Shown: in pieces, positions 1 through 64,000 of the stretch
How the letters are laid out: the number at the start of each line of letters is the position of its first letter
Numbering within the stretch: position 1 is the stretch's first letter
Source: Candidatus Zixiibacteriota bacterium
GTDB lineage: Bacteria; Zixibacteria; MSB-5A5; SM1-73
Direction of reading: 5' to 3'
Assembly (NCBI GenBank): GCA_049694315.1
Contig: JBAVQU010000021.1
Location: forward strand, 20,372 to 84,371
DNA: 64,000 bases
The notes under the pieces: generated by a model
Databases searched by the model: none
What the model was told of the DNA's origin: nothing
What the model saw: the letters and a program-made list of their open reading frames with translations, nothing else
Made by a program: the position numbers and the translations under genes

Positions 1-1376
1 GACGATCTTCAGCCAATCCTGTGAGGGATTTTGATGCGGAGAGGTGACCACCTCCACCTCCTGTCCGCTGGAAAGAACGGTATTCAAGGGGATCATCTTT
101 CCGTCCACCTTAGCCCCAACGCAGTGATCACCTACCTGACTGTGAACCGCATAGGCAAAATCCAAAGGAGTGGATCCTTTAGGCAGTTGCTTCAGTTCCC
201 CTTTGGGAGTAAAGACGAAAATGTCGTCCCGATAGAGATCGATCTTGAGGTACTCCAAAAACTCCGACGGATTGGTCAGGTCCTTTTGCCACTCCAGCAT
301 CTCCCTTAACCAGGTCATCTGTTTGTCCGAATCGTCCGGCTCCTTTCGACCCTCTTTGTACAGCCAATGTGCGGCTATGCCGTATTCAGCCGTCCGGTGC
401 ATCTGATGAGTTCTGATCTGTATCTCCACCATCTTGCCCCGGGGACCGATCACCGTTGTATGAAGCGATTGGTACATGTTGGACTTGGGCAGGGCAATAT
501 AATCGCGGAAACGATCCGTCACCGGCATCCAGAGAGTATGAACTATGCCCAAAACATGATAGCAGTCTGCCTCCGTATCCAGGATGATGCGAATGGCAAA
601 GAGATCGTATATCTCCTCAAAAGGTTTTTCTCTTTTCTTCATCTTTCGATAGATGGAATCAAAATGCTTGGGTCTCCCGACTATCTCCGCCCTTATCCCT
701 GCCTTCTCCATCTCCCTACTCAAAGGCTTGGTGATCTCGGAGATATAGGCTTCCCGATCCTCTATTCTGGCGTTCACCTTCTTGACCAATTCATTATAAG
801 CCTCCGGATCCAAGTATTTCAGGGAGAGGTCCTCCAACTCCCATTTCACTCTGGCCATTCCAAAACGGTGTGCCAAGGGAGCGTAGACTTCACGCGTCTC
901 GGAGGCCACCCTCTTTTGCTTTTCTTTGTCCAGAGAGTCTAAGGTTCTCATGTTATGCAATCGGTCTGCCAGCTTGATGATTATCACCCGGATGTCTTTA
1001 GCCATAGAAAGAAGCATCTTCCGGAAGTACTCCACCTGCTCCTCTTCTAAGCTCTTGAATTTCAGCTCTCCGATTTTGGTGACTCCGTCCACCAAGAGGG
1101 CTATCTCCTCTCCGAACTCCTGCCCGACCTGCTCGATGGTTACGGAGGTGTCCTCTACTACGTCATGCAACAGGCCTGCCGCGATGGTAGCCGAGTCCAA
1201 GTGCTGCTCCGCTAAGATAAAAGCCACCTCCAGACAGTGTTCCAGATACGGCGTCTTCGATTCCCGGAACTGACCGCGGTGAGCCTTCGCCGAAAATTCG
1301 TATGCTTTTCTAACCAGTGAGATGTCGATGTTAGCGTTGAATGCTTCGACCGAGATTATGAATTCTGCCAGATTCA
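1..1376 (-). CDS. rel: Bifunctional (p)ppGpp synthetase/hydrolase of the RelA/SpoT family. Only the N-terminal part is present, covering the HD, synthetase and start of the TGS domain; the 3' end runs off the window start. Probable GTG start at 1376.
   Basis: Minus-strand translation of 1376..1 reads VNLAEFIISVEAFNANIDISLVRKAYEFSAKAHRGQFRESKTPYLEHCLEVA...LLHDVVEDT (HD domain), then ...DLFAIRIIL...QSLHTTVIGPRGK...EIQIRTHQMH (RelA_SpoT synthetase), then ...DDIFVFTPKGELKQLPKGSTPLDFAYAVHSQVG (TGS). An in-frame TAA lies just upstream of the GTG. Confidence 0.85.
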
Positions 1377-1525
1377 CTTACACCGCCTTCTGAATCGCCT
1401 TGGAAATCAGGCTCGGCCTTCAAATCGCTTCGGATTGGTTCCGCCAAGTAGTCGCTCTATCCATCGGACCTTCAGGCCAACCCACGCATCGGACACAACA
1501 GCCTTGAACTTGCTGGGTAACGGTC

Positions 1526-2605
1526 TCACGGCCTTTTGGTCTGGGCAATGTCTGGCTTATTTTTCAAGACCGCTTCCACCTTGGATACAATCTGCTCGGC
1601 CTTGATCTTGTCCATGCAGTTATAATGCGGACAGCTTACAGGTTTGCACTTAAAACAGACCGGCACCGGTGGAAGAATAATCTGATGTCCCTCGCCATAC
1701 GGTCCCCACCTGATGGGACTTGCGGCAAAGATGGGACAGAAGATGGCCACCGTGGGGGTGCCCAGCGACGAAGCCACGTGCATCGGTCCGGTGCTGTTCG
1801 AGATCACCACGTCCGCCTTCTTCAAAATGGCCGCCAACTGCCTAAGTGTCGTTCTGCCGGCCAAATCAAGAGATTCATGATGCATGCTCCGTTTTACGAG
1901 ATCAATCAGTTCCTTCTCCTGTTCCGAGCCGGTGAAGATTATCCGCGCCCTGAATTTCTCGATGAGCATGTCCGCTGCCTCGGCGAATCTCCTCGGTGGC
2001 AGGTTGAGAGAGGAATTGCCGCTTCCCGGATGAACAACCACCGCCACGTCTCCCGGTGCGATCTCGAATTCGTTGAAAATCTGATAGGCGAAGTTCTCCT
2101 CCTCCGGGGTAACATACATTTTGGGCAGGACCTTCCATTTTGGAATCTCCAGAGGTCCAAGCAGGTCTAAGTTGTACTCGGCCTCGTGACGCAGATTCAC
2201 CTTTCGGTGTACGTAAACCTTCCGATTAAGGAGGATCTGGTAGAGGCGGAAGCCGGTCCCGATTCTGTACCTTATCCCTGATAGAAAAAGCAGAAGGGCT
2301 GACAGTAAGGTCGGTCGTAATAAGATGCCAATGTCGAAGCCCTTCTTTCTTACCTCTTTGACCAGGTCGAAGAATCCGTTGATGCCTTTGTGACGATCTT
2401 CTGTGTCATCAATTATCACATCGTCAAGATACGGATTGTGTTTAAGCACGTCCGCGGCGTAGCGAGAAACCATCACGGCCACGTGCGCCTGGGGAAAACC
2501 GGATTTTATTACCTCCAAGACCGGTGTGGATAGAACCACGTCCCCGATGCGGTCGGTTCTAACCACCAGGAATCTTTCCTTGCCTGTTAGCTTGAGCTTT
2601 CTCAT
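1526..2605 (-). CDS. Glycosyltransferase family 9 protein, an ADP-heptose:LPS heptosyltransferase-like enzyme
   Basis: The 359-aa ORF has a GT9-type N-terminus (KERFLVVRTDRIGDVVLSTPVLE) and the GT9 C-terminal motif (ISNSTGPMHVASSLGTPTVAIF). It sits in an LPS-core gene cluster. Confidence 0.75.
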   Translation of the reverse strand: MRKLKLTGKERFLVVRTDRIGDVVLSTPVLEVIKSGFPQAHVAVMVSRYAADVLKHNPYLDDVIIDDTEDRHKGINGFFDLVKEVRKKGFDIGILLRPTLLSALLLFLSGIRYRIGTGFRLYQILLNRKVYVHRKVNLRHEAEYNLDLLGPLEIPKWKVLPKMYVTPEEENFAYQIFNEFEIAPGDVAVVVHPGSGNSSLNLPPRRFAEAADMLIEKFRARIIFTGSEQEKELIDLVKRSMHHESLDLAGRTTLRQLAAILKKADVVISNSTGPMHVASSLGTPTVAIFCPIFAASPIRWGPYGEGHQIILPPVPVCFKCKPVSCPHYNCMDKIKAEQIVSKVEAVLKNKPDIAQTKRP

Positions 2606-2650
2606 TTTTCTATCGAGAGATTCACATCGGTATCCATAGAATATACGCTG

Positions 2651-3463
2651 TTATCCCTTCTGCAACGTGGACTCTTGCAACGACCGGGAAACACGCTCTG
2701 GTGACCCTTCCTCACCTTTGGGCTGGTACAAATGCCAGAGCTTCACGTATTTGGAGAAAACGTGGAATGCCGAGGAAACAGCCAAAATAACTCCCGGAAG
2801 ACCATCCAAAAACCCTCTTTTGAAGAAATACATCTTAAAAAAGGTGACAGCCGGTCTTAAGAGAATATCCGGCAGGCCCGCCTTCTTCCCCTCTTTCAAA
2901 AGCTGCGTTGCGTCAATCGTCGTATACCGGTTCAGTTTCGATAGATAGTGATCAAAATCCGGGTCGGTCCGATGCAGAAGATCGTTTTTCATGTATCCGC
3001 ATTTTCCGCAAACCTCCACTTCCTCGTGCACCAACCGGGCGGTGAACTTCCCTTTGTCATTTCTGAAAAAACGCAGAACAAAATCCGGATACCATCCCCC
3101 ATGTTTGATCCATCGGCCCAGGAAAACCGACTTTCTGGGAATGAAGTAACCATCCAAAGGTTGTTCAGAATCTGCTATTCCTTGAATTTCTTCACGCAGC
3201 TTTTGGGATACGACCTCGTCTGCATCCAGGGACAGCAACCATTTTCCAGAGGCCAGCTTTCTGGCGTGCTCTTTGGCTGGACCGAAGCCTTCCCACTTTA
3301 GCTCGAAGATCTTGTCAGTAAACTCGGAGGAAATCTCTCTGGTATTGTCGGTGCTGTACGAATCCACCACAATGATCTCGTCTGCCCAACTGATGCTTTC
3401 CAGACAGCGCCTAATATTGGTCGATTCATTGCATGTGATGACCACACAAGAGATCTTGTTCAA
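2651..3463 (-). CDS. Glycosyltransferase family 2 protein of the LPS-core type. Probable TTG start at 3463, overlapping the upstream stop as TTGA.
   Basis: Carries the GT2 motif ISCVVITCNESTNIRRCLESI...VVDSYSTDNT...LSLDADE. The longest ORF overlaps the upstream ligase gene by 220 bp. An in-frame TTG preceded by GGAGGGGGAG removes the overlap. Confidence 0.7.
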   Translation of the reverse strand: MNKISCVVITCNESTNIRRCLESISWADEIIVVDSYSTDNTREISSEFTDKIFELKWEGFGPAKEHARKLASGKWLLSLDADEVVSQKLREEIQGIADSEQPLDGYFIPRKSVFLGRWIKHGGWYPDFVLRFFRNDKGKFTARLVHEEVEVCGKCGYMKNDLLHRTDPDFDHYLSKLNRYTTIDATQLLKEGKKAGLPDILLRPAVTFFKMYFFKRGFLDGLPGVILAVSSAFHVFSKYVKLWHLYQPKGEEGSPERVSRSLQESTLQKG

Positions 3464-4683
3464 GCTTCTCCCCCTCCGGCAGAAAGATTCACGACGGTGG
3501 TCACTCCCAGAACAAACATGATGAGCATATTCACTTCCGCATCGGTATAGTAACACTGGAATAGGCTGGCGAAAAGAAAGCCAACGATGGCACTGGCGCC
3601 ACCCATCTGCACCGCGTATCGGAAACCATTCTTTTTTTTCTTGGCCATCGCCTTGATGGTGGAATAGAGGAAAATAATCCACATACTCATATAGGCCAGC
3701 AGCCCCAGAAACCCGGAGTTGACCGTTACGTTCAGGAAATCATTATGCGGATGACAGGTGGTATCATAGTATCCCTCTACTTTGTAACGGTCAAACAGCC
3801 GGCTAAAATTGCCCAGCCCGATCCCCCAGATGGGTTTGTCCTTTATCATGTTTATTGAAGTCAACCATAATCTTATTCTGGTGGACTCCACTTTATCTTT
3901 GGATAAGCTGATTTCCTTAATCCTGTCCCAGCTGGTGGGTTCAATTAGGTAGATCGCCACAAAGAGCAATAACATACCCAAGGTCAGAAGAATGACGAAC
4001 TTCTTGCCCCTCAGAAAACCAAAAGTCAAAACCCCCATTGCCGCTCCAAACCAGGCGCTGCGGGCATAGCAGAAAACCAGTGACAGCCCTATCACTATGG
4101 GTGCAAGGAAATCCATGATTCCGTGAAAACCGTATCTTCTGTTGGCCAGAGCCATCGCGGACGTCATCAGAAAAGCAAGCATGTAATACCCGCCGAACGT
4201 GAGATGATGATCAAAGAATCCCAGACTGATGTATACCTGTCCTCGTGCCTCAAGCTGGCTATGGCGATACAGGTCCATTCCCGAATAATGCTGCCATATG
4301 GCGTAGAATCCCACCAGAACGGAGACGGAGATCAGAATGGTCAGAAGTTTCTTGACTTGGGCTTCCTCTTTGACATGATTGACGATCAGGAAGAAAATCA
4401 GCAGCAACCATTCCTCTTTTAAGGCCAAAAGACTCTGAATCTTGTAAGGGGAGAATATGACTGCGATCGCCTGAGTCCCCACATAGAGGAGAATCGGCAG
4501 GTTCAAAGGTGTGTAGATAAACTTTAGGCTTCTGGACAAAACAGATTTCGTCAACCAAGCCAGAAGCGCCAGATTGACCATGGTCTGCGCCCCGGCTATC
4601 GACCAAGGGGAAAAGGCCGCGAAACCACACAGGGAAAACCAGATTATCTTGTCCGCCGTCTTTATCGCATTTTCTCTGGTCAT
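3460..4683 (-). CDS. O-antigen ligase (WaaL/RfaL) family membrane protein
   Basis: This 407-aa polytopic membrane protein has about 10 hydrophobic segments and a large loop. It lies inside an LPS cluster between glycosyltransferases. Confidence 0.65.
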   Translation of the reverse strand: MTRENAIKTADKIIWFSLCGFAAFSPWSIAGAQTMVNLALLAWLTKSVLSRSLKFIYTPLNLPILLYVGTQAIAVIFSPYKIQSLLALKEEWLLLIFFLIVNHVKEEAQVKKLLTILISVSVLVGFYAIWQHYSGMDLYRHSQLEARGQVYISLGFFDHHLTFGGYYMLAFLMTSAMALANRRYGFHGIMDFLAPIVIGLSLVFCYARSAWFGAAMGVLTFGFLRGKKFVILLTLGMLLLFVAIYLIEPTSWDRIKEISLSKDKVESTRIRLWLTSINMIKDKPIWGIGLGNFSRLFDRYKVEGYYDTTCHPHNDFLNVTVNSGFLGLLAYMSMWIIFLYSTIKAMAKKKKNGFRYAVQMGGASAIVGFLFASLFQCYYTDAEVNMLIMFVLGVTTVVNLSAGGGEA

Positions 4684-5019
4684 GATTAATAGCCTAAAGA
4701 TTCTCAGGCCGAGTGTTCACCTTGTGCTCGTCTGCCAATTGTGATGACGACCCTACATAGAGCTACAAGAAGAAGGGAAATGTAGGGGCGACCTTTCCCC
4801 GCACTGATCCCCTCCTTGACGGGAGAAATGTGGTTCCCCGCAAAGCCAGCTTCCTGAGAGGACAAGTCCGTCCCTTGCCGAGGTTTTCCGAGAACGACGT
4901 ACTGTGTTCTCAAGACCTGTTAACTCAAGAAGCTGACGAGCCTTGGGCGAACCAGGTCAAGCGCGCCATCCGCACACGCCAGAGAACTTCTCGGATTTGC
5001 TTCTTAGAGTTCCAAGCTG

Positions 5020-6147
5020 CTAACCCAACAGGCTAAAATATACATCTTCCGTTTGCTGAGCAAAGAGATTTAACGTGAATTTTCCCGTCACGATTCGGCG
5101 ACTTGCTTCTCCGAATTCTCTCCTCCTCTTGTCATCTTGCAGCAATTGGACCAGGGCACAAGCCAATTCATCTGCATTCCCCGGTTCCACCAGAAGCCCG
5201 TTGACCTGATGTTCTACCACCTCGGGAATGGCATTGACCCTAGTTCCCACCACCGGTTTTCCCATGGACATGTATTCCAGAGCCACCCGGCAGATGGTCT
5301 CTGAGCCCACGGAGCACACCACGCCCACGTCGAAGAGAGAGATGATCTCTCGAACGTCCTCGACCTTCCCCAGAAACCGAAATTTCTCCTGCAACCCGAT
5401 TGCTCCTACCTCCTGTTTCAATTCCGCAGCGTTTATTTGTGCATCCTCGCCGCATACGATGAATATCACGTCGGGTATCTGCCGAACGACCTGTTCTGCC
5501 GCTTGAATTAGGAACCGGTGCCCTTTGACCGGAGAAAGCCTCCCTACGATTCCCACCACCAGACTCCCTTCCGGGAGGCTCAGGTTCCACCACCATGTGT
5601 GGTCACTGTCCCGCGGAGAGAAGAAATCATGATCTATTCCCACCGGAACGTTGATCAACTTATCCTGCGGCATATTCAGGTGTGTCAAGTAACTGGTCCT
5701 TAGAATGTCACAGGTGGTTATGATCCTATCCGTAAGCCCCCGATTTAGAAGTCGGCCAAAAAGATCGCCTTTCGGGGATCTCACGTCACCCCTGGTTCTC
5801 ACCAAAGGAACTCCCAGCCTGAATAAGCTTCTGGCCAGCGCGGCAATAGTGTGACCTTCCCCCCGGTGAGCATTTATCACGTCGATTCTTTCCTTCTGGA
5901 CCAAATTCACCATTCTTTTGACGTTGCGCGCGATCATCCACGGGTCTTTGTGGCTCAGATAAAGGTCATCGCAGACTGAAAGTCCCATTTCTTTGGCTTT
6001 CAAAAGGGGCGGGCTGTGGGGATCGCCAGCGACTATCACCTTGTGCCCTTTCTTCTTCAAGGCATAGGACAGGCTCACCGCATAGTAGGCGCAGGCATTA
6101 TACCACTCTACGTTGATCAACTGTAAGACGTTCAATCTTCTCCGCAA
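5020..6147 (-). CDS. Glycosyltransferase family 4 (group 1) protein
   Basis: The N-terminus reads VLQLINVEWYNACAYYAVSLSYALKKKGHKV and the C-terminal motif is GKPVVGTRVNAIPEVVEHQVNGLLVEP, both typical of GT4. Confidence 0.75.
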   Translation of the reverse strand: MRRRLNVLQLINVEWYNACAYYAVSLSYALKKKGHKVIVAGDPHSPPLLKAKEMGLSVCDDLYLSHKDPWMIARNVKRMVNLVQKERIDVINAHRGEGHTIAALARSLFRLGVPLVRTRGDVRSPKGDLFGRLLNRGLTDRIITTCDILRTSYLTHLNMPQDKLINVPVGIDHDFFSPRDSDHTWWWNLSLPEGSLVVGIVGRLSPVKGHRFLIQAAEQVVRQIPDVIFIVCGEDAQINAAELKQEVGAIGLQEKFRFLGKVEDVREIISLFDVGVVCSVGSETICRVALEYMSMGKPVVGTRVNAIPEVVEHQVNGLLVEPGNADELACALVQLLQDDKRRREFGEASRRIVTGKFTLNLFAQQTEDVYFSLLG

Positions 6148-7243
6148 TTCCTCTCTCTTCGATTTCCTGCAAGTCCTTCAGGAGCTTAAGGAAGACTCCT
6201 TGGACCTCCTCCACCGTGATTAAGTCTAAGCAGGAAAGTTCGTGGCATTTATCTTTGATTTTGTCGCAGTCGGGGCAGTCCATGTCGCTTTTTAGGACTT
6301 TGTGTCGACAGGGATCGGGATAGGTCCAGTTTGTCGGGTCTTCAGGTCCGAAGACAGTGATGGTTGGTTTACCCATGGCCACGGCGATATGCTTGGTGCC
6401 GTTGTCATTGCCGATATGGAGGTCGCACCTCTTCAGCATGGCGCCCAGTTGAAAAAGACTTCTGGTTTCCTGGCTTACTGCCGGTTTCTCTCTCATCAGA
6501 CTCTTGACCTCTTCCACCACTTCTTTCTCATCCGGTCCCCAAACCAAAATCACATTAGCCCGAAATTCGGAGATAAGCCAGTCAGCCAATTGGGCGAATC
6601 GGTTCAAAGGCCACCGCCGAAAACGCCTCCGGCTGGTGGGAGAGATTGAAATTGTGAACTTACTTTCCTCAAGACCGTTTTCTTTGAAGAACCTTTCTGC
6701 AGATGCCTCGGCTTCTTCCGGGATAAAGAAATCCAGTTTCAGATCCTGACTCTGCCAACCAAGCCTTCTTAGTACTTGCAGTTTATGGACGGCGGCGTAC
6801 TTAGGCACTCCATCGTCTTTCACCACCAGGTTATAGAACAGCCTTCTAAAGTGAAGATCGTGTCCTACCCGGCGCTTGGCACCGGAAAAAAGGGAAATGT
6901 AAGCGCTCCGGGGGTTGCCCATGAAATCTATCGCTAAATCAAACGACCTCTTCCTGATTTCCCACATCTTTCGGAAGGAGTAGAAAGGATTCTGGTACCT
7001 CTCCCGCTCCAGGACAATCAACTCGTCTAAGTAAGGATTCAGAGCCAGAAGATCCGAAGACTCCTTTTCGGTAAGGAAAACAATGTAGCTTTCGGGACAA
7101 CTTACCCTCAGGGCACGCACCGCCGGAGTGCACAATAGCACATCGCCGATGCGGCGGAGTTGAACCAAGAGTATTCTCTGAGGGCAGTTCATGGTTTGAT
7201 TTGCTGACAGAGGGGTCGGAGTTTGTCCCGGGCCGGGAGTCAC
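6098..7243 (-). CDS. Glycosyltransferase family 9 protein (heptosyltransferase-like), the second GT9 paralog in the cluster
   Basis: Reads RILLVQLRRIGDVLLCTPAVRAL...HIGNDNGTKHIAVAMGKPTITVFGP, which is GT9-like. Confidence 0.75.
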   Translation of the reverse strand: MTPGPGQTPTPLSANQTMNCPQRILLVQLRRIGDVLLCTPAVRALRVSCPESYIVFLTEKESSDLLALNPYLDELIVLERERYQNPFYSFRKMWEIRKRSFDLAIDFMGNPRSAYISLFSGAKRRVGHDLHFRRLFYNLVVKDDGVPKYAAVHKLQVLRRLGWQSQDLKLDFFIPEEAEASAERFFKENGLEESKFTISISPTSRRRFRRWPLNRFAQLADWLISEFRANVILVWGPDEKEVVEEVKSLMREKPAVSQETRSLFQLGAMLKRCDLHIGNDNGTKHIAVAMGKPTITVFGPEDPTNWTYPDPCRHKVLKSDMDCPDCDKIKDKCHELSCLDLITVEEVQGVFLKLLKDLQEIEERGIAEKIERLTVDQRRVV

Positions 7244-7600
7244 AATTCAGAAGCCTTCAGCCGAAATGTCCGAGGATGAGAAGCGGTGAAAGGCTACTCT
7301 CGTAAAAGGAACAAATCGGCGCAGCGGTATGTTAGCCAAAAACTGATCCGAGAGCTCTGTCTCTTTGGGTTGGTCGCAGAGACCGTCCGCAGGATCTTCC
7401 GCCCTCCTGGTGACTATCGATCTGCTACCTCGATTCGAAGTGGTAACGCGGTGGCCCTTCCTGTTCCGCCGACGCAGACATTGCTGCCAAAGTTTCTGCG
7501 TGTTGCTGGCAGTAAGGACGACCACTGGGGGCGTCCGTGCGTCCATTTGATAACCAGCGGTCCGCGCCACTTTTTTTCGCGGAAGTCTTACAGCCGGGCC

Positions 7601-8821
7601 TTACTTATTCAATTTCTTTTGCACCCGGTCAATGTTACCCCGCACGAATTGGATCTCCGGTTGGGCACTGTTCGTTTCGAAGATGAGAAGGGCGCGTTTG
7701 TAGTATTGCATGGCTTGAGAGAAATCCCCGTTCTGTTCCAATACCGAGCCGATGTTGGTCAGATCGCCGGCCTGGCCCATCATATCCCCGCTGGTGCTGT
7801 CAATAACCAAAGCCTGACGATTATACTCCAAAGCCTTCTCTATGTTCCCCCTTTCCTGGTAGATCAGACCGATGTTGCCTAAAACGCTCGCCTCGCTCTT
7901 TCTGTCACCGGCTTTCCGGAACAGCAGCAGTGATTGCTCAAAAAGAAGGACGGCACTGTCCAGCTTGCCGCCTGCCTTATAGGTTAACGCTAAATTATTC
8001 AACTGCGCCGCTTGAGTAAACAGGTCCGTCTCTGGTTCCTGGATCTCAAGTGATCTTTTGTGATAGACTTCAGCGCTATCCGTGTTTCCCTTCATCTGAT
8101 ATATAAACCCTATGTTAGCTAGCGCATTCTTTTCACCGGAGCTGTCGCCCATGCGTTTGAAAACTCCAAGCAGGTTAAAGTAATTCTCTATGGCTCCATT
8201 CAAGTCATCGGCCAACTTTGAAGCCAAACCCAGATTGGAGTAAATCACCGCCAGGGCCGAATCATCGCCCGTCTCCTTGCCGACCCGTTCCGCCTGATAA
8301 TAGTAATTGATGGCCGGGCCGTATTCTTTCAGAAATGCTTCCGAGTTGCCCATCAGAACGAAGAAATCGAGCCTTTCCTTGTCAGAGAGATTCAAGTCCA
8401 AGGCCTGTCGGAAAACCTCCAAAGCCCGGGAATGCTCCCCTTTCATTTTATATTCCAGACCCTGCCTGAAGAAAAGCTGAACCTGCGGTTTGTCCGTTTT
8501 GTTCAACTCACCAATGTAATCTTGAAGTTCGGATAGAAACCTGCTCACCCGATTTGATTGGACTGCGGATGGCTGCTCGGCTGGAATCGTTTGTTCACTT
8601 CGCCTCTGCTGCCCCTTCCGTGCCATTAGTCTGATGTCCACCAGGGCTAAGACCAGAACGATAAGAAACAGGATCAATCCTTCCCTGACTGCAAAACCTT
8701 TGGATTTTTTTTGCCTGAGGTCAAGGTAAATCTTTGCGATGGAAAAGACCAAAATCAAGATTAGCGATACTAAGATGACGGTGGACCACATACCTCTCTC
8801 CTTCCTGACTGGAAAACTCAT
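7601..8821 (-). CDS. TPR-repeat protein with N-terminal membrane anchors
   Basis: Has two N-terminal hydrophobic helices followed by multiple 34-aa TPR-like repeats (A..Y.NLG..Y...G....A...Y..AL). Confidence 0.6.
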   Translation of the reverse strand: MSFPVRKERGMWSTVILVSLILILVFSIAKIYLDLRQKKSKGFAVREGLILFLIVLVLALVDIRLMARKGQQRRSEQTIPAEQPSAVQSNRVSRFLSELQDYIGELNKTDKPQVQLFFRQGLEYKMKGEHSRALEVFRQALDLNLSDKERLDFFVLMGNSEAFLKEYGPAINYYYQAERVGKETGDDSALAVIYSNLGLASKLADDLNGAIENYFNLLGVFKRMGDSSGEKNALANIGFIYQMKGNTDSAEVYHKRSLEIQEPETDLFTQAAQLNNLALTYKAGGKLDSAVLLFEQSLLLFRKAGDRKSEASVLGNIGLIYQERGNIEKALEYNRQALVIDSTSGDMMGQAGDLTNIGSVLEQNGDFSQAMQYYKRALLIFETNSAQPEIQFVRGNIDRVQKKLNK

Positions 8822-8868
8822 TCTTATGGCACGCCGCGCGCCCGCCCGATAGCGACTTTGACTGGGGA

Positions 8869-10334
8869 CTAAAAGTCGAAATAATCGTGATAATCAAATG
8901 AAAAATCTTCCGGAAGATATTCGCCTAATCTGGCGTCAAGTGTATACTTTCCGCGATAATCTCCCTTCGAAATCCTCTCCACAGCTTCGATCAACCAGTC
9001 TGCGTCCTGGCGGGTATTGTAAAAACCGAAACTTACCCGAACGGCGCCGGGAAGATTAGCTTTGTATGATCTTTTGATCTCCTCCTTAAGCTGCCTGGTT
9101 TGTTCCTCTGTTATGCCCAAGAGGCTTTTGATGTAAGGGTGAGCGCAAAAACACCCATGCCGCACCCCAATGCCTGCCTCGTAGCTCAATACGCTGGACA
9201 CCAAGGCGTGATGGACTCCAGTCAAGTTGAAAGGGATCACCCCCAGGCGATCCCCCTCCAACAGATCACTTCCATAGATAGCCGTGCCTTTGATTGATTC
9301 GAGGCTCTCAATGGTATACCGGGTCAATTCCTTCTCATGTTGGGCGATGAGGTCCATCCCGATTCCCTTTAAGGTCTCTATCGACTGGGCCAGGGCCACT
9401 GCCCCAACCACGTTTGGAGAGCCGACCTCTTCTTTGTTGGGCAAACCGGTCCACTGGACTTCATCTCTGGTAACCAACTCTACCGTCCCTCCTCCCACAT
9501 GCTCCGGGTCCCCCTGCAGGAAAACCGACTTCGGTCCGATGAGGACTCCTGTGCCAAACGGCGCATACAGCTTGTGGGCCGAGAAAACCAGAAAATCGAT
9601 GTGCTCCGGATCGTCGTCGGGTCTGACATCGACCGAGCGGTGAGCAACCAATTGAGCTGCATCCACAACTATTTTTGCGCCGCACCGATGGGCCAACCCG
9701 GCTACACGATGAATTGGTGTCACGTAGCCGGTGACGTTGGACGCAGCGGTGATGGCCACCAGTTGAATCCTTCCGTTGCCGTTCCTCAGCTTGGCTTCGA
9801 TGTCCTCCAGACTCAGCCCCCCCTCTTGTCCACCTCGGCATAAATCACCTTAGCCCTTCTTCTCCAGGGGAGATCGTTGGAATGATGCTCCATGCCTGTG
9901 GATAGCACCACCGATCCCTCTTCGAGAGGAAAACGATAGGCCAGCTTGTTCAGGGCCTCAGAAGTATTCTTGGTAAAAATGACCGCATTCGACGAGAGGT
10001 CCGCCCCCACAAAGTTCCCTGCCACCTCATGTGCCGAATCATACACCCAGGACGACAGCATGGATTTGAAACCGGACCCCCGGTGGACGCTGGAGTACCA
10101 TTCCATGAATTGGCTGACCTTCTCCAGTACCGGCAAAAGCGACGGGGTGCTGGCGGCGTTGTCCAGATTCACGTACCTCCGTAGAGACCCATCCATAAGG
10201 GGCACTTGTCTATCCACGCCCACGATCAGATTCCGAAGGCGACTGAAACGAACGTCGAGATCCTCTGCCGTTGCCTTAACAACGCCCATACTCGTTTCTC
10301 TCCCGCCTCCCGGCACGTTGGGGTTTCGGGCCAT
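8869..10334 (-). pseudogene. Class V aminotransferase of the cysteine desulfurase/selenocysteine lyase family (SufS/CsdA-like). It is split by a -1 frameshift in a C7/G7 homopolymer at 9817-9823.
   Basis: The N-terminal ORF contains YVNLDNAASTP. The C-terminal ORF contains ITAASNVTGYV, the PLP-lysine motif FSAHKLYAPFGTGVL and the active-site Cys motif RHGCFCAHPY. Adding one G to the run fuses them as ...EVDKRGGLSLEDIEAKLRNGNGRIQLVAITAASNVTG. Confidence 0.65.
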
Positions 10335-10510
10335 AAGTCCTGTCGCTCAGCAAAATAAGTCAACCCCTCATTTTGTCAAGAGGAAATTGGACTGTCCCTG
10401 CTCGGTCGCCGCGGTTAGTGCGGCAGCCAAATATTCCCTAAACAAGTGTATTGGCCTTTCGTATACCAACAAGGGGATTTAAGCGGCGACCTAAAGGCGG
10501 AGGAAAAACT

Positions 10511-11236
10511 ATGTTTCAAAAGAAGAAGAAAGAACCCCATAAGGAAAAGAAGTCGGCGCTGGCCGTGGTGAAGGAATATGTTGAGTCTTTCGGCATAGCG
10601 CTAGTCATGGCGTTGATCATCAAGTGCTCAGTGGTGGAGGCGTACAAGATTCCTTCCGGCTCCATGGAAGACACTCTGCTGGTAGGTGACTTCCTCTTAG
10701 CTAACAAATTCATTTACGGGGCGAAGGTTCCTCTATTGCCCATTCATTTGCCTGCATTCAGGGAACCCAAAGCCGGTGACATAGTGATCTTTAAGTATCC
10801 GCAGAATCCCAAGGTGAACTACATAAAAAGGTGTGTGGCCACGGAAGGGCAAACGGTGGAGATCAAAAACAAGGTGCTGTACGTCGACGGCAAGAGATTC
10901 CCCGATCCTGCTCTGTCCAAATATGCTGATCCTACCGTCCGCCCGGCAGGTCGAGACCCTCGCGATAACTTCGGACCATACAGAGTCCCGAAGGGTCACC
11001 TGTTTATGATGGGAGACAATCGCGACAACAGTGCTGATTCGCGGTACTGGGGACCTCTCCCCCGGGAGCTGGTATTAGGCGAAGCCATGATCATCCACTG
11101 GTCCTGGGCGCCGGACGATAACGCTCCGGTGATCTCTGCCAATGACCTTCTTTCCGTGCCGAAAAACGTCGGATATAACGTCATTCACTTCCCCAGCCGG
11201 GTGAGGTGGAATAGGATTTTGAAGATCTTGAGATAG
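10511..11236 (+). CDS. lepB: Signal peptidase I
   Basis: Has the catalytic Ser motif (IPSGSMEDTL), the GDNRDNSADSRYWG motif and an N-terminal TM segment. Start ATG at 10511 is preceded by GGCGGAGGAAAAACT. Confidence 0.85.
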   Translation: MFQKKKKEPHKEKKSALAVVKEYVESFGIALVMALIIKCSVVEAYKIPSGSMEDTLLVGDFLLANKFIYGAKVPLLPIHLPAFREPKAGDIVIFKYPQNPKVNYIKRCVATEGQTVEIKNKVLYVDGKRFPDPALSKYADPTVRPAGRDPRDNFGPYRVPKGHLFMMGDNRDNSADSRYWGPLPRELVLGEAMIIHWSWAPDDNAPVISANDLLSVPKNVGYNVIHFPSRVRWNRILKILR

Positions 11237-11266
11237 ACGTCCTCAAAGCCCCGAGACACAGCATCA

Positions 11267-11313
11267 GGGATTTTGGAGCCCTGTCCGTTCCCCAGCTCCA
11301 AAATCCCTTTTTT
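11267..11313 (+). terminator. Rho-independent terminator downstream of lepB
   Basis: Reads GGGATTTTGGAGC, then a 16-nt loop, then GCTCCAAAATCCC, followed by TTTTTT. This is a perfect 13-bp stem with a T6 tail. Confidence 0.6.
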
Positions 11314-11412
11314 GTTGGCATCGCGTCACTCAGGTTGTCCCTCTCGGCCAACCTCTTCGTCGGGTACCGAGTGGGAGGCACAGGTACCAGCCAAGGATTG
11401 GCTTCATTTCTC

Positions 11413-11441
11413 TTGACTCTCCGATTTGTTTGCAATATTTT
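11413..11441 (+). promoter_or_regulatory. Putative sigma70-type promoter for the ccm operon
   Basis: Reads TTGACT, then a 17-nt spacer, then TATTTT, about 25 nt upstream of the ccmA start. Confidence 0.3.
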
Positions 11442-11464
11442 GGTCGTGAGAATGGCGACGGAAA

Positions 11465-12106
11465 ATGAGTGTCGGGACTGACAGATTGATGATTTCCTTG
11501 GAAGCAAGGGATTTAGGGAAGTGGTTTGGCCAGAGGAAAGTATTTGACGGAGTCAGTTTCTTGATGGAGGAAGGAGAATCGCTGGTAATTACCGGCAAGA
11601 ACGGCTCGGGCAAGACTACGTTGTTGAAGATTCTCTGCGGACTGACCCGACCCACAGAAGGCGAAGTCATTTTGTCCTCTGACGGAGAAACCATTCCCCA
11701 GGCGAAGAGCAGAAGCGCATTCGGTGTCGTAATGCCCGATCTGGAGCTGTACGGTGAACTTACCGCACGTGAGAATCTTAAGTACCTGTCCCGAATCCGG
11801 GGTTTGTTTCTCCGCGAAGACGAGTTGAGAGAAAAGATCGCCCGGATGGGATTGGCTGGCAGAGACAATGACTTAGTCTCTTCTTTCTCCTCGGGGATGA
11901 GACAACGACTCAAATATGCCTTTGCTTTACTACACCAGCCACAGATTCTCCTTCTGGACGAGCCGAGCGCCAACTTGGACCAAGAAGGAACCGCGTTAGT
12001 GGACGAAATCGTGCAAGAGCACAAAGAAAGAGGAATAGTGGTATTGGCGACCAATGAGAAGGCGGATTTCAAGTATGGAGATCAAATCGTACAACTGGGC
12101 ACATGA
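11465..12106 (+). CDS. ccmA: Heme exporter ATP-binding protein CcmA (ABC ATPase)
   Basis: Has a Walker A (GKNGSGKTT), an ABC signature (SSGMRQRL), a Walker B (LLLDEP) and the short CcmA-type length. It is followed by ccmB and ccmC. Confidence 0.8.
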   Translation: MSVGTDRLMISLEARDLGKWFGQRKVFDGVSFLMEEGESLVITGKNGSGKTTLLKILCGLTRPTEGEVILSSDGETIPQAKSRSAFGVVMPDLELYGELTARENLKYLSRIRGLFLREDELREKIARMGLAGRDNDLVSSFSSGMRQRLKYAFALLHQPQILLLDEPSANLDQEGTALVDEIVQEHKERGIVVLATNEKADFKYGDQIVQLGT

Positions 12107-12758
12107 TGCGACTTGGCTCTTGGCAAAGGATCTGAAATCGGAGTTCCGTACCCGTTACGCTCTGAATGCCGTCCTCATGTTCGCCCTGGCCACCTTAACC
12201 GTAATAAGCTTCTCCATGGGCGTCCTCTCCCCGGATACCCGAGCCATCTCTTCTCTTTTTTGGTTAGTGGTATTGTTTTCTTCGATGTCCGGTCTGGCTC
12301 AGGTATTTGTCAAAGAAGAGGAGAGCAGGACGGTCAACACGCTGAGGTTGATTGCCGCAGCGGATACCGTGCTCTTGGGGAAACTCCTGTTCAATTTGAC
12401 CCTTCTCCTGATCCTGGAAGTAATAATCGTTCCCTTGTTCGTGATCTGGTTGAATGTGCCGGTCGCAAACCTGCCGCTTTTCCTGCTTGTGCTTTTGCTG
12501 GGAAGCTTGGGACTGGTGTGTGCTACCACTATCATCGCCGCCATCATCTCCAAGGCTCATGTGAGGGGAGCTTTGTTTGCCGTCTTGTCCTTTCCGCTTC
12601 TTCTGCCATTACTGGTAGCGGCTATTGACGGAACCAGGTTGTCCCTGGATGGGGAGACTCTGTCCGCGGGTTGGGGCGATCTGAGACTGCTGGTATCATA
12701 CTTGGTGGTGATGTTTACCGCCTCAATTCTACTGTTCGACTTGGTATGGAATGAATGA
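12075..12758 (+). CDS. ccmB: Heme exporter membrane protein CcmB
   Basis: This 6-TM protein is CcmB-like (LRLIAAADTVLLGKLLFNL...). The internal ATG at 12075 avoids most of the overlap with ccmA. Confidence 0.7.
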   Translation: MEIKSYNWAHDATWLLAKDLKSEFRTRYALNAVLMFALATLTVISFSMGVLSPDTRAISSLFWLVVLFSSMSGLAQVFVKEEESRTVNTLRLIAAADTVLLGKLLFNLTLLLILEVIIVPLFVIWLNVPVANLPLFLLVLLLGSLGLVCATTIIAAIISKAHVRGALFAVLSFPLLLPLLVAAIDGTRLSLDGETLSAGWGDLRLLVSYLVVMFTASILLFDLVWNE

Positions 12759-12933
12759 TGAATGAAGCAAAGAAAAACCGTTGAATCAACCTGTGGTCGA
12801 CTGATCGCGCACCTGGGTGCAGATGGGCGACAGTTTTCAATCGGGAACCCAATCTCTCTTATCCGTGAGGAAGTCTTCTGTATCGAATCTGCGAACCGTG
12901 TGACGCTAAAGCTAAGCGGCAAGGGTTAGACTG

Positions 12934-13584
12934 ATGTTCTGGAGAATATCGCTATTGATCTGGATGTGTGGTGTGATCGTGGCGGCCTTCCTCATCCCCC
13001 AACCGCAGCCGCAGATGGGTGAGGTCTCGCGCATCTTCTTCTTTCACGTCCCCTTGGCCTGGGTGGCGGTTTTGGCTTTCTTAGTCTCCTTTGTTTTCTC
13101 CATACTTTATCTTCGAAGAAGGGATTTGGCATACGATGCCAAGGCATACATTTCCTCCCGTCTGGGTCTTTTGTTCGCAGTCCTGGCCACCGTATCCGGA
13201 TCGATATTCGCAAAATCAGCTTGGGGATCCTTCTGGAATTGGGATCCGCGTGAAACATCCATTTTCGTGTTGATTCTGATCTATGGAGCATACTTCGCAT
13301 TGCGATCAGCCGTGGAACCGGCGGAGAGGAAGGCGACGCTGTCCGGTGTCTACTCCATCTTAGCCTTTGTCACCGTACCGTTCTTGGTCTTCGTAATACC
13401 CAGAGTCTACCAATCTCTTCATCCCGCGGACTCAGTGATGAGCGCCAAGCTCCGAATTCAGATGCCGTTTTCAATCTTGACCACTTTTGTGGCCGCGCTT
13501 CTGGGATTCACTTTTCTTTTCATCTGGATGTTTGAACTGGAGTATAAGATAGACAGAACATCAAATGAACTCACGGAGGAATGA
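12934..13584 (+). CDS. ccmC: Heme exporter protein CcmC
   Basis: Has the WWD-domain signature SAWGSFWNWDPRETS and multiple TM segments. Confidence 0.8.
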   Translation: MFWRISLLIWMCGVIVAAFLIPQPQPQMGEVSRIFFFHVPLAWVAVLAFLVSFVFSILYLRRRDLAYDAKAYISSRLGLLFAVLATVSGSIFAKSAWGSFWNWDPRETSIFVLILIYGAYFALRSAVEPAERKATLSGVYSILAFVTVPFLVFVIPRVYQSLHPADSVMSAKLRIQMPFSILTTFVAALLGFTFLFIWMFELEYKIDRTSNELTEE

Positions 13585-13693
13585 ATTGTCCTCAAACTAT
13601 GTGCCCATGGTCGTGGTATTGGTGATTTGGATCGGTTTGTTTTTTTATCTGCTGCGGCTGGACCAGAAAGTGAAAAGAATCAGGAAGGGATGA
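13565..13693 (+). CDS. ccmD: CcmD-like small membrane protein of 42 aa; not in the ORF track because it is under 60 aa
   Basis: Translates as MNSRRNELSSNYVPMVVVLVIWIGLFFYLLRLDQKVKRIRKG, a single TM helix plus a basic tail. It overlaps the ccmC stop, which is the typical CcmD position. Confidence 0.4.
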   Translation: MNSRRNELSSNYVPMVVVLVIWIGLFFYLLRLDQKVKRIRKG

Positions 13694-13773
13694 CAACCTT
13701 TCGGTCCCTGGGATCGTAAAAAGCTTCTCTTCCAGGGAATGAACCCGGTTTTTCGCCGTCAGGCTGCTATCGC

Positions 13774-15789
13774 ATGAACGAACGGAACCGCGCAATTCTG
13801 AATGCAGTTGCTCCTCCAAGGATTATCCGGTTCTTCCTGGCCATATTCCTTATCTCCGTCTTAGTCCTGACTCTGCTCCGGGTTGGATTTCTTTTGAGAC
13901 ACTTCAAGCTTGCTGCCGGCATACCGTTTTCCACACTTCTTCATTCTTTCGTCATCGGGGCAAGATTCGATGTGGTGGTTCTAAGCTACGGCCTCATCCC
14001 GCTCTTCCTTCTGAGCTATGTACCCTTGATCGGCATGGATCGTCTCAAGGCGACGCGGGTGATAATTGTGACTGTTTTTCTGGCGACCATGGGTCTTGTT
14101 TTCCTCTTGAGCTTTGTGGACATCGAGTTCTTCAGCGAATTCGGCACCCGGCTGAGCGGCTTGGTATGGGAATATCTGGATCATGCGGATATGATTTGGT
14201 ATTCCGTATTGTCGGGCTACCCGGTGCTTCCCTATTTTCTGCTGTGGGGAGCCATGACTTTTGCTTTTGCCCTCGCGGTGACAAGAATTAGCCGAGCCAT
14301 ATTCCGCGAGAGGCGAAGAGAGGGGATTTGGGTTCGCTTTTCCTACTTTGCACTGTGCTCCGGACTTCTCGTCCTGGGGGCGCGCGGGCGTTGGCAGCTG
14401 GCCCCCATTGACTGGGGCACGGCCTATTTCAGTCCGTACGGCTTTGCCGACCAACTGGCATTGAACGGGGTCTATACTCTCGGCAAATCATATTGGGATG
14501 ATAGTCAACACGAGAGTGGCGAAATCCTAAGGAGGTACCATTACTTCCCTTCATCCCAGGCTCTGTCCACCGTTCAGAGGCTGCTGGCTAACCCCAAGGA
14601 GCAACTTTCCGATTCGGCCCATTCACTGGCCCGCTGGTACTACCCCGGCACGAGCAACAGCAAGATCAGAGACTACAACGTGGTGATAATTCAATTGGAA
14701 AGCTGGCTCGCCCGTTACGTGGGGGCGCTGGGAGGAAAACCAGATGCGACCCCCAATTTCGACAGCCTGTCTGGAAAAGGCGTTCTGTTGGAGCACTGTT
14801 ATGCCACAGGCACGCGCACCAATCGGGGGATAGTCTCAAACCTATGCGCATTCCCTTCGCAAACCGGACACTCCATCATGAAACGATACTGCGTCAACCG
14901 ACCATTCGACTCCATCGCCGAGATCTTGAGGAAAAGAGGCTACCCGAATATTGTGGTGTACGGCGGCGACCTGCAATTCGACAACATGGAAGGCTTTTTA
15001 AGAAACCAGGGATTCGATACCTTCATCGGACAAGAGGATTTTCCCCCTGGTTCCAAACTAGGCAAGTGGGGAGTGCCCGATCATTTGATGTTTGAGCGGG
15101 CCAATGAAGAATTTGCAAAATTCGGAGACAAACCGTTCTTGGGAGTCATCGTCACAGTGAGTAATCATGAGCCTTACCTTCTGCCCTCTCCCCGTTTTGA
15201 GATCTTTCCTAAAGACGTTCCTCAGTCAGAATTCCTGAACACTTTTTACTATTCTGATTGGGCACTGGGCGAGTTCTTTCGCGAAGCAGAAAAAGAGCCC
15301 TATTTCAAAAACACCATTTTCGTCCTGGTGGCGGATCATGGAAAATTCATGGAATCCCAAATCGAGCTTCCCGTAGATAGATTTCATATCGCCTGTCTGA
15401 TATACGCACCATACATTCTCGGTGATTCCCCCCGCAGGATTTCGACTGTGGCCAGCCAGACTGATCTTATTCCCACCATTCTGGGCATTTTGGGGAGACC
15501 GGCCTTTCACCAATCCTGGGGGCGGGACCTGCTGTCACTTTCCTCGGAAGACAAGGGTTTTGCCATGATGATCGACGGGAACCTGGTAGGGTGGATGGAA
15601 GGACCTTACTTTTTGGTTGAACGAACCGGCGTAAGCTCTTCACTCTACAACATTTCCGATGATCCTCTTCAAAAACACGACTTATTCTTGGAGTTGCCCG
15701 AAGTTTCCGAAGGTCTTCAAGCCAAGGAACGCTCATTTCTACAGCTGAGCACTGAAGCAGCATCAGGACAAAAAGCCCCTGCCCCTTGA
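13774..15789 (+). CDS. LTA-synthase family (sulfatase-like) membrane hydrolase/transferase
   Basis: The 671-aa protein has 5 N-terminal TM helices and an extracytoplasmic alkaline-phosphatase/sulfatase-fold domain (NVVIIQLESW...VSNHEPY...VLVADHG). Confidence 0.65.
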   Translation: MNERNRAILNAVAPPRIIRFFLAIFLISVLVLTLLRVGFLLRHFKLAAGIPFSTLLHSFVIGARFDVVVLSYGLIPLFLLSYVPLIGMDRLKATRVIIVTVFLATMGLVFLLSFVDIEFFSEFGTRLSGLVWEYLDHADMIWYSVLSGYPVLPYFLLWGAMTFAFALAVTRISRAIFRERRREGIWVRFSYFALCSGLLVLGARGRWQLAPIDWGTAYFSPYGFADQLALNGVYTLGKSYWDDSQHESGEILRRYHYFPSSQALSTVQRLLANPKEQLSDSAHSLARWYYPGTSNSKIRDYNVVIIQLESWLARYVGALGGKPDATPNFDSLSGKGVLLEHCYATGTRTNRGIVSNLCAFPSQTGHSIMKRYCVNRPFDSIAEILRKRGYPNIVVYGGDLQFDNMEGFLRNQGFDTFIGQEDFPPGSKLGKWGVPDHLMFERANEEFAKFGDKPFLGVIVTVSNHEPYLLPSPRFEIFPKDVPQSEFLNTFYYSDWALGEFFREAEKEPYFKNTIFVLVADHGKFMESQIELPVDRFHIACLIYAPYILGDSPRRISTVASQTDLIPTILGILGRPAFHQSWGRDLLSLSSEDKGFAMMIDGNLVGWMEGPYFLVERTGVSSSLYNISDDPLQKHDLFLELPEVSEGLQAKERSFLQLSTEAASGQKAPAP

Positions 15790-16230
15790 TTTAATTTCCG
15801 CTCGGAGTGCGGACCCCTGCCGTCTACCAAAACGGATGGGCCAAACCCCTAAACCCCACCCCACAGAGGTTTAATGCGCCGTATTCACTCTGGAGTGGAA
15901 ACCTGAATGAATTCCCAACGGACCCCGGTTGAATTGCCAGTTTGTGTGATCATATGGTGTGGGTCTGTTTTCCGATCAAGCCGCAAGTGAAAACGCGTAC
16001 CTTCCGCTATGCAGAAAAGTGTTGTGATACCGAGCCGGGTGACTTATCTTGAGCTCGTGGCACTGATCTGGCACTCTATCCATGACTTCAAGTTGTTGTA
16101 AATTTGAATGGATAAGTGAAATTCAGAGTTTCTGTCGCATTTCCCATTGCCGGCTTGTGTACGATCATTTATCTGTGAGTCGGTCGACGTTCTTCCTGAA
16201 GAGGAATTCGGGCAACAAGCAACCAAGAAG

Positions 16231-17403
16231 ATGAAGATCATAATTGCTACAGACAATTATTACCCCCACATTAACGGCGCTTCTCTCTTCGCGCAAAGAC
16301 TCGCCTTCCATCTCAAAAAACAAGGCCACTCAGTCTTAGTCATCGCCCCGTCGCTTACCACTCATTCCGAATTCTCTACTACCAACGGAATCCGCATATT
16401 CGGAATTCGCTCGGTCCCAATACTTATGTACCGGGGATTTCGTGTCTCCCTCCCTTTCTTCATGAAGAAACGGATGGAAGAGATCATACAGGAATTTGAT
16501 CCCGATATCATACATTTCCAAGGTCACTTCTATATTTCCAAAGCCGTTCTTTCGATTGCCCAGAAATTAAAGATACCTACATTAGGAACGAATCACTTCA
16601 TGCCCGAAAACGCCATTCATTATCTTCATCTTCCCAAGTTTGCAGAGAATCCGATTAAGAGATGGGCTTGGAAACAATTTCACTCAGCCTTCGAAAGAAT
16701 GGATATTGTCACTTGTCCAACAGAGACTGCGGTTCAAGTCGTTCGGAGTAACCACCTCAGAAAAAACGCCATGGTTGTGTCTAACGGTGTGGATTTATCA
16801 GAGTTCCATGCCGGTAATGACGGGACATATCTTAAGGAAAAATATAAGCTGCCGGATGAACCCATACTCTTATATGTGGGAAGGCTGGACAAGGAAAAGA
16901 ATATCGATATGATTCTCCGGGCCTTAGCTCTGGTGACAAAGAGAATCAATGTCCACTTTGTAGTGGCGGGTGACGGAGAAGAAAAAGCTGAGCTTAGGAA
17001 CTCGACGAAAGATCTTAATCTTGAAAAGCTCGTTACCTTCACCGGATACGTGTTAGATGAGGATTTACGGAACATATATCGGATTGCCGACTGCTTTGTT
17101 ATTGCCGGAGCCGCTGAATTGCAGAGTATCGTTACCATGGAGGCGATGGCTTCGGGATTGCCGGTGATTGCCCTGAATGCATTGGCTCTGCCTGAACTGG
17201 TTAAGCCCGGGGTAAATGGGTATCTGTTTGAATTCAACGACATAAATGGCTTGGCGCAGGATATCATGAGGATCTTTTCGGATGATTCCCTCCGAAAAAA
17301 GATGGCTGCCGAAAGCTTGGAGCTTATCAAAGACCACCGCATCGAAAATACTGTCCATAAGTTTGAGTCACTCTACCAGTCGCTGCTTAAAAAGAATAAA
17401 TAG
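16231..17403 (+). CDS. Glycosyltransferase family 4 protein
   Basis: Reads MKIIIATDNYYPHINGASLFAQRLAFHLKKQGHSV and carries the GT4 motif EAMASGLPVIALNALALPELVKPGVNGYLF. Confidence 0.75.
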   Translation: MKIIIATDNYYPHINGASLFAQRLAFHLKKQGHSVLVIAPSLTTHSEFSTTNGIRIFGIRSVPILMYRGFRVSLPFFMKKRMEEIIQEFDPDIIHFQGHFYISKAVLSIAQKLKIPTLGTNHFMPENAIHYLHLPKFAENPIKRWAWKQFHSAFERMDIVTCPTETAVQVVRSNHLRKNAMVVSNGVDLSEFHAGNDGTYLKEKYKLPDEPILLYVGRLDKEKNIDMILRALALVTKRINVHFVVAGDGEEKAELRNSTKDLNLEKLVTFTGYVLDEDLRNIYRIADCFVIAGAAELQSIVTMEAMASGLPVIALNALALPELVKPGVNGYLFEFNDINGLAQDIMRIFSDDSLRKKMAAESLELIKDHRIENTVHKFESLYQSLLKKNK

Positions 17404-17500
17404 AGAATGATAAGCTCAATGAGCATGAGGTAAAAGACTGGGCTGGTGATTTACCAAAGGACATGGTTGACCTACGAATTACTAGCATGATGTCAGATTC

Positions 17501-17690
17501 AAATCCCCCTTAATCCCCCTTTGCTAAAGGGGGATTTCTACTCAGGCTGATTGTCGGGCAGCTTGCCAAATGGGTCGCAACCGGAATTTACAAATCTTCG
17601 TGCGGGGCTGGGAGCCCCGCCTACGAGCTTGCTGGACTTGCTGGGCTGGCTGGGCTTGCGGATAGCTGTTTTTCATTTTTCCAGTCGTCC
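17501..17690 (+). repeat. GC-rich palindromic repeat element, copy A. The palindrome (AAATCCCCCTT...AAGGGGGATTT) is followed by GCTGATTGTCGGGCAGC and GGGTCGCAACC.
   Basis: It shares the palindrome, the GCTGATTGTCGGGCAGCT segment and the G(G/A)TCGCAACC(G/A)GA.TTACAAA segment with copy B at 18166-18352. It also contains a perfect hairpin GCGGGGC-TGGGA-GCCCCGC. Confidence 0.5.
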
Positions 17691-17709
17691 TGCTGCATGA
17701 ACTATAACA

Positions 17710-17925
17710 TTCAAACCAAAGGACATAGCGAACTCCCGATACTGATGTTACTGACATTTCTGGCGTTACTGGCGGTTGTTTTAATTTTTTTCCATTCCTA
17801 CTGAAGTATGAGCTTTGCTGTTCATACAAAAGGACATAGCGGATCTGCGATACCGGTGTTTCTGGCGCATCTGGTGCTTCTGGTGTTTGTTTTTATTTTT
17901 TTTCACTTTCATCGCAAGTGATTGA
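17710..17925 (+). repeat. Two tandem ~100-bp units at ~75% identity. Each begins AAAGGACATAGCG and encodes a ~20-aa hydrophobic peptide (17745..17804 and 17856..17921).
   Basis: Unit 1 encodes MLLTFLALLAVVLIFFHSY and unit 2 encodes (V)FLAHLVLLVFVFIFFHFHRK. The units align along their whole length. Confidence 0.5.
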
Positions 17926-17956
17926 AGTTTAATACATTAGATATTGTGTCGGGTGA

Positions 17957-18021
17957 ATTCAAAGTTCAAGGTTCAAGGCTCAAAGTTCAAGGTTCAAAAT
18001 TCCAATTCAAAATTCAAAGTT
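17957..18021 (+). repeat. Tandem heptamer array of (RRTTCAA) in about 9 units
   Basis: Reads aattcaa agttcaa ggttcaa ggctcaa agttcaa ggttcaa aattccaattcaa aattcaa. Confidence 0.8.
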
Positions 18022-18165
18022 ACGCATTCCATAAATTCGGTAAGGGTGCATGAACAATATATTCCATCTCCTACAAACAAGCGCGGTATCCGCTTCAACA
18101 TTGAAGCTGTGGCGAATTTGTTTTTTGTGGTAAGAGAGACAACGGGTTAGGTCGTGGGTTTAGAA

Positions 18166-18352
18166 CCCCCTGAATCCCCCTTATCAGGGGGACAACCCCC
18201 TAAATCCCCCTTTGCCAGAGGGGGATTTCAAGTCAAGCTGATTGTCGGGCAGCTGTCCCGCCCTTCGGGTCTGAGCCTTCCTTCGATACTGAGTCTCAGG
18301 ACGAAGTGCAGGGTCGAAGACCAAAAGCGGGATCGCAACCAGACTTACAAAC
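18166..18352 (+). repeat. GC-rich palindromic repeat element, copy B, with internal insertions relative to copy A
   Basis: Contains CCCCCTGAATCCCCCTTATCAGGGGG, then AAATCCCCCTTTGCCAGAGGGGGATTT, then GCTGATTGTCGGGCAGCT, and about 75 bp later GGGATCGCAACCAGACTTACAAAC. Confidence 0.5.
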
Positions 18353-18530
18353 TACAGGTTAGGTTGTTGTCGGACAGATAAAACGCCCGACACCCTTCGA
18401 CTATGCTCAGGGTAAACGAAGGTCGGGCGCTACGCATTTAAGGACCAAGCTCACGGGGGCAATGGAGTGTAGCAAAATCCCTGTCCGGGTGCATGCACTG
18501 GTCAGACGCTTCATATTCAGTGGGCAGGTC

Positions 18531-18578
18531 AGAAGCCCCGTACTCCTGACTTATCTTGGTGTCAGGCGCGCAGGGCAC
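18531..18578. repeat. Copy 1 of a 45-bp hairpin repeat (GAAGCCCCGTACTCCTGACTTATCTTGGTGTCAGGCGCGCAGGGCA)
   Basis: Near-identical copies lie at 19031..19080 and 19622..19655. It contains the inverted repeat CCTGAC-N10-GTCAGG. Confidence 0.7.
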
Positions 18579-18595
18579 TCGAACTCCGGACTTAT

Positions 18596-18949
18596 CTATT
18601 TGTTACCAGAGGCGTTTGGTCGGTTGCTTTTCTTTTCGATTAAGGCTTGAAGGTCATCTATATCCTTCTGTGCTTTGGAGTTCTCTTCACGAATATCCCA
18701 CAAAGATGGTCGTTTATCTGTTCTGAGGACACGTCGAAACACCTGTTCGGAGAGATAACCCACAATGAAGGTGCCCAGTAGAGTTAGGCCACCAATCTTC
18801 CACCCATTATTCCAGAAGACAAGAACTACCATCACAAGCCAAATCATTCCACATACACCAGCGATACTTACAGACCAATGTCCTCGACCTGCAATTCCAA
18901 ATGTCATTGCTATAATAGCGATGAATGCAAGTAACAAGTAGAGAATCAC
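18596..18949 (-). CDS. Hypothetical small membrane protein of 117 aa with 3 predicted TM helices and a charged C-terminal tail
   Basis: It is an ORF with strongly hydrophobic N-terminal segments, flanked on both sides by the 45-bp hairpin repeat. Confidence 0.4.
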   Translation of the reverse strand: MILYLLLAFIAIIAMTFGIAGRGHWSVSIAGVCGMIWLVMVVLVFWNNGWKIGGLTLLGTFIVGYLSEQVFRRVLRTDKRPSLWDIREENSKAQKDIDDLQALIEKKSNRPNASGNK

Positions 18950-19030
18950 AAGACTTGATCCCTCCTAACTTCTTTTTATATGGTTTCCATATAAACCCAC
19001 TCTAGGGTTTAGCTTCCATTGAGCTTTTAG

Positions 19031-19080
19031 GTCAGGAGCCCCATGCTCCTGACTTATCTTGGTGTCAGGTGCGCAGGGCA
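19031..19080. repeat. Copy 2 of the 45-bp hairpin repeat
   Basis: Reads GTCAGGAGCCCCATGCTCCTGACTTATCTTGGTGTCAGGTGCGCAGGGCA. Confidence 0.7.
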
Positions 19081-19093
19081 GCTCACCTACTGG

Positions 19094-19570
19094 CTATTCC
19101 GACTCCATGTCTTCGATTTGTCTTTTCATCTCTCGCTTTTTGATTTCCAGCAATTTATTGAATTCTGCATTTTTCTCATTTTCGATGGCTTCAATCTTCG
19201 CTCGTAAAGAATACTCGAGACCGATCGCGCCCGGCTGCCTTTTGACTTCCTGCAGCTTTTCTCGCAAATACCTTAACTTTTCTCCATATTTAATATCGTA
19301 TTCAGTGTCCAAAGTCCGGCGGACGCTGTCATCCCAGACTTTTAAGTCTTCTTCGTGTCTTTGTCTAAGGACTTCTTTCTTAGTTTTTGTGTCTCTCCTC
19401 TTGAGGAAGTGTCTGCGCCAATCAAGCACCGTATCGGTGATTAGGGGAACAACAATAGCTCCCACAATAATCACAGATATTATCCTCCAGAATTTTCGTT
19501 TAAGACTCACTTCGAACCCAAGTATTTTTCTCATGGCTGAATTCCAAAAACTTACTCTATCATTTGTCAA
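19094..19570 (-). CDS. Hypothetical membrane-anchored coiled-coil protein of 158 aa
   Basis: It has a single TM helix (IISVIIVGAIVVPLI) followed by a highly charged K/E/R-rich predicted coiled coil. It is flanked by copies 2 and 3 of the hairpin repeat. Confidence 0.4.
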   Translation of the reverse strand: MTNDRVSFWNSAMRKILGFEVSLKRKFWRIISVIIVGAIVVPLITDTVLDWRRHFLKRRDTKTKKEVLRQRHEEDLKVWDDSVRRTLDTEYDIKYGEKLRYLREKLQEVKRQPGAIGLEYSLRAKIEAIENEKNAEFNKLLEIKKREMKRQIEDMESE

Positions 19571-19621
19571 CGCTTTTATTTAGTTATCAACTTTTTTTGA
19601 CGACCAAAAGAGCGTGAAGCC

Positions 19622-19655
19622 CAGAAGCCCCGTACTCCCAACTTATCTTGGTGTC
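19622..19655. repeat. Copy 3 of the 45-bp hairpin repeat, truncated or degenerate
   Basis: Reads CAGAAGCCCCGTACTCCCAACTTATCTTGGTGTC. Confidence 0.6.
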
Positions 19656-19950
19656 TTAAGTATGTAACTCAATCAATGAATCTATAGTTAACAGTTTTCT
19701 ATGTCAAGTTGTTTTTGTCTGGTGCACTGCGGATTCATCCTGTCCGCCAGAGGCCAGCGTCCGCTCGCACGTAAGGGCGTGTCTGTCTCAAATAGAACGT
19801 TGCATTGTTTTAAGTTGCGGGCTTAACGTTCGCGTTCAGAGACCGGGCAATCGGGTTGAAACTGAACAAAACCCAACGTGAAGCACATTCCAATGACCGG
19901 TCCACTGAAACGCGTTGTTATCTACCCGGGAAAGAAGATCCATAAGCAGC

Positions 19951-20382
19951 CTAGAAGACAAATGGCACCATGCGTTTGGTCGCGGCTGCATAAGCCTTGT
20001 ACCCGGGATAGCGCGCGCGGAGAAGCTTCTCCTCGGCGAACATGCGGGCAACAGCGCCGATGAGAACAAGGATCACCAGCAGCGCCGCGAATGAGGGGTG
20101 AGCCAGAGCACCAGCGCAGGTGAAAAGGCAGACAGCCGTATAGATCGGGTGCCGGATGTAGCGATAAGGACCGTTGGTGATAAGTGCCCCTTCGGTTGGA
20201 GCTGCTGTAGCATGGAAGCTGCGGTGACCCAAAGTGATGCGCGCCCATACCATCAGTACAACCGCAGCAGTCTGCACCGTGATGACCAACGGGTTAAATG
20301 AAAAGAGCGACCTGGTGACAATAAGGCCAAGCAATCCAGCGACCATCAGTACAAAACCGAAAACGGATAGAAGTCCCAGCAT
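19951..20382 (-). CDS. Methyltransferase of the isoprenylcysteine carboxyl methyltransferase / phospholipid methyltransferase family; a small membrane protein
   Basis: Has the C-terminal motif GPYRYIRHPIY...AEEKLLRARYPGYKAY and 4 TM helices, in 143 aa. Confidence 0.65.
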   Translation of the reverse strand: MLGLLSVFGFVLMVAGLLGLIVTRSLFSFNPLVITVQTAAVVLMVWARITLGHRSFHATAAPTEGALITNGPYRYIRHPIYTAVCLFTCAGALAHPSFAALLVILVLIGAVARMFAEEKLLRARYPGYKAYAAATKRMVPFVF

Positions 20383-20430
20383 GTGTGTTCACCTAAGCGT
20401 TGATCTTGCAGGTGGCTAACGGACTGCGGT

Positions 20431-20739
20431 TCAGCGGCGGTGCGCCAGCGTCGTCCGCTGCAACGATTTGTTAGGCTTTCTCGCCTTTGTTCTCTGCTTT
20501 TTGGGCAGCAGTGGAATTAAACAACGCAAAGCCCGATTCACAGATTCCGAGTCTGGGAAATACGCTCGAATATCCGGTTCCAGGACAACTGCACCTTTTT
20601 TTGGCATCACGTCCTTAACAACAGTTGTACCATCCACCTTATGAATAGCGATGGTATACCCGGCTTGCATGGCTTTGTGGTGCTTGCCACGCACTCCACC
20701 CCTAAAATTATATTCCGTACGCATATCGTTGTCCTCCAC
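20431..20739 (-). CDS. brnA: BrnA-family antitoxin
   Basis: Has the C-terminal BrnA motif VLEPDIRAYFPDSESVNRALRCLI. It lies immediately downstream of a BrnT-like toxin gene. Confidence 0.55.
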   Translation of the reverse strand: MEDNDMRTEYNFRGGVRGKHHKAMQAGYTIAIHKVDGTTVVKDVMPKKGAVVLEPDIRAYFPDSESVNRALRCLIPLLPKKQRTKARKPNKSLQRTTLAHRR

Positions 20740-20749
20740 CTATACTATT

Positions 20750-21037
20750 TTAGTCACTGCCTTCTTCATAAAGTTTCCGCTCCGATGACGTTGCCTTACG
20801 ACTACTGATAATACGTATGTTGGAGCCTCGTTCGGTATAAACCACTACCAGTATGTGACCCTTATCAGAACTGCCAATGTCAATATACCGCTGCTCCTCC
20901 ACTGAATGGCCTGGATCAGGCATCGTAATTGAAAAGGGATCAACGAAAACCGTTGTGGCTTCATCAAAACTGACTTGGTGCTTTTTGAGATTCGCTTTGG
21001 CTTTTTCTTCATCCCACTCAAAGCTCAGTTTCATCAT
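20750..21037 (-). CDS. brnT: BrnT-family (DUF497) ribonuclease toxin
   Basis: Reads MKLSFEWDEEKAKANLKKHQVSFDEATTVFVDP...ILVVVYTERGSNIRIISSRKAT, which matches the BrnT signature. Confidence 0.65.
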   Translation of the reverse strand: MMKLSFEWDEEKAKANLKKHQVSFDEATTVFVDPFSITMPDPGHSVEEQRYIDIGSSDKGHILVVVYTERGSNIRIISSRKATSSERKLYEEGSD

Positions 21038-21288
21038 GGCTCCTTTGAACCCTAGCGTGTCGTTTAAGCATAACCGGCCGCGGTTCACCCGCCGCGCGGG
21101 TGCGGGATAGAGCTTCTGCTACGAGACCAACTACAAGCGCGTGTAGCCGCCGATTCGCGCGCGCCATAGCGCAGTCGGGTGCAAGCGCTGGTTAGGTGGC
21201 CCGCTTGGGCTTTACGTATGCCCGCCAGGTCCCCTTGACCTGGTGGGGAGCTCCTATCAGGTCGGGGACCTCAAGAGGTACTATTTTC

Positions 21289-22029
21289 TCATAATATCTT
21301 CCATCTCTTGATCTGTTCCATTGCTCTGTAGTCGGTCATATCGAGATGGAGAGGAGTGATGGAGACGTAGCCTTTCTGGATGGCGGCGTAATCGGTATCG
21401 TCCTCTTTTTCCCAGATAGAGGTCTGTTCTCCGATCCAATAATATTCCCCAACGCGCTGAGTAATTTTATCGATCACCACGTCGTTATGCACCCTTTTCC
21501 CCAAACGTGTGATTTTATACTTCTTCATGGCTGGCCTTTTGTCAGGAACATTCACGTTCAAGAGGCTATCCTTGGGCAGCCCGTTTTTCAGGACGAAGGA
21601 TGTTAGCTTTCTTACAAATTCGGCCGCAGACTTAAAATGCTTGGCACTGTAATTAACGTTGGAGACCGCGATAGAGGGAATGCCCAGGATCGTCCCCTCC
21701 ATGGCTGCGGCCACCGTTCCTGAGTAGGAAACGTCGTTTCCCAGATTGGGGCCGTGATTGATCCCGGAGACAAGTATGTCGGGCCTTTTTTTCAGGATGG
21801 CGCGAACTGCCAGCATCACTGCGTCCGTGGGTGTACCGCTCACGCTGTAAGATCTGTCGCCGATCTGGTTTGTGCGTATAGGATACTCCAAAGTCAGCGA
21901 ATGGCTGGTGGCGCTCTGTTCTCTATCCGGCGCCACTACCCATACCTGGCCGATTTTGGAGATTTCCTTCCTTAGGGTTACCAAACCTTCTGCATTTATG
22001 CCGTCGTCATTGGTGAGTAAGATTAACAA
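21289..22029 (-). CDS. surE: 5'/3'-nucleotidase SurE
   Basis: Reads MLILLTNDDGINAEGLVTLRKEISKIGQVWVVAPDREQSATSHSLT, the canonical SurE N-terminus. Confidence 0.85.
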   Translation of the reverse strand: MLILLTNDDGINAEGLVTLRKEISKIGQVWVVAPDREQSATSHSLTLEYPIRTNQIGDRSYSVSGTPTDAVMLAVRAILKKRPDILVSGINHGPNLGNDVSYSGTVAAAMEGTILGIPSIAVSNVNYSAKHFKSAAEFVRKLTSFVLKNGLPKDSLLNVNVPDKRPAMKKYKITRLGKRVHNDVVIDKITQRVGEYYWIGEQTSIWEKEDDTDYAAIQKGYVSITPLHLDMTDYRAMEQIKRWKIL

Positions 22030-22035
22030 TTTGTC

Positions 22036-22092
22036 TCCTTTAACCTCTCCCCTATTGCCCCGGTCTCCATTTCATGGAGAGGGGGAGATTAG
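22036..22092. repeat. Nested palindromic element of about 50 bp (CTCCCCT...CTCCATTTCATGGAG...AGGGGGAG); a second copy is at 43095-43150
   Basis: Reads aacctctcccctattgccccggtctccatttcatggagagggggagatt. It shares the GGAGAGGGGGAG core and the palindrome architecture with the copy at 43095. Confidence 0.55.
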
Positions 22093-22101
22093 GGGGTGAA
22101 A

Positions 22102-22773
22102 TCACCACCACAGGCTTCTCCACATCAGTCTGAGGAATCTACCCGTGTCAGTTAGGGGACGAATGAAGCTTCTCCCCCCTGCATAGATGGTGTCGATGGC
22201 AACTTGATTTATCCGGAATCCCTTTCGGCTGGCTTTGACCAAGATTTCCGATTCTAAATCGTACTTCTTGGACTCCAATTTGACGCTCCTTATGACCTCA
22301 ATCGGGATCAGCCTGTAGCCGGACTGGCTATCTCTGATGGATTGACCCGACAAAATCGATAGAACAGTCGAGGTCAACTTGTTGCTCAGCCACCGGGACA
22401 AAGGCATGGTCTTCAAATCCATCCTTCTGGTGCCGATCAGAATAGCCGGCAAAACGCCTCTTTTGCGCATAAAATCAGGGAGAGAGCGCGGATCGTGTTG
22501 TAGATCGGCATCCATGGTAATCACAGCATCATAGTTGTTTTCCACCGCATATCTGAATCCGGTTTTCAACGCTTCCCCCTTACCCTGGTTGCGGTCGTGC
22601 TTCAGGACCACCACACCGGCCTTTTGAGCGATCTGAGAGGTCTGATCACCTGACCCATCATCCACCACCACCATAACATCTCTGTCTATGAATTTCGAGG
22701 TCTTCTCTATTAGCTCCAGGATGGTCGAGGCGGCATTGTATGCGGGGATAAGTACCAGGAACCCTTTGGTCAT
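22102..22773 (-). CDS. Glycosyltransferase family 2 protein, a polyprenyl-phosphate sugar transferase of the DPM1/ArnC type
   Basis: Reads LVLIPAYNAASTILELIE...VVVDDGSGDQTSQIA...DAVITMDADLQHDP. Confidence 0.7.
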   Translation of the reverse strand: MTKGFLVLIPAYNAASTILELIEKTSKFIDRDVMVVVDDGSGDQTSQIAQKAGVVVLKHDRNQGKGEALKTGFRYAVENNYDAVITMDADLQHDPRSLPDFMRKRGVLPAILIGTRRMDLKTMPLSRWLSNKLTSTVLSILSGQSIRDSQSGYRLIPIEVIRSVKLESKKYDLESEILVKASRKGFRINQVAIDTIYAGGRSFIRPLTDTGRFLRLMWRSLWW

Positions 22774-22803
22774 GAACGATGGAATATGGATTCTTAACTA
22801 AAA

Positions 22804-22879
22804 ATCGGGGCGAGCCGATTTGAACGGCCGACCCCTTGCACCCCAAGCAAGTGCGCTAACCAGTCTGCGCTACGCCCCG
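22804..22879 (-). tRNA. tRNA-Pro (anticodon GGG)
   Basis: The minus-strand sequence is CGGGGCG TA GCGC AGACTGGTTA GCGC A CTTGC TTGGGGT GCAAG GGGTC GGCCG TTCAAAT CGGCT CGCCCCG A. It folds as a cloverleaf with a 7-bp acceptor stem, a D arm, anticodon loop UUGGGGU and a TPsiC arm; CCA is not encoded. Confidence 0.8.
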
Positions 22880-22916
22880 ATTTAGTTAGAACAGTATAAT
22901 CTGCCTCGATGATAAG

Positions 22917-23264
22917 TCAAGACAGAATCTCTAAAATCTCAGAAAGCTCCCTCTTGATTTCCTCCAGAAGACCCTGAAGCTTCATCTTCTCCACCACCAC
23001 CGGACCCAATTCGTCACGCCGCAGCTCCTTCAGTCTGGACTTGGCTCCCTCGATGGTATATCCTTCTTCGTACAGGAGGTGTTTGATCTGGCTGATCAGA
23101 TCGATGTCCTTCTGCTGATAAGACCGATTGCCTGCCCGGTTCTTTTTGGGTCGGAGCAGACCAAACTCTTTTTCCCAGAATCTCAATACGTAAGGTTTGA
23201 TCCCGGTTATCTTCTCTACTTCGCCTATCGAATAGTAGAGTTTCTCGCCGACGAAAGTCTCCAA
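22917..23264 (-). CDS. MerR-family transcriptional regulator
   Basis: Has an N-terminal MerR HTH (YSIGEVEKITGIKPYVLRFWEKEFGLLRPKKNRAGNRSYQQKDIDL) and a C-terminal coiled coil. Confidence 0.7.
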   Translation of the reverse strand: METFVGEKLYYSIGEVEKITGIKPYVLRFWEKEFGLLRPKKNRAGNRSYQQKDIDLISQIKHLLYEEGYTIEGAKSRLKELRRDELGPVVVEKMKLQGLLEEIKRELSEILEILS

Positions 23265-23383
23265 CTTCTCCCCTCGCTTCTTGGACCGTTCGACTACCCT
23301 TCAGGTCCCGGGTCCACCGAAGGACAGATGCACTTCCTCATCTATGTCGTCTCTAACACAAGATACGAATTCCCGACACCAAG

Positions 23384-24391
23384 TCAACTCCAAATTTCTG
23401 ATTTTGGGTCCCGGGTCATGAGTTCGGCCATTGCCTGATCTGGCCTTTTGTTTTCAAACAGCACCCGGTAAACCTGTTGGGTGATGGGCATTTCCACTTG
23501 ATGTCTTAAAGAAAGCTGATAGGCCGACTTGGTGGTCCTTATTCCCTCGGCCACCATGGTCATCTTTGCCTCAACTTCCTTCAGGGTTCTCCCCTTGCCG
23601 ATCTCCTCTCCCACAAACCTGTTCCGGGAAAACTGGCTGATGCAGGTAGTCACCAAATCCCCAAGCCCCGAAAGCCCGGCGAAGGTCTCACGCTTCGCCC
23701 CCAGCTTTTCACCCAGCCGGATGATCTCTGCCAACCCCCTGGAGAGCAATGCGCCTTTGCTATTATCCCCCAAGCCCATTCCGTCGCATATGCCGGACGC
23801 GATGGCAATGACGTTTTTGAGCGACCCTCCCAACTCCACTCCGATCACATCGCTATTGGTATAAACCCTGAAATATGCAGTCATAAAAGTCAGTTGGACT
23901 TCTTTGGCGACGCTCTCTCTGAATCCAGCCACCACTACCGTCGTGGGTATTTTTCTGGCCACCTCCTCAGCATGGCTGGGGCCGGAAAGGGTGATGATCC
24001 TTTCATGAAGCTCCGACGACAGCTCTTGCTTCAATACCTCCGACATTCTCAAAAGCGTGTCGTTTTCAATTCCCTTGGCCAGGTTGACTACAATCGGATT
24101 CCTCACTTCTATGGCACTGATCTTTTTTGCTACCTCCCTGACCGTGTGCGAAGGAAGCGCCAAAACCAAGATGTCAGCGTTTGCGACCGCAGGCTCGAGA
24201 TCACCCGCAATTTCCACTCGATCGGGGATGACGACTCCCGGAAGTTTCTGCTTATGTTCTCTTCGTGCGCGCAGATTCCCCATCTCTGCCGGATCAAACT
24301 CCCACAACGTCACCTTGTGTCCGTTGTGGTCGAGAAGCGTGGAAATGGCAATCCCCCACCCACCTGCACCCAATACTGCGATTTCTGCCAT
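23384..24391 (-). CDS. gpsA: NAD(P)H-dependent glycerol-3-phosphate dehydrogenase
   Basis: Has the Rossmann fold (MAEIAVLGAGGWGIAIS) and a GpsA-like body; it is adjacent to plsY. Confidence 0.85.
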   Translation of the reverse strand: MAEIAVLGAGGWGIAISTLLDHNGHKVTLWEFDPAEMGNLRARREHKQKLPGVVIPDRVEIAGDLEPAVANADILVLALPSHTVREVAKKISAIEVRNPIVVNLAKGIENDTLLRMSEVLKQELSSELHERIITLSGPSHAEEVARKIPTTVVVAGFRESVAKEVQLTFMTAYFRVYTNSDVIGVELGGSLKNVIAIASGICDGMGLGDNSKGALLSRGLAEIIRLGEKLGAKRETFAGLSGLGDLVTTCISQFSRNRFVGEEIGKGRTLKEVEAKMTMVAEGIRTTKSAYQLSLRHQVEMPITQQVYRVLFENKRPDQAMAELMTRDPKSEIWS

Positions 24392-24393
24392 TA

Positions 24394-25026
24394 CTAAAGA
24401 CCCTTTCGCCGGAACTTGTTCTCTGTGCCGGCCAGCAATCTCTTGATGTTACTTCTGTGATTGAAAAAAATGAATATGGTTAGAAACGCCATCATAGCGA
24501 TGAGCTGACCTGGCACCTGACTCCCAAGATAATATTTCTCAAACAGCAACGCAAACAATATAAACACGGTGGCAGAAAGCGAGCCTAAGGAGACGTACCG
24601 GGTGATGGCCACTATTAACACAAACAGAATCAGACTCATACCCATCTCCACCGGTATCAGGGACAGAAGAGCACCCAGCGCGGCGAGAATGCCTTTCCCC
24701 CCTCTGAATCCGAAGAAAATAGGAAACACATGGCCCACCACCACACATATGCCGGCGATGATTTTGAGATTAATTGGGTCCAGGTGCGCGGAACCAAGAG
24801 AGATTCTAGTCACCAAGAGCACCGCCGCCATCCCCTTGGCGACGTCAAGAATCAGTACCATTAGCGCGGGGAGAGGACCGATGACGCGATAAACGTTGGT
24901 GAACCCGGCATTCTTCGACCCGTACTCCCTGATGTCAATGCCCCTCCGGACTCGGCTGATGATAAGGCTGAAGGGAATAGAGCCTAGTGCGTAGCTCAGA
25001 ATCGCTATTAGGATGGCAGAAGCCAC
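24394..25026 (-). CDS. plsY: Glycerol-3-phosphate acyltransferase PlsY
   Basis: Reads [13 protein letters not shown]...[13 protein letters not shown], which is the PlsY family signature. Confidence 0.85.
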
Positions 25027-25210
25027 ATTCCTCCTTTCCCATTTTCACAAACGGGCCTGGGAGCAAAGTCCAGAGAAAATCCGTGTAGCCCTCCACTCTC
25101 CCGCCGATATTATGAACCAGTCCATGCCCTTCCACAAATTCCCCCGCAAATCGAAAGGAGATGAAAGCATCGTAACAGACAAACCCAAGATAATTCACAT
25201 GCAGAAGCAA
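25027..25210 (-). pseudogene. Partial duplicate of the 5' end of the downstream GT-C-like gene (25471..27033)
   Basis: It encodes [47 protein letters not shown], against [47 protein letters not shown] in the full gene. DNA identity is obvious (ATCGAAAGGAGATGAAAGCATCGT.ACAGAC). Confidence 0.55.
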
Positions 25211-25470
25211 AATAAGCCATTTTGTTAGTATGAGGCCTATGCTGATGGATTCTCTTTTTCATTTGGCACTTTTCAGGAATGAGTCATGAGGCTTTGGCCT
25301 TCGGAAGCAAAAGATGGACCTTTGAGTTGCCCCTCGATCATGGCACCAGCAAGACCGAAATCAACACTTGTTCAGAGGGGGCAATTATGTGCTTAATAGT
25401 TTACTCGACTATAGCTCCAATTTCCACGGCAACAACATCGTTCTGTGGTCGTTAGCTTATTACTCTTGTT

Positions 25471-27033
25471 TCATCCGGAGTCGAATTCCCGCAAGCTTAA
25501 AAAATAGAAATACCTGGTTTCATTTTCCGATATCCTAATAAGGAAAACCTCAACCTTGTACCCGGCACTTGACAGCGGCTCCTTGACCTCCCATTGCCAT
25601 GTGGGTTTGCTGCGCTCCTCATAGATTTTGGGCTGTCCTATGATGTAAGTAGGCCTTCGAGATGCAAGGAACTCATCTGTCACCAATTCAGTATGGCCTG
25701 GTTTCGATACTTCCCTATATGTGAAATCCTTTTGAGAGTCAGACGCCAGAGCCAAACCGAGTTCATCGATAGCATAAAGCTCCGAGTAATAAGGTATTGC
25801 CCCAGCAGCGGTGGTGGATAAGCTTTCACTCGGTTTGGCAATGCTTTTGAACATGAGTCCCGCCTTTGACCAGACGCGGACGTAATCTCTTAACAATCCT
25901 ATACTGTCCATTCCTGTCCGACTCCACATTTTGTTGCTTCCTTGGGATGGGTAAGCCAGGAAGAATGCGCACAATCCTATCAGCAGAATCTCTGAAGTGA
26001 ATAAAGCGGTTTTATGTCCTGTTTTTGAAAGAGGGTGTAGATAATGATGCATTCCTCTGAATCCCTCCTGAACCAGAAAGAAAAACAAAGGCAGAATGGG
26101 CACTAAGAACCTGAACATGTCCATGAAGTCCCCTCCAACATACACTACATAAAGAGAGAAGATCAATATCATGGAGGCAAAGTAGGAAATGACTGTTTTC
26201 AATCTATGGTTCAATCTAACAGCTTCGCCTAGAAACACCAGCGGGATCATCAAAACCGGTATCCAAAACCTCTTGAGGAAATCAAAAAGATAGGAAAGAC
26301 CTTGGCGATAAAGCATCTCTCCTCCCATCTTCACATAAAATGTATTAGGCAGAAGTCTTCCATAATAGGACCACCGCCAAAAGAAGTAGACAAGAAATGG
26401 GACCAGAAAGGAAATGGTCCAGATCAACACGTTTCTCGGTCTGATCTTCTTGCTGACGGCGGAAACATAGAGCAGGCAGACGAAGGTTGTTCCGGCGAAG
26501 AGCAGTCCATCCAAACGAGTCATGCAGATCAGACTGAAGGTTATTCCGGAGAAAGCGAGGCGTTTTGGTTCGGTCATCCCCGAAAGAAAAAAGAACGAGC
26601 CTAAGAGAATCAGAAAGGTATAAAGTGACGTCTCCAAGCCTCCAGTTGACCAGGCGGCGTAAGCTCCACAACAGGCTAGCAGAAGCGGAGCCAAATAGTT
26701 GAAAAGACTTTCTCTCGGGTAAAGCCATCTGTTCAGTCGTAACAACAGCAAAACTGTGCCTAGGCTAAACAGTGCCCCCAAAACCTGTGAAACCACAACT
26801 ACGTCCAATCCCATTTTCATGAATAGGCTTACAAGCAAAGTCCATAGGAAATTGGTATACCCCTCCACCCTTTCGCCAATATTGTAGACCAGACCATGTC
26901 CCTCCACAAAATTCTTGGCATATCGAAAGGAGATGAAAGCATCGTCACAGACGAACCTGAGATAATCGATGTGTAAGAGGAGTATAAGAAATATGACGAC
27001 GGTCAGGCCTATCGAAATACAAGCTTTCTTCAT
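25471..27033 (-). CDS. Polytopic membrane protein, a putative GT-C-fold glycosyltransferase (ArnT/PMT-like)
   Basis: The 520-aa protein has at least 10 TM helices. Its N-terminal cytoplasmic-face motif DDAFISFRYAKNF.EGHGLVYN..ERVEGYTNFLW resembles lipid-linked sugar transferases. Confidence 0.5.
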   Translation of the reverse strand: MKKACISIGLTVVIFLILLLHIDYLRFVCDDAFISFRYAKNFVEGHGLVYNIGERVEGYTNFLWTLLVSLFMKMGLDVVVVSQVLGALFSLGTVLLLLRLNRWLYPRESLFNYLAPLLLACCGAYAAWSTGGLETSLYTFLILLGSFFFLSGMTEPKRLAFSGITFSLICMTRLDGLLFAGTTFVCLLYVSAVSKKIRPRNVLIWTISFLVPFLVYFFWRWSYYGRLLPNTFYVKMGGEMLYRQGLSYLFDFLKRFWIPVLMIPLVFLGEAVRLNHRLKTVISYFASMILIFSLYVVYVGGDFMDMFRFLVPILPLFFFLVQEGFRGMHHYLHPLSKTGHKTALFTSEILLIGLCAFFLAYPSQGSNKMWSRTGMDSIGLLRDYVRVWSKAGLMFKSIAKPSESLSTTAAGAIPYYSELYAIDELGLALASDSQKDFTYREVSKPGHTELVTDEFLASRRPTYIIGQPKIYEERSKPTWQWEVKEPLSSAGYKVEVFLIRISENETRYFYFLSLREFDSG

Positions 27034-27057
27034 TTACCGACCTACATGAAGTAAGAT

Positions 27058-27115
27058 TTTAAATCTTGAATCTTGAACCTTTGAACTCTCAAACTCTTAA
27101 GCTTTCGAACCCATA
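27058..27115 (-). repeat. Tandem TTCAARR heptamer array in minus-strand orientation, 25-80 bp upstream of the GT-C-like gene start
   Basis: The minus strand reads ttcgaaag cttaagag tttgagag ttcaaagg ttcaaga ttcaaga ttt. This is the same unit as the array at 17957-18021. Confidence 0.7.
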
Positions 27116-27131
27116 TTTCCTCATCCTCCGA

Positions 27132-27413
27132 TTAATCTAACCTAGTATACAATATCCACACTTCTTTTTTCGCTCCCCGATCAAAATAAATTTCGAAGAC
27201 TTCCTCCTCTACGGTCAATACTCGATAGTAATTTCTATGTTTTCTCTGCCACCATCTTTTTCTTTTGGCACCCGAGCCAGAATAGCTGTAATCCGGCCAG
27301 AAGGCAATCACCTCCTTAATCTTATATTCTTTGCCTCTCCAGATGAAGGAGACGGGGTTTCTGGTCTGCTCGTCTCGTGTGACCTCTATTTGATCGGAAT
27401 AGAATTCAGGCAT
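27132..27413 (-). CDS. Hypothetical protein of 93 aa
   Basis: The ORF has no recognisable motifs (WRGKEYKIKEVIAFWPDYSYSGSGAKRKRWWQRKHRNYYRV). It lies between the GT-C gene and der. Confidence 0.35.
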   Translation of the reverse strand: MPEFYSDQIEVTRDEQTRNPVSFIWRGKEYKIKEVIAFWPDYSYSGSGAKRKRWWQRKHRNYYRVLTVEEEVFEIYFDRGAKKEVWILYTRLD

Positions 27414-27458
27414 GGCCGAGAAGATGTTGTTAGTGCCAAAACACGTGGCCTCTGTGAA

Positions 27459-28772
27459 TCAGTCCCTCTTCTTTATCTTAATCCTGATCGGATTTCCCAA
27501 GAATCCAAAATGCTCCCGGATTTTGTTCTCCAAGTACTTCAAATATGGCTTTTGCAGAAGCTCCGGATGGTTGCAGAAGAACACGAAGGTAGGAGGTTGG
27601 ATGCCGGTTTGCGTGACGTAATATATCTTGACATATCGTCCTTTGACCGAAGCCGGAGGCTTAGCTTTTATGTCCTTTTCCAGCTTCTGATTCAACTGGC
27701 TGGTCTCTATTCTCTTTTTCCTTTCATTGTAAACCTGCAAGACCAAGTTCATAACCGTCCGTACTCTTTGCTTGGTCTTGGCTGAGATATAAATAAGCGG
27801 CACGAATCTGAGCAGCGGCGCTTCTTGCCTCAAGGTCTTGGTATAAAGATCTGCCGTCTTACCGTCTTTCTCCAAGAGATCCCATTTGTTCACGGCTATC
27901 ACCATTCCTTTTCGCAGATCAAAAACTTCCCGGGCGATTTTGACATCCTGGCTTAAAAGTCCCACCTGAGCCTCGGTCAGAATCAGGGCCACGTCGCATC
28001 TCTCGATCGATCTTAAGGTCCTCAGGGTGGTGTAGTATTCCAAACTCTCTGTGATTTTGGCCTTGCGCCGCAGGCCGGCGGTATCGATCAGGGTAAAGGA
28101 CCGACTGTCGATTTCGATTTCCGTGTCGATTGCATCTCTGGTGGTTCCCGGCGTTCCGGTAACGATCAGCTTTTCTTGACCTAAGAGGGCGTTGACGAAG
28201 GAGGATTTCCCTACGTTCGGTCTTCCGATCACCGCCACTTTGATGCTCTCCTTCTCCTCGGGGAGAGTGGACTCCTCCGGCAGACTCGAAGTCATCAGAT
28301 CCAGAAGGTCGCCGGTGTTTCTGCCGCTAATAGCGGAAACCAAGACGGCTTCCCCCAGACCCAGCCTATTCAACGAATAGGCCTCAGCCTCGTCCTTGGT
28401 CGTATCCACTTTGTTGGCTACCAGAAGAACTTGCTTTTTGGTCTTCCTTAACCGATGGGCTATCTCCAAATCCACCGACTGCGCCCCCACCTTTGCATCC
28501 ACCAGGAAAAGCACCATATCCGCTTCGGCAATGGCTATCTCTGCCTGAGCTTTCACCAATCTTTCGATTTCGGTATTACTGGAAGGTATGTATCCACCGG
28601 TGTCAATCACATAAAACCCCTTTCCATTCCATGTGGTAAAGGCGTAGTTCCGGTCTCGGGTGATTCCCGGCTGGTCATCCACCACCGCAATGCGCTTCTT
28701 CAAGAGGCGGTTGAACAGCGTGGATTTTCCTACATTCGGCCTGCCGATTATGGCAACGATGGGAACGGACAT
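27459..28772 (-). CDS. der: Ribosome-biogenesis GTPase Der (EngA), with two GTPase domains and a KH-like domain
   Basis: Reads IVAIIGRPNVGKSTLFNRL...DTGG and, in the second G domain, KVAVIGRPNVGKSSFVNAL...DTAG. Confidence 0.9.
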   Translation of the reverse strand: MSVPIVAIIGRPNVGKSTLFNRLLKKRIAVVDDQPGITRDRNYAFTTWNGKGFYVIDTGGYIPSSNTEIERLVKAQAEIAIAEADMVLFLVDAKVGAQSVDLEIAHRLRKTKKQVLLVANKVDTTKDEAEAYSLNRLGLGEAVLVSAISGRNTGDLLDLMTSSLPEESTLPEEKESIKVAVIGRPNVGKSSFVNALLGQEKLIVTGTPGTTRDAIDTEIEIDSRSFTLIDTAGLRRKAKITESLEYYTTLRTLRSIERCDVALILTEAQVGLLSQDVKIAREVFDLRKGMVIAVNKWDLLEKDGKTADLYTKTLRQEAPLLRFVPLIYISAKTKQRVRTVMNLVLQVYNERKKRIETSQLNQKLEKDIKAKPPASVKGRYVKIYYVTQTGIQPPTFVFFCNHPELLQKPYLKYLENKIREHFGFLGNPIRIKIKKRD

Positions 28773-28921
28773 GACCTCAACTGATCTTTGAGAGGGTTAT
28801 CTTTACCTTCTGCCCTTTAATGCATGGCTGATCTATATTAAGACGTCAGTCGTTGAAAAGCAACAAAAAAACCGCCAAACCAGTTTCCTGATTCGGCGGT
28901 TCAAACTAAACGAAGTCATCA

Positions 28922-31900
28922 CTATGGGCAGTGGCAACATGGAGGTGGTCCACCTTTGAACAGATAGTTAACGAGGTAGACCACATCGCCAGCATCGACA
29001 ACTCCATTACAAGTGACATCACCCATCCATAAGGGATTCGGAGCAGGACCGCCCTTAAAGAGATAGTTTATCAGGTATACTATATCTCCAGCATCGACGA
29101 TCCCGTTCCCAGTGCAATCACCACTAAGAGCAACCAGCGCACCAATCAAGCCACAGTGGGCTGAGTTAAGAGGTTCACAAGGTGAACCGTGCTGAATATA
29201 ATAGTCACCAGATATAGTTGGCGCACTGTTGCATGATATTGGGTGACAGAACAGGGGATCTGCGGAGATGCTTAATGATTCTTCTGGACAACCGGGACTA
29301 ATGAAAACACACAACTCCCCAAAACCAGAAGCATCCACGTCAGAACAACAGTTACTTGGAATGCTACCATCACAATACCACTCATTTCCATCTACCGAAC
29401 TCGTCGCGCAGTTACCCCAAACTATCGATCTCGTCAAATATGGGTTGCTAGTGTCTAATTGAGAGATTCCGCCACCTCGATTGGCCTTGTTCCCACTAAT
29501 CGTGCAACTGACAATCGTCGGTGAAGAGTTGTTACTGCAGTATATCCCACCACCATCGCCACCATAAGCTTTATTACCGGTGATTACACATTGAATAATC
29601 GTTGGAGAAGCATTGTTATAGCATGCTATTCCACCTCCGTCTGTCGCTCCATTTCCAAGAATCTTGCAGTTTTTAATTGTAGGCGAGGTATCCACACATA
29701 GGATACCGCCACCACGCTGATTCTGGTCAGTCCTCCCATTTATGATAGTGACACCCTCCACAAGTGACCCGGAGCCTTCCTGTGAGTGAAAGAAAAAACC
29801 ACGGTGCGGGATATCAATGTCAACATTAAACGTGTTACGCGAGCAATCTAAAGTACATGCATCAGCCCCGTGCTGCGAACGCACGATAATAGGCTTCGCT
29901 TGGAAAGTAATATCTCTGTTACCATCGCCCCAGAAAGTCCCATCCATAAGCAGAACAGTGTCACAATTACTGGCGGAATCAATCGCGGCTTGAATCGTGG
30001 GGACGTCTCCTGTATGGTCTGGCTTAACGACCCATTTTCGACATACAACTATCGTATCGTAATCATAATAGAAAGGACCCTGTTCAGAAAGCGCTGCTCT
30101 AACAGTAAAGGGGAAAACTCCTGTTTTGGTTGGTGTTCCTGAGATTATGCCAGTGGTATTCTCTAAAGATAACCCATCAGGTAGCTGACCTTCCACGACC
30201 CCGAGTGATGCATTACTAGAACATACGAACACTACGGTGTCCTGATATTGGTAACCGATAACCCCATTTGTTAATGGATTATGGACAAAATGGCACTCGG
30301 TAACCTCGCCCAGAAGCCAATCCAGGCAGATATCTGCTCTGAGAGGAGGTGACGTAAGTGAAGTTTCAAGAACGAAATTTTGATCTCTCTGGTCGTTAAA
30401 AACAGTGAGAGTTTCCTTTGCTACCCCATCGTCCAAGATAATGTCAATAGGCATATGGTAGACTTCAGGAACATAAGGATCTATTGAAGGAGTTTGAGTC
30501 TGTTTAAGATTAAGGAAGATCTTACCGTCGTCTCTGACAAAGAACCAGGACTCGTACACCGGATGATAGTCACTATATATCCATTCATGGAAAAAAGTAT
30601 TAAGACGTGTGTCACCCGTTACGTTAACACACACGTCTCGGAATTGTTCAGTGCTTGCATGGTTCCATTTGTAAGTACTCAAGTATTCGTGCAGAATATT
30701 ATAAAAAACTTGATTGCCTACCCAGTGCCTTAACATGTGAAGCACCCAAGATCCCTTATTGTAAACTCTATGGAGAATTTCCTCGGTAACATTTCCAACA
30801 TATCCATTCTCCAGGTATACTGATCCATGTCCCAAGTAGCGATACCGGTCGATATACCGGAACATTGCATTCAAACCATATTTTTTTCAACCCATATACA
30901 CTCTGAATATCTTGCAAAACCCTCATTGATCCAGAAATGGTTCCATGTGGAACAGGTTACACAATTACCCCACCATGAGTGAGATAGTTCATGGCTCAGT
31001 GGAGTTTGACCATACTGAGTATCGCAAATTGCAGTAATAGTCGGATACTCCATTGCTCCGAGTCTTATTGGAACCTGCATCATCCCGTATTTCTCCATTA
31101 CATATGGTGGGTAGATGCCTGAGTAAGGGTAGGCACCGAAACAGGTTTCGAAAGTATCCAACATTTCCACGACCTTAGGAAAGGAATCCCTTGCGGTAGC
31201 AACATTCTCAGGATAAACATAGAACCATATAGGCATAGTACCGTTTCCACTCTGCAAAATATAAGAAGTATCTAGTCTGACATAATTGGTACAGCCAATA
31301 CCCACTTGGTAGGTCGCAATCGGATAATGCTCTCTCCAATAGCTTGTTTCTCTTCCTCCACTGACGAACTCCATATTGAGTGTTCCGTTTGAAGCACATC
31401 TAAAGTTGTCAGGATAGGTCACCGTCATATAGATAGAGTCTGCTTTGTCCTCCACGCGGTCCTTACATGGCCACCAACGTCGGGCATAAACAGGTTCTGA
31501 CATGTTATAACAGATATCAGTCCTTGCATGAGCACCAAAAATGAATCCAAGCTGAGTCAAAGCGTAACCCGGTTTTCCATGGTAATAGACCGTGACTCTG
31601 AATGTGTCGTTATAATTGTATGTTTGGGGTTGGAAACTGATATCTACAAATGAATCCACTTGGGTACCCGTTGGATTAGCTATCCCCACGACTTTTACTG
31701 AATCGACGTGCATGTAATGGAAGGGATCATAGTCATATCTGTACAAGTCTAGCCTAATAAATGACAGTCCGTTTATTAGGCTTCGTCCTTCTAAATAAAC
31801 CGATCCGTCAATTGCTGAGTTATCAAAGTCCAAATTAAGATTGATTCGATAGAAAAGAGCGTCCCAGTCATCTTGGGAGCTATGATGGTCGCTCAAAACG

Positions 31901-31983
31901 GTGTCTGACGCATTCGCGACATAAGCTGGGAAGATTGAGCCTGCAAATAGCATTAGGCTTGTAATTAAGACCACAGATTTCAT
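28922..31983 (-). pseudogene. Secreted multidomain protein of about 1000 aa with an M1 metallopeptidase domain, parallel beta-helix repeats and C-terminal dockerin-like repeats. It is interrupted by a -1 frameshift in a T7/A7 homopolymer at 30881-30887.
   Basis: Has a signal peptide (MKSVVLITSLMLFAGSIFPAYVANA), a GAMEY motif and HELSHSWWGN-x18-E (the M1 HEXXH-E). After the frame break come Y..KG (VYNKGSW), tandem G-rich beta-helix repeats (GNGATDGGGIACYNNASPTI...) and two dockerin-like repeats (CTGNGIVDAGDIVYLINYLFKGG / CNGVVDAGDVVYLVNYLFKGG). Adding one A fuses the two ORFs as ...WVEKKYGLNAMFRY. Confidence 0.6.
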
Positions 31984-32641
31984 GACAACCTCCCTGTGTG
32001 GTTTGAGACCTGTTCAAGAATTTGATTCTGTATGTGTATTCTAAGTTCATTCCCCGTCATCCGCAAAGCAACCCCTGTTATTGCAAGACCCTAAAAGAGC
32101 ACTTATCCGATTCCGAGTTAACTCATACACCCCCTTGTTCCATAACACGTTATATATGCCCATAAGCAACTCTTCTTTCTGTAGAATTTGACTCCTCGAG
32201 TGATCACTGCTAGGGACAACCCCAATGACTACCCTAAAAAAAACAAATACACATTTCTTAACCGTCGGATATACCTATTGCATCATCTAGAAAGCAATAC
32301 AAATGATGCTCTAATTAGGAAGCAAAGATCCGATCCTTAGATGCTAATCGCAAATCGTTCCATATTTTTGATTCTGCTCTAATATAATGCTCTTGAGCGA
32401 TTTGTCAAGAGGTTTGTCCCGATTTTTCTTAACTATTTTAGGAAAGTGTTGGAGAGACGGCAATAGGCTGAACCCGCTCAAACAAACTCTTTGCTTTGCA
32501 AGGAGTTAACAGGGGGGCACAAACGCTTATATAAACTAATGACGGGTGAGGTTAGCTTCTGGGAAGTCTTCTTCAGGTCTTTCTAAGTTCATCTTAAGAT
32601 AGCATTCGAACGGAGAATGGTATGATCCAGCCTATCTCTTT

Positions 32642-33949
32642 CTAATGTTCTGATTTCCGCATGTCAAATATTTTCCTTAAACTCCCTACCAGATCATACG
32701 ACCCCACTATCACTTGCCGATCCAATTCCCTTTCCAAATCGGCAGGCTCTAGATCATCTAAGAACAGTCCATCTTCATTCAGGCAGTTGGGCGGAAGAAG
32801 GATCACTTGGCCTAAGTTCTTCCTTTTGTTTAGAGCATTCACAATATCCACGCCGGTCAATAGTCCGGTCACGGTCACACTGTGTCCAAAGAAGTTATTT
32901 TTCACGACCACCGGTCGAATCTTAAAACCAGATATTGAATTTAATTTTTCTTCGACGATCTGTTTGATCAGCCTAAAGGCTGATACTCCTGTCACCATGG
33001 TGATGGTTAGGCTTTTCTTTAGCTTATCCGGCAAGAGTTTTTGTTTTGACTCAAACTGGTCGATGAATTGCTTTGCCATTCCCACCCCGTTTTCGATCTG
33101 ATGAAATTCATCATAATATTCCGTCTCGGGAAAGTCAACTCCTCCTTTCGCGAAGAACTCGTCTGCTGCGTAAACAAAACCGCAGTTCCACCTTTCCCTG
33201 AAGGATTTTTGCCACTTCTCGACGAGCCGAATTACTCTCCTTGAATACGTCTTGTCTATCGGTCGTATCTTGGGCAGCTTCTCCCTGAATTTCGTCAAGC
33301 CCACCGGCACCAGTGCCAATGATTTCACAAAAGGATAATAGGCCGATAGTTCCCTCACCGACCTTTCCAGTTGCGGACCATCGTTGATTCCCGGACACAA
33401 TACGATCTGAGTATGCATCTCTATCCGCCCTTCGGCCAATCTTCTTATCAGGGGCATGATTTCGGGAATTCTGTCATTGGACACCATCTTCTTACGCAAC
33501 TCTTCATCCGTAACGTGAACCGATATGTACAGCGGGCTAAGTCGCTGTCTTATAATACGATCGACGTCACCATCTGAAGTATTGGTTAACGTCACGAAAT
33601 TACCGTGCAGGAAGGATAGGCGGAAATCCTCGTCCTTAAAGTAAAGGGCTTTCCTCAAGCCCTTGGGAAGCTGGTGAACGAAACAAAAGATGCAGTTGTT
33701 GGCACACCTTCTGTATCTGGTCTCGCAGAACTCAAGCCCCAAATCCTCATCCGGCTGCTTTCTCACGGAGACCAGCACGATTCTGTCATTCTTGGTCATG
33801 AGTTTCAGTTTCAAGCGGTGATCTGATGAAAAGAACTTATAATCGATCACGTCGTTGACCGGATGGCCGTTGATCTCCAGAATCGCATCACCCACCGAGA
33901 TGTCATAACGGGAGGCAACGCTATCATTGGCTATTGATTTGATCTTCAT
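32642..33949 (-). CDS. PDZ-domain radical SAM protein (DUF512-type)
   Basis: Has an N-terminal PDZ-like region (ISVGDAILEINGHPVNDVIDY) and a radical SAM cluster motif CANNCIFC (CxxxCxxC). Confidence 0.65.
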   Translation of the reverse strand: MKIKSIANDSVASRYDISVGDAILEINGHPVNDVIDYKFFSSDHRLKLKLMTKNDRIVLVSVRKQPDEDLGLEFCETRYRRCANNCIFCFVHQLPKGLRKALYFKDEDFRLSFLHGNFVTLTNTSDGDVDRIIRQRLSPLYISVHVTDEELRKKMVSNDRIPEIMPLIRRLAEGRIEMHTQIVLCPGINDGPQLERSVRELSAYYPFVKSLALVPVGLTKFREKLPKIRPIDKTYSRRVIRLVEKWQKSFRERWNCGFVYAADEFFAKGGVDFPETEYYDEFHQIENGVGMAKQFIDQFESKQKLLPDKLKKSLTITMVTGVSAFRLIKQIVEEKLNSISGFKIRPVVVKNNFFGHSVTVTGLLTGVDIVNALNKRKNLGQVILLPPNCLNEDGLFLDDLEPADLERELDRQVIVGSYDLVGSLRKIFDMRKSEH

Positions 33950-33979
33950 CCGGAGTGAAAAGGTGTTTGGAGAAGAATA

Positions 33980-34537
33980 TTATCTTCCAGTCGTATCAAG
34001 TCGATATTGAGCTATAAACATCCGCAGATACTGAACGCCACAGTTCACCACCGAGAGAGTCGCCAGGATCAGCAGCCACTGTTGGAGAAAGTGAATCCGA
34101 AAGATATAGACGATCACCGTAATCGCCCAAATCCACGAATTCGACTTCCCCCAAATGTTCGACACCGGAAGAGTCCGCTTTTTTCTGACCAGGGCAGCAC
34201 CCGCGGCCAAAGTCAATATGTCCTTCAAGAAAAGCAGGAAAGCCGCCCAAAGAGGAAACCCGCGATAGACTAGGACAAAGATCACCGATATCCCCAGACC
34301 CAGCTTGTCTGCCAGCGGGTCCAGAAGCTTTCCCAGATCGGTGACCTGATTTAGCCTTCTGGCCAAGTAACCATCCAGAACGTCGGAGCCTACCGCCAGT
34401 ATTATCAAGATAATGGCGGCGATCAAACCTGACTGCGTGCCTTGCGCCAAAAAGAAAAAGATGAACGGCAGAAGCAAAATCCGGAAGATCGCCAAAAGAT
34501 TGGGAAGAAGGAAGAAATCTCTTTTAGTTATGATCAT
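33980..34537 (-). CDS. pgsA: CDP-diacylglycerol--glycerol-3-phosphate 3-phosphatidyltransferase, of the CDP-alcohol phosphatidyltransferase family
   Basis: Carries DVLDGYLARRLNQVTDLGKLLDPLADKL, the D-G-x2-A-R...G-x3-D-x3-D motif. The start is taken at MIITKRDFFLLPNLL. Confidence 0.75.
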   Translation of the reverse strand: MIITKRDFFLLPNLLAIFRILLLPFIFFFLAQGTQSGLIAAIILIILAVGSDVLDGYLARRLNQVTDLGKLLDPLADKLGLGISVIFVLVYRGFPLWAAFLLFLKDILTLAAGAALVRKKRTLPVSNIWGKSNSWIWAITVIVYIFRIHFLQQWLLILATLSVVNCGVQYLRMFIAQYRLDTTGR

Positions 34538-34618
34538 GTTGTCGTCGCTGACGATCCTATTTCCTGAGGTCCAAAGGAAGCTTGGTTGCGGTCGAGCTAA
34601 TATCAAAGCACTGTCGGT

Positions 34619-36343
34619 TCAATTAGCGCGTGAGTCATTGGGGCTGGCGGTTCGGATCATCTCTTTTGCCTGCCTCAGGGTTACCTGGCTCACTTTCTCT
34701 CCGGAGATCATCCGGGCTATCTCGTTGATCCTCTCTTCTCTTTCCAATCTCTTTATTCTGGTTACGGTTCGGCCCTTCAGGCTTTCCTTGAATACCTTGT
34801 AATGGTGGTCTGCCTGCGAGGCAATCTGTTGGAGATGGGTTATCACCATCACCTGCCGTGAGGAAGCTAGATCCTTCAGGCTTTTGCCGACGGCGGAAGC
34901 CACCTCGCCACCAATGCCCACGTCGATCTCGTCGAAAATAAGAGTCTGTATCCGATCCGATTTGGCCAGGATGGATTTCAACGCCAGCATCACCCGGGAG
35001 ATCTCCCCTCCGGAAGCAATTTTGGCTAAGGGCTTGAGTTCCTCCCCGGGGTTGGGAGAGACAAAAAACTCCACTTGATCCATCCCCTTCTCGGACACGG
35101 CGAATCTCTTGCCATCCAGTTCTACCAGCCCATTTTGATCTTCCTGCTGAGCGATTCTTATTTCGACCTTGGTCTGGTCCATCCCCAAACCGGCCAACGC
35201 CTTCTGAATTCTTCCGGAAAGCTCGGAGGCCTTGGCTTTCCTCCTTTGGGAAAGATGACTGCACGCCTTCTGAAGTATCTTGGAGCATTGGTTTATTTCG
35301 TTCGTTAAGCTTTTTAGGATTTCGTCCCTATTCTCCATTCGCAGCATTTCATTCTCAATCTGAGCTTTGTAACTTGAGATTTCTTCCAAGCTCTTCCCAT
35401 ACTTCCTTTTCAACGTATTAAGTAGATTCAGCCTCTCCCTTATCGTCTCCAGCCTTTCCGGATCGAATTCCAGCCGACTCCGGTAATCCTCCATGAATCT
35501 GGACATTTCCTGAAGCTTGATCACGCACGATTCCAAGGTCTCATCCGGTTCCTTCAAGCGCGAATCTATCCCCTCTCCCCTCTTCATCTCCCTGGAAAGC
35601 AAGGTCAGCTTCCGCAAAAGCGAGTCCTCGCTCTCATAGAGCTGGTGATAAAGGTTGCCGGACAGCTCAAAAAGACTCTCCACATTTTCCAGCACTTTTC
35701 TTTCCCCTACCAGCTTTTCTTCCTCGTCCGGGCTTAGTTGTGCTTTCTCGATTTCCTGTATCTGGAATTCGTAAAGCCTCCTTCTCTCTTCGTCCAGCTT
35801 GGTGCTGTGTTCCAGATCGTCCAGCTCCTTTTGCTTCTCTTTTAGAAGACGATAGGTTTCGCTCACCTCAGACAGGATTCCGTCCAGATCGCCATAATGA
35901 TCCAGATATTCAACGTGTCGCTCCACGTTCAGCAGCGACTGATGCTCGTGTTGTCCGTGCAGATCTGCCAATCTGTCTCCGATGGACTTGAGGCTGGCCT
36001 GCGTGATCAGCCGGTCGTTCACATAGCATCTGCTTTGTGCCTTGCTCGAGATTTCCCGGCGTATTATCAGCATATTCTCCTGAGGGACGATCCCCAGACC
36101 ACGCAGCAGGCTTTCCAGACTTCGATCGTCCGTCAGTTCGAAGACTGCCTCTATGCTGGCTGAGTCGAACCCGGTTCTGACCGCCTCACTGCTGGCCCTC
36201 TCCCCCAGGATCAAATTCACCGCACCAACGATAATGGACTTTCCTGCACCCGTGGCGCCGGTGATAACGTTGAGTCCGGGTCCGAACTCCACCTCCAGGT
36301 CCTCAACCAAGGCATAGTTTCTGATTCGAAGATTCTTCAGCAT
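34619..36343 (-). CDS. recN: DNA repair protein RecN
   Basis: Reads MLKNLRIRNYALVEDLEVEFGPGLNVITGATGAGKSI (Walker A), then a long coiled coil, then a C-terminal SMC-like motif. Confidence 0.9.
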   Translation of the reverse strand: MLKNLRIRNYALVEDLEVEFGPGLNVITGATGAGKSIIVGAVNLILGERASSEAVRTGFDSASIEAVFELTDDRSLESLLRGLGIVPQENMLIIRREISSKAQSRCYVNDRLITQASLKSIGDRLADLHGQHEHQSLLNVERHVEYLDHYGDLDGILSEVSETYRLLKEKQKELDDLEHSTKLDEERRRLYEFQIQEIEKAQLSPDEEEKLVGERKVLENVESLFELSGNLYHQLYESEDSLLRKLTLLSREMKRGEGIDSRLKEPDETLESCVIKLQEMSRFMEDYRSRLEFDPERLETIRERLNLLNTLKRKYGKSLEEISSYKAQIENEMLRMENRDEILKSLTNEINQCSKILQKACSHLSQRRKAKASELSGRIQKALAGLGMDQTKVEIRIAQQEDQNGLVELDGKRFAVSEKGMDQVEFFVSPNPGEELKPLAKIASGGEISRVMLALKSILAKSDRIQTLIFDEIDVGIGGEVASAVGKSLKDLASSRQVMVITHLQQIASQADHHYKVFKESLKGRTVTRIKRLEREERINEIARMISGEKVSQVTLRQAKEMIRTASPNDSRAN

Positions 36344-36436
36344 GGCACGAGTGCGGTACCTTACACTACGAAGGTCTGGACAATGTGCAGTAGCAGAAAC
36401 GGAAGTTCCTATGAGCTTTTGATCCCGGACCCAAAC

Positions 36437-37303
36437 TCATTCTCCGGTCTTCGGTCGGGCGCCCCAGTGCAATTTCCTTCTTAGGATTTCGTAGAATGAT
36501 CTATCTTTGAATTTGATTAAGTTTACGGAATGCTCGGCTTTTCGCACCAAAACTGAGCTGCCCGATTTTAGATTGAACGCCACCTGACCGTCAATGGTCA
36601 AAACCGCTTCCCGAGAATCAAGCTCCACTACTACCTTTAGGGTTTCGTTCTCGGAAAAGAGCATGGTGCGAGACGCTAAGGTGTGGGGGCAGATGGGCGA
36701 CACAATCATGGCGTTCATTTTCGGATTGATTATTGGTCCCCCCGCAGCCAGGCTGTAAGCGGTTGAGCCGGTGGGGGTGGAGATGATCAGACCATCGGCG
36801 GAATAAGAGCAGATGAAGTCATCTTCAGCGTAAAGGTGGAGGAGAAAAAGCCTGGCCACCTCTCCTTTGTCGATGACCACGTCATTTAGGGCGTACTGAT
36901 CGAATTTTTTAAGCCCTTCAATCTCTGTCTCCAAAACCATTCGCTTTTCAATGAAGTAATCTTCGGTCTTGAGCTTGTTTAAGGTATTCTGCAGATCGTT
37001 GGAGTTGATCTGGGTCAAGAAGCCCACTCCGCCTAAGTTTATGCCCAAAATCGGCGTCTGATGCTCTCCCACCGCCCTGGCTGAAGCCAGCATAGTCCCG
37101 TCTCCGCCCAGGGAGATCAATACGTCGCTTTCCTGCCACAGCTTATCTGACGGCATAGACGCCTCCCTCTGCCCCACCAGTGGCACCAGTTCCTCGCAAA
37201 CAAAGAACCGGACCCCGTTTTCGCCTGACCACCGAATAATTTCCTGCACCACTGCCTTGGTCAGCTCCTTTTTGACGTTAGCGATGATTCCTATGCTTTT
37301 CAT
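36437..37303 (-). CDS. nadK: NAD+ kinase
   Basis: Carries the GGDGTML motif, the NxGxxGFL region and the conserved DGxxxT-type motif. Confidence 0.85.
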   Translation of the reverse strand: MKSIGIIANVKKELTKAVVQEIIRWSGENGVRFFVCEELVPLVGQREASMPSDKLWQESDVLISLGGDGTMLASARAVGEHQTPILGINLGGVGFLTQINSNDLQNTLNKLKTEDYFIEKRMVLETEIEGLKKFDQYALNDVVIDKGEVARLFLLHLYAEDDFICSYSADGLIISTPTGSTAYSLAAGGPIINPKMNAMIVSPICPHTLASRTMLFSENETLKVVVELDSREAVLTIDGQVAFNLKSGSSVLVRKAEHSVNLIKFKDRSFYEILRRKLHWGARPKTGE

Positions 37304-37435
37304 TTCGGAATTCTCGGAAGACGAGATTTCGATTCTCTGACAGTTAGTCGGAAAACCATGACTGGAGTGCTCACCCTCGGGTGAGCCACAACGGCTGCCG
37401 TTGTGTCGTACCCGGTCGCGGGTGAATCCGAACCT

Positions 37436-39355
37436 TCATACTCCCGAACTCGCTTTTGGGGTTTGAGCTTTTTTCGCAACCCTTGTTGGCCTTACCAGCT
37501 TCCTGACCGTCTGGACGATGCCCTCCTTACTCAAGCCCAAAATATCCAGAAGCTGGTTCCTCGAACCGTGCTGGATGAACTCGTCCGGAATACCCATCCG
37601 CTTGATCGTCACCTGGTTGAGAGCCTGGGACTCGGCAAACTCCAACACTGCAGATCCAAATCCACCCAAAAGCGCATTGTCCTCTACGGTAACGACCTTA
37701 TCGAATTCCCGCAACAGCGAAGTCAACATCTCTTCGTCCAACGGCTTGATGAACCGCGCGTTCACCACCTCCGCGTCTATCCCCTCATTCTGCAACTCAT
37801 ATGATGCCTGCGTGGCCGAATAAACCAAAGATCCTACCGCCAGAATTGCGACATCCTTCCCCTTTTTCAGCCTCTCCCAGCTTCCTATGGGTATGGGAGA
37901 AAACTCGTCTGTTACCGAATCGGGAATCTTCGTCCGGGGATACCGGATGGCCACCGGACCGTTTCCCCAGTTGACCGCGGTCTGAAGCATGTTTTTCAAT
38001 TCATTCCCGTCCTTCGGTGCCATCACCACCCAATTGGGAATCTGTCTGAGATAGCTTAAGTCGAAGACTCCATTATGGGTGGGACCATCTGCGCCCACTA
38101 CTCCGGCCCGGTCTATGGCCAGAATCACGGGTAAATTCTGCAGGGCGATGTCGTGAATCACCTGATCAAAGGCCCTCTGAAGAAACGTGGAGTATACGGC
38201 GAATACTGGTTTAAGACCCTGGGCGGCAAGTCCCGAGGCAAAACTGACGCCGTGTTGCTCGGCGATTCCTACGTCATAGAATCTCTGGGGAAAGGCTTTG
38301 GCAAAATCCATAAGCCCCGTGCCCAGGGTCATGGCTGCAGTAATCGCCACGATTCTCTCATCACTTGAGGCCAATTTGACCAACGTGCTTCCGAATACGT
38401 CTGTGTAAGTCATCTCTCCCGGATCACCGTTGGAGTCTCCACTCACTTTGTCAAAAGCGCCGATGCCGTGAAAGCGGGGAGCATCTTCTTCCGCATATTT
38501 GTAACCTTTCCCTTTCCTGGTTACGACGTGAAGCAAAATTGGTCCGTTTAAGGTCTTGAGCTGTTCCAGGATTTTGATCAATCCCCTAATGTCATGACCA
38601 TCCACCGGACCAAAATACCGGAATCCCAGTTTCTCAAAGAGGCTGCCTGGCACCAAGAATCCTTTGATTCCTTCTTCCACCTTAGCCACCATGGCCCTTA
38701 TCTTATCCCGTCTTTTGAACTTCCCCACCAGATCCCAGACCTCCGACTTAAGCTTGTTGTATTTTTCGTCGGTCAGAACGTCCGTCAGATATCGGGATAA
38801 AGCTCCCACATTCTTGGAGATAGACATCCTGTTGTCATTTAAGATCACGATTAAGTTCTTGCCTGAAGCCCCGGCATTATTCAGCCCCTCAAATGCCAGG
38901 CCGCCAGTCAAGGCACCGTCGCCGACGATGGCGATCACCGAGAATTTCTCTCCCTGGTGGTCTCGAGCACAGGCAATTCCCAAAGCAGAAGAGATGGAAG
39001 TGGAGGCATGCCCCACGCTAAAGACGTCATGCTCGCTTTCGGACCTCGAGGGAAAACCACTCAAGCCTTCGTATTCTCTCAAGGTCTGAAATCTATCCTT
39101 TCGTCCGGTGAGGAGCTTGTGCGCATAACACTGATGCCCCACGTCCCAGACGATCTTATCCTGGGGGGAGTCAAAAACCCGGTGGAGGGCTAACACCAGC
39201 TCCACCGCTCCTAAGTTGGAGGCTAAATGTCCTCCGTTCCTGGAGACCACGGTGATGATCCTGTCTCTGATCTCCTCTGCTAACTCACCCAATTTGTCGA
39301 CGGGAACGTTCTTCAGATCTTGAGGAGAGTTTACTAAGTCCAGCCACTTGGTCAT
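37436..39355 (-). CDS. dxs: 1-deoxy-D-xylulose-5-phosphate synthase
   Basis: Reads GGHLASNLGAVELVLALHRVFDSPQDKIVWDVGHQCYAHKLLTGR and has a TPP-binding GDG motif; it is 639 aa. Confidence 0.9.
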   Translation of the reverse strand: MTKWLDLVNSPQDLKNVPVDKLGELAEEIRDRIITVVSRNGGHLASNLGAVELVLALHRVFDSPQDKIVWDVGHQCYAHKLLTGRKDRFQTLREYEGLSGFPSRSESEHDVFSVGHASTSISSALGIACARDHQGEKFSVIAIVGDGALTGGLAFEGLNNAGASGKNLIVILNDNRMSISKNVGALSRYLTDVLTDEKYNKLKSEVWDLVGKFKRRDKIRAMVAKVEEGIKGFLVPGSLFEKLGFRYFGPVDGHDIRGLIKILEQLKTLNGPILLHVVTRKGKGYKYAEEDAPRFHGIGAFDKVSGDSNGDPGEMTYTDVFGSTLVKLASSDERIVAITAAMTLGTGLMDFAKAFPQRFYDVGIAEQHGVSFASGLAAQGLKPVFAVYSTFLQRAFDQVIHDIALQNLPVILAIDRAGVVGADGPTHNGVFDLSYLRQIPNWVVMAPKDGNELKNMLQTAVNWGNGPVAIRYPRTKIPDSVTDEFSPIPIGSWERLKKGKDVAILAVGSLVYSATQASYELQNEGIDAEVVNARFIKPLDEEMLTSLLREFDKVVTVEDNALLGGFGSAVLEFAESQALNQVTIKRMGIPDEFIQHGSRNQLLDILGLSKEGIVQTVRKLVRPTRVAKKAQTPKASSGV

Positions 39356-39364
39356 TCTGACCCC

Positions 39365-40456
39365 CTAAAAGCTTCGTGAGATCATGAAATCCGCCCAAGC
39401 CAATAGCAGCTTCTTATGGTGCGAGTCCGGCAGGACGTCAAGCTCCGGACGAGCCTCTTGGATGATTCGCTCGGCCATCCGCTTGGTCTCCGATATTCCG
39501 CCCAACTGAATCAGAAGCTGAGTGATTTCGCCCACCTCTTCTTCAGTCGCTTCTGGTTTGCCCAATACACTCTGCAGCTTAGCCTTCTGTTTGGGGGAAG
39601 CATTCCTGAAGGCATAGTAGATGATGGTGGTGCGCTTCCCCTCCCGAATGTCGGATCCCACCGGTTTACCCAACCGCTTTTCGTCGCCCACAATGCCCAG
39701 AATGTCGTCCTGCAATTGGAAAGCGGTGCCGCATTTGCTGGTGAAGCTGGATATGCCGACGATTCTCTTGTCGTCAGCCTCGGTCGTAGCCAATCCGATC
39801 ATGGCGCCAGCCTTGGCGGAGTATTCATACAGAGCGCCGGTTTTCCGCCACAGCATATCTAATATCGTTTCCGGCTCGAAGGATTCGACGGCCTGTCTGG
39901 AGAATTGGATGTCCAGAGTCTCGCCGGAAACTAAGGTGTTAAGCACGTATGATTCAAGCATCCGAATCAAGGTCAGGGTAACTTCGGGTCTGACGTTTCC
40001 CTTCAGGGAGCAATCGCACAGAAGGCTCACTGCCCATCCCTGTTGAACGTCGCCGGCGAGAATGGCAATGTCCCGGCCATAGTCTTTCGCCTGATTCTCG
40101 GTGTAGTTCATCTGCTGCCGGGCAATCATGGATGATTGGGCATGAACCGTATACCCGCCCCTTCTCCTTTCGTCATTGTCGATCAGATCGTCGTGCACCA
40201 GAGTCCAGGTGTGGAACATCTCCACTGCCGCGGCGGCCGGGATCGCCTCCTCTTCTTTGCCTCCTACCGCTCCGCAGGATAAAAGCAGAAGCGCCGGGCG
40301 CAGACGCTTTCCCGCGCGGTTGACGTAACTGTAGACTGCTTCTCTTAAGTGGGCCGGCTGAAACCACCTTTCGAACTCTTTTGATCTCAGATATGATGCT
40401 ACCCGTTTCTCTCGTTTTTCCAACTCCGCCAAGAGATCGACTGCCTGGGTTGCCAT
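39365..40456 (-). CDS. ispA: Polyprenyl diphosphate synthase, an IspA-like farnesyl/geranylgeranyl-PP synthase
   Basis: Has the first DDxxD (LVHDDLIDNDERRRG) and the second DD motif (FQLQDDILGIVGDEKRLGKPVGSDIREGKRT). Confidence 0.8.
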   Translation of the reverse strand: MATQAVDLLAELEKREKRVASYLRSKEFERWFQPAHLREAVYSYVNRAGKRLRPALLLLSCGAVGGKEEEAIPAAAAVEMFHTWTLVHDDLIDNDERRRGGYTVHAQSSMIARQQMNYTENQAKDYGRDIAILAGDVQQGWAVSLLCDCSLKGNVRPEVTLTLIRMLESYVLNTLVSGETLDIQFSRQAVESFEPETILDMLWRKTGALYEYSAKAGAMIGLATTEADDKRIVGISSFTSKCGTAFQLQDDILGIVGDEKRLGKPVGSDIREGKRTTIIYYAFRNASPKQKAKLQSVLGKPEATEEEVGEITQLLIQLGGISETKRMAERIIQEARPELDVLPDSHHKKLLLAWADFMISRSF

Positions 40457-40664
40457 CGTATTCCCCGTGCTGTATCAAACATCCAAAGAATCTAACCTAC
40501 TCATTGCAGGCGACTGGAAGGAGCGGAACCCTCCACCGAGATTGCCTTGTCGTCCCGCCAGAGGCGGCACTCTTCGCCATGATACTCCCCAAACACTCTC
40601 CCGGTGAAGAAAGCATAGCCTCGCAAGCCAAAAGACTAGGTTCTTCTCCACCCTCTACTGGAAA

Positions 40665-40964
40665 TCAGCCTTCTTCTTTCAAATCCAGCGGCTCAGTCTT
40701 GAATTCACTTTTAGCGGTCCTAACAAGTTTTTCTACTTTTTCTTCTGCCTGCGTCAACTTCTTCGTGCAAAAAGAAGAAAGCTCGACCCCTTCTTCAAAC
40801 TTCTTCACCGCCTCTTCCAAAGACAGCTCACCCTCCTCCAGCTCCAGCACAATCGCTTCCAGCCGGTTCAGTGCTTCTTCGAAGCTCTTCTCTTTTTTCT
40901 CCTTCGCAGATTTCTTGACCGTCAACCTCGCCTCTCCACAGCAATTTGAGATCCGCAGGTTCAT
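40665..40964 (-). CDS. xseB: Exodeoxyribonuclease VII small subunit
   Basis: Reads SFEEALNRLEAIVLELEEGELSLEEAVKKFEEGVELSSFCTKKL and has a 4-bp overlap with the xseA stop. Confidence 0.75.
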   Translation of the reverse strand: MNLRISNCCGEARLTVKKSAKEKKEKSFEEALNRLEAIVLELEEGELSLEEAVKKFEEGVELSSFCTKKLTQAEEKVEKLVRTAKSEFKTEPLDLKEEG

Positions 40965-42163
40965 TCCGAATCGACCAGCTCGACCTTCGACTCGATTCTT
41001 CCTTGGAAGAACTTCACCTCTATTAGATCATCTGCCTTCACCATTTTAGCTTCTTTGATTATCGCTAATTCAGGCAGTTTCCGGGCAATGGAATATCCTC
41101 TTTTCAGGACTGACGAAGGTGATAGGGCCTTAAGCTTCTCTTTCAGTAAAGATACGGCATTTGATTTCATTTCAAAGTAGTTTCTTGCACCGTCCGAAAG
41201 CTGCCTGGTCAGCTCGTCCGCCTCTTGGGACCGTTGAGTGATGATGTCCAACGGTCGTCTGAAACCGTAGCTTTCTTTCATGGCTGATAGCCGCTGCTGG
41301 GAGAACTCCAGCCGCGACTTCAAGGATGAGGCCAACCTCTTGATTTCGGCCTTTATCTCCTCCAAAAGCTCATCTCTATTCTGCACCAGCATCTGTGCGG
41401 CCGCAGAAGGGGTGGGCGCTCTTAAGTCCGCAACGAAATCCGAGATGGTGAAATCGATCTCGTGCCCCACGGCCGAGATCACCGGGATTTTCGAATCATA
41501 GATTGCTCTGGCCACCACTTCTTCGTTGAAAGCCCAGAGGTCCTCAAGAGAACCTCCTCCCCGGCCTACGATCATGACCTCGATTTTCTTATACCGGTTG
41601 AACTCTTTGATCGCCTCCGCAATCTCTTCTGCTGCACCCTCCCCTTGAACCCGCACCGGATTCACTATTATTTTTACGCTGGGAAAACGAGTATGGATGA
41701 CTCGAATTATGTCTCGGATTGCGGCGCCGGTGGGAGAGGTGACCACTCCGATAACCTCCGGGAACCGCGGAATGGGCTTTTTATGCTCCTCATTGAATAG
41801 CCCTTCTTCGGAAAGCTTCTCCTTCAGTCTTTGAAAGGCTATCTCCAGTCTGCCCAGACCGGCCGGCACCACATCAATCACGTCCAATTGATATTGCCCG
41901 TTTCTTTCATAGACGGACACACTGCCCAGCACAATGATTCTCATCCCGTCTTCCGGCTCAAAGTGCAGTCTCTCACCGCGAAATCTCCACAGGGTGCACC
42001 GGATCTGGGCCTTCTCGTCTTTTAAGGTGAAATACCGATGACCGGAGGAATGAAGAAGATAGTTGGAGATTTCCCCTTCCACCCACACATTGGGGAAATT
42101 CTGCTCAAGCAGGTCCTTTATCTCTCTGGTGATCTCCGTTACTGTGTAGATCTTTTCTCGCAT
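40961..42163 (-). CDS. xseA: Exodeoxyribonuclease VII large subunit
   Basis: Has an OB-fold N-terminus (MREKIYTVTEITREIKDLLEQNFPNVWVEGEISN) and a central catalytic region; the start is taken at MREK. Confidence 0.85.
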   Translation of the reverse strand: MREKIYTVTEITREIKDLLEQNFPNVWVEGEISNYLLHSSGHRYFTLKDEKAQIRCTLWRFRGERLHFEPEDGMRIIVLGSVSVYERNGQYQLDVIDVVPAGLGRLEIAFQRLKEKLSEEGLFNEEHKKPIPRFPEVIGVVTSPTGAAIRDIIRVIHTRFPSVKIIVNPVRVQGEGAAEEIAEAIKEFNRYKKIEVMIVGRGGGSLEDLWAFNEEVVARAIYDSKIPVISAVGHEIDFTISDFVADLRAPTPSAAAQMLVQNRDELLEEIKAEIKRLASSLKSRLEFSQQRLSAMKESYGFRRPLDIITQRSQEADELTRQLSDGARNYFEMKSNAVSLLKEKLKALSPSSVLKRGYSIARKLPELAIIKEAKMVKADDLIEVKFFQGRIESKVELVDSE

Positions 42164-42327
42164 GCTTGTCAGAATGATTCCTGTTTGAGAAATCAGGATA
42201 AACCTCTTGATCCTGGTTTTTCCTAACTTAAGCCCCCTTTTTTCGTGTTCACGTAAGAATATATGCTCGCGGAAAACGGATGTCAAACAATATGTCTGCC
42301 TCGACTTTCCGGCGAATGTTCATCAAC

Positions 42328-43047
42328 TCAACGATCGCCCGTCGCCGTGGCTATTAGTCCATCCAACAACATGCAATCGCGGCAGGCTTCGCTCCCCGGA
42401 GGCGCTAAATCGAGATCGTGGATCATCCTTACCTTCTTCAGAAGAGGGGGAATCTTCTGCTCCGGACTGAGTTTGAGCTGAAGAATGTGCCCGGCAAAGC
42501 CCATGAAAAATCCATCCTCTCTTAAGACGGAATCAAGTTCATCCTGTTCCAGATCAGTCTGAGGCTCCATGTAAACCAAAGCGATGCCGGAGACCGGATC
42601 AAATCCCTGCCGCTTTCCGATGTAAGCATAGGCGTTGAGCTGGATGTCGTACATGGGAAGCAGGCTATCCTGTGTTTGTGTGAATTTCGAGGTCTTATAG
42701 TCTACTATGAAGTACGAGCCGTCATCTTTCTTGAAGATCTCATCGGGCATGCCATTCAAAACGATGTTAGTCTGCTCATCAACTACCTTGAACTTAGAAT
42801 GATGAGGAACTTTCACTGGTTCACCCAGATCTCCCAACTCTGTCAGCCATGATGGCGGTTTTTGGTAGCGGGCGAAGTGAGCACCAGTCACTTTCTTGGT
42901 GTAGGAGTCGATGGAGCTGAATATCCCCGGAAAAATCTGGAAGGGAAGCTTATTCGCGCAGTGCATTTTGATCCAAAAACACCTAGGGCAGAAATTGGGT
43001 AGTGCTAACGCCCCCAGCTCCTTGGCTGAGATTTTTATCGGTTCCAT
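42328..43047 (-). CDS. PD-(D/E)XK nuclease of the RecB/Cas4-like family with an N-terminal CxxC and a C-terminal CxxC (probable Fe-S cluster)
   Basis: Carries GMPDEI, FIVDYKTS (D..D/E-x-K) and QLNAYAY (the RecB-family Q/Y motif). It has a Cys pair CPRC near the N-terminus and CRDC near the C-terminus. Confidence 0.5.
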   Translation of the reverse strand: MEPIKISAKELGALALPNFCPRCFWIKMHCANKLPFQIFPGIFSSIDSYTKKVTGAHFARYQKPPSWLTELGDLGEPVKVPHHSKFKVVDEQTNIVLNGMPDEIFKKDDGSYFIVDYKTSKFTQTQDSLLPMYDIQLNAYAYIGKRQGFDPVSGIALVYMEPQTDLEQDELDSVLREDGFFMGFAGHILQLKLSPEQKIPPLLKKVRMIHDLDLAPPGSEACRDCMLLDGLIATATGDR

Positions 43048-43094
43048 TTTTGCTCCCTTCGGTTATCAGTCGGTATGAATGAACAAAAAGAAAG

Positions 43095-43150
43095 ACTTCA
43101 GTCGGATCCTATCTCACTCCCTCTATTCTCCTCTTCATGATATGGAGAGG
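43095..43150. repeat. Second copy of the nested palindromic element (see 22036-22092)
   Basis: Reads ctcactccctctattctcctcttcatgatatggagagggggagtaaggagag. Confidence 0.55.
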
Positions 43151-43169
43151 GGGAGTAAGGAGAGAAGTT

Positions 43170-43682
43170 TCAAGAATTGCATTCCTTTTTCGAAACGAAA
43201 AATCTTAAGTATCTTTCTCCCTTGGGGGTTATTTGATAATACGTGTGATTGCGATGTTTGATCCACTTGTTATCTACTATTCCTTTTCGATATTGGATCA
43301 TCACCGGCTCGACGCGCTTCAGCAGTTTCAGTTCTTTCAGTTTCTTATGGCGCTCAAAAACCTGCTCTGGCTCGATATTCAGAGCGCCAGCCACCACCCA
43401 GGCGTAATCCACGCCCACCGCTTGGTGATGCCGGAGGATGCGAAAGTCGAGTTCATCCAGTTCATAATAATCCTTCTCCGGCTCATCCTCCTTCTTCTCT
43501 AATATCTCTTCCCAGGAGAGGGAAAAGAGCCTCTCAGGTTCAATCTTCTTCAGGTTGTCACAAGAAGCCTGGTGAACTACGAGCACATGGTTATAACTGT
43601 AATATCCCTTAATAGTGTCATCGGGATGAGGGGAACAGCACCGGGCTATCTTATAGCCTTCTTTCAGTCCCAGATCGCTCAC
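43170..43682 (-). CDS. Small protein combining a RelA/SpoT-type zinc-finger (CC/ZFD) motif with a C-terminal winged-helix-like region
   Basis: The N-terminal ARCCSPHPDDTIKGYYSYNHVLVVHQASCDNL aligns with the Rel ZFD signature AKCCxPxPGDxIVGxxxxGRGIxxHRxDCxN. The C-terminal part (LDELDFRILRHH...ITPKGERYL) looks like an Lrp/MarR-type wHTH. Confidence 0.45.
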   Translation of the reverse strand: MSDLGLKEGYKIARCCSPHPDDTIKGYYSYNHVLVVHQASCDNLKKIEPERLFSLSWEEILEKKEDEPEKDYYELDELDFRILRHHQAVGVDYAWVVAGALNIEPEQVFERHKKLKELKLLKRVEPVMIQYRKGIVDNKWIKHRNHTYYQITPKGERYLRFFVSKKECNS

Positions 43683-43867
43683 TGATATATACTCTCTCCA
43701 AGTGATCCCACCATAGAATAGCCAAATTCTCGCCTATGTCAAGCTCATCTTGCGATACTACTTGGGAAACCGAACCAGCAGGGGATTTCTGGGGTGTCAA
43801 GCTTCAGCTTGACCTGGGTGCGCCTGCCGGGTGAGTTGGTCTTGCGTGGAGGAAAAAGAAGAATATC

Positions 43868-43887
43868 CGTTTGGTTCACCTTAAGGT
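43868..43887. promoter_or_regulatory. Perfect 20-bp palindrome GGTTCACCTTAAGGTGAACC, a candidate operator about 190 bp upstream of the ZFD-wHTH gene
   Basis: It is an exact reverse-complement palindrome centred on TTAA, lying in the intergenic region between folD and the 43170..43682 gene. Confidence 0.35.
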
Positions 43888-44030
43888 GAACACTCCAAAT
43901 GCCGTCAAGCTATTGTGACGCCCGGTGCTTCAAGGAGCGCCCCTGTTCGATTTTCCATGTCTTCCGAAGCCATAAAGGCTCGGCTGCGCGTGGCGGAGGT
44001 TTTACACCTCCGCAAATCCGTTTTATCCGT

Positions 44031-44927
44031 TCAATCCGCTGACCGGAGTTCGCAAGCCCTAACCGTGTTGGAAAGAAGCATGGCGATGGTCATCGGTCCC
44101 ACGCCACCCGGGACCGGAGTGATGGCCCCGGCAATCTGGCTGACTGAATCGAAATCCACGTCTCCCACCAGTCTATGCCCGGACTTGGTCGACGGATCTT
44201 CTATGCGGTTGGTCCCGACATCAATCACCACCACGCCGGGTTTGACCATATCTTTAGTGACAAACTTTGCTTTCCCCATCGCCGCGATCAGGATGTCTGC
44301 CTGTCGGGTGATATTGGCCAAATCCTTAGTAGCGGTGTGACAAATGGTGACCGTAGCATTGGCCCCTTGGGCTTTCTGAAACAACATCATGGCAAGCGGT
44401 TTCCCCACCAGGCTGCCTCTGCCCAATATCACCACGTGCTTTCCCGAAGGATCATGTCCTGACCTCACCAGGAGTTCCTGTATGCCCAGCGGAGTGCAAG
44501 GTAAGAAAGCCGGCTTGCCCGCCACCATCATTCCCACGTTGAACGGATGAAAACCGTCCACGTCTTTCTTTGGGTCGATGGCTAAGATGACCTTCTCCTC
44601 GCTTATCTGCTCTGGAGTGGGGAACTGGACCAAAATCCCGTGTATGGTCGGTTTTCGATTCAGCTCGTCGACCTTTTCCAGAAGCTCAGATTCGGGCAAT
44701 TCCTTGGGATATCTGTTGACCTCAGAGTAGATCCCCGCCTCTTCACAGGCTTTGATTTTCATATTCACGTAAACCTGCGAGGCCGGATTATCCCCTACTA
44801 AGACGGCTGCCAATCCGGGAACCCGCCCGTTCTCTTTGAGCCTTTTGATCTTCTCTTTCAGACCGTCTTTGATTTCTAAAGAAATCTTCTTACCGTCAAT
44901 CATCTCCGCCGGCATGGCAACTCCCAT
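44031..44927 (-). CDS. folD: Bifunctional methylenetetrahydrofolate dehydrogenase/cyclohydrolase
   Basis: Reads IDGKKIS...PGLAAVLVGDNPASQVYV..K.KACEE.GI and VVILGRGSLVGKPLAMML; the architecture is FolD-typical. Confidence 0.85.
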   Translation of the reverse strand: MGVAMPAEMIDGKKISLEIKDGLKEKIKRLKENGRVPGLAAVLVGDNPASQVYVNMKIKACEEAGIYSEVNRYPKELPESELLEKVDELNRKPTIHGILVQFPTPEQISEEKVILAIDPKKDVDGFHPFNVGMMVAGKPAFLPCTPLGIQELLVRSGHDPSGKHVVILGRGSLVGKPLAMMLFQKAQGANATVTICHTATKDLANITRQADILIAAMGKAKFVTKDMVKPGVVVIDVGTNRIEDPSTKSGHRLVGDVDFDSVSQIAGAITPVPGGVGPMTIAMLLSNTVRACELRSAD

Positions 44928-44950
44928 TCATACAGGCTTTTCTTTCGCTG

Positions 44951-45790
44951 TTAAAGCGCTCCTCTGTCGTCTTCCCTTTCTTCCTCTTCCGGCCGGGGCA
45001 CGTCTATTCTGATCCTCTCTGCTTTTGACGCTTTCCCGGTGTCCGGATCAAGTGTAATCAGCACCCCGGAGAATTTCACGTCCCTCTTGGCCAAAGTAAA
45101 GCGGCGGGGAATCTGCGTGAGAAAGCGACCGATGGCATCCTCTTTGGTTATCCCAATCACGGAATCGTGTGCACCGGTCATTCCGGCGTCGGTTATGTAG
45201 GCTGTCCCCTGTGGGAGCACAGTCTCATCTGCAGTCTGAACGTGAGTGTGACTTCCCAAGACGGCTGAAACCCTTCCATCCAGGTACCAACCCAAGGCCA
45301 CCTTCTCGGAGGTGGCTTCGGCGTGCACGTCCACTACGATGAAGTGTGTCTGCTCTCTCAGTTTTTCAGTTTCTATGTCCGCCACCCGAAAAGGGCACTC
45401 TATTTCCTTTATATAGACCCTCCCCTGTAGGTTCAAGACTCCGATCTTATGTCCGTTCTTAGACTCGAATATGGCCACTCCCCTTCCCGGTACTCCGGGC
45501 GGGTAATTGGCAGGTCTTAAAACGCGTTGGTCTTCGTTTAGGTAAGGGTAGATATCTTTTCGATCCCAGATGTGATTGCCGCTGGTAAGGCAATCGACGC
45601 CATAAGAGTGAATCTTCTTGGCTATCTCTTTGGTCAGGCCGAACCCGCCCGCCGCATTTTCGACATTGGCGATGGTGAAGTCTATCTGGTGAGTCTTCTT
45701 GATGTCGGGCAGAACCTGGGAGACTGCCCATCTCCCCGGCCTTCCCACGATGTCTGCAATAAACAGGATATTCAAATCACGCTTCCCCAA
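44951..45790 (-). CDS. ymdB: YmdB-family (TIGR00282) metallophosphoesterase
   Basis: Reads ILFIADIVGRPGR...ANVENAAGGFGLT...SGNHIWD...GSHTHVQTADE. It is adjacent to rny, as in Bacillus. Confidence 0.8.
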   Translation of the reverse strand: MGKRDLNILFIADIVGRPGRWAVSQVLPDIKKTHQIDFTIANVENAAGGFGLTKEIAKKIHSYGVDCLTSGNHIWDRKDIYPYLNEDQRVLRPANYPPGVPGRGVAIFESKNGHKIGVLNLQGRVYIKEIECPFRVADIETEKLREQTHFIVVDVHAEATSEKVALGWYLDGRVSAVLGSHTHVQTADETVLPQGTAYITDAGMTGAHDSVIGITKEDAIGRFLTQIPRRFTLAKRDVKFSGVLITLDPDTGKASKAERIRIDVPRPEEEEREDDRGAL

Positions 45791-46155
45791 GACTTGGTTT
45801 CAAAAGGGTCTACTGCCCTCGAGATGACGATGCCTGCAAAAAACCGAGAAATCAATCTTGTCGATCTTGACAGGTAAGCGTCATGCCGGCCCGGAGCATT
45901 CCCATGACAGGACACCTTCTCCGGCAGGCGAGAGTAGTAGCAGACGCCGACCACAAAGGATAGCGGGGTTATGGTCATGGCCACAGCTTCATTTCTTCTC
46001 ATCTAATGCCACTTTCCATCCGATCTAGCTGCGAGGCGTCGGTCCAGCGTCCCGGTATCCAATTCAGGTCGGGCAATGGTCCAACCAGAATAGATCGGCA
46101 TCGGCCAACACCAGATAACCCCCGACGACACTATCCTCGTGGCGATCGCCTTTTC

Positions 46156-47718
46156 TTACTTCGCATATTCAACTGCCCTGGTCTCGCGGATCACGGTGAC
46201 TTTGATTTGTCCGGGATACTCCAGCTCAGCCTCGATCTTCTTTGCCATCTCCGCCGCCAGCTCTAATGCGCCCTGGTCATCAATCCGCTCGTGCTCCACG
46301 ATGACCCTGATCTCCCTTCCGGCCTGTATGGCATACGACTTGGCCACGCCCTTGAAGGAATCAGCCAACTCTTCTAATTTCTCCAGTCTCTTGATGTATC
46401 CTTCCAAAGTCTCGCGCCGGGCACCCGGTCTGGCGCCGGAGATGGCGTCAGCCGCTTGCACCAGGACAGAATAAGCCGACTCGGAGATCACGTCTTCGTG
46501 GTGGGAAGCGATGGCATTTAAAACCATCGGATTCTCTCCGTACTTCTGGGCTACGTTATACCCTATCTGGGTGTGCGTCCCCTCCGTCTCCCGGTCTACT
46601 GCCTTACCGATGTCGTGCAGTAGGCCGGCCCGCTTGGCTAAGTTGGAGTCCAAGCCCAGCTCCGCCGCCATCAATCCGGACAAAAACGCCACCTCCTTGC
46701 TGTGCTGCAGGACGTTCTGACCATAGCTGGTGCGGAACTGAAGCTTGCCTAAGAGTTTCACCAGCTCGGGATGTACTCCGTGTATGCCCACGTCGAAAGA
46801 GGCCTGCTCCCCGGTCTCGCGTATGATGACTTCCATCTCTTTTTCCGCCTTGGTTACCACCTCCTCGATCCGCGCCGGGTGAATTCTGCCGTCGGTGGTC
46901 AGCTTTTCCAAGGCCATCCGGGCGATCTCTCGTCTTATGGGATCATAGCCCGAAAGTATCACCGCCTCCGGCGTATCGTCCACGATCACGTCGATGCCGG
47001 TGGCAGTCTCAAAAGAGCGAATGTTCCTCCCCTCTCTTCCGATGATCCGGCCTTTCATCTCGTCATTGGGAAGACTCACCACCGATACCGTAGACTCCAC
47101 GGTATGATCGGCGGCACACCTCTGAATGGCGGAGATGATGATATTCTTAGCCTCCTTTTCGGCGGTTTGCTCCGCCTGTTCCTTGATTTCCTTGATGAAC
47201 TGAGCGGCCTCCTGCCGAGCCTGGCTTTCCAAATTCTCCATCAAGAGCTTCTTGGCCTCCTCCGAGGTCATCTGGGCTATCTTTTCTAACTGTTTGTTCT
47301 GATCGGCGATCAACCGATCCAGCTCGTCGCTTTTGGTCCGGACCGCCTTCTCTCTGGCAAACAGTATCTTCTCCCGGTTCTGGACGTCTCTCTCTTTCTT
47401 ACCGAGTATGTCTACCTTGCGGTCTAAGTGGATCTCCCGCTCCGAGAGCCTTTTTTCCAGCCGTCCGAATTCGGCTTTCTTGATTTGAAGCTCTTTCTCG
47501 AAGTTGACTTTCGCCTTATACCACTCGTCCTTGGCCTCTAAGACGGCCTCCTTCTTCTTGATCTCCGATTCTTTCTCCGCCTCTTCTATGATCTTCTTCG
47601 CCAGTTCGTCGGCCTTGCCTAACTTCATCTGGCCTATTCTGCGGCTGATGAACCATCCCAAAAAGAAGGCCACAACCACCGCGCCTGAGGCAATGGCAAT
47701 AAGCATCCAGTTGCTCAT
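46156..47718 (-). CDS. rny: Ribonuclease Y
   Basis: Has an N-terminal TM, a long coiled coil, a KH domain ([15 protein letters not shown]) and an HD domain (HSKEVAFL...LLHDIGK). Confidence 0.9.
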
Positions 47719-47874
47719 ATCTGCTTCTCCTTCCCCTCGGATCTTCTATGATCCCATATGAAAAAACCCCACTTGCTCTTTTCGATTTTGCCTGACCGTA
47801 TGGCCACCGCCTCGGTGAAAACCCAGGTCGGGCAAAATCAGCTCGTCAAAGTGGGGAACAAAAACAAAGAACGC

Positions 47875-48180
47875 TTATTGGGTATCTTCTTCGCCCACCC
47901 TCTCTGCCAACAGCTCCAAAAGGGATTGGGATCTTTCCTCTACATCCAGAAGTCTCTTTTTCCTTTCGTCTCTCTCTTTGAACAACTCGTCGGTTATGCT
48001 CATGGCTGCCAAAACTGCCACCCTTACCGGCAGTTTGTTGGACATTCTCTCTGCCACCTCCTTCATCTTTTGATCTACGTACCTGGCAACCTCTTGGATG
48101 TAAGAGTCCTCAGCGTCACCCTTAATGGGATAATCCTCACCAAAAATATTCACTTTAACCGATTGCTTCTTCTGTTCCAT
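47875..48180 (-). CDS. zapA: Cell division protein ZapA
   Basis: Reads VKVNIFGEDYPIKGDAEDSYIQEVARYVDQKMKEV...VAVLAAMSITDEL, which is ZapA-like. Confidence 0.7.
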   Translation of the reverse strand: MEQKKQSVKVNIFGEDYPIKGDAEDSYIQEVARYVDQKMKEVAERMSNKLPVRVAVLAAMSITDELFKERDERKKRLLDVEERSQSLLELLAERVGEEDTQ

Positions 48181-48270
48181 TACGTCCGCAAGTCAAAAAG
48201 AAGATTTCCAATAGCTCTTTTGTTCTTATCCCCACCGGATATTGGTTTATTAAAACACCTCTCCACCCAG

Positions 48271-48299
48271 ATATTACGAAAACGACCCCCGGTTGTCAA
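48271..48299 (-). promoter_or_regulatory. Consensus sigma70-type promoter for zapA: TTGACA, a 17-nt spacer, then TAATAT
   Basis: The minus strand reads ttgacaaccgggggtcgttttcgtaatat, about 85 nt upstream of the zapA start. Confidence 0.55.
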
Positions 48300-48418
48300 G
48301 AAGATTTAAGTCAAACCTCCCAAAACCGACTCACCGCAGATTGGTGTCTCGTCGGTGTAGACTCACGCTGCAGAAATCTGCGATTCGCACTTGGAAAGAC
48401 CCTTCTTGGATGGCTCCT

Positions 48419-48703
48419 CTAACTTGGGTCTGCAAACGGGACCAGTCTCTCCATCAGCTTCTCCACCCTTCCTCTTATCTCCGCCTTCCTTTGGGTAATG
48501 TCCCGTTCCCTGTGAGCCAGCTCGTATCTTAGCTTCTCGGTCTCCAAGGTTAAGTTGGTCGTGGTGGTCTTAAAATCGTCAATCTCGTCTGATAGCTTCT
48601 TGTACGAAGAGGAGATCTCTTCATTTTCCTTCTTCAATCTGTCGATCAACTCCATCGCTTGAATGATCTTCTCCTCCAGTTTGGCAAAACTGTCCACTTG
48701 CAT
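48419..48703 (-). CDS. Small coiled-coil protein of 94 aa, possibly ZapB-like
   Basis: It is entirely heptad-repeat coiled coil (LEEKIIQAMELIDRLKKENEEIS...) and lies next to zapA. Confidence 0.4.
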   Translation of the reverse strand: MQVDSFAKLEEKIIQAMELIDRLKKENEEISSSYKKLSDEIDDFKTTTTNLTLETEKLRYELAHRERDITQRKAEIRGRVEKLMERLVPFADPS

Positions 48704-48790
48704 GATATCAAGCTCACTTCCTTACGGTTGGTGGATGGTCCTCAGGCAGCTTGGGCCTGGAACCAAACACATTCCTTCGTCCATGTCACT

Positions 48791-51172
48791 TCATTTCCTC
48801 AAAGTCGCCCCGAAACAGCTTTCTAATTCCGAAATCACCCTCTGGTGAATTCCCTCCACCTCCTCATCGGTTAAGGTTCTTTCCCTGGAACGGTAACGGA
48901 TCGACCAAGCCAGGCTCTTCTTGCCGACCGGAACCTGCTTGCCCCGGTACACGTCGAACAGAGCCACCTCCTCCACCATGCCTCCGCCGGTCTCCCTTAT
49001 TTTTCCCAGAATCTCCCTGGATAACAGCTCCTCATCCACCACCACCGCCACGTCCCGATCCACCGGAGGATACTGGGGAAGCGGGGAGAACTGCCTGGCT
49101 CCAGACAGCCGCGCCCATAGCTTCTCGAAATCAAGCTCGGCCCAGAAAACCGTGTCCCTTATTCCGAATAAGTCCAGAATCTCTCGGGACACTTCGCCCA
49201 AAAGCCCGATCTCTTTGCCCTCAGTTTGAACGCTGAAACCGCTCCCCTCCTTCAACAGAGCATTACTACTGGTTAGAGTCATTTCCAATGAAAGCGAGAA
49301 ATGGCTCAAAAGCCCCTCTACTGCCCCTTTCAGGTCATACAGATCCGCCTCGACTTCCGGTACGTCCCAATTCCGCGGCATCCTTGTTCCGGAGATGGCT
49401 ATTCCCAAGTGCAGCCTTTCCTCCGGCAGGTGCCCATTCCGCGGGATGAACACTTTCGCCAATTCGAACAACCTTAAGTTTTTCTCCAGCCGGTTTTTGT
49501 TCCGGCTCACCACTGCGAGAAGACCGCAGGCCAGAGTGGTGGAGAGAACGGATAAATCCTGACTTAGGGGATTTCTGAGGGTCACCCAAGGGACATCGGG
49601 ATTCAGCTTGATCAAGATCTCCGGATCCACCAGGTTGTTGGTGATCACCTCGAAAAATCCTTTCCCAGCCATGAGCTCCTTGATCCTCCGGGCGATTTCG
49701 TCTTCAGGGTGTATCTCGGTGACCAGTGCGCCGCCTGCTCTCAAGGTGGTTTTTATGTTGGCATAACCGTGAATTCGGGCGATCTCCTCTATCAGATCGA
49801 TTTCCCGCGTCACGTCCGGCCTGAAGGTCGGGACCGTAACCTCAAAACCGTCCTTTTGCTGGACCGAGAACTCCAGGCTGGTCAGAATGCTCTCTATCCT
49901 CCGGGGTTCCAGATTGGCATCCAGAATCTGGTTGACCCGGCTTGGTCTTAACGCAATTCGGACCGGATGAATCGGACAAGGATAGTTGTCCACCACACCC
50001 TTTAGCACTTTCCCTCCGGCCAAAGCCTCCAGAAGCTCTGCTGCCCGGTCGACGGCATTCCTTACCCCGTTAGGATCAGCCCCTCTTTCGAACCTCTGGG
50101 ACGACTCGGTGGAAATACCCAGAGACATTCGTCCTCTTCTGGTGACCCTCGGATCGAAATAGGCGCTCTCCAGAAGGACGTTTCTGGTATATGACGTCAC
50201 CTCGCTCTCCAATCCTCCCATTATTCCGGCGATGGCCACCGGCTTGGCCCCGTCGGTAATCAGCAGCACTTCGCTGCTCAAAGTACGCTCCACCTGGTCT
50301 AAAGTGACGAACTTCTCCTTATCACGTGCCCTCCTTACCACCACCTTTTTCTGCCTGAACAGCTCATAGTCAAAAGCATGCAGCGGATGGCCCAACTCCA
50401 GCATCACCAAGTTGGTTATGTCCACCACATTGTTTATGGGTCGCATCCCCGCCGACTGAACTCTTCGTTTCAACCAGAAAGGCGATTCGGCGATCTTGAC
50501 CTCCTCGATTACCCGGGCGGCATATCTGGGACAGGCTTGGGGGTCTCCAATCTCCACCTGCACCATATTCCGAGCCTCCTTTTCGATCTCGTGCAGGTTA
50601 GGCTCTCTTTTTTTCACCCGGGTTCCGCACAGAGCCGCCACCTCCCGGGCGATTCCCATCATAGACAACGCATCCGGTCGATTGGCGGTTATGTCTATGT
50701 CCAGGATGTGATCTTCCAAATCCAGGGCAGAGGCAAGCGGCGAACCTACTTTCAGGCCCGGATCAAGAATCATGATCCCCTGCTCCTCCTCCCCTATTCC
50801 CAGTTCTTTCTCCGAGCAGATCATGCCGTATGAATCCACGCCTTTCAGCGTGCTCTTGGCTATGCGGACTCCACCGGGAAGGGTGGCGCCGATCAAAGCC
50901 ACGGGGACTTTCGCTCTGAGGGTTACGTTGGGAGCGCCGCACACCATCTGGAGGACTTCGGAGCCGATTCGGACTGCGCACACGGAGAGTCCTTCCGCCC
51001 GAGGATGCGCGGAGACCTGCTCGATCTCCCCCACCACCACTTTGTCCAGATCCCCACCCAGGTGTGTGATGGTGTCCACTTCCAGTCCGGCGTCGGTTAG
51101 TCGGATCGAGAGCTGCTCGGTCGACAGGTCAAAATCGACCAGCTCCTTAAGCCATTTCAAGCTTGCTTTCAT
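48791..51172 (-). CDS. pheT: Phenylalanine--tRNA ligase beta subunit
   Basis: Reads MKASLKWLKELVDFDLSTEQLSIRLTDAGLEVD... and is 793 aa, with B3/4, B5 and anticodon-binding regions. Confidence 0.9.
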   Translation of the reverse strand: MKASLKWLKELVDFDLSTEQLSIRLTDAGLEVDTITHLGGDLDKVVVGEIEQVSAHPRAEGLSVCAVRIGSEVLQMVCGAPNVTLRAKVPVALIGATLPGGVRIAKSTLKGVDSYGMICSEKELGIGEEEQGIMILDPGLKVGSPLASALDLEDHILDIDITANRPDALSMMGIAREVAALCGTRVKKREPNLHEIEKEARNMVQVEIGDPQACPRYAARVIEEVKIAESPFWLKRRVQSAGMRPINNVVDITNLVMLELGHPLHAFDYELFRQKKVVVRRARDKEKFVTLDQVERTLSSEVLLITDGAKPVAIAGIMGGLESEVTSYTRNVLLESAYFDPRVTRRGRMSLGISTESSQRFERGADPNGVRNAVDRAAELLEALAGGKVLKGVVDNYPCPIHPVRIALRPSRVNQILDANLEPRRIESILTSLEFSVQQKDGFEVTVPTFRPDVTREIDLIEEIARIHGYANIKTTLRAGGALVTEIHPEDEIARRIKELMAGKGFFEVITNNLVDPEILIKLNPDVPWVTLRNPLSQDLSVLSTTLACGLLAVVSRNKNRLEKNLRLFELAKVFIPRNGHLPEERLHLGIAISGTRMPRNWDVPEVEADLYDLKGAVEGLLSHFSLSLEMTLTSSNALLKEGSGFSVQTEGKEIGLLGEVSREILDLFGIRDTVFWAELDFEKLWARLSGARQFSPLPQYPPVDRDVAVVVDEELLSREILGKIRETGGGMVEEVALFDVYRGKQVPVGKKSLAWSIRYRSRERTLTDEEVEGIHQRVISELESCFGATLRK

Positions 51173-52210
51173 CTAAAATTGCCTTAAGAATCTCAGGTCG
51201 TTCTCATAAAAAAGCCGGATGTCGTCAATCCGATATTTCAGTAGAGCGATTCGTTCCACTCCCATGCCGAAGGCATAGCCGGAATATTTCTCCGGATCAT
51301 AACCCACGGCTTCAAACACCGCCGGGTCTATCATGCCGGCACCGAGTATCTCCAGCCAACCCCGGTATTTGCACACACTGCACCCCTTGCCGCCGCAGAG
51401 AACGCAAGAAATGTCGACCTCAGCCGAAGGCTCGGTAAACGGGAAGAAGCTCGCCCTGAACCTTAAAGCTACTTTCCTACCGAACATCTCCCACACGAAA
51501 GCGGTAAGAACCCCCTTCAGATCGGCAAAGGTGACGTCGGTATCCACGTAGAAGCCTTCCACCTGATGGAAGGTACAGAAGCTCCGCGAATTGATGGCCT
51601 CGTTTCTATAGCATCGACCCGGAGCGATGATCCTCACCGGGGGCCTTTTTTTCTCAAATACCCTCACCTGCACCGGAGAGGTGTGTGTGCGGAGAAGAAT
51701 GTCATCCGTTACGTAGAAAGTGTCCTGCATGTCTCTGGCCGGATGGTCCTGCGGAAAATTGAGGGAAGAGAAGTTGTAGTAGTCCGTCTCCACGTCCGGC
51801 CCTTTGGCTATTTCAAATCCCATTCCATAAAAGATCTGAATTATCCTTTCATTTATCTGGGTGACGGGATGCAGTTTTCCTTCCCAATCCTTTCTGCCGG
51901 GAAGAGTATAATCGATGGATGGTTTTCCTCTGGTCTGAAAAGAATTCAGCTCCTCCAATTCCCCTTTTTTCTTCTCCAGGAGTGCTTCCACCTGGCTTTT
52001 CAACCGGTTGGACAACTGACCTAAGGCCGGACGCTCCGCATCCGGAAAGTCCTTGAGGCTTTTCAAAAGAGAGGTGATGATTCCTTTTCTCCCCACGTAC
52101 TTGAGTCTGATCCGCTCCAATCCTTCGGGTCCGTTCGCCTGCTCCATCTGCAGCAGAACGTCCCTCTCTGCCTGCTTGAGGGATTCCTGGAACTTGTCTG
52201 AGTTTGTCAT
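51173..52210 (-). CDS. pheS: Phenylalanine--tRNA ligase alpha subunit
   Basis: Carries class II aaRS motifs (FPQDHPARDMQDTFY, GRCYRNE and a motif-3 GAG..). The start is taken at MTNSDKF. Confidence 0.9.
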   Translation of the reverse strand: MTNSDKFQESLKQAERDVLLQMEQANGPEGLERIRLKYVGRKGIITSLLKSLKDFPDAERPALGQLSNRLKSQVEALLEKKKGELEELNSFQTRGKPSIDYTLPGRKDWEGKLHPVTQINERIIQIFYGMGFEIAKGPDVETDYYNFSSLNFPQDHPARDMQDTFYVTDDILLRTHTSPVQVRVFEKKRPPVRIIAPGRCYRNEAINSRSFCTFHQVEGFYVDTDVTFADLKGVLTAFVWEMFGRKVALRFRASFFPFTEPSAEVDISCVLCGGKGCSVCKYRGWLEILGAGMIDPAVFEAVGYDPEKYSGYAFGMGVERIALLKYRIDDIRLFYENDLRFLRQF

Positions 52211-52453
52211 GTCTTGAAGAAAGTGATCCGATTGAAGCCTTTGTGTCTGCCGCAAGCAAAATCACGTTCCGGGCGCGAAGCATTCGTTCAGACCGCACCG
52301 CAGCTTGGTCCGGAAGCGCTCGTGATTGGATCTCGAGGAGTTTGAAATCGAAATTGAGTCAGAACATACACCCGTCAAACCGCAGACGAGAATGTCCGCG
52401 CCGATACTTGGGTATAGAGAAAGCTGTATCAGACGTTCTATCTTATGGTTTTC

Positions 52454-52816
52454 TTAGCCTGCGCTGGATTTAGAAATAAGCTCTGCCAACTTGGCGAAGC
52501 CCTCTTTATCCCGAACAGCCATGTCTGCCAGTATCTTCCGATCCAGAATCACTCCTGCTTTCTTCAACCCGTTGATGAAGAAACTGTAGGAAAACCCATA
52601 TAGTCTGGCGGCTGCATTGATCCGGGCTATCCAGAGTCTGCGGAAATCTCTCTTTCTCCTTCTTCTATGGGCGAAGGCATAGGTCAGACCTTTTTGCACC
52701 GTCTCCTTGGCTGTGCGGTTAAGCTTGCTTCTACCCAAATAGTTTCCCCTGGCAGCCTTCAAGACCCTTTTTCTTCGTGCTCGCGAGGCGACTGCGTTTG
52801 TTGCTCTGGGCATCAA
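52454..52816 (-). CDS. rplT: 50S ribosomal protein L20
   Basis: Reads [68 protein letters not shown]. Confidence 0.9.
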
Positions 52817-52824
52817 AATCCTCC

Positions 52825-53019
52825 TTAGGTGGGTAACAACCTTCTCACCTTAGCCTGATCGGCTTTGTCCACGATCCCTGCCTTTCTCAGGCTTCGTTTC
52901 CTCTTGGAGCTTTTCTTGCCCAGGAGGTGTCCTCTGAAGGCCTTACTCCTCTTGAACTTTCCCGTGCCGGTTTTTCTGAATCGTTTGGCAGCGGCTCTGT
53001 TTGTCTTGATCTTTGGCAA
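52825..53019 (-). CDS. rpmI: 50S ribosomal protein L35
   Basis: Reads [44 protein letters not shown]. Confidence 0.9.
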
Positions 53020-53097
53020 TGACCTAACCCTCCGTCTGCTCTTGCTGCTTAGTCTTATACGTTAGCTGGTTGTGTTAATTTGTTGACGGTAAAACGG

Positions 53098-53658
53098 TTA
53101 AACCTGTCCTTCTACGGGTTTGGCTGGAGAGGAAGAGCCTTTTTCTTGCGCCTTTGGTATGAAGCTCATGGTCAAGCTCCTACCTTCCATCTGCGACTTG
53201 GCTACCGGTTCTCCCACTGCGGAAAGGTCGACTTTGAGCTTCTCTAATATCTTCTGTCCAAACTCCACGTGTGCCCTTTCCCGACCCCTGAACTCCACCA
53301 TGACCTTGACCTTGTTCCCCTGGGCCAGAAATTCACGAATGTGTCTCATCTTAAAAGTGTAGTCGTGCTCCTCCGTCTTGGGTCTGAAGCGCATCTCTTT
53401 GAGCTGAAACGAACGTTGCTTTTTCTTGGCATCTCTCTCCTTTTTGGCCAGCTCATACTTATATTTCCCGTAGTCCATTATTTTGCAGACGGGTGGCCTG
53501 GCTTGAGGAGACACCTCCACCAGATCCAATCCTTTCTCTGCGGCCAAGCGGATCGCGTCCCGAGTGGCCATGATCCCTATCTGCTCACCATTCTCCCCGA
53601 TGACCCTCACTTGGGGAAAGCGAATCCTCTGATTGACTCTGATTTCTTTGGGCCTTAT
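53098..53658 (-). CDS. infC: Translation initiation factor IF-3, with a probable non-canonical AUA start
   Basis: The ORF as given begins mid-domain (RVIGENGEQIGI). The in-frame upstream codons read (ATA)RPKEIRVNQRIRFPQVRVIGENGEQ, matching the conserved IF3 N-terminus. GGAGGTG lies 7 nt upstream of the ATA at 53658, and there is no in-frame ATG/GTG after the upstream TGA. Confidence 0.8.
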   Translation of the reverse strand: MRPKEIRVNQRIRFPQVRVIGENGEQIGIMATRDAIRLAAEKGLDLVEVSPQARPPVCKIMDYGKYKYELAKKERDAKKKQRSFQLKEMRFRPKTEEHDYTFKMRHIREFLAQGNKVKVMVEFRGRERAHVEFGQKILEKLKVDLSAVGEPVAKSQMEGRSLTMSFIPKAQEKGSSSPAKPVEGQV

Positions 53659-53761
53659 TTCGATTCACCTCCTTTTCCCAGCTTCTTCTCCACGATGTTT
53701 CTTTGGAACCGTTATCAGTAATCCGTCCTTTTTGTCCAGACCTCAGTCTGCTCTTTGCTCT

Positions 53762-55687
53762 TCACTCTTTGCCCTTATTCCTTACCTCTTCTTTCAGCTT
53801 CTGAATGATCTCATCTAGGCTCAGCCGTCCCAAATCCCCCGCCTTGTGCTTTCTCACCGAAACGTTCTTGTCTTCAACCTCCTTTTTACCCACTATGAAC
53901 ATATACGGTGTTTTTTCCCTTTCTGCCTCTCTTATCTTGTAGCCTATCTTCTCGTTTCTGTCATCCAACTCTACTCTGAAACCTTCGTGCTGCAATCTGC
54001 CGGTCACCTCGGCGGCGTAAGAGTTTTGCTCATCAGTAATCGGCATTACCCGAATTTGCAGAGGAGACAACCACAAGGGAAACGCACCTGCATAATGCTC
54101 GATCAGCACGCCGAAGAATCGTTCCAGAGATCCCAAAAGAGCCCGGTGAATCATGATGGGGCGATGAAAGTTTCCGTCTGCGCCCACGTACCAAAGATCG
54201 AACCTTTCCGGAATGTTGAAATCGAACTGAATGGTGGTGCACTGATGCGGTCTTCCCATAACGTCTTTTATTTTCAGATCGATCTTAGGCCCGTAGAAGG
54301 CGCCGCCGCCTTCGTCTATCTCGTAGCTCAGCTTCTGTTTCTCCAAAGCTTGCCTCAGAGCGCTCGTGGCCTTTTCCCAGTTCTGGGCTTCCCCGATGGC
54401 TTTTTCCGGTCGGGTGGCCAAGAAGATCTGGTATTTGTCAAATCCCAAGGTTTTGAGCATGGAGAGCGAGAAATCCAGAAGCTGGGTGACCTCATCCTCC
54501 AGCTGCTCCAGCTTGCAGAATATGTGGGCATCGTCCATGGTGAAGCCTCTGACCCGCACCAGTCCCTGCAACACTCCGGAACGCTCGTAGCGATAGCAGG
54601 CGCCCAACTCGGCGAACCTGATGGGAAGCTCCCGGTAACTCCTCAGCTTGGACTTGTAGATCAGGATATGAAATGGGCAGTTCATCGGCTTGATTTGATA
54701 CTCCTCGTCCTCCACCTGCATGGTGGAATACATGTTCTCCCGGTAGAACCCGGTGTGCCCGCTTATCTCCCAGAGATGGAGCCGCGCTACGTGCGGGGTG
54801 TACACCAACTGGTAGCCGTGCTTCTGATGCTCCTCCACCCAGAAATCCTCTATGGCTCTTCGAATCAATGCCCCTTTGGGATGCCACAATACTAGGCCCG
54901 GACCGATCTCCTCCGAGATCGAGAAAAGCTCCAGTTCCTTGCCCAGCACCCGATGGTCCCTTTTTTTCATCTCCTCCATTCTCTTCAGGTAATCGTCCAA
55001 CTCCGCCTTGGAGGGGAAAGAGATTCCGTAAATGCGCTGAAGCATCGGATTCTTCTCCGATCCCTTCCAGTAGGCTCCGGCCACGCTCAGCAGCTTGAAG
55101 CCCTTGATCACCCCGGTTGAAGGCACATGCGGACCCCGGCAAAGGTCCACGAAACCGTCATGCTGATACAGGCTCACCTTGTCCTCGGCCAGATCGGATA
55201 GCCTGGCCACCTTGTAACTCTCCCCCTTCTGTTTGAACAACTCCAGTGCCTCTGCTCTGGAGACTTCCCTCCTTACGAAGGGTCGATTCTGCTTTACGAT
55301 CTCCTCCATCCTTTGCTCTATCTTAGCCAGATCTTCAGGCTCGAATGGTTTAGGCGTATCAAAGTCGTAATAGAATCCGTCTTCGATTGAAGGCCCGATG
55401 TCCAGCTTTGCGCCAGGGAATAGGTCTTGCACCGCCTGGGCCATGATGTGTGAGGTGCTGTGCCAGAAGACTTGCTTCCCTTCATTCGACTCGAAAGTGA
55501 CGATCTTCAGATCGGAATCTCCCATCACCTTTTCGGATAGATCAACCATCCGCCCGTTGAGATGAGCCGCCAGGGCACTCTTTGCCAGATCGGGACGGAA
55601 ATCCCGCAGGATATCAAGAACAGTTGCTCCGGTTGGATGCCGCTTTTGCGATCCATCCGGCAGAACCACAGTTATCTGGTTTCCCAT
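53762..55687 (-). CDS. thrS: Threonine--tRNA ligase
   Basis: Has an N-terminal TGS (ITVVLPDGSQK), class II motifs and an anticodon-binding domain, in about 640 aa. Confidence 0.9.
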   Translation of the reverse strand: MGNQITVVLPDGSQKRHPTGATVLDILRDFRPDLAKSALAAHLNGRMVDLSEKVMGDSDLKIVTFESNEGKQVFWHSTSHIMAQAVQDLFPGAKLDIGPSIEDGFYYDFDTPKPFEPEDLAKIEQRMEEIVKQNRPFVRREVSRAEALELFKQKGESYKVARLSDLAEDKVSLYQHDGFVDLCRGPHVPSTGVIKGFKLLSVAGAYWKGSEKNPMLQRIYGISFPSKAELDDYLKRMEEMKKRDHRVLGKELELFSISEEIGPGLVLWHPKGALIRRAIEDFWVEEHQKHGYQLVYTPHVARLHLWEISGHTGFYRENMYSTMQVEDEEYQIKPMNCPFHILIYKSKLRSYRELPIRFAELGACYRYERSGVLQGLVRVRGFTMDDAHIFCKLEQLEDEVTQLLDFSLSMLKTLGFDKYQIFLATRPEKAIGEAQNWEKATSALRQALEKQKLSYEIDEGGGAFYGPKIDLKIKDVMGRPHQCTTIQFDFNIPERFDLWYVGADGNFHRPIMIHRALLGSLERFFGVLIEHYAGAFPLWLSPLQIRVMPITDEQNSYAAEVTGRLQHEGFRVELDDRNEKIGYKIREAEREKTPYMFIVGKKEVEDKNVSVRKHKAGDLGRLSLDEIIQKLKEEVRNKGKE

Positions 55688-55798
55688 CGCTGTCTCCCTG
55701 AAGACCAAGACAAAAAATCACCCCATCTCCCCGGGGCGCTTCTTCGTCTAATCGTGTCTATCAGCCGATCACTTTCAACCGTTCGCCGTCATTTATCA

Positions 55799-55875
55799 TG
55801 GTGGGCGATACTGGAATCGAACCAGTGACCCCTTGCATGTCAAGCAAGTACTCTAACCATCTGAGCTAATCGCCC
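55799..55875 (-). tRNA. tRNA-Val (anticodon GAC), with CCA encoded
   Basis: The minus strand reads GGGCGAT TA GCTC AGATGGTTA GAGT A CTTGC TTGACAT GCAAG GGGTC ACTGG TTCGATT CCAGT ATCGCCC A CCA, a canonical cloverleaf. Confidence 0.85.
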
Positions 55876-55896
55876 ATCAGCCTCATCTTCCCGACC

Positions 55897-55941
55897 CTCC
55901 CGCCAACCGCGGGATACTCTAACCATCTGAGCTAATCGCCC
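55897..55941 (-). pseudogene. Pseudo-tRNA fragment. Its 5' acceptor and D arm are identical to tRNA-Val, it has a GTT-anticodon-like stem-loop, and it has no T arm or 3' acceptor.
   Basis: The minus strand reads GGGCGATTAGCTCAGATGGTTAGAGTA TCCCG CGGTTGG CGGGA GGGTCGGGAAGATGAGG. Its first 27 nt are identical to the adjacent tRNA-Val. Confidence 0.45.
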
Positions 55942-56905
55942 GCGTCGACCAAATCTGACCTACCGCCGGAAGCATCGTTTCTTCTTTGTTCCACACCTCT
56001 AATCGCTAATCTCAACGCTTGGCTCAAATATATTTTGCCAGGATGGGGTTGTCAAGATTTTATTGAAGTGGCGCTGAAAAAGTCGAATCGAGAAGAGCAC
56101 CGCTGCAGTGCCAGGCTTCGGCCTGATCTGCTAAGTCAGCTTATAGAAAAACGCCATTCTGAGAGGCAAGCTGGAGAGTCGCCGAGCAGTAGTGCATTCA
56201 ATTCACCTGACTCTTCGCTTCCTTCAAAATGACACGGGTGGAATCTCTGTATTCTGACAGGATCGTCGATCTGCGCTCCTTGAGGTTATCTTATTCCGAA
56301 CAGATCCATGAGCCTTTCCGCTATCTTCTTGTAAACCTCCTCATTATTGTATTCACCTCTCTGTCTTTTCTTCCTGGCCTCTTTTACTCTATCTTCGCGG
56401 ATGGGATTAGAATCTAACGAAAGATCAGTCTCACCTGTCGTGTCGCCTGTGGAACCTTCATGCACCCTTCGACCTTGACCTCCCGGGGGCACTGCTCCAT
56501 TTGTCCTTCTGTTTGGAGTTTCTCGCCCAGACGCAGAAAGTGAGTTCTTTTCTCTTTCCCGAAATCCTTCTTTTCCACCAGTAGGCAACACTCTCTTCTC
56601 TCCTGTGCAAATGATTGCACAATTGCCTTAGACAAGCAAAACCTAAGCTAACATCATGCGTCACATTACGATCAAACCGTCTCTTGGTCCCGATGGAGGC
56701 ACATTCGACCGGGTCTCATGCGAGCGCACGGTTCGCCGTCAGAAGACGCTAGCCCAATGCCTCTACTATCTGTATCGACCTGGAGGTATTAAACTTTATA
56801 GCCGAAATTCAGGTCAGCGGGTCTTAACCCGACGAAATCCAGAAATGGCATGCTGTCATAGATGACAAAGCCGATTCTCATGCTCATACTCTTGAGCCTG
56901 TGCAC

Positions 56906-59080
56906 CTATCGAATGGAGAGTTCCTTCAACAGGCTGTCCGCGTGATACACCTTGTCCAACAGAAAAAGAACGTACCGGATATCGACGTTTAGTGAACGAG
57001 TGAGTTCAGGCTCGAAGAGATAATCCGAGCTTACGCTCTCGTAATTCCCGTCGAAAGCCAGACCGACCAATTCCCCTCTGCCATTCATCACCGGACTTCC
57101 CGAATTACCGTTGGTGATGTCGTTGGTCGAAAGAAAGTCAACCGGAACGTCTCCTATTTGGATATCCAGATACTTACCGAAATCCTTGGTCAGATACACG
57201 TTCTTAATCTCTTGAGGCGCATCAAAAGGCTCTTCGCCCGTGTTTTTTTCCAAGACCCCACTGAGCGTGGTTACATACTTGTAAGTCACTGCGTCCCGAG
57301 GAACATATCCCCTCACTTTCCCATAGTTGAAACGAATGGTCCCGTTGGCGTCTGGGTAGAGATCTTTTCCCCTCCATGCTGCGTAAGCCTCAATCAATTT
57401 CGGCTCCAACCTGGTGAGTGCACCGGAGAACTCTTTATCCTTATTCCTCAGATCTTCTCTCTCCGCTTCCAGTTGTTTGGCAAAAACGATGAAAGAGTCA
57501 CCGTCCTTTTCCAGCTCACGCCTGCTCATGCCAAACATCTTCAGTCTCTCTTCCTTCGATCCGAGTTTGGTTTTCTGATACAGATCGTCTGTGAACCCAG
57601 CCAGGATTTTGTCCGCACTTCGGCCCTCCGTTCCTTTCAGAACCGTCTCCACGGCCACAATCTTCTGATTGGAAGGGAGCTGAGTTGCTTTCTTCAAAAA
57701 GTAGATCAAAATCTGCTTGTCGACTGAGGGTACTAAGCTGATCTGGGCATCCTGCAGCCATCTTCGGGTATCCGCGGTATCACGGTCCTGATAACCCAGC
57801 TCTCGGTTTTCATCTTTCTTCTCCCTCTCTAAGCTCCATTTGTATAGCGTGGACGCGAAGCTCAAGAAATTACATTCTGAGCTCATCCAGCTCAAAACGA
57901 AGCTCTTGTCCTGAAATTTCAGGTATGCATTGAACAGACTGTCAAGCCCGGTCAGAACGTCTCCATACCTTTTCTCAAGCTTGGGATTTCCGCTTAGGAA
58001 CTCACTTAGCGCTCTCTCCTGTTGCATCTTGTTCTCCAGAATCCTGGCCCGCTTGAACCCCTCCAACACACCCTGATATTTCTTGAAATAGTTGTTCAGG
58101 CCTTTGATCCTGGAGGATAGTTTAATGGCGACGGACGAATCCGCTGCTGATGCTTCCTCCAAAATGGAGATCAGCTCACGGCGGGTTTGAATCTCCAACG
58201 GATAATCATGCTTCACGGTCTTATCCACGGAGAAAGAGCTTTCATAGCGTCTGGTTATCCTGGGAAAACCCATCACCATGACGAAATCCCCCTCTTTTAT
58301 TCCGGCAGAAGAAATCTTAAGATAGGTTCTCGATTTATAGGGCACGTTTTTTTTGGAGTACTGGGCGGATTTGCCGTTCGGAGCCACGTAAGCCCGAAGG
58401 AAAGAAAAATCGCCGGCGTGCCGGGGCCACATCCAGTTGTCTATTTCCCCGCCGTAATCTCCGATGCTTCGGGGCGGAGCGTACACCAGCCTGACGTCTC
58501 TGATCCTGAAATAGGTATAAAGATAGTATTTGTTCCCTCCGTAGGTGCTGACCAATTCACACTTCACGTCTCTTTTCCTCTCCGCCTCCCGGATGATCTT
58601 CTTCGAGATCTTCTCCATGGCTTGATTCCTTTCCAGGTCACTCATCCTCCCCTCCAACGCACCCAAAACTCTGGAGGTCACGTCCTCGAAGGCTTGGGTA
58701 ACGTCAACGTAGTACCCAATCGCCGGTAATTCCTCTTCTCTGGTTGGGGCAAAGAATCCCTCTTGCAGATAGTTGTGTTCTAAGGTGCTTTGTCTCTGCA
58801 CGGCACTGAACGCCACGTGGTGATTGGTTATGATAAGCCCTTGGGAGGACACAAAAGAGCCTGAGGAGCCGTTCACCTTTGCCACCGCATCCGCGATCCC
58901 TGCACCCTTGGGATTGTAAATCTCTGCTGGGTTCAGTTTCAATCCCCAGGCTTTGAGACTGTCGATTGGCAGTTGATCGATGGAATCCAAAAGCCACATC
59001 CCCTCATCGGCTGAGGTGGTCAGGGATAGGAAGAGCAAGAAAAATGCGATCAACCAAGCTTTAAACACATCCTTTGGCAT
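56906..59080 (-). CDS. Peptidase S46 family (dipeptidyl-peptidase 7/11-like) secreted serine peptidase
   Basis: Has a signal peptide (MPKDVFKAWLIAFFLLFLSLTTSA), then DEGMWLLDSI, which is characteristic of S46. It also has a catalytic His region (LIITNHHV) and is about 720 aa. Confidence 0.7.
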   Translation of the reverse strand: MPKDVFKAWLIAFFLLFLSLTTSADEGMWLLDSIDQLPIDSLKAWGLKLNPAEIYNPKGAGIADAVAKVNGSSGSFVSSQGLIITNHHVAFSAVQRQSTLEHNYLQEGFFAPTREEELPAIGYYVDVTQAFEDVTSRVLGALEGRMSDLERNQAMEKISKKIIREAERKRDVKCELVSTYGGNKYYLYTYFRIRDVRLVYAPPRSIGDYGGEIDNWMWPRHAGDFSFLRAYVAPNGKSAQYSKKNVPYKSRTYLKISSAGIKEGDFVMVMGFPRITRRYESSFSVDKTVKHDYPLEIQTRRELISILEEASAADSSVAIKLSSRIKGLNNYFKKYQGVLEGFKRARILENKMQQERALSEFLSGNPKLEKRYGDVLTGLDSLFNAYLKFQDKSFVLSWMSSECNFLSFASTLYKWSLEREKKDENRELGYQDRDTADTRRWLQDAQISLVPSVDKQILIYFLKKATQLPSNQKIVAVETVLKGTEGRSADKILAGFTDDLYQKTKLGSKEERLKMFGMSRRELEKDGDSFIVFAKQLEAEREDLRNKDKEFSGALTRLEPKLIEAYAAWRGKDLYPDANGTIRFNYGKVRGYVPRDAVTYKYVTTLSGVLEKNTGEEPFDAPQEIKNVYLTKDFGKYLDIQIGDVPVDFLSTNDITNGNSGSPVMNGRGELVGLAFDGNYESVSSDYLFEPELTRSLNVDIRYVLFLLDKVYHADSLLKELSIR

Positions 59081-59206
59081 ATCGTTTCTCCTTTTGGCAA
59101 CTAATCTTGAAGATACCGATTTTGGGTGGAAGAAACAAGGATGAATCTGTCGAGCGGAAGCTCTTTGAAAAGAAGCGAAACCTCCAGTCAATTCCGGGGA
59201 TTACTT

Positions 59207-60319
59207 TCATCCAAGCGAGGTCATTGCGACCTCACTGAGGAAGTGCCACCTGCAGTCTTTGAGCGGGCAATCATTTTGCTGAAGATGTCTTACCACTTGC
59301 CGATGCTTGGCGCCGAGCCACAGCCTCTCTGCTGACGACCTGAAGATATTGCCAAAAGAAAGAGCCTCCGGGTGCTGGGCCGCATGAGGACAAGAATAGA
59401 CTTCCCCTGACGGCTCTATCACCAACTGGACTGAAGAAAGCCGACACCCGCGTTCCTGCTCCCCACATTCCGTCTTCGAATACACCGGGAAAGGATGATA
59501 ACCTCTCTTCAGATCTTTTATTAGTTTCTCCGATCCCTTCATCTGTTCCGAAAGAACGTGATCTGAGGCGAATCGGTTGACCGAAAACTGGACGTAGTCC
59601 AAGCCCATATCCTTCACCAGGGCTACTATTTCCTCCAGGAAATTGAGGTTGGATTGACACAACCGCACTTTGGCCCCCACCACCAAATTCGACTTCCGCT
59701 TTGCTCTCTCCGAGACTATCCGGTCCAGATTATCCAAGACTCTTCGGAATTCCGTCGGGTTGGTAGGGTGATGAATTCTGCGATAGACCGCGTCATTGCT
59801 GGCATCCAAATTCACTCTCAAGAAGGAAAACCCGTCTACCAATAGCCGGATCATGGGTTCATTGAGACCGGCAGCATTGGTCGCAAGGCCCAGCCTGAAA
59901 CTGTCCCTCAGGCACATGCCTGCCAATCTCTCCAGGTCCGGATGGAGAGTAGGCTCCCCTCCCCCTGAAAAATCTATGTATCTGATCTGGAGAAAGTGCA
60001 GGCTTTCAAGAAGTCTGGCGAAGTTGGCCGGATTCATGAGACTACGGGTGTTTCTTGGCTTACCGCCGCAGTTGCATCCGGGGCAGTTGTGCTCACAGGA
60101 CAAAGAAAGACACACCCGGGCGTAAGCGGGAGACGGAACTGCGCCTTCCAATGTCGTCTCCATTATCGGCACGATCTCTTTTATCAACGCCTGTTCAAAA
60201 GGAGAGGTGCCCATCCTCTGAAGCGAAGCCGGGATGTTGACTGCTGGCAGAAACGAAGCTGTCTGCCTTAGTCTTGCTTTCTTCTCGTCCTCGATTTCCA
60301 GATAGTCTTCGATTTTCAA
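59207..60319 (-). CDS. Radical SAM protein with a C-terminal SPASM/twitch-like Cys-rich domain
   Basis: Has the cluster motif CEHNCPGCNC (CxxxCxxC) and the glycine-rich SAM motif FSGGGEPTL. Additional C-terminal Cys residues (CRLSS...YSCPH...DCPLKDCRWH) are present. Confidence 0.65.
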   Translation of the reverse strand: MKIEDYLEIEDEKKARLRQTASFLPAVNIPASLQRMGTSPFEQALIKEIVPIMETTLEGAVPSPAYARVCLSLSCEHNCPGCNCGGKPRNTRSLMNPANFARLLESLHFLQIRYIDFSGGGEPTLHPDLERLAGMCLRDSFRLGLATNAAGLNEPMIRLLVDGFSFLRVNLDASNDAVYRRIHHPTNPTEFRRVLDNLDRIVSERAKRKSNLVVGAKVRLCQSNLNFLEEIVALVKDMGLDYVQFSVNRFASDHVLSEQMKGSEKLIKDLKRGYHPFPVYSKTECGEQERGCRLSSVQLVIEPSGEVYSCPHAAQHPEALSFGNIFRSSAERLWLGAKHRQVVRHLQQNDCPLKDCRWHFLSEVAMTSLG

Positions 60320-60470
60320 GAAGTACCTCGGGTTCGTCCGTGGACCATCTTCGACAGGGGAAGGGGCTTTCAGGGGTACAGCTCAGACTTTGAATGAAGG
60401 TGGTGGGTCATGGAAGGAATTTGGCATGGATCCGCAGGTAGGCTTTCCTGTATACTGGACGGCGAATTCA

Positions 60471-60944
60471 TCAGACCGAGGCCTTCTGGCCCAGATGTTT
60501 GCGTCGCAGTCGCTTTCTGAACTCGTCCATCAAGTAGTGCTTTGTGGTATAAGGGCTGTTGGACATGACTGCTTGCTTAGCCAGTCTCCTCTTGGGATTT
60601 ACCACCAGCGGACCCAAAAGGTCGGCAGAAGCCAAAGATGGGTCTTGAGGAACCGTGACTATGGCATACGTGACCAGATCGCTGTAGCTGGCATAGTTCA
60701 GCTCTTCTATCTCCTTCTCGTGTATCTCCAGCTTGAAGTTCGGAAAGAACTGTACCGGATCGATGATCACGAAGGCTACATTCGGATCCTCCAGCGATTG
60801 GAGCCACTTAAATGGGGCGGACTCCTTTTGCTCCAAAATGGCATATCGGGTGAGCTGTGAGAAACCCAGGACCCCCTTGGGGAAGTCTATCACTTCACTT
60901 TCCTTGAGATCAATCTCTCCAAACCGGGTGGTTAAGTATTTCAT
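60471..60944 (-). CDS. fliW: Flagellar assembly factor FliW
   Basis: Reads MKYLTTRFGEIDLKESEVIDFPKGVLGFSQLTRYAIL, the DUF180/FliW signature. It is adjacent to csrA. Confidence 0.75.
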   Translation of the reverse strand: MKYLTTRFGEIDLKESEVIDFPKGVLGFSQLTRYAILEQKESAPFKWLQSLEDPNVAFVIIDPVQFFPNFKLEIHEKEIEELNYASYSDLVTYAIVTVPQDPSLASADLLGPLVVNPKRRLAKQAVMSNSPYTTKHYLMDEFRKRLRRKHLGQKASV

Positions 60945-61361
60945 GAACTCCCCCTGGCGGCGTCAAGCTTCAGGAATAGGCTCAACTTAAGAATCCAATC
61001 GAATTCCATTTCGGGCTTTTGCCCTCTGGTTTTGTAAAATAAGCCGGAAGAAATGCCATTTCAGGACAGCTGCTCTTCTTGAACGTCGCATTGTCAGATC
61101 GTTCCCCGTTCTGAAGGAACTCGGCACCGGCAAAAAAACTTAGGGCTGATCATCCTATGGTAATGTTTTCCTGGTTCAATTGTCGTCGGAGTAGACGAAG
61201 CTCGAATCGGAAGACCTCTCGTCCCGTTTGCTCTTCTTGGATGAGCCTGATCTCTTGAAGGAAAGGTCCCGAGTTTGATCCTGCCACCATCTTCTGTATT
61301 TCTCTACTTTGTGATTCAAGTTTTCGGGTCGATCTTTGTCTTTTGACTTAAAGAACATTTC

Positions 61362-61697
61362 CTACCCCCTTGCTCTCCCTTTGCTGCGTCTGGGCATGCT
61401 CTTGTTGGTTTCCGGCTTATTGACGTTAGGAAAGCCGGAGACGGAAGCTTCGTCAGGCGGCTCCTCCTGATTTTCCTTGACTATGCCAACGATCTTGGAA
61501 ACCTCCCCCATGGCGCTGGCCGCAGCCTTTTTGTTTTCCTCTTGGATTTTGAAATATATTTCCTCTCTATGAATGGTTACCTTTTGCGGCGCAATTATCC
61601 CTAACCGTACCTGGCGACCTCGCACCCCCAGGATGGTGATCTTGATTTCGTCTCCGATGGTGACGCTTTCCCCCAGCTTCCGTGTCAATATGAGCAT
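61362..61697 (-). CDS. csrA: Carbon storage regulator CsrA, with an unusually long C-terminal tail making it 111 aa
   Basis: Reads [48 protein letters not shown], the canonical CsrA fold. It is followed by a ~55-aa low-complexity extension. Confidence 0.8.
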
Positions 61698-61826
61698 AGC
61701 CCCCTCATTTTGGGCTACGGAGATCCTAGCCCTTCCTGCCGCATTTTGTCGTCAAGAAAAATCGTGATGTACTATATGCATCGGTATGAAATCCGATGGC
61801 CTTAACTTGGCCTAGCCGGTTTTTGA

Positions 61827-62243
61827 TCAGGATATCAGTTTATTGTTGGCCGACACCGACTTCAGTTTCTTGATGATGTATAAGACTCTCTGGCTCTCTG
61901 CCAAGACCATCTCCAGCGAGCGCTCGACTCTTTCCACCAATTCCCGGTTTCTTTCCAGCTCTATTTCTCCGTGGCGAGAAAGCCGGTAAAGCCTTCCCAC
62001 CTCCATCTTCACTAGGCGGATGATCCGGCTTATGTCTGAGGTGGTGCGGCCGGCCTGATCAATCAGATTCAGTATGTCGTCATAGACTCGGGTCGGAATG
62101 TTGCCCGCTTCCTTGGCCTGCGATGCCACCAGGGCCAGATTGGAGGCCATAGTCTGCGCCTGGGTAGCCAGTTGATCCAGTGACTTTAACACGTCTGAAG
62201 CTTTTTCAATCTCCTGTGATTTGATCATATCTTCCCTCGGCAC
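61827..62243 (-). CDS. Hypothetical coiled-coil protein of 138 aa in a flagellar gene context, possibly a flagellar chaperone or regulator
   Basis: The ORF lies between csrA and a receiver-domain gene; it has no diagnostic motif. Confidence 0.3.
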   Translation of the reverse strand: MPREDMIKSQEIEKASDVLKSLDQLATQAQTMASNLALVASQAKEAGNIPTRVYDDILNLIDQAGRTTSDISRIIRLVKMEVGRLYRLSRHGEIELERNRELVERVERSLEMVLAESQRVLYIIKKLKSVSANNKLIS

Positions 62244-62300
62244 ATAGCCATTTTAAGGCCCAGCGTCCTTGAAGCCACCCAACCCGGGATTGAGCCTAAT

Positions 62301-62726
62301 TTAAAACCTGATCAACTCCTTTATCTTCGCCTTAAGCTCGTCTAAGTTGGACGACTTCACCAGGTAAGCGTCTGCCAGCCAGGACTGAAAGTCGCTCTTG
62401 TAAGTAGAATAGGCCGAATTAAGGATGATGGGAGTGTCCTGGTTCTTCCTTCTCAAGTCTCCCAGCACGTCCAAACCGTTTCGGTCCTGGAGCTTGATGT
62501 CTAAGACCACCAAATCCGGGGGTTGGGTCTCAGCCATAGCCAGAGCTTCTTCCCCCCCGGTGGCGGTTCTCACCTGATATCCTTCTTCGGACAACTCCTT
62601 CTGGTAGAGCCTCCGGATGTGGTCTTCATCGTCCACCACCAATATGTTTGCTTGGCGGGTTGATCCGGATCCGCTGGCAGCGGTCGTGATGGGGAGTGTC
62701 GCAGATCGGTGGTTGGCTGGTTTCAT
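62301..62726 (-). CDS. Stand-alone response regulator receiver domain (CheY-like)
   Basis: Reads ILVVDDEDHIRRLYQKEL...DLVVLDIKLQDRNGLDVL...PIILNSA, with the receiver Asp pocket residues. Confidence 0.75.
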   Translation of the reverse strand: MKPANHRSATLPITTAASGSGSTRQANILVVDDEDHIRRLYQKELSEEGYQVRTATGGEEALAMAETQPPDLVVLDIKLQDRNGLDVLGDLRRKNQDTPIILNSAYSTYKSDFQSWLADAYLVKSSNLDELKAKIKELIRF

Positions 62727-62779
62727 CTGATCGCCTCCTTCCTGTCGGGAAATCCTCTTCTTGCGTCTCGGCCTTCGAC

Positions 62780-63979
62780 TCAGGACCGGACTGGTTCCCC
62801 GGGTTTAGTATCTTCAGCCACGGGAAGCTCAACGTAGAAAGTCGCCCCCTTACCTTCCACGCTGTCCACGCCGATTTTTCCCCCGTGGTTCTTGATGATC
62901 TCCGAGCTTACGGTCAATCCTAACCCACAAGCGTCCGGTTTAGTGGTGAAGAAAGCTTCAAAGATGCTGTCCCGGTGCTCCGGCGAAATGCCGAATCCGG
63001 TATCCTTGATCTCAATCTTCGCTAGTTTCTCTTTCTGTCTGGTGCTTACCGAGAGTATCCCTCCCCGGGGCATGGCCCAGATGGCGTTCCGGAAGATGTT
63101 CAAAAGAGCCTGCCGGATCAGGTCTGGATTGGCCATGACCGACGATAGGTCAGGTGAAGGATTCTTGATTACCGAAATCCTGGTGGAATCTATCTCCGAT
63201 TCCATCATGTCCAGGGTTTGTTCCACCAGCTCATTTAGATTGATCCTTTCTAAGTTGGACTGGTCCGTCTTCGAGAAGTTGAGCACGTTGTTCAGTACGT
63301 TTTCCATTCTTTCGGTTTCTTTGGCTATGATCTTTATGTATTCATAGTCCGGATTGCCGGCATCCATCTTCTTTAAGATGGAATGGGCGAACCCTCCGAT
63401 GACGGTCATGGGATTTCGCAACTCGTGCGCCACCTGGGAGGTAATCTGCCCCAACACCAGGAGCTTTTCTATCTTCACCAGCCTCTGGGTGTTCTCCGCT
63501 ATCTTCTTGTTGGCCTCGGCCAGCTTCCTCACCTTCTCCTCCAAGTTCTGGTAAAGCTGGGAGCTTTCCAAGGCTGCAGACGCATGATGGGCGCAGATGG
63601 AAAGCAGCTTGACGTCCTCGTCCTCGATGTGCCTCCGGGTGATCAAGTTGTCGGCCACCAGCACCCCCAGGACTTTGTCCTTGGATATCAGCGGGGTCAC
63701 CGCGAATTGGTCCGTCTGCAGCAGATCAAACAACTTCTGGTCCTCTCCCTCTCCCCTGGTAAGATTGAAGGCTCTTTTGCTCGACATGGACCTAACCAGC
63801 GGATTATCTCGATCAGAGAGCGAAACTTTGAGTTTGGTCACAATCCGGTTTACTAAAATGTCCCGCTCACTCAATGCGTCTTTATAGGATTGAAGCACCT
63901 CCTCTAAGGATTGCTCCCGGATGGAGAGAGAATCCCAGATTCTCTTGGCCTCCTCCGGGTTGGAAGGTCCGATGGCCAT
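62780..63979 (-). CDS. Sensor histidine kinase with GAF-like, HisKA and HATPase_c domains; the N-terminus may extend beyond the window end
   Basis: Has the H box (VAHELRNPMTVIGGFAHSI), the N box (LLNIFRNAIWAM) and the G boxes (DTGFGISPEH, GLGLTVS). An open reading frame continues upstream to position 64000 without a stop. Confidence 0.75.
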   Translation of the reverse strand: MAIGPSNPEEAKRIWDSLSIREQSLEEVLQSYKDALSERDILVNRIVTKLKVSLSDRDNPLVRSMSSKRAFNLTRGEGEDQKLFDLLQTDQFAVTPLISKDKVLGVLVADNLITRRHIEDEDVKLLSICAHHASAALESSQLYQNLEEKVRKLAEANKKIAENTQRLVKIEKLLVLGQITSQVAHELRNPMTVIGGFAHSILKKMDAGNPDYEYIKIIAKETERMENVLNNVLNFSKTDQSNLERINLNELVEQTLDMMESEIDSTRISVIKNPSPDLSSVMANPDLIRQALLNIFRNAIWAMPRGGILSVSTRQKEKLAKIEIKDTGFGISPEHRDSIFEAFFTTKPDACGLGLTVSSEIIKNHGGKIGVDSVEGKGATFYVELPVAEDTKPGEPVRS

Positions 63980-64000
63980 CTTCCCCTCAAGCGCACTGCC

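Follow-up and report, generated by a model that had tools for sequence, protein, structure and literature searches.

An accessory interval past surE in a Zixibacteria genome: an apparent integron-type cassette array without integrase beside a recurrent gene frame

The 3.9-kb stretch adjoining the 3′ end of surE in a Zixibacteria genome (positions 17404-21288 of the window, by which the whole 64-kb stretch of DNA analysed is meant) is, with a probability of roughly 80%, accessory DNA made up of two parts: a surE-proximal 1.5 kb that reads as a CALIN (21197-19821, minus strand) and a distal 2.4 kb without attC bounds. The gene order plsY-gpsA-merR-GT2-surE was kept in five close relatives, with SurE proteins 77-80% identical, in which a porin-like or MBL-fold gene was found 3′ of surE instead of the island. 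GT4 and the sulfatase were not found 3′ of surE in these relatives within the downstream sequence of up to 10 kb. Since relatives with the same upstream synteny carry other genes past surE, the GT4-surE interval is accessory, and modules of the island were found in other genomes in other contexts. The variable accessory hotspot suggested in a preliminary description of this stretch was thus borne out, and the six kinds of atypical element listed there were all recovered in place. Its wording of a "decayed mobile element" was too vague, since the type of element can be named from three attC sites that had been overlooked.

The surE-proximal part contains the following features:

21229-21271, minus strand: GC-rich hairpin directly past the surE stop (21289), between surE and attC_A
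21068-21197, minus strand: attC_A, 130 nt; R″ ACCTAAC, R′ GTTATGC; 19.6 bits, E 0.011 over the window
20750-21037, minus strand: brnT toxin gene, 95 aa; ribosome-binding site AAAGGAG at 21046-21040
20431-20724, minus strand: BrnT partner gene in the antitoxin position, 97 aa, unannotated family
20414-20476, minus strand: attC_B, 63 nt; 33 bits, E 3.4e-6
19951-20382, minus strand: ICMT/PEMT-like membrane methyltransferase, 143 aa; GC 0.56; 5′ UTR of 31 nt from the R′ core
19821-19923, minus strand: attC_C, 103 nt; AGATAAC...GTTAAGC; 29.6 bits, E 2.8e-5
19727-19776, minus strand: possible relic attC arm, like the inner arms of attC_B, without R″/R′ cores

The attC sites were detected with a covariance model (R1) trained solely on 15 attC sites from clinical class-1 (plasmid) integrons and run over both strands of the window with filters off. 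Exactly three full-length matches were obtained, at 33, 29.6 and 19.6 bits against 9.5 for the runner-up; each of them lies on the minus strand at an ORF boundary. A control of 1.2 Mb from unrelated surE loci gave a single weak partial match of 14 bits. In the R1 alignment all three sites followed the pattern GTT-N-NNNNNN-A-C, with two bases lying outside the helix, and their bottom (plus) strand folded as DNA into bulged hairpins; two such bulged bases on a folded bottom strand are what integron integrases recognise. The sequence of attC_B is GCCTAAC AAATC GTT-G-CAGCGG-A-CG...CCGCTGAAC...GTTAGCC, and its R″-L″ arm is a near-match to the cmlA1 and aadA1 attC sites. In attC_A, UU-G-CACCCG-A-C pairs with G-CGGGUG-AA, with the two bulged bases at canonical positions; taken alone, this site has a marginal R1 score (E 0.011). 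The z-scores of the DNA fold were -2.8 and -2.1 for attC_C, and single-sequence values were unremarkable for attC_A and attC_B. With three canonical attC sites, the surE-proximal 1.5 kb is thus assigned to the integron cassette arrays. The segment 19727-19776 has GCGGACGCTGGC and CCGCAGTGC in common with attC_B, as read directly, gave no R1 match and is possibly the arm of a relic attC. No attC was found by R1 in 17404-19820, more than half of the island, so that the term integron cassette array leaves that part unexplained.

Along the minus strand the array runs attC_A, brnT with its partner, attC_B, ICMT-like methyltransferase and attC_C, each cassette gene beginning about 30 nt past a GTT crossover core and each cassette closing with an imperfect palindrome; for brnT the short leader leaves no room for a cassette promoter. 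Of the brnT/brnA pair proposed earlier, the toxin was upheld by Pfam (BrnT_toxin, E 3.7e-29) and PHROG (ribonuclease toxin, 1.8e-21), and the protein is 77% identical to the BrnT of L101, a locus with a P0176 partner and the NCBI name Candidatus Brocadia fulgida. The name brnA, on the other hand, is a positional label, the partner having no match in Pfam, NCBIfam, PADLOC or PDB. The partner has more than 1400 homologues, the best 120 of which are approximately 77-93% identical, and these lie directly 3′ of BrnT in nearly every locus fetched; elsewhere the pair usually occurs without attC sites. In the window the partner ORF extends 13 codons past the usual end of the family, and its stop codon falls within attC_B. 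The arrangement resembles the BrnT/BrnA type II system of Brucella abortus in the BrnT ribonuclease-toxin domain and in the order, toxin first and small partner immediately 3′, but the partner misses the Pfam BrnA_antitoxin model and constitutes a separate, very conserved unannotated family.

The ICMT-like methyltransferase, already recognised in the preliminary description, matched Pfam PEMT (3.7e-10) and ICMT (1.7e-8) as well as the NCBIfam isoprenylcysteine methyltransferase model (2.9e-15, under the curated cut-off). An orthologue of its cassette (87% aa, 92% nt) is present among other neighbours in locus L095, where the homology extends from 6 nt before the GTTAGCC core to inside the downstream attC and the cassette is likewise flanked by attC-like matches. 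Judged from these sequence boundaries, the ICMT cassette shows mobility at the level of the cassette.

CALINs are a known class of elements, clusters of attC sites without an integrase of their own (Cury et al. 2016, IntegronFinder). As had been noted from the sequence, no integrase or transposase was visible: the 64-kb window of the 126-kb contig gave no IntI1 match by tblastn and no tyrosine-recombinase box motif, and a tblastn signal from an intI pseudogene was found nowhere in it. With no integrase in the window, the locus falls under the CALIN definition of Cury et al., and the surE-proximal 1.5 kb is, as far as its sequence tells, an integron-type cassette array of this class. As in CALINs, its three attC sites occupy 1.4 kb of a single strand with no intI nearby and its cassettes are short, promoterless and of non-resistance function, and it fits the count of fewer than six sites reported for 83% of CALINs (Cury et al. 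2016). The locus goes beyond the CALIN concept in that it borders on another gene array, one without attC sites, and on a non-coding module that is conserved; its first attC, moreover, is without a cassette ORF. A literature search for integrons in the candidate phylum Zixibacteria found no report, incidental mentions only.

By analogy with characterised integrons, an IntI supplied in trans may have placed the cassettes here and could still excise or exchange them. Toxin-antitoxin cassettes are thought to stabilise chromosomal integrons, and the brnT pair probably stabilises the array in the same way. The cassettes, without promoters of their own, would probably depend for expression on the co-directional GT2-surE transcript reading through into them. 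The hairpin past surE reads aGGTCCCCgACCTG...CCAGGTcaaGGGGACCt with no T-run and may be a terminator or attenuator; it counts against read-through transcription of the cassettes.

Instead of arising by in-trans insertion at a secondary (attG-type) site 3′ of surE, the array might be what is left of a once complete integron of the chromosome, its intI and attI having been deleted or moved by rearrangement, perhaps to another part of the genome; such a remnant origin is possible but on balance doubtful. No ORF lies between attC_A and surE, which is not predicted by a simple stepwise insertion model and is expected for an array with its upstream part cut off; the attC-like relic arm at 19727-19776 and the hybrid or decayed attC in L095 and L098 also fit a remnant, and intI loss and rearrangement are among the CALIN origins given by Cury et al. 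The absence of an intI pseudogene signal in the window by tblastn and the intact synteny of surE and its upstream genes up to the array argue against it, as do two results of Loot et al. (bioRxiv 10.1101/2022.09.11.507474), namely efficient insertion of cassettes into attG sites of the genome and a lack of intI remnants in most small CALINs. Insertions at attG sites (SALINs) described in the latter study resemble the present locus in having cassettes outside an integron platform, directly 3′ of a housekeeping gene and with no integrase remnant, but a SALIN is a single cassette whereas a multi-site cluster is found here, and no sufficiently close relative offers an empty site from which the attG junction might be read. 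With sedentary arrays of the Vibrio superintegron type the locus shares a type II toxin module as an attC-bounded chromosomal cassette in the company of others whose function is accessory or unknown. It differs from them in being without IntI, attI and Pc, in having two cassettes only, and in attC sites that are heterogeneous (63, 103 and 130 nt) as opposed to a homogeneous species-specific family.

The distal part contains the following features:

19679-19707, minus strand: predicted sigma-70-like promoter P, TTGACA-17-TAGATT, 10/12 matches in a promoter scan
19618-19669: REP-like hairpin D2 copy 3, 69%, partial, in the leader downstream of P
19094-19534, minus strand: orf146, 158 aa from an alternative TTG start at 19570
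19029-19080: REP-like hairpin D2 copy 2, 92% identical; hairpin GTCAGGAGCCCCATGCTCCTGAC, z -2.8
18963-18997, minus strand: palindrome TTATATGGAAACCATATAA followed by GTTAGGA, read directly
18596-18949, minus strand: orf117, small membrane protein, 2-3 predicted TM helices
18526-18577: REP-like hairpin D2 copy 1, with an extra 18-nt half-copy at 18580-18597
18153-18525: insertion relative to L002, with MITE/REP-like palindromes; its flanks are contiguous in L002
18008-18152: conserved non-coding core, AAATTCGGTAAGGGTGCATG invariant; ends ACCTAAC on the cassette strand
17958-18021: tandem heptamers TTCAARG, period 7, 9.3 copies, TRF score 72
17601-17921: three tandem units, each followed by a T-rich block; CTGGTG or CTGGRC hexamers at 9-nt intervals
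17498-17600: CCCCC...GGGGG palindromic MITE-like element copy 1, splitting the third tandem unit (start 17452-17497)

This part thus consists of a promoter, two membrane-protein genes, REP-like hairpins, MITE-like palindromes and a non-coding end module formed by the core, the heptamer array and the 9-nt-periodic units. P points toward the two membrane-protein genes; its 19-mer AACAACTTGACATAGAAAA is identical in L095-L098, and the corresponding position in L002 and L085 is occupied by TTGACA-17-TATAAT. The protein of orf146 has one predicted N-terminal TM helix (residues 13-39) followed by a charged coiled-coil-like tail, and belongs to a rare family with only 4 homologues (49-59% identity) among 5.8 billion proteins and no domain found in Pfam, NCBIfam and further searches. 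The orf117 family is also rare (11 clusters at E<1e-3 among 1.84 billion representatives), with a weak sub-threshold match to Pfam CyanoTRADDas_TM. By the same domain searches three of the five island ORFs had no recognisable domain, in agreement with the earlier suggestion of novel cargo.

The hairpin repeat said to delimit two membrane-protein ORFs in three copies was found as the 52-nt D2, which brackets the ORFs 19534-19094 and 18949-18596, both with predicted TM segments; none was expected by chance. Likewise, the GC-rich palindrome was present in two copies as described (59 nt, 90% identical, 17505-17563 and 18196-18254; 0 in shuffles). The insertion 18153-18525 holds CCCCC...GGGGG copy 2 (18159-18254), GCTGATTGTCGGGCAG and a hairpin at 18395-18435, and its palindrome motifs recur in L082, L087 and L095. 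Like REP, REPIN, BIME or MITE sequences, D2 and CCCCC...GGGGG are short palindromic repeats past stop codons, in either orientation, shared between loci and sometimes interrupting other elements. Unlike these, they were confined to arrays in the sequence available, with none elsewhere in the 64-kb window, where no RAYT/Y1 transposase was found either.

The core region is 73-78% identical over approximately 300-375 nt to L002, L082, L085 and L086 and 75% identical over 113 nt to L087, and heptamer arrays homologous to that at 17958-18021, which was confirmed with its 9.3 copies, number 3 to 9 copies. The frame from promoter to core occurs beside other cassette arrays in related genomes, where at least four chromosomal contexts were seen; in L003 and L005 the two genes flanking it in L002 have no frame between them. 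As it recurs around cassette arrays at different sites, the frame is, on this comparison of sequences, a recurrent accessory hotspot or platform.

A stronger reading, in which the frame is a discrete undescribed element (either a docking platform that has a promoter but no integrase, or a mobile element of the non-autonomous kind), gathers both attC cassettes and differently bounded genes, and moves between 3′-3′ gaps, seems improbable. It agrees with the same end modules always lying between convergent gene ends, with the empty site in L003 and L005, with attC sites in three of four complete examples and essentially none in the 1.2 Mb of controls, with the strong conserved predicted promoter reading into cargo, and with a second boundary motif, the palindrome followed by GTTAGSM, upstream of unrelated ORFs (the GTTAGGA form in three copies in L002, and in L085). 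Against this, neither precise ends (the L002 versus L003 boundaries being unmappable) nor a target-site duplication or a recombinase belonging to the frame could be found; the core 18008-18152 had no stable fold, no covariation and no Rfam match. Nor do the loci share one docking point, since in L095 the frame encloses the attC cassettes whereas in the window they are found beyond it. The reading also rests on approximately six independent loci, and conserved intergenic modules with repeat build-up in convergent gaps could need no dedicated mechanism.

The two units of about 100 bp said to encode hydrophobic mini-peptides were found as 111-nt units (17676-17786 and 17787-17897, 71% identical), with a degenerate third unit at 17452-17700 split by the palindromic insertion. 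Short hydrophobic ORFs of 19-21 aa are present on the plus strand at 17745-17804 (MLLTFLALLAVVLIFFHSY) and 17856-17921 (MFLAHLVLLVFVFIFFHFHRK), and in the same frame in L002, L085, L086 and L095; their being coding is doubtful. Ibs/Sib loci are similar in size and tandem duplication, and peptides acting as type I toxins of this kind with antisense RNAs might stabilise the island, but this is thought unlikely. Among homologues the starts and stops are not conserved and lengths vary from 19 aa to at least 79 aa, some ORFs running through the heptamers; the putative Shine-Dalgarno is approximately 20 nt from the start, and the first unit in L002 and L085 gives a non-hydrophobic peptide. An invariant CTGGTG with every third triplet free fits a DNA repeat and not codon evolution.

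A reading of the attC-like sequences as GC-rich palindromes that arose by chance, in a repeat-laden gap or prophage/ICE remnant, is very hard to sustain, for although the region has many other palindromes and the fold z-scores of attC_A and attC_B are ordinary, three independent one-strand R1 matches at ORF boundaries with essentially none in controls, the closeness to the cmlA1 and aadA1 attC sites, homology breakpoints precise to the cassette, and the lack of phage structural or integrase genes and of matches in viral contigs all oppose it.

The composition of the island is mosaic, with a GC content of 0.41-0.64 by segment against a window mean of 0.50. Its tetranucleotide distance ranked 7th of 121 windows, so that it stands out in composition without being the extreme of the 64-kb stretch.

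Three attC sites, a feature overlooked by the preliminary description, were found in the surE-proximal half of the island (17404-21288), which lies between the convergent GT4 and surE genes. The GC-rich minus-strand stretches bounding the brnT pair and the ICMT gene start with ...YTAAC and end with GTTR..., which is the layout of integron attC sites. A covariance model, R1, was made from 15 aligned attC sites of six class-1 integron arrays (those of aadA1, aadA2, psp, qacL, cmlA1, estX, dfrA1, arr-3, dfrA27, blaOXA-1, qacG2, aac(3)-Ia, blaVEB and two ORF cassettes) and encodes solely the R''/R' and L''/L' pairs. The aadA1 attC, when checked against PLSDB, was 100% identical in about 2000 plasmids. 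The entire window was searched with R1 on both strands with the filters off, and exactly three full-length matches were detected, all on the minus strand and precisely at ORF boundaries.

Features of the surE-proximal half of the island and its flanks, in window positions
22029-21289, minus: surE, co-directional with the five island ORFs discussed, which are all on the minus strand
21197-21068, minus: attC_A, 130 nt, ACCTAAC...GTTATGC, R1 19.6 bits, E 0.011
20431-20724, minus: partner of BrnT in the antitoxin position, 97 aa
20476-20414, minus: attC_B, 63 nt, GCCTAAC...GTTAGCC, R1 33 bits, E 3e-6
19923-19821, minus: attC_C, 103 nt, AGATAAC...GTTAAGC, R1 29.6 bits, E 3e-5
16147-17403, plus: GT4 gene, converging on the island ORFs

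The next-best R1 match in the window reached 9.5 bits, and a control of 1.2 Mb from 77 unrelated surE loci gave one partial match only (14 bits). A crude scanner for AAC...GTT palindromes returned about 100 matches, a tRNA included, and was dropped in favour of the covariance model. With the core sites defined as R'' (RYYYAAC) and R' (GTTRRRY), inverse to each other, one at each end and with 57-141 nt between them, the AAC and GTT triplets were intact in all three attC sites and the outer bases were imperfect relative to the consensus. Each site has an inner palindrome in which a GTT-N-6bp-A-C arm pairs with a 3' arm, leaving two extra-helical bases 6 bp apart, and the bottom (plus) strand of attC_B and attC_C folds as the expected bulged hairpin. 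The first bulged base on the bottom strand is a G in classical attC sites, whereas it is a C or an A here. attC_B and the cmlA1 attC have nearly the same R''-L'' arm (AACAAATCGTTGCAGCGGAC and AACAAATCGCTGCAGCCGAC, respectively). Judged by sequence, the architecture of the three sites is canonical and their recombination by an integron integrase, in the form of folded single strands, is predicted.

The three attC sites span 1.4 kb. No match to IntI1 was found by tblastn in the 64-kb window, nor was an HxLRH box, and the absence of an integrase noted in the preliminary description thus holds both within 4 kb and for the rest of the window. Since three clustered attC sites occur with no integrase in the window, the locus falls under the published definition of a CALIN, an attC cluster without an integrase (Cury et al. 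2016, PMC4889954), and the surE-proximal array is a CALIN. A complete integron would have an intI with an adjacent attI and Pc; there is no intI in the window, and the sole strong promoter (19707-19679) comes after the attC cassettes and is directed away from them. A prophage or defence island was rejected, as PHROGs and PADLOC returned only the BrnT toxin and the viral-contig scans gave no matches.

The start codons of brnT, with a good RBS, and of the ICMT gene are each 31 nt past the R' of the preceding attC site (attC_A and attC_B, respectively). These gaps are too short for a promoter, as is typical for integron cassettes, and the two cassettes are promoterless. They would probably be expressed by read-through from surE, and would have been placed, and possibly excised, by an IntI acting in trans, either through insertion at a secondary site or by loss of the platform. 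The toxin pair would probably stabilise the array. What had been an unexplained mixture of repeats is in the surE-proximal half replaced by a named mechanism, and since this half is integron cassette DNA its gene content would be exchangeable by an integrase in trans. CALINs are common and well described. Our literature search found no report of integrons for Zixibacteria, and attC cassettes and CALINs are here extended to a candidate phylum whose known members are mostly MAGs from sediment.

The ICMT cassette, whose product was correctly described earlier as ICMT-like and belongs to the ICMT/PEMT family, has an orthologue (87% identity in amino acids, 92% in nucleotides) in the comparison contigs L095-L097, where it is located between AhpC and DeoC genes. 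The homology begins 6 nt before the GTTAGCC core, spans the gene and ends within the downstream attC; upstream of that core the window and L095-L097 are unrelated. R1 gave attC-like matches of 17.6 and 15.1 bits on both sides of this second cassette, and at the equivalent sites of locus L098 the cores were mutated. Such cassette-precise breakpoints of homology in another genome are evidence that the cassette has probably been mobile.

The toxin of the brnT/brnA pair proposed in the preliminary description was confirmed as BrnT (PF04365, E 3.7e-29, above the gathering score), and the label brnA is positional only. The partner had no match in Pfam, the RHH-type BrnA_antitoxin family included, even at E 10, nor in NCBIfam, PADLOC or PDB, and its AF2 model (pLDDT 56) was too low for a fold search. 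More than 1400 homologues were nevertheless counted, the best 120 listed being about 77-93% identical, with Brocadia, Syntrophales, Nitrospirae, Desulfobacteria and Aquicultor among the named taxa of these listed matches, which include several distant phyla. The partner lies directly behind the BrnT gene in nearly every locus fetched, and this conserved adjacency supports a putative role as antitoxin. It represents an unannotated, unusually conserved and horizontally spread family in the antitoxin position. BrnT itself is 77% identical to a copy in locus L101, where the partner is named Candidatus Brocadia fulgida by NCBI.

In the window the partner ORF continues for 13 codons beyond the ...KAKKA end usual in the family and has its stop inside attC_B (20414-20476); attC_B appears to be fused over the original stop codon. 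The fusion may show a cassette in the making. A brnTA pair travelling generally as an attC cassette was rejected, since Brocadia and groundwater loci had no flanking attC. The brnT loci examined elsewhere being free of flanking attC, the module was apparently captured as a cassette here. The brnT pair is a promiscuous module. A widely spread toxin module that is usually found without attC is here apparently caught as a cassette with an attC over its stop codon, a clean natural example that bears on how cassettes are made.

The source genome is a Candidatus Zixiibacteriota MAG whose SurE is 77-80% identical to SurE in six Zixibacteria-like MAG loci. The ORFs within 4 kb of the attC sites encode a sulfatase, GT4, SurE, GT2, a MerR-like protein and GpsA. 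The order plsY-gpsA-merR-GT2-surE was kept in five relatives, and none of GT4, the sulfatase and the island genes was found in these within the available ≤10 kb downstream of surE. The gene following surE is porin-like in L002, L006 and L008 and of the MBL fold in L003, and R1 found no attC in the surE loci of the relatives. The interval is not conserved among relatives, as would be expected from the accessory island originally proposed. The proposal of novel cargo likewise stands, with no recognisable domain in three of the five island ORFs. A look for strain-level variation of the array found the same sequence in one other sample only, in identical order on fragmented contigs.

The island is atypical, ranking 7th among 121 windows in tetranucleotide distance, but it is not uniformly foreign: its composition is a mosaic, the GC content of its segments being 0.41-0.64 and that of the window 0.50. 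A stretch around 27500-30900 is more atypical (tetranucleotide distance up to 0.34 vs 0.25 for the island, GC 0.43-0.44) and contains a 650-aa ORF on the minus strand (28922-30874). A tRNA-Pro(GGG) was called by ARAGORN at 22804-22880 on the minus strand and is absent from the Rfam gathering-threshold scan, in which tRNA-Val (55802-55875) was the sole tRNA of the window.

No attC was detected by R1 in the distal 2.4 kb (17404-19820). The remaining elements of the preliminary description could be located there, with some sizes revised. A hairpin repeat of 52 nt, termed D2, occurs in three copies flanking two ORFs, for both of which transmembrane helices are predicted, and the GC-rich palindromic element measures 59 nt and has two copies. 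The heptamers amount to 9.3 copies (17958-18021), and the tandem units are two of 111 nt (17676-17897) with a short hydrophobic ORF in each.

Features of the distal 2.4 kb, in order on the minus strand
19707-19679, minus: sigma-70-like promoter P, TTGACA-17-TAGATT
after promoter P: leader with a partial D2 hairpin
orf146/158: one TM helix, 4 homologues only in 5.8 billion proteins
between orf146 and orf117: D2, followed by a palindrome and GTTAGGA
orf117: 2-3 TM helices, 11 related clusters
after orf117: D2, followed by a block of 370 nt with MITE/REP-like palindromes, missing from the homologous L002 sequence
end module: conserved core of 145 nt, array of heptamers, and three units in which a hexamer recurs every 9 nt

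Promoter P would drive the two membrane-protein genes. The window has three D2 copies (hairpin z -2.8). D2 is placed directly after stop codons and, with respect to the ORFs, occurs in either orientation; it is inverted in L085 and is also found 3' of the orf146 homologue in L113. Within the window D2 was detected in the island only, and 90 kb of surE loci from relatives had no copy. A reading of D2 as a non-canonical attC was rejected because the repeat has no AAC/GTT cores, gives no score with R1 and occurs in both orientations. Like REP/REPIN elements, D2 is a short, multi-copy, intergenic and hairpin-forming palindrome in either orientation. Given its two orientations and its position after stop codons, D2 is read as REP-like and not as a recombination site, putatively a terminator or stabiliser hairpin. 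A tblastn search for a Y1 transposase had no match in the window. One such gene, of the IS200/RAYT-like type and without a counterpart in the window, is located in L095 (3014-3364), 5.4 kb from the recurrent arrangement described below.

A weak attC-like architecture was seen 3' of D2 copy 1 (18436-18507, minus; 5.4 bits, not significant) with the mutated cores GTCTGAC ... CTTAAAT, and possibly represents an attC in decay. The palindrome TTATAYGGNAACCRTATAA, with GTTAGSM 5-6 nt further on, was found upstream of unrelated ORFs, in the window at 18963-18997 (minus), in L002 at 17215-17233, 17339-17368 and ~18010-18050, and in L085 at ~8030-8065. Its distance to the start codons is variable, and GTTAG resembles the integron R-box. 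In L113 (3500-6450) the closest orf146 homologue is part of an array of small ORFs that share one strand. Upstream of this homologue, three of the small ORFs have a GGTCTGGGCGNGGAAAAAGTTTGAG-like motif in front of them. R1 found no attC in this array, which may be another non-attC organisation of small accessory genes.

A metagenome scan with a 20-mer of the core, AAATTCGGTAAGGGTGCATG, and blastn revealed the architecture of the distal part, here called the frame (promoter P, leader hairpin, core, heptamers and 9-nt-periodic units), in L002/L084, L082, L083/L085, L086 and L087, and with a diverged core in L095-L098. All complete cases share one order on the cassette strand: a co-directional housekeeping gene is followed by a strong promoter and the accessory genes, after which come the core with heptamers and units and, last, a housekeeping gene in convergent orientation. 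HEPN, toxin pairs, an ICMT cassette, unknowns and a type I restriction-modification system are among the accessory genes, and the flanking genes are different at every locus. In L003 and L005 the two genes that flank the frame of L002 are adjacent and without a frame; alignment of L002 with these "empty" loci did not yield the exact ends of the insertion, the intergenic DNA being too diverged. The frame of L085 contains an attC of 32 bits.

Rfam scans of the island at the gathering threshold and at E<=10 returned nothing relevant, and the end module matched no family. The core as a structured RNA was rejected, as RNAalifold on both strands of four sequences gave no covariation and single-sequence z values were near 0. 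A protein-coding core was likewise discarded because stops and frames vary between loci. The number of heptamer copies ranges from 3 to 9 between loci. A type I toxin-antitoxin system of hydrophobic mini-peptides would have a conserved small ORF of fixed start and stop together with an antisense RNA. The mini-peptide ORFs of the homologues keep their hydrophobic character while starts and stops shift, and the CTGGTG hexamer is invariant with a free third triplet; the hexamer units look like a repeat at the DNA level. By analogy with the omega-protein heptads on plasmid pSM19035, one may speculate that the end module is a protein-binding array of an operator or centromere-like kind.

The frame is the only part of the island that is possibly new in kind, on evidence that is suggestive and thin, and its recurrence is a concrete lead on the organisation and expression of integrase-less arrays. 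Another speculation is that the frame is a preferred docking site for cassettes. We regard it as rather unlikely that the frame is a new integrase-less cassette platform of Zixibacteria, that is, a portable docking locus equipped with a promoter, which enters convergent intergenic gaps and recruits attC cassettes together with genes bounded by the palindrome and GTTAGSM. Such a platform would be made up of P, the hairpin of the leader, the core (145 nt, with ACCTAAC at its end), the array of heptads and the units of 9-nt periodicity, and it could be an attG hotspot or a proto-attI caught in evolution.

Paralogous small ORFs are located just upstream of promoter P of the related frame in L095 (7846-8636) and L098 (1-63). 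They combine a tail rich in Cys and Trp with a signal or TM segment; the tail reads, for example ...CTAWCMYCMEFPPYYCWCQCCGW, and may encode RiPP-like or secreted peptides. In L087 (~540-900) the C-terminus of an ISL3-like transposase, which has no counterpart in the window, adjoins the core. In L098 (1274-3374) the ICMT cassette and D2 are followed by hsdM and further genes of a type I restriction-modification system as cargo of the frame, from which it follows that the hotspot takes large defence cargo too.

Follow-up and report, generated by a model that had tools for sequence, protein, structure and literature searches.

A clade-wide family of TTCRA tandem-repeat arrays in intergenic spacers of Zixibacteria, possibly acting as RNA leaders

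The stretch of Candidatus Zixiibacteriota DNA analysed here (64,000 nucleotides, hereafter the window) holds two tandem arrays built from a short TTCAA-containing unit. The first, array 1, comprises nine TTCAARR units at 17958-18021 on the plus strand, to which Tandem Repeats Finder (TRF) assigns a period of 7, 9.3 copies, 79% matches, a score of 72 and the consensus TTCAAAG. An earlier note on this DNA had described about nine TTCAARR units at 17957-18021, and both TRF and a reading of the letters confirm that this array is real and as described. Its units run TTCAAAG, TTCAAGG, TTCAAGG, CTCAAAG, TTCAAGG, TTCAAAA, TTCCAA, TTCAAAA and TTCAAAG, with a period of 7 nt throughout except for the single 6-nt unit. 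An exact 18-nt repeat at a spacing of 21 nt within the array points to a three-unit duplication, and the longest perfect run in either array of the window is two units. Promoter and terminator scans at array 1 found neither, with no sigma-70-like match, and Rfam returned nothing relevant either at the gathering threshold over the whole window or at E <= 1 over 17300-19200. An unrelated heptamer array, four copies of TGCTCTT with 76% matches, lies elsewhere in the window at 53749-53776.

Array 1 sits in a 1.2-kb repeat-rich gap between convergent genes, bordered on the left by a GT4 gene on the plus strand that ends at 17403 and on the right by the 3' end (18596) of a minus-strand ORF encoding a 117-aa membrane protein with two transmembrane segments (18596-18949). 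It lies outside any glycan-gene promoter and has no protein-coding gene downstream. Directly 3' of it is a conserved element of about 150 nt (18010-18160, tentatively assigned to the plus strand), which consists, in order, of AAGGGTGCATG, a hairpin, a U-rich run and a near-invariant GTAAGAGAGACWACGGGTTAGGT. This element is 75% identical to positions 10390-10538 of contig L128 (contigs from relatives carry L numbers), which represents the closest sampled relative of the window (der 84%, surE 83%, gpsA 82%); the hairpin occupies the same position in both, with differing sequences. The element has no Rfam match, and its short ORFs keep no single frame from the ATG shared by the window and L128. 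It is a candidate for a small RNA, for a small ORF or for a unit that includes a terminator. Array 1 immediately precedes the element and is sense to it, an arrangement that mirrors the one between array 2 and its downstream gene start described below. On its other side, array 1 is preceded by a plus-strand module of 9-bp sub-repeats and a T-run (17849-17912, with a second copy at 17738-17801), which is 88% identical in L128 at 10170-10233 (window 17852-17909 against L128 10173-10231) and forms part of 111-nt tandem units at 17676-17897. Both modules flanking array 1 were also used as nhmmer queries, and these matched in the window and L128 only. Between the upstream module and the downstream element, L128 carries merely a decayed heptamer remnant.

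Several other repeats mark this gap. The 111-nt tandem units (two at 17676-17897, 71% identical, and also 17452-17477) each contain about four 9-bp sub-repeats resembling GGTGCTTCT, followed by GTTTTTATTTTTTT; the L128 copy of the 9-bp sub-repeat module sits right after an unrelated gene and has no evident function. A pair of 59-nt direct repeats (17505-17563 and 18196-18254, 90% identical, the sole two copies in the window), each carrying a GGGGGATTT/AATCCCCC hairpin and GCTGATTGTCGGGCAGCT, brackets a 691-nt segment that includes the 111-nt units and array 1. A second pair, of 52 nt (18526-18577 and 19029-19080, 92% identical), flanks the 117-aa ORF, and independent assemblies break there. 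Between array 1 and surE, the minus strand carries a BrnT-family toxin gene (PF04365) with an adjacent 102-aa ORF (20431-21088), and the gene order of the window after surE is not common to the sampled relatives.

Array 2 (27058-27115, minus strand) is degenerate and comprises about seven units of mixed 8- and 7-nt period. Read on the minus strand from 27115 to 27058, it runs GGTTCGAA, AGCTTAAG, AGTTTGAG, AGTTCAAA, GGTTCAA, GATTCAA and GATTTAA, that is, three degenerate 8-nt units followed by about four clean ones, and TRF detects just 27062-27081 (2.9 copies). A three-unit pattern with at most two mismatches finds seven matches in the window, five in array 1 and two in array 2, against 0.01 expected from shuffles; for a two-unit pattern, the figures are 10 and 0.82. 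Arrays 1 and 2 belong to one repeat family, above chance. The statement in the earlier note that the same array recurs in reverse at 27058-27115 is thus right as to family and overstated as to likeness, since the second array is shorter and degenerate.

The genes around array 2 form a same-strand row: der, DUF6504, the GT-C-like gene, plsY, gpsA, a MerR-like gene, tRNA-Pro, a GT2 gene and surE. The array begins about 20 nt after the stop codon of the DUF6504 gene (27132-27413, minus strand, 93 aa; PF20114, E = 2.1e-15) and ends 24 nt before the ATG (27033) of the gene at 25471-27033 on the minus strand, so it does lie directly upstream of that start, as had been stated, and is sense to both genes. 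The downstream gene encodes a 520-aa polytopic membrane protein, a distant GT-C-like glycosyltransferase. Its 3929 homologues are led by proteins of Candidatus Zixiibacteriota MAGs (60-76% identity); JGI names its relatives arabinofuranosyltransferase, and a few of them carry PF03901 or PF13231. The protein itself has no Pfam match and matches the NCBIfam AftB-like model weakly (4.4e-13, 48 bits, against a curated cut-off of 1050), for which reason the GT-C-like label that the gene had been given is plausible but not proven. A sigma-70-like match within array 2 (TTCAAA-18 nt-TAAAAT, 27085-27056) is weak and a consensus match alone. The GT-C-like start has no Shine-Dalgarno sequence. The idea of a Shine-Dalgarno-poor lineage holds in part only, since several other genes of the window have clear ones. 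Straight after the DUF6504 stop, at 27111-27131 of the minus strand, GAGGAAATATG provides a Shine-Dalgarno-like sequence and an ATG; from the latter, a mini-ORF of five codons (MGSKA) reads into array 2. The 445-nt spacer between the GT-C-like gene and plsY contains a fragment of 74 residues (25037-25258, minus strand) that is 70% identical to the GT-C N-terminus, the relic of a second tandem copy; intact tandem copies occur in L125, L127 and L131.

Taking the window and its relatives together, the unit consists of TTC-R-A and two or three further purines, with a period of 7 or 8. Long arrays of relatives consist of octamers of the form T-T-C-R-A-R-R-R, and the heptamers of the window correspond to this octamer minus one purine. 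Within the unit, TTC is 82-98% conserved and the A 96-100%, while the remaining purine positions are mixtures of A and G from which pyrimidines are almost absent. The period changes between 7 and 8 within single arrays as well as between species. The core of the octamer arrays of L127, L135 and L141, G-TTC-R-A, is similar to the 5' half of the consensus for the T-arm and loop of tRNA (GTTCRA); the complementary half is absent. The two strands differ sharply in their triplets. The sense strand, 54-66% purine, holds 0-2 start triplets even over 369 nt, whereas each unit contributes about one TTG and one TGA to the antisense strand; in array 1, the plus strand has neither ATG, GTG or TTG nor any stop triplet, and the minus strand has nine starts and eight stops. 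Folded as RNA, array 1 gains no stability over shuffles (z = 0.72), and the arrays with their leaders give z values of 0.72, 0.14, -0.49, +2.79 and -0.86, so that no stable RNA structure is predicted for them.

An open sense strand raises the question of coding, which for array 1 would mean a 7-residue repeat, SKFKVQG, within an ORF at 17944-18150. The plus strand is indeed open across array 1, and an ORF also spans the array of L135. Such open frames are automatic, however, because the unit holds no possible sense-strand stop triplet, and a period of 7 or 8 nt shifts the frame with every unit. There is no Pfam or NCBIfam match, the arrays of relatives lie between well-defined genes, and their changes in unit number are not multiples of three. 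We therefore rejected the coding reading, which is effectively refuted.

To place the arrays in their clade, metagenome contigs were scanned with an alignment of the GT-C-like protein, which yielded 80 loci, about 20 of them with close Zixibacteria orthologues, and four further species were added through exact-protein look-ups. The der-DUF6504-GT-C-plsY-gpsA synteny is kept in about 20 relatives. A census of array segments of at least three units in about 316 kb of Zixibacteria DNA from about 20 relatives found 22 of them, against 0-2 in shuffles; none was found in 60 more distant loci. Every segment is on the sense strand between co-directional genes, except array 1, whose sense orientation is relative to the conserved element that follows it, and no antisense array was seen in the 316 kb; orthologous arrays are non-independent observations, and this sense bias rests on only two or three independent genomic sites. 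The first unit lies 0-25 nt past the stop codon of the preceding gene, and a unique leader of 24-184 nt separates the array from the start of the following one. This clade-wide Zixibacteria family occupies the free part of spacers between co-directional genes, always with the purine-rich TTCRA strand as the sense strand.

The family returns to the same spacers. Arrays recur between DUF6504 and GT-C in seven relatives or gene copies and between nadK and recN in six, and a related form occurs between der and DUF6504 in L124, where an AGAGTTA array follows right after the der stop. In the DUF6504-GT-C spacer, the orthologues of array 2 comprise about 12 units in L128, 46 units over 368 bp in L135, about 24 in L141 and about 5 in L337; the arrays of L133, L136 and L341 have decayed, and ten other relatives have none. 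At the second GT-C copy, the same point carries 0 units in L125, about 12 in L131 and about 29 octamers in L127, between flanks that are 90-93% identical. The nadK-recN spacer holds 7 units in L124, about 20 in L141 and 3 each in L134, L126, L341 and L342, and the corresponding spacer of the window has no array. Orthologous DUF6504-GT-C and nadK-recN spacers thus hold anything from 0 to 46 units, and because of this range we conclude that, in the course of evolution, slippage or unequal exchange has added and removed units both singly and in blocks. Long arrays grow by block duplication and have higher-order repeats, which in L135 are 80 nt long and 94% identical and in L141 96 nt long and 84% identical. 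Array carriers are scattered over a rough GT-C tree, a quick neighbour-joining tree of 235 residues, so that either an ancestral array has been lost many times or arrays have arisen repeatedly. Because many relatives, as well as the window at its nadK-recN spacer, have no array at the same sites, the arrays must be dispensable.

Other sequences have also settled in the DUF6504-GT-C spacer. In some relatives, the array is replaced by an element of about 70 nt that forms a perfect hairpin (GCTCCCGCTGGATGTTATCAT...ATGATAACATCC...GGAGCGGGATC) and looks like a small mobile hairpin repeat; it is found in L134 at about 9910-9990, upstream of GT-C in L342, L343 and L344, and in L129 at about 1130-1195. 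The same spacer of L129 carries a 0.8-kb insert. Since it houses both this unrelated hairpin element and the insert, the spacer is a permissive site.

The earlier note had taken repeats placed upstream of surface-glycan genes as a classic phase-variation device. As a contingency locus, array 2 would undergo high-frequency slipped-strand changes in unit number within a population that switch or grade the GT-C-like surface-glycan gene, as in the hmw tract of Haemophilus influenzae. In that system, the (ATCTTTC)n repeat of hmw1A/hmw2A lies in the transcribed 5'-UTR, and its length is inversely related to expression (PMC12721329). Its perfect units, at least 11 in number, pair with a G-rich arm to form a long hairpin that is cut by RNase III, and populations vary at high frequency (PMC12721329). 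The hmw tract is the closest phase-variation system, in that heptamer tandem repeats lie ahead of the start of a surface-related gene, and it demonstrates that a transcribed heptamer repeat can grade expression. Array 2 does lie within the leader or promoter of a gene for a membrane glycosyltransferase, unit number at that spacer does vary among relatives, and long homogeneous arrays such as that of L135, with its near-identical 80-nt blocks, should be unstable. The window arrays, in contrast, lack the identical-unit tract needed for high-frequency slippage: array 1 has 79% matches, array 2 only 2.9 near-identical units, and nowhere do more than two identical units follow each other. Nor is a complementary arm for an hmw-like hairpin predicted, the minimum free energies of the leaders being no better than those of shuffles.

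Evidence on variation within a population comes from Logan contig L121 (SRR28002918), which matches window positions 22693-29493 over 6801 nt with one mismatch and no indel and leaves array 2 unchanged; same-population contigs around array 1, those with the GT4 and ICMT genes, stop at the flanking repeats (17711 and about 19051), so this replicate covers array 2 only. Exact-protein look-ups for the sulfatase and for the ORF of 117 aa, either of which might have led to another assembly across array 1, found neither on record. Two assemblies of another species share identical 3-unit arrays. The copy-number changes expected of slippage are present between relatives but were not seen at array 2 in the same-population contig. 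Arrays of the family precede GT-C in relatives, as the phase-variation claim would have it, but two genes with no surface role are preceded by them as well, recN in the spacer behind nadK and DUF6504 in the one behind der. At array 1, which lies between convergent genes beside a small non-coding element and not upstream of a glycan gene, the claim is not supported. Because the units are imperfect, housekeeping genes are preceded by arrays, the sole replicate is identical and no hmw-like hairpin is predicted, we regard classic phase variation as quite unlikely in this genome.

The other possibility raised at the outset was an array of direct-repeat binding sites for a response regulator. More broadly, a response regulator, a ribbon-helix-helix protein or a nucleoid protein might polymerise on the direct repeats in duplex DNA and control nearby promoters. 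The retention of TTC-R-A as a core and the position of arrays upstream of gene starts would fit, three heptamers span 21 bp or two helical turns, and there are precedents. The omega heptad operators of inc18 plasmids and the 8-bp met boxes of MetJ consist of contiguous units of fixed period, 2-10 in number and in both orientations, with the cognate ribbon-helix-helix gene nearby. They resemble our arrays in having contiguous 7- or 8-bp units upstream of promoters, but their fixed period, small unit number, use of both orientations and neighbouring cognate gene are not seen in the Zixibacteria arrays. Here, switching between periods of 7 and 8 breaks helical phasing, and neither whole-turn spacing (10-11 or 21 bp) nor a small fixed number of units is found; the contiguous units number 3-46, in arrays of up to 370 bp. 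Most operators, moreover, need no strict single orientation. No regulator gene is present among the immediate flanking genes of the arrays in the window or in relatives (the MerR-family gene follows gpsA and is not adjacent), and array 1 has no sigma-70-like promoter. We consider a duplex-DNA operator very unlikely, and the response-regulator suggestion finds no support in these observations.

A wider survey bears on whether the arrays need a function at all. Three TTCAARR units matched at least 120 loci in species-representative genomes, with Nostocales, Bacteroidota, Acidobacteriota, Desulfobacterota, Verrucomicrobiota, Patescibacteria and others among the matches listed. In the 120 listed loci, with ORF calls that are crude, most arrays fall between genes, and neither orientation prevails (27 sense/sense, 23 antisense/antisense). 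Among the matches listed from Acidobacteriota and Desulfobacterales, arrays often form inverted pairs, giving long hairpins between genes. About 0.8 Mb of listed loci contains at least 421 period-7 arrays, in which other heptamers are abundant too. The listed Nostocales loci have many different heptamers per genome, whereas the Zixibacteria sample has essentially one motif family. In viral contigs, where the three-unit pattern matched at least 120 loci, five TTCAARG units matched 12 loci and composition-matched control heptamers 2, 7 and 0 loci, which implies that heptamer arrays are generic and that TTCAARG is at most mildly favoured. The idea of a mobile element was dropped because the arrays of other phyla have no conserved flanks apart from the local inverted pairs.

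Some of these distant loci have structures of their own. In Acidobacteriota and one Desulfobacterales MAG, (TTCAARG)4-5 occurs as inverted pairs, some of them near-perfect long hairpins, for instance between ybaB and recR; the sites are L026 4104-4178, L035 808-882, L067 3237-3314, L084 3070-3164 and L047 1101-1654 and 3531-3757. In L047, the inverted arrays bracket segments of 230-550 bp like terminal inverted repeats, alongside heptamers such as GAAAACA. The acidobacterial locus L120 (1100-2780) carries a tandem unit of about 100 nt, repeated at least four times, that consists of GGTTACAACTTACAAG, (TTCAAAG)3-4 and TTGAGAAC.

The arrays could, then, be neutral or selfish micro-satellites, self-perpetuating slippage products in tolerant spacers with no role in expression, which would owe their shared motif and orientation to a small number of ancestral arrays. 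The extreme variation in copy number and frequent absence at orthologous sites would be expected of such tracts, as would the higher-order repeats typical of satellites and the acceptance of unrelated insertions by the DUF6504-GT-C spacer. The wide occurrence of heptamer arrays with varied sequences, controls included, in many phyla and in viral contigs points the same way, and an array start right after a stop codon is expected if only the start-proximal leader is constrained. Heptanucleotide repeats are reported as the most abundant class of long simple sequence repeats in most genomes and are ascribed to polymerase slippage, in the account of Mrazek et al. that PMC4679880 gives. A satellite accounts less well for the persistence of one recognisable motif at two spacers across species whose conserved proteins are 60-84% identical, for the fixation of TTC and A within the unit while the other purines vary, and for the lack of any antisense array in 316 kb. 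The deletion bias of bacteria, moreover, would be expected to purge neutral tracts of 200-370 bp. We judge a functionless satellite to be a distinct possibility, if a doubtful one.

We tentatively propose instead that the arrays are slippage-evolving, sense-transcribed leaders or spacers that act at the RNA level. They would be transcribed within the operon mRNA as an unstructured, start-codon-free stretch and would act on the RNA as a single-stranded leader of variable length. In this role, an array might serve as a ribosome landing or standby site, or as a beads-on-a-string platform for a single-strand RNA-binding protein; either the protein or the 30S subunit would favour (GGUUCAAG)n over its complement. 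The period of 7 or 8 nt would suit single-strand binding better than recognition of one face of duplex DNA. The expected effect is to tune, and not to switch, what lies downstream, which would be the GT-C-like gene for array 2 and the 18010-18160 element for array 1. Strict orientation, a single motif, the unequal conservation of positions in the unit and the recurrence at particular spacers all argue in favour of this RNA-level proposal, as do the placement of arrays relative to stop and start codons, the scarcity of sense-strand start triplets, the lack of predicted folding and the missing Shine-Dalgarno sequence at the GT-C-like start. Against it stand the small number of independent sites behind the sense bias, the dispensability of the arrays, the permissive nature of the spacer, the lack of a cross-phylum orientation bias, the formation of arrays by control heptamers, and the position of array 1 without a protein gene. 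We rank the proposal first, above a functionless satellite, on the strength of the anatomy and evolutionary dynamics described above; the transcription and the effect are what we infer. Two more specific roles were dropped: a CsrA sponge, suggested by CAAGGAU in the octamers of some relatives, because the window arrays contain no GGA, and a Rho-loading site, because the arrays have more G than C.

The arrays fall within the intergenic heptanucleotide class of long simple sequence repeats, having head-to-tail units of about 7 nt beyond chance and one lineage motif at dispersed intergenic sites (two in the window, and three spacers among the roughly 20 relatives). The closest described phenomenon is the set of TAACTGA repeats upstream of start codons, heptamer direct repeats that occur in marine Beggiatoaceae, some Cyanobacteria and some Bacteroidetes (MacGregor 2015, PMC4679880). 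Post-transcriptional binding by S1, Csp or CsrA has been proposed for them but not shown (PMC4679880). As in that case, the Zixibacteria arrays are mostly intergenic tandem heptamers in forward orientation upstream of starts, with one motif per lineage, sets of variable length and close relatives that lack repeats at the same spacer. They are not members of the TAACTGA family, their unit being TTCAARR or TTC-R-A-R-R(-R). Whereas TAACTGA places stops in all frames, TTCRA with purines gives no sense stops, and whereas TAACTGA sits a few nucleotides from the start, the Zixibacteria arrays abut the upstream stop and leave a leader of 24-184 nt. The Zixibacteria arrays also differ in a period that can be 8, in their length of up to 46 units and in phylum.

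Long simple sequence repeats with units of 5-11 nt were described by Mrazek et al. 2007, as far as the summaries in PMC4679880 and PMC11868660 go. Our arrays share with these, and with the cyanobacterial STRR sequences, the form of intergenic tandem heptamers, dispersed sites and an origin by slippage. STRR heptamers occur in heterocystous cyanobacteria. There, a genome has many heptamers, in contrast to the single motif family and strict sense orientation of the Zixibacteria sample. Unlike the hmw repeats, the Zixibacteria units are imperfect, no hairpin is predicted, and array 2 is unchanged in the one same-population assembly. As a working analogy for the proposed RNA-level role, the oligomeric protein TRAP binds arrays of 9-11 (G/U)AG repeats as single-stranded RNA in Bacillus trp leaders. 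The likeness lies in a short conserved core, many repeats, two or three variable spacer bases and a position in the 5' leader or ribosome-binding region. The core and unit length differ, and copy numbers in the Zixibacteria vary far more than 9-11. Literature searches for the repeat strings returned eukaryotic primers and SSR markers only, with no bacterial case found.

It is conceivable that arrays of TTC-R-A with purine spacers form a cis-regulatory code. A protein with several subunits or domains (TRAP-, Csp- or S1-like) would read it in single-stranded RNA, array length would set operon-internal expression in Zixibacteria, and STRR, TAACTGA and the hairpin-forming TTCAARG pairs of Acidobacteriota and Desulfobacterota would be lineage versions of it. 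This broader idea is, in our judgement, improbable.

To our knowledge, intergenic heptamer arrays have no established function, although cyanobacterial examples have been known for decades and those of Beggiatoaceae followed more recently; the TTCRA arrays add to this known but unexplained kind. The Zixibacteria case extends it to an uncultivated phylum, with one motif in strict sense orientation in the same two conserved-operon spacers. The natural series of 0 to 46 units in similar contexts provides a ready-made test of whether array length tunes expression. Should the arrays be functionless, they would still illustrate that a repeat in front of a surface-glycan gene need not be a phase-variation switch.

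Follow-up and report, generated by a model that had tools for sequence, protein, structure and literature searches.

Introduction

Integrons are defined by one type of site (attC) and one enzyme (IntI), and integron search tools find only arrays that fit this model. IntI is a tyrosine recombinase with an IntI-specific insertion. A folded attC strand has R and L boxes, extrahelical bases (a protruding G) and a central spacer that is unpaired. To our knowledge, Rfam contains no attC family. Inverted boxes around an asymmetric spacer are typical of the core sites of tyrosine recombinases. REPs and REPINs occur in tens to hundreds of copies per genome and reportedly combine a GTAG (or GTGG) head and a hairpin in an inverted pair. 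At the right end of IS608 the foot of the hairpin lies 10 nt from the breakpoint, and mobile insertion cassettes (MICs) carry passenger genes between IS-like ends. An attC site carries 5'-AAC (R'') and GTT-3' (R') at the outer ends of its palindrome, and in T. phagedenis the sites have been retained after loss of the integrase (PMC3607928). CALINs are common (PMC9024848).

The window analysed here is a 64-kb stretch of DNA from a Zixibacteria MAG. A model that saw only its letters and ORFs (the sequence-only reading) had described a 45-bp repeat in three copies around two small ORFs, and had likened the arrangement to a recombination-site-delimited cassette array. The observation is partly confirmed and the interpretation partly supported. 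Each of the three repeats is a worn copy of a double-hairpin DNA element of about 75 bases, and this unit sits 3' of small genes in strain-variable, integron-like arrays of uncultured sediment bacteria. The idea of a cassette array held up in testing and gained strength from comparative data, but by the defining features the unit is not an attC site, and its length and anatomy had been described incorrectly.

The unit arrays resemble CALINs, which are chromosomal cassette arrays of integrons without an integrase, and above all the same-orientation ("reverse") integrons of Treponema, Chlorobi and Ignavibacteriae, in several respects. Small ORFs lie on one strand and each is followed by an imperfect palindrome of about 60–75 nt; the sites are alike within an array and a lineage, while content differs between close strains; and toxins, acetyltransferases and defence genes abound among the cargo. 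Related arrays also open with the 3' end of an integron-type integrase and an attI-like module ending in GTT.

Results

Repeat copies in the window

The repeat search revealed one repeat family in the 64-kb window, with three direct copies on the plus strand. Taking 18526–18577 as reference, the copy at 19029–19080 is 92% identical and that at 19618–19669 is 69% identical, the latter sharing only its first ~38 nt with the reference. No further copies were found in the 64 kb beyond these three, which lie within 1.1 kb. The 15-mer ACTTATCTTGGTGTC occurs exactly three times (0.12 expected in 64 kb) and the 24-mer core twice (0 expected), and for the exact 46-mer copy 1 is the sole match at up to 3 mismatches. 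The three copies are therefore real, but the unit measures about 74 nt instead of 45 bp and copy 3 is a half unit (Table 1).

Along the minus strand, a half-repeat is followed by ORF158, a repeat, ORF117 and a repeat, as had been proposed except that the first repeat is incomplete. Both ORFs stop 13–18 nt ahead of the conserved core of the next copy; copy 2 begins immediately 3' of the ORF158 stop codon and copy 1 starts 4 nt past that of ORF117. Copy 2 reads AGCCAGTAG, P2 with a decayed outer arm, ACCAAGATAA, P1 (GTCAGGAGC ATGGG GCTCCTGAC) and CTAAAAGCT. In copy 3, the spacer ACACCAAGATAA at 19655–19644 is followed by a decayed P1, GTTGGGAGTACGGGGCTTCTGGGC; P2 is missing and the 5' side is fused to the promoter-like module Y.

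Table 1. Positions of the repeat copies, genes and modules in and around the array.
Feature	Position	Strand	Remarks
BrnT toxin	21088..20750	-	just upstream of the array
Downstream partner ORF of BrnT	20739..20431	-	just upstream of the array
PEMT/ICMT-like membrane methyltransferase	20382..19951	-	just upstream of the array
Module Y	19655..19715	-	conserved, promoter-like; TTGACA-17-TAGATT at 19707-19679, directed into the array
Repeat copy 3	19618..19655	-	half unit, spacer and decayed P1; repeat search
ORF158 (WCE90_05525)	19094..19570	-	one N-terminal hydrophobic segment, long charged tail
Repeat copy 2	19022..19095	-	full unit; repeat search, fold
Module X	18964..19018	-	conserved 5' leader; palindrome TTTATATGGAAACCATATAAA at 18975-18995
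ORF117 (WCE90_05520)	18596..18949	-	about three hydrophobic segments (read from the sequence), charged C-terminal tail
Repeat copy 1	18519..18592	-	full-length unit, both outer arms mutated; repeat search, fold
Conserved non-coding module	18439..18518		adjoins copy 1 on the far side
Mosaic of non-coding modules	17495..18238		common to many related loci

Anatomy of the unit

Read on the minus strand, the unit has the form AGTYCGTAG-(P2 hairpin)-ACCAAGATAA-(P1 hairpin)-CTACAAGCT. It can fold into two hairpins of 9 bp each or into a single long imperfect hairpin with equal arms of 23 nt, three symmetrical mismatches and no bulges. The motif CCTGAC-N10-GTCAGG, which the sequence-only reading had named as an inverted repeat, is present; it consists of the pair of inner arms around a conserved 10-nt spacer and marks the junction between two hairpins. 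The consensus of 44 units is GTAGGTCAGG...CCTGACCTAC. Within it, GTAG in columns 6–9 is 89–95% conserved, as is its complement CTAC in columns 66–69. Across the family, the hairpin stems are retained while loop length rises from 5 nt to ~50 nt.

Folding is strong for the consensus (-23.8 kcal/mol, z -5.8) and weaker for copy 2 (z -2.6), and copy 1 does no better than shuffled sequences (z -0.55); the copies in the window are decayed. Since the unit lies 3' of ORFs on the coding strand and G-U-compatible changes are common in P1, it might act as RNA, namely as a double hairpin in the 3'-UTR for termination or mRNA protection that spread as a by-product of recombination between islands. We consider this very improbable. 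For both candidate structures the observed covariation score equals the shuffled one, and a U-tract is absent past both hairpins. The terminator scan gave nothing at copies 1 and 2 and only a weak 6-bp stem at copy 3, with no T-run after P1. Rfam cmscan (E <=1 for 15000–23000, gathering thresholds for the whole window) matched only tRNAs elsewhere, and the ARAGORN call nearest to the repeats is tRNA-Pro at 22804. Near-identity across phyla combined with sharp breaks in homology is, moreover, a property of mobile DNA.

The unit superficially recalls the 3' end of RNase P and an ACCA-ended minihelix. A duplicated tRNA, tmRNA or RNase P 3' end as integration target was rejected, however, because neither Rfam nor the tRNA and tmRNA predictions made a call here and the partial copy has a polarity that does not fit. 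Conserved DNA upstream that translates in several frames had also suggested that the repeat is the end of a large structured ncRNA. This idea was rejected because the modules that make up the region as a mosaic are shared independently of one another, and one of them encodes a real protein of 180–290 aa.

Genes and modules of the window

For ORF117, Pfam gave only a sub-threshold match to CyanoTRADDas_TM, a 2-TM domain of conflict systems (E 0.0027), and among 1.8 billion representatives it has 10 distant relatives only. ORF158 has a single homologue, 54% identical, in a related locus (L081), where the repeat is lacking. The two ORFs are accordingly not a conserved operon. Alignment with this homologue makes the ATG at 19534 the probable start of ORF158, and upstream of this codon ORF158 has a promoter-like TTGACA...TAGAGT of its own that is kept in L081; the MAG annotation gives a 126-aa product. 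The long charged tail is probably a coiled-coil. Exact-sequence look-up of ORF117, ORF158 and P0122 returned zero records, and PADLOC and PHROG scans of ORF117 and ORF158 gave nothing or marginal matches only.

The non-coding parts of the array are shared piecewise with other loci. Module Y is common to L024, L052, L058, L017, L037 and L069, and in four of these (L052, L058, L024, L069) only ~100 nt lie between modules Y and X. Module X ends in AAGAAGTT followed by AGGAGG; in other loci homology breaks at the same GTT and a different ORF follows. The module next to copy 1 is 86–88% identical to L011, L018, L057 and L013. Further out, the mosaic comprises G-rich hairpin modules at 17505–17563 and 18196–18254, a 111-nt tandem repeat at 17676–17897 and, at ~17800–18155, a decayed ORF-less element of "class B", which elsewhere forms the array end.

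GC content is 0.41–0.45 over the two cassettes and ~0.50 in the flanks, and the surrounding genes are housekeeping genes according to Pfam scans of the neighbouring ORFs. The BrnT, partner and PEMT/ICMT-like genes may belong to the same island as the array; no hairpin site was found between them or after the PEMT-like gene.

The unit in other genomes

Across 75 metagenome contigs and 3 MAGs (Zixibacteria, Ignavibacteria, Hodarchaeota), the family comprises 90 oriented instances. Only 3 of 185,579 species-representative genomes matched, with one contig each. Pattern scans of viral contigs gave 0 matches and blastn against plasmids nothing, and a phage or plasmid origin was rejected on these grounds.

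In 78 other loci the unit lies directly 3' of very diverse ORFs on the same strand. An ORF of at least 60 codons ends at most 40 nt before P2 in 41 of 79 unique instances, against 15 of 79 on the opposite side, and its stop codon is often the unit's own TAG. Many of these ORFs are defence or toxin genes; they are cargo-like and include SIR2_2, helicase-PLD, ThiF-JAB, Type ISP R-M, HerA, GNATs, DarT, HEPN, Phd and six N6_N4 methylases. As in integrons, ORFs are short and unidirectional with a site after each (L036, L063, L078) and content varies between strains: L063 and L078 have flanks that are 97.8% identical, and the content in between is non-homologous. Identical segments of gene, P2 and spacer recur in unrelated contexts, their homology breaking at the edge of the spacer, between ...ACCAAGATA and the following A. 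The diverse upstream ORFs, the strain-variable arrays and these recurring segments all strengthen the cassette idea.

With O denoting the spacer, the combinations found were P2-O-P1 (40), P2-O-other (37) and promoter-O-P1, the last being seen in window copy 3 and at the start of the L078 array. Shared cassettes have left boundaries without a fixed point in P1.

The main rival to a cassette site, a serious alternative though one we regard as rather unlikely, is a REPIN- or MITE-like palindromic parasite of arrays. The unit would then be a small non-autonomous mobile palindrome that preferentially lands past stop codons in variable islands and decorates arrays instead of assembling them; candidate kinds are a REPIN/BIME moved by a RAYT (Y1 HUH), an end of IS200/IS605 type (PATE) and a MITE with ~30-nt TIRs. 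Its arms are indeed mutually inverted, each with a GTAG head and a 9-bp hairpin, separated by a short spacer and preceded by GTTC and CTTG, respectively. The hairpin foot is exactly 10 nt from the breakpoint, the distance found in IS608. The copies look like descendants of one master sequence that diverged by random decay without compensatory changes, single-arm copies exist, and the P1 side meets neighbouring sequence at variable points. In L081, the stop codon of the ORF158 homologue is followed by AAGCTT (TAG-AAGCTT), which resembles the window sequence minus the unit.

This parasite would, however, be atypical. REPs and REPINs are dispersed and REPs are lineage-specific, whereas the unit is confined to one small cluster or array and near-identical units span phyla. 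A common genome-wide REP element was not found: the 64 kb contain a single cluster, and each of the 3 matched genomes has its hits on one contig. No RAYT or Y1_Tnp (tblastn and phmmer with IS200 TnpA; Pfam counts over 277 locus ORFs) and neither a Y1/HUH nor a DDE transposase was detected across the window and 564 kb of related loci. Like MITEs and mobile insertion cassettes (Correia elements, MIC231), the unit is short, lies at gene ends and can supply stop codons; the palindrome reaches ~17 nt past the inner box of each hairpin, resembling terminal inverted repeats, and inverted termini of ~30 nt are present. The flanking pentamers AGTTC and AAGCT are inverted, though, and no direct target-site duplication or parental IS was detected. 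The conserved 10-nt spacer that flanks each gene unit on both sides could nevertheless be a specific target or a duplication. Against a parasite also stand the strict polarity that the unit shares with the upstream ORFs and its confinement to strain-variable arrays.

Relation to integrons

IntI-like C-terminal remnants were found in L056, L007, L032, L005, L047 and L002 (64% identity to IntI1 residues 287–330); in related loci such 3' remnants comprise 18–57 codons. L083 is a genuine same-orientation integron with canonical attC sites, and the ~165 nt past its integrase stop have 73–87% identical counterparts, attI/promoter-like modules, in 12 of the loci with the repeat. Such a module often adjoins P1 on its 3' side; homology always stops at GTT, after which a different ORF follows. 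Both the remnants and the attI-like modules add weight to the cassette reading. P1 is joined to integron-platform sequence at variable positions, and these joins, together with the left boundaries of the cassettes, resemble the outcome of insertions or deletions more than that of a clean site-specific exchange.

The absence of an integrase from the window, already stated in the sequence-only reading, held in tblastn and phmmer searches with IntI1, XerD and lambda Int and in Pfam scans of the neighbouring ORFs, none of which detected a tyrosine recombinase. A weak IntI1 match at 27.5 kb was rejected because it is the Der GTPase. Extending the search (tblastn, phmmer, Pfam, 277 ORFs) to the 564 kb of related loci gave no recombinase or transposase either, so that the link to an enzyme is circumstantial. 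A search with the IntI C-terminal consensus, aimed at an intact integrase beside unit arrays, returned genuine integrons with canonical attC sites instead. Lack of IntI excludes only a complete integron, because a CALIN by definition lacks it.

As a canonical attC site the unit was rejected. The AAC and GTT R boxes are absent in the required order: the only such triplets in the consensus are AGTTC and GAACT, in inverse order relative to attC, and the outer arms carry GTCAGG...CCTGAC, again in opposite order. In contrast, the canonical sites of L079, L082 and L083 show the expected GTCTAAC...GTTCGAC. The arms of the unit are symmetrical and lack extrahelical (bulged) bases, and its homology breaks fall in the central spacer, whereas those of attC lie close to the site's 3' end. 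Complementarity of R'' to the 5' GTTnnnn of the cassette was seen as a 7-mer in 6 of 17 repeat-type cassettes, which is about chance level and off the ORF ends, while the positive control L079 passed this test. A simple custom attC finder recovered 1 of ~12 true L079 sites and was dropped from further use. In contrast to the model of one attI per integron, attI-like platform modules recur inside unit arrays, with one ORF after each, and many cassettes have a promoter of their own.

This recurrence could also be explained if the units were attachment sites of small integrative elements, each with an IntI-like integrase, an attI/promoter and one cargo gene, that accumulated one behind the other at a single place in the chromosome and whose integrase genes were subsequently deleted; the repeats would be attL/attR scars and not the cassette sites of one integron. 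The integrase remnants, of varied lengths, lie directly 3' of a unit or of a related hairpin pair: in L007 the junction is inside the integrase gene, and L005, L047 and L002 have the same arrangement. Inverted boxes around an asymmetric spacer fit as well. We nonetheless consider such a pile-up improbable, as no intact or half-length integrase accompanies the unit at ~90 sites, many units are followed by ORFs without a platform module, and the window is free of any integrase remnant.

Small gene modules with short Xer-family sites, shuffled without a linked recombinase gene, are also known as pdif (XerC/XerD) modules of Acinetobacter plasmids. However, pdif sites are 28 bp long (11-6-11), alternate in orientation and are plasmid-borne, whereas the units are double hairpins of ~74 nt in a single orientation on the chromosome, without a plasmid match.

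Discussion

Our preferred reading, to which we assign a probability of roughly 0.45 and which is therefore tentative, is that the region is the remnant of a decayed, recombinase-less gene-cassette array that is related to integron platforms and uses a non-canonical boundary site of ~74 nt. In this family, P2 and the spacer come immediately after each variable gene segment, which often has its own promoter or leader module, and the next element, either P1 with the following cassette or an array-end element, is joined at the spacer. The spacer between the inverted CCTGAC and GTCAGG boxes may then be the place where a site-specific recombinase crosses over, or once did. The best candidate for this enzyme would be a tyrosine recombinase of the IntI/Xer type, gene remnants of which head related arrays, and circular or tandem units would enter and be swapped in a single orientation. 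The data show the repeat family, where it sits and how it is oriented with respect to ORFs, the breakpoints, the variability between strains and the homology with integron platforms; recombination at the spacer, the kind of enzyme and the inactivity today are inferred. Against this reading count the missing recombinase, the departures from attC, the variable joins at P1, the recurrence of attI-like modules inside arrays, the lack of the unit beside the sole ORF158 homologue and the decay of the window copies.

The minus strand of the window accordingly runs through module Y, a half site, ORF158 with its own promoter and a full site, then the module X leader, ORF117, a second full site and array-end debris. 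With its sites mutated and its enzyme gene gone, this array is probably frozen now, with two small membrane proteins as its cargo.

A more far-reaching version is that P2-spacer-P1 represents a previously undescribed cassette site, i.e. a double-hairpin analogue of attC with crossover in the central 10-nt spacer, at which an IntI-related recombinase of Zixibacteria and Ignavibacteria assembles and shuffles defence arrays on an integron-derived platform. This we consider possible but doubtful.

Taken alone, the window is a modest finding, a frozen relic of two genes. Should the unit be a functional boundary site, current integron finders would miss an entire set of arrays in uncultured sediment phyla, in which genes for SIR2, HerA, restriction-modification, toxins and other defence functions abound, and platforms of the integron type could run with a differently built site. 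Should it be a palindrome that parasitises such arrays, it would amount to a REPIN-like element that is unusually confined and is spread across phyla. Under either reading, the unit provides a practical tag with which variable defence-gene cassettes can be retrieved from metagenomes.

Repeat units and ORFs in the window

The repeat search found one direct-repeat family in the window, in which the second member is 92% identical and the third matches over its first ~38 nt only. The central 15-mer occurs three times against 0.12 expected in 64 kb, and never outside these copies. The hairpin repeat in three copies described in the sequence-only reading is thus present and non-random. Its length of 45 bp has to be revised, since 90 oriented instances from other sequences define a unit of ~74 nt. 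Read along the ORFs' coding strand, this unit consists of AGTYCGTAG, hairpin P2 (GTCAGGTGC-CCTGC-GCACCTGAC), the 10-nt spacer O (ACCAAGATAA), hairpin P1 (GTCAGGAGC-ACGGG-GCTCCTGAC) and CTACAAGCT. The inverted repeat CCTGAC-N10-GTCAGG of the sequence-only reading represents the two inner hairpin arms around O.

The order on the minus strand is half copy, ORF158, full copy, ORF117, full copy. Hence the proposed alternation of repeats and ORFs holds, except that the first copy in this order (copy 3) is only a half. Both ORFs stop just ahead of the following copy. The GC content is 0.41-0.45 over the array stretch versus ~0.50 in the surroundings.

The unit can fold into two 9-bp hairpins or a single long imperfect hairpin. 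The consensus folds with -23.8 kcal/mol (z -5.8), and across instances the stems are kept although loops grow from 5 nt to lengths of about 50 nt. Wear is evident in the window copies: copy 1 folds at the level of shuffled sequence (z -0.55), copy 2 has a z of -2.6, and copy 3 consists of spacer O and a mutated P1 only. For both the two-hairpin and the long-hairpin model, covariation score and percentage of paired cells equal those of shuffled controls, with double changes in only 1-3 cells. Consequently, the copies diverge by random decay from a master sequence, as expected of recently copied DNA and not of an old structured RNA family. A function of the unit as RNA terminator or stabiliser is the least likely reading and very improbable. 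A known structured RNA was rejected (nothing in Rfam matched, even with E values of up to 1 allowed), as was a tRNA or tmRNA origin, the nearest such gene being a tRNA-Pro.

The ~80 nt directly beyond copy 1 are 86-88% identical to four related loci (L011, L018, L057, L013). Some units hence bear a longer conserved P1-side extension (…CCCACTGAATATGAAGCGTCTGACCAGTGCATGCACCCGGACAGGGATTTTGCTACACTCCATTGCC…).

The sequence of ORF117 is that of WCE90_05520 in a Candidatus Zixiibacteriota MAG (126,571-nt contig). It has about three hydrophobic segments, a sub-threshold match only, to a 2-TM domain of conflict systems, and 10 distant relatives among 1.8 billion representatives. ORF158, corresponding to WCE90_05525, combines a single hydrophobic segment with a long charged tail. 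The one homologue of ORF158 (L081, 54%) is alike at the DNA level over gene and own promoter, and no repeat follows its stop codon. Hence the two ORFs are not a conserved operon, which had been named as evidence against cassettes, and the repeat does not belong to the gene.

Immediately upstream on the array's strand, three ORFs separate the array from the housekeeping gene surE: a BrnT toxin gene, its partner ORF downstream and a gene for a PEMT/ICMT-like membrane methyltransferase. These may belong to the same island as older cassettes; no boundary hairpins remain there.

Coordinates of the features (window numbering unless a related locus is named)
Feature	Position	Remarks
Copy 1, full unit	18519-18592	direct-repeat member 18526-18577
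Copy 2, full unit	19022-19095	direct-repeat member 19029-19080
Copy 3, half unit	19618-19655	direct-repeat member 19618-19669
ORF117	18949..18596	minus strand
ORF158	19570..19094	minus strand
Module X, 5' leader	18964..19018	minus strand
Module Y, promoter-like	19655..19715	minus strand
Non-coding patchwork	17495-18600, 18964-19018, 19655-19715	
Class B element	17495-18155	decayed, without ORF
Class B element, other loci		L014, L015, L021, L023, L028, L033, L035, L036, L041, L046, L066, L071, L005
P1-side extension	18439-18518	
59-nt repeat	17505-17563, 18196-18254	90% identical
111-nt unit, two tandem copies	17676-17897	71% identical, non-coding
Methyltransferase	19951-20382	
BrnT and partner ORF	20431-21088	
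tRNA-Pro	22804	
Two-platform array	L058 7355-11009	
Second double-hairpin family	L002 429-493, 4253-4317, 5351-5415; L005 ~200-250; L047; L067	

Related arrays

Among 185,579 species genomes the strict unit pattern was found on one contig each in a Zixibacteria, an Ignavibacteria and a Hodarchaeota MAG. A looser P2-centred pattern yielded 75 metagenome contigs, many from the same few samples. Contig flanks were covered to about 7 kb; since this selection was P2-based, P1-only sites are under-sampled. Viral contigs (three patterns) and plasmids lack the unit. In the Candidatus Hodarchaeota MAG (L003, 3.1-kb contig) an ORF of 804 codons precedes a near-consensus unit; either the unit has spread between domains, or this short contig was wrongly binned as Asgard. 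Asgard MAGs with integrons have been reported (PMC9668308).

Three loci (L036, L063, L078) have a long flank in common with 91-98% identity. Beyond it follow same-strand ORF runs with one or two ORFs per unit and non-homologous content, with two units in L063 and three over ~2.8 kb in L078. The cassette-like array proposed earlier is the first-ranked reading. Identical gene-plus-P2-plus-O segments recur in unrelated contigs (L005/L077, L036/L053, L005/L009), and their homology stops at ...ACCAAGATA/A (slash, breakpoint). Over all loci, what comes after P2-O is P1 in 40 cases and other sequence in 37, the latter most often a conserved element of ~1 kb with which arrays seem to end. Promoter-O-P1 without P2 is the arrangement of window copy 3 and of the L078 array start.

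In 41 of 79 unique instances an open frame of 60 or more codons ends no more than 40 nt before P2, compared with 15 of 79 on the opposite side, and such upstream ORFs often terminate on a TAG within the unit. They span 63 to 1218 codons and are mutually unrelated; the nameable ones belong to defence or toxin types (three SIR2_2, a helicase-PLD protein, ThiF-JAB, a Type ISP restriction enzyme, HerA, six N6_N4 methylases, GNAT acetyltransferases, DarT, HEPN and a Phd-type antitoxin).

The conserved element that follows P2-O in place of P1, class B (0.5-1 kb), starts directly after P2 and spacer (…ACCAAGATAA/AACCCCATTCTGATACCTAACCCGTAGTCTCTCTTACCAC…) and may be a terminal or anchor element of arrays. 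In 13 loci it codes for a protein of 176-290 aa with a winged-helix-like C-terminus, for which neither a Pfam match nor a known family was found, apart from one marginal PHROG match (E 0.034). The non-coding DNA around the window ORFs is a patchwork of modules, each 75-97% identical to many related contigs. The 59-nt repeat contains a hairpin, AAATCCCCCTTTGC.A.AGGGGGATTT, with GCTGATTGTCGGGCAGCT after it, and the hairpin module recurs in at least 17 related loci. The 111-nt unit has homologous stretches in L066, L011, L006, L060 and L076.

Nature of the unit and link to integrons

We favor, with a probability of about 0.45, a cassette array that is related to integron platforms, has decayed and lacks an enzyme; its boundary recombination site would be, or have been, P2-O-P1. 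With inverted CCTGAC/GTCAGG boxes on either side of an asymmetric 10-nt spacer, the unit resembles the core site of a tyrosine recombinase, and breakpoints are located at the spacer edges. The strongest rival, possible though less probable, is a REPIN/BIME-like or IS200/IS605-end-like palindrome colonising cassette arrays. It agrees with the GTAG heads and inverted arms, the spacing of 10 nt from hairpin to breakpoint, the decay pattern of the copies, the variable P1-side joins and the repeat-free ORF158 homologue. However, copies are confined to single clusters, with one cluster in the 64 kb and one contig in each genome that matched, and no Y1 or DDE enzyme was found in the window and 564 kb of related loci. 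The same sequences contain no full recombinase, extending the earlier statement that an integrase is missing. In a third and rather unlikely reading the units are att scars of tandemly accreted mini-elements, each formerly with an integrase.

A canonical attC site was rejected. By definition, attC has AAC and GTT triplets in its outer boxes, R'' and R', and its folded R and L boxes have a protruding base (PMC3607928). In contrast, the unit has GTCAGG/CCTGAC boxes, its only GTT/AAC-like triplets are in inverse order, and its equally long arms have three symmetrical mismatches and no bulge. Its homology breaks mid-unit instead of near the 3' end, and in repeat-type cassettes complementarity between the 5' GTTnnnn and the box after the ORF is not above chance.

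Six loci (L056, L007, L032, L005, L047 and L002) have decayed remnants of the C-terminus of an integron-type integrase (...LLE.[35 protein letters not shown].D; 64% identity to IntI1 residues 287-330). Their consensus retrieved genuine integrons with the integrase oriented as the cassettes (L079, L082 from Chlorobiaceae, L083-86); in L079 intI is frameshifted, and the cassettes, about 12 in number, have attC sites of the form GTCTAAC...GTTCGAC. In L083 the ~165 nt past the integrase stop codon (...CTTATACGGAAAGAAACAGTCTG...TTTATACAGACGGTATAATCATTGTT/) are 73-87% identical to modules in L036, L066, L029, L058, L063, L056, L061, L013, L009, L005 and L018. The homology ends at GTT in each locus, a different ORF starts 15-30 nt later, and in six loci the module directly adjoins P1 on its 3' side. 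Module X (palindrome TTTATATGGAAACCATATAAA ... GTT/AGGAGG) shows the same GTT-end behaviour in L052, L058, L024 and L069, ~100 nt after promoter module Y.

We therefore read the window as platform promoter Y, an insert, platform leader X joined at GTT to ORF117, a full site and array-end debris. The insert comprises a half site, ORF158 with its own promoter and a full site.

One array in L058 holds both platform types, a Y-X module and a TGTATAAT…CATTGTT module, each joined at GTT to a different ORF; between them lie units flanking a methylase-containing two-gene block. The promoter/attI-like modules themselves are thus repeated within arrays. A second double-hairpin family has the same GTCAGG/CCTGAC boxes with 3-nt loops and a 4-nt spacer (TGTCAGGAGCTACTCCTGACA-GTTG-TGTCAGGTCCTAGACCTGACA), usually behind a TTGACA-N17-TATAAT promoter of strong type and immediately ahead of the 3' remnant of an integrase gene.

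The best 120 matches to the IntI C-terminal consensus among 5.8 billion proteins (P0002-P0121; loci L080, L082-L086) are all stand-alone ORFs of 60-94 aa. In L083-86 an identical 92-aa fragment heads canonical-attC arrays, which diverge between samples after the third cassette. Truncated same-orientation integrons appear to be common in metagenomes.

Follow-up and report, generated by a model that had tools for sequence, protein, structure and literature searches.

What is a short heptamer array doing directly upstream of a glycosyltransferase gene in an uncultured bacterium: is it a phase switch, a slower modulator of expression or an ordinary repeat without effect? The question arises in a 64,000-nt stretch of Candidatus Zixiibacteriota DNA (contig JBAVQU010000021.1, positions 20,372 to 84,371), which we refer to as the window. 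An initial annotation had placed a TTCAARR array at 27058-27115 of this window, in the promoter region of a GT-C-like membrane glycosyltransferase gene, and had taken it, together with a partial 5' duplicate of the same gene, to indicate an unstable, possibly phase- or copy-variable locus.

The repeat tract and the gene behind it

The array lies on the minus strand in a 98-nt spacer (27131-27034) that runs from the stop codon of a DUF6504 gene (27132-27413) to the ATG at 27033 of a gene for a 520-aa protein. Read directly, positions 27110-27057 consist of seven head-to-tail repeat units of mixed 7- and 8-nt period, and the whole spacer reads TAA-tcggaggatgaggaaatatgg GTTCGAAAGC TTAAGAG TTTGAGAG TTCAAAGG TTCAAGA TTCAAGA TTTAAAA tcttacttcatgtaggtcggtaa-ATG. 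The features of the spacer, and a sibling array elsewhere in the window, are as follows.

27111-27131, minus strand: 5' flank, from the DUF6504 stop to the first unit, without a terminator-like hairpin
27057-27110, minus strand: repeat tract of seven units, from periodicity and unit-density ranks and pattern enrichment; kept in the closest relative, L002, with one unit more
27101-27110, minus strand: unit 1, GTTCGAAAGC (direct reading, as for units 2 to 7)
27094-27100, minus strand: unit 2, TTAAGAG
27086-27093, minus strand: unit 3, TTTGAGAG
27078-27085, minus strand: unit 4, TTCAAAGG
27071-27077, minus strand: unit 5, TTCAAGA
27064-27070, minus strand: unit 6, TTCAAGA
27057-27063, minus strand: unit 7, TTTAAAA
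27064-27085, minus strand: clean core (units 4 to 6), from Tandem Repeats Finder (TRF) and pattern count; unchanged in L002
27056-27085, minus strand: candidate sigma-70-like promoter, TTCAAA-18 nt-TAAAAT, overlapping the tract; a consensus match only, at 9 of 12 positions
27034-27063, minus strand: leader block TTTAAAATCTTACTTCATGTAGGTCGGTAA, from the tract to the ATG, alignable to the spacers of L003, L006, L419 and L420
17958-18021, plus strand: sibling array, 9.3 copies of TTCAAAG (TRF)

Three of the seven units are clean and four are degenerate, only two adjacent units are identical, and the period passes from 8 nt in the distal units to 7 nt in the proximal ones. The clean core is the sole part of the tract that is pure enough for slippage. 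The 3' end of the tract lies 23-30 nt 5' of the ATG, and the tract as a whole 23-77 nt upstream. The array had thus been located to within a few bases, including its distance from the start codon (given as 25-80 bp), and the three units quoted for it, TTCAAAGG TTCAAGA TTCAAGA, are exact on the minus strand.

The tract is a real periodic simple-sequence tandem repeat, beyond chance, with at least three head-to-tail copies of a 7- to 8-nt unit. TRF reports only 27062-27081 at the locus (2.9 copies, score 33). The two-unit pattern TTCAARRTTCAARR, allowing at most one mismatch, has 10 matches in the 64-kb window against 0.82 expected (~12-fold), a number reached by 0 of 100 shuffles, and eight of the 10 fall in the two arrays (17958-18021 and 27057-27110). 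By lag-7 self-match the tract locus ranks in the top 2-3 of the window, and by lag-8 it ranks first. Furthermore, the motif TTYRARR occurs 6 times per 60 nt at the tract, compared with 2 at the next-best site once the array at 17958 is set aside.

The spacer belongs to a run of genes that all lie on the minus strand, given here in their order of reading.

27459-28772, minus strand: der/EngA, a neighbour
27132-27413, minus strand: DUF6504 gene, 93 aa, directly upstream of the spacer
25471-27033, minus strand: 520-aa polytopic AftB-like GT-C glycosyltransferase, from its motif and from PDB and NCBIfam similarity
25263-26308, minus strand: divergent segment, the C-terminal two thirds of the GT-C gene plus the downstream spacer, 46-65% identical to L002
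25035-25262, minus strand: relic 5' fragment of a second tandem GT-C paralog, with an ATG at 25262 and frameshifted near it
24394-25026, minus strand: plsY, a neighbour
23384-24391, minus strand: gpsA, a neighbour

Other Zixibacteria share the gene order from der to SurE, and all of the closest named homologues of the 520-aa protein belong to Zixibacteria. The protein has the features expected of a GT-C enzyme, namely a polytopic N-terminal domain, an acidic DD/DE first loop (CDDAFISFRY, residues 29-38) and similarity to a solved GT-C structure, that of mycobacterial AftB (PDB 9dlf; E = 1.2e-11, residues 25-269). It also matches the NCBIfam beta-arabinofuranosyltransferase model (E = 4e-13). 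These two matches uphold the earlier GT-C-like call. Because its NCBIfam scores are far below the equivalog cutoffs, we regard the protein as a distant relative of AftB and not as an orthologue.

The partial 5' duplicate reported at 25027-25210 does exist: positions 25258-25037 align to GT-C residues 2-75 with 70% amino acid identity (E = 3e-26). It had been offered as a sign of current instability, but it is old, being only ~77% identical to the live gene at the nucleotide level and common to the sister genome L002, where it adjoins a plsY fragment. The fragment is most plausibly what remains of a second tandem paralog, rather than a recent event.

Comparison with L002 also divides the GT-C gene itself. 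Its 5' 725 nt are 97.7% identical; identity drops to 46-65% from 26308 to ~25200 and returns to ~95% from ~25190, inside the relic, with 94-98% on both sides of the divergent segment and 93.7% over plsY as a whole. On these identities, the segment 25263-26308 looks replaced or recombined. Three tandem paralogs in the relative L424 (3104-8584) are ~87-89% identical over their first 1 kb, and their C-terminal parts are unalignable. In both the window and L424 the GT-C gene is a mosaic of a constant N-terminal part and a variable C-terminal part. Among Zixibacteria, the interval between DUF6504 and plsY holds 0 to 3 GT-C copies, and some relatives have two or three intact tandem paralogs.

Two further observations concern the wider neighborhood. 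An M1-family peptidase (28922-31983) appears split over two overlapping ORFs, one at 30871-31983, which covers positions 39-109 of the Pfam M1 model, and one at 28922-30874, which covers positions 157-218 and also carries beta-helix, He_PIG and dockerin domains. A frameshift, pseudogene or assembly error could account for the split. Compared with L003, the whole gene has been inserted between DUF512 and der. The gene for a BrnT-family ribonuclease toxin (20750-21088) precedes an ORF of 102 aa (20431-20739) that has no Pfam match and is probably its antitoxin partner; the pair (20431-21088) lies between SurE and a phospholipid methyltransferase-like gene.

Variation of the tract among Zixibacteria

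L002 is a contig from a JGI metagenome. Over 28040-26309 (1.7 kb, with the tract excluded) its backbone is 97.1% identical to the window and without gaps. The tract holds the sole indel in this 1.7 kb, exactly one extra 8-nt unit in L002 (eight units against seven in the window), and five substitutions in 54 nt (Fisher p = 0.02). L002 is identical at leader positions 27056-27034, and the DUF6504 gene shows 0 differences in 282 nt, with a 100% identical protein. Because the backbone is 97% identical throughout and DUF6504 is identical, the identical spacer flanks are uninformative on selection, and we rejected them as evidence for it.

No difference in tract length was found within three pairs of nearly clonal sequences, a comparison of little power. 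These are the window and Logan contig L001, with an identical tract, which are probably the same strain because only 1 base in 6801 differs; L424 and L425 (100% identical); and L003 and L004 (99.995% identical). Exact-protein look-ups for GT-C and DUF6504 returned only the near-clonal Logan contig and L002. Metagenome scans for the spacer flanks gave 0 matches, both for the two flanks with a variable gap and for the 3' flank alone.

The same tract occurs in the GT-C spacer, in the same orientation, in five deep Zixibacteria lineages, with ~3 to 29 units. In L420 (10.9 units), L421 (4.6), L423 (~3) and L424 (21.8 and 28.8), it is built of (G)TTCAARR units in sense orientation, begins after a common GTAAR boundary and ends 27-35 nt before the GT-C ATG. 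These relatives' tracts have 8-mers (GTTCAARG) at the distal end and 7-mers (TTCAAGA) at the proximal end. PlsY identity between the lineages is 64-77%, and those that bear the tract do not form a clade.

In L424, each of the three tandem GT-C paralogs has its own tract. Two are preceded by the long tracts (21.8 and 28.8 units), and one of these includes a 72-nt block in two copies of 93% identity, pointing to recent expansion. The third has a short tract beside a second copy of the 3' part of DUF6504; one of the duplication junctions falls within DUF6504. Conversely, L426 to L429, which lack a GT-C gene at this position, have no tract and instead have a terminator hairpin after DUF6504. The tract therefore travels with the GT-C gene. 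Note that it is also dispensable, as L003, L006, L419 and L422 keep a GT-C gene without it; L003, L006 and L422 share a different upstream block, ATTTGCRC. The GT-C-less lineage has a repeat of its own in the der-DUF6504 gap, the 24-nt tandem repeat GGGTTGAGCGAAGCGAAACGCATA, present three times in L427 (1446-1755) and twice in L426 (6269-6554), a genuine copy-number difference between strains with identical DUF6504 protein.

The 8-nt indel relative to L002, the range of ~3-29 units and the 72-nt block duplication are all gains or losses of whole units. At the level of sequence, then, these comparisons show that the tract gains and loses whole units and blocks, has been inherited and duplicated along with the 5' end of the GT-C gene and persists across deep divergence.

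Does this amount to a true contingency locus, where high-frequency mutation within populations reversibly switches or grades GT-C expression, as the initial annotation proposed and as at hmw1A/hmw2A of Haemophilus influenzae? The target is a surface-glycan enzyme, near relatives differ by one unit and the copy-number range between lineages is wide; the tract carried by each paralog and the exchanged C-terminal domain are both as in hmw. However, high-frequency slippage takes a long pure tract, and the window has only two identical adjacent units, compared with 11-63 perfect units in natural hmw tracts (PMC12721329). Even the long tracts of L424 match their own consensus at only 68-75%, and tract lengths are equal within the near-clonal pairs, for what little power these have. 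We therefore consider a contingency locus very unlikely. Because the tract here is short and degenerate, no rapid on/off phase switch is expected in this genome, and rapid phase variation is unlikely. What stands of the original proposal is a locus that is copy-variable over evolutionary time, in its repeat units, in its GT-C copies and in the divergence of the C-terminal part; the phase-variable half of it is unsupported, with only two identical adjacent units in the tract and no promoter signal above chance.

Signals in the spacer and arrays at other sites

The spacer itself gives few signals. Its sole sigma-70-like match is no better than in shuffled sequence (1 match against a shuffle mean of 1.4), and the description of the site as a promoter region finds no support in it. 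A -10-like element, TAAAAY/CATAAS, is alignable across the spacers of Zixibacteria relatives. A leader peptide was rejected: the short ORFs that follow GGAGG, of 11 and 5 aa, have not been kept in L002, where the frame reads differently.

Ribbon-helix-helix proteins bind contiguous short units, such as the 7-bp heptads of omega from inc18 plasmids (pSM19035) and the 8-bp boxes of MetJ (metboxes) and ParG. The tract resembles the operator arrays of omega and MetJ in having contiguous 7- or 8-bp units in variable number beside a promoter-like element. Each unit might then bind a small protein that would polymerize along the tract and control the GT-C promoter. Deep lineages keep the TTCAAG core but not the remainder of the unit, which drifts; the tract abuts the -10-like element, and a palindrome at its proximal end, AAGATT-TAA-AATCTT, is retained in L002 despite a central substitution. 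Yet no gene for a cognate small DNA-binding protein was found nearby, among Der, DUF6504, GT-C, PlsY and GpsA. DUF6504 was rejected as the protein that reads the tract, since it is also present where the tract is absent and its predicted structure, a confident all-beta fold (pLDDT 84) that matches no DNA- or other nucleic-acid-binding fold, is uninformative. Furthermore, 7- and 8-bp spacings are mixed within one tract, which differs from the ribbon-helix-helix arrays. An operator array is quite unlikely.

The tract could also act once transcribed, whether it lies between cistrons of one der-DUF6504-GT-C message or forms a 5' leader. It would then work by its RNA structure or by nuclease processing, like the hmw leader hairpin with RNase III. 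In the window no terminator-like hairpin follows DUF6504, and before GT-C genes the tract is always in sense orientation. As sense RNA, the long 8-mer tracts of L424 (2860-3075 and 6705-6940) form long periodic hairpins (z = -2.95 and -4.16), since G-U pairing makes GRRUUC self-complementary, and their antisense strand cannot form these hairpins. The 7-mer tracts of the window and L420, however, lack this property: the window spacer is no more structured than its shuffles (z = 0.12), and 200 of 200 shuffles are more structured than the L420 tract (z = +2.73). RNA structure of the tract is not conserved among relatives. An Rfam scan gave no match at the tract and only a tRNA elsewhere, and arrays in other phyla lack strand bias. 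We regard an RNA element as highly improbable. A CsrA homologue is encoded at 61362-61697 (111 aa, with the CsrA domain at residues 1-53 and a long C-terminal extension). CsrA sites typically carry GGA; the repeat units carry GGU, so no link between CsrA and the arrays is suggested.

The same unit recurs at sites that have no connection with this gene. The sibling array at 17958-18021 had been said to share its unit with the GT-C tract, and the TRF consensus bears this out. It lies inside a repeat-bounded block of ~750 bp without annotated genes, and no GT-C gene or GT-C relic was found near it. The block (17505-18254) is bounded by 59-nt direct repeats at 17505-17563 and 18196-18254 that are 90% identical and both carry the hairpin AATCCCCCTTTGCnAnAGGGGGATT. 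Inside are two tandem 111-nt units, followed by the array; each unit has a small hydrophobic ORF (17697-17804, 35 aa; 17808-17921, 37 aa) with a shared TKGHS...IFFH motif. A Chi-like orientation with replication was rejected, as the two window arrays are oppositely directed and GC skew has one sign across the window. In L003, an array of the TTCAARR unit is also present in the spacer between NAD kinase and RecN.

A scan for three consecutive TTCAARR units, with one genome per species, returned at least 120 loci compared with ~17 expected (our own estimate, from uniform base composition). Among the matches listed were loci in Nostocales, Bacteroidales, Acidobacteriota, Desulfobacterales, Verrucomicrobiota, Patescibacteria and other groups, and none of these matches had a GT-C gene beside the array in other phyla. 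By crude gene calls, ~119 of 142 arrays are intergenic. In co-directional spacers 32 arrays are sense and 35 antisense, with the same balance for G-ending units, and on this lack of orientation bias we rejected a strand-specific function of the class. TTCAARR also fails as a special unit because two composition-matched control heptamers are about as frequent in viral contigs, with 66 and 105 loci compared with at least 120 for TTCAARR. The tract thus recurs at several intergenic sites, like other dispersed intergenic heptamer repeats. We assign it to the known class of intergenic heptameric simple-sequence repeats (SSRs), since its unit occurs in many phyla, is mostly intergenic and shows no strand bias, and controls are as common. 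In other phyla, TTCAARR arrays often stand as inverted pairs 10-40 nt apart (L032, L041, L073, L090 and others, from Acidobacteriota and other phyla), which would form long hairpins, and many abut arrays of other heptamers (TTCAGGG, TTTCAGG, GGGGAGA).

These results bear on a neutral reading, that is, a self-perpetuating slippage product favored by the replication machinery of the phylum that hitch-hikes with the gene and has no effect. The ordinary frequency of the unit, its arrays at unrelated spacers and in many phyla, the four lineages with an intact GT-C gene and no tract, and the degenerate units all agree with it. Intergenic heptamer repeats with no function found are known from Xanthomonas (GGGAATC) and Nostoc (GGGGAYT; PMC4692102). 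Against it, the tract keeps the same spacer, orientation and distance to the ATG across lineages as divergent as their PlsY identities indicate, and it has been duplicated three times together with the GT-C gene. Moreover, a tract that ends so close to the start codon seems unlikely to be free of effect on transcription or translation. We rate a neutral by-product as less likely than not.

Preferred reading and comparison with known systems

The reading that we prefer, with a probability of about one in two, is that the tract is a 7/8-bp SSR with a TTCAAG core, inherited as the 5' flank of Zixibacteria GT-C genes and remodeled by slippage, that probably tunes expression slowly. The comparisons show that replication slippage and unequal recombination lengthen, shorten and re-homogenize it by whole units or blocks; its length and sequence would set the strength of GT-C expression. 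Such an effect is probable because the 55 bp of the tract end 23-30 nt before the ATG, where a gene-proximal promoter or leader must lie. The tract would then be a tuning knob, slow on an evolutionary scale, for an envelope glycosyltransferase that diversifies fast. Several results weigh against this reading: the promoter-like match is at chance level, four lineages have a GT-C gene but no tract, and control heptamers are about as frequent as the unit. Arrays of the unit also stand in unrelated spacers and in many other phyla, where they show no strand bias and have no GT-C gene nearby, and the mixed 7/8-nt spacing disfavors a strict structural role.

The window tract itself is an ordinary, short and degenerate member of a known repeat class. 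What the comparison adds is an old, gene-linked, length-variable tract before a copy-variable, domain-swapping GT-C family, a combination that, from the sequences compared, is suggestive of repeat-tuned surface variation. A bolder version, which we think rather unlikely, is that the (G)TTCAARG tract is a conserved mutable expression rheostat in a mobile cassette, in which the tract is joined to a membrane domain that is constant (N-terminal) and a domain that can be exchanged (C-terminal), with 0-3 copies lying between DUF6504 and plsY. An uncultured, free-living sediment phylum would then have a contingency-like locus for surface glycans, perhaps driven by phage rather than by host immunity.

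To our knowledge, hardly any bacteria but host-adapted pathogens are known to vary their surface structures by means of repeats. If the tract truly modulates the GT-C family, the same evolutionary device would exist in free-living, uncultured bacteria, and the long-unexplained excess of heptamers in bacterial intergenic DNA would gain a testable functional case. If the tract is neutral, it is still of use as a marker for an envelope locus prone to recombination, and it warns against taking every upstream repeat for a phase switch.

We found no literature on repeats in Zixibacteria, and comparison is therefore with systems from other bacteria. Heptameric SSRs are over-represented in bacterial intergenic regions, which has been attributed to polymerase slippage (Rehm 2015, PMC4692102); they hold their position between related species and vary in length, and no function has been found for their excess (PMC4692102). 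A general survey of bacterial SSRs is given under Mrazek 2007 (pmid 17485665). The tract shares with this class its 7-nt period, its short head-to-tail arrays (usually 3-5 units), its non-coding position and its many sites in the genome. An intergenic position that is kept in relatives while length and sequence vary, and the inverted pairs in other phyla, are further likenesses. It differs in that TTCAARR is not G-rich and has no G-quadruplex potential, in its mixed 7/8-nt period, in a host that belongs to an uncultured phylum and in that the tract at this spacer has been kept across family-level divergence and duplicated with a gene family. Cyanobacterial STRR heptamers are the subject of Mazel 1990 (pmid 2110150). 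We rejected membership in that family, as STRR1-3 have the units CCCCAGT, TTGGTCA and CAACAGT and heterocystous cyanobacteria as hosts, whereas here the unit is TTCAARR and the host a member of the Zixibacteria. The tract is an analogue of the STRR families, not a member.

Another close parallel is hmw1A/hmw2A of H. influenzae, where an upstream (ATCTTTC)n heptamer SSR sets the expression level of duplicated surface-protein genes (PMC12721329, PMC8262952). There, as here, a heptamer tract lies directly upstream of genes for surface structures, each paralog has its own tract, repeat number varies widely between genomes, and the C-terminal or binding part is exchanged between copies. The long L424 tracts, like the hmw leader, can fold as RNA into a long hairpin. 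The hmw tracts are long runs of perfect units whose hypermutation has been measured, and they come with a G-rich right arm, a promoter that has been mapped and a leader hairpin that depends on RNase III (PMC12721329); the window tract, in contrast, is degenerate, with seven units of which two are identical neighbors, and has no partner arm.
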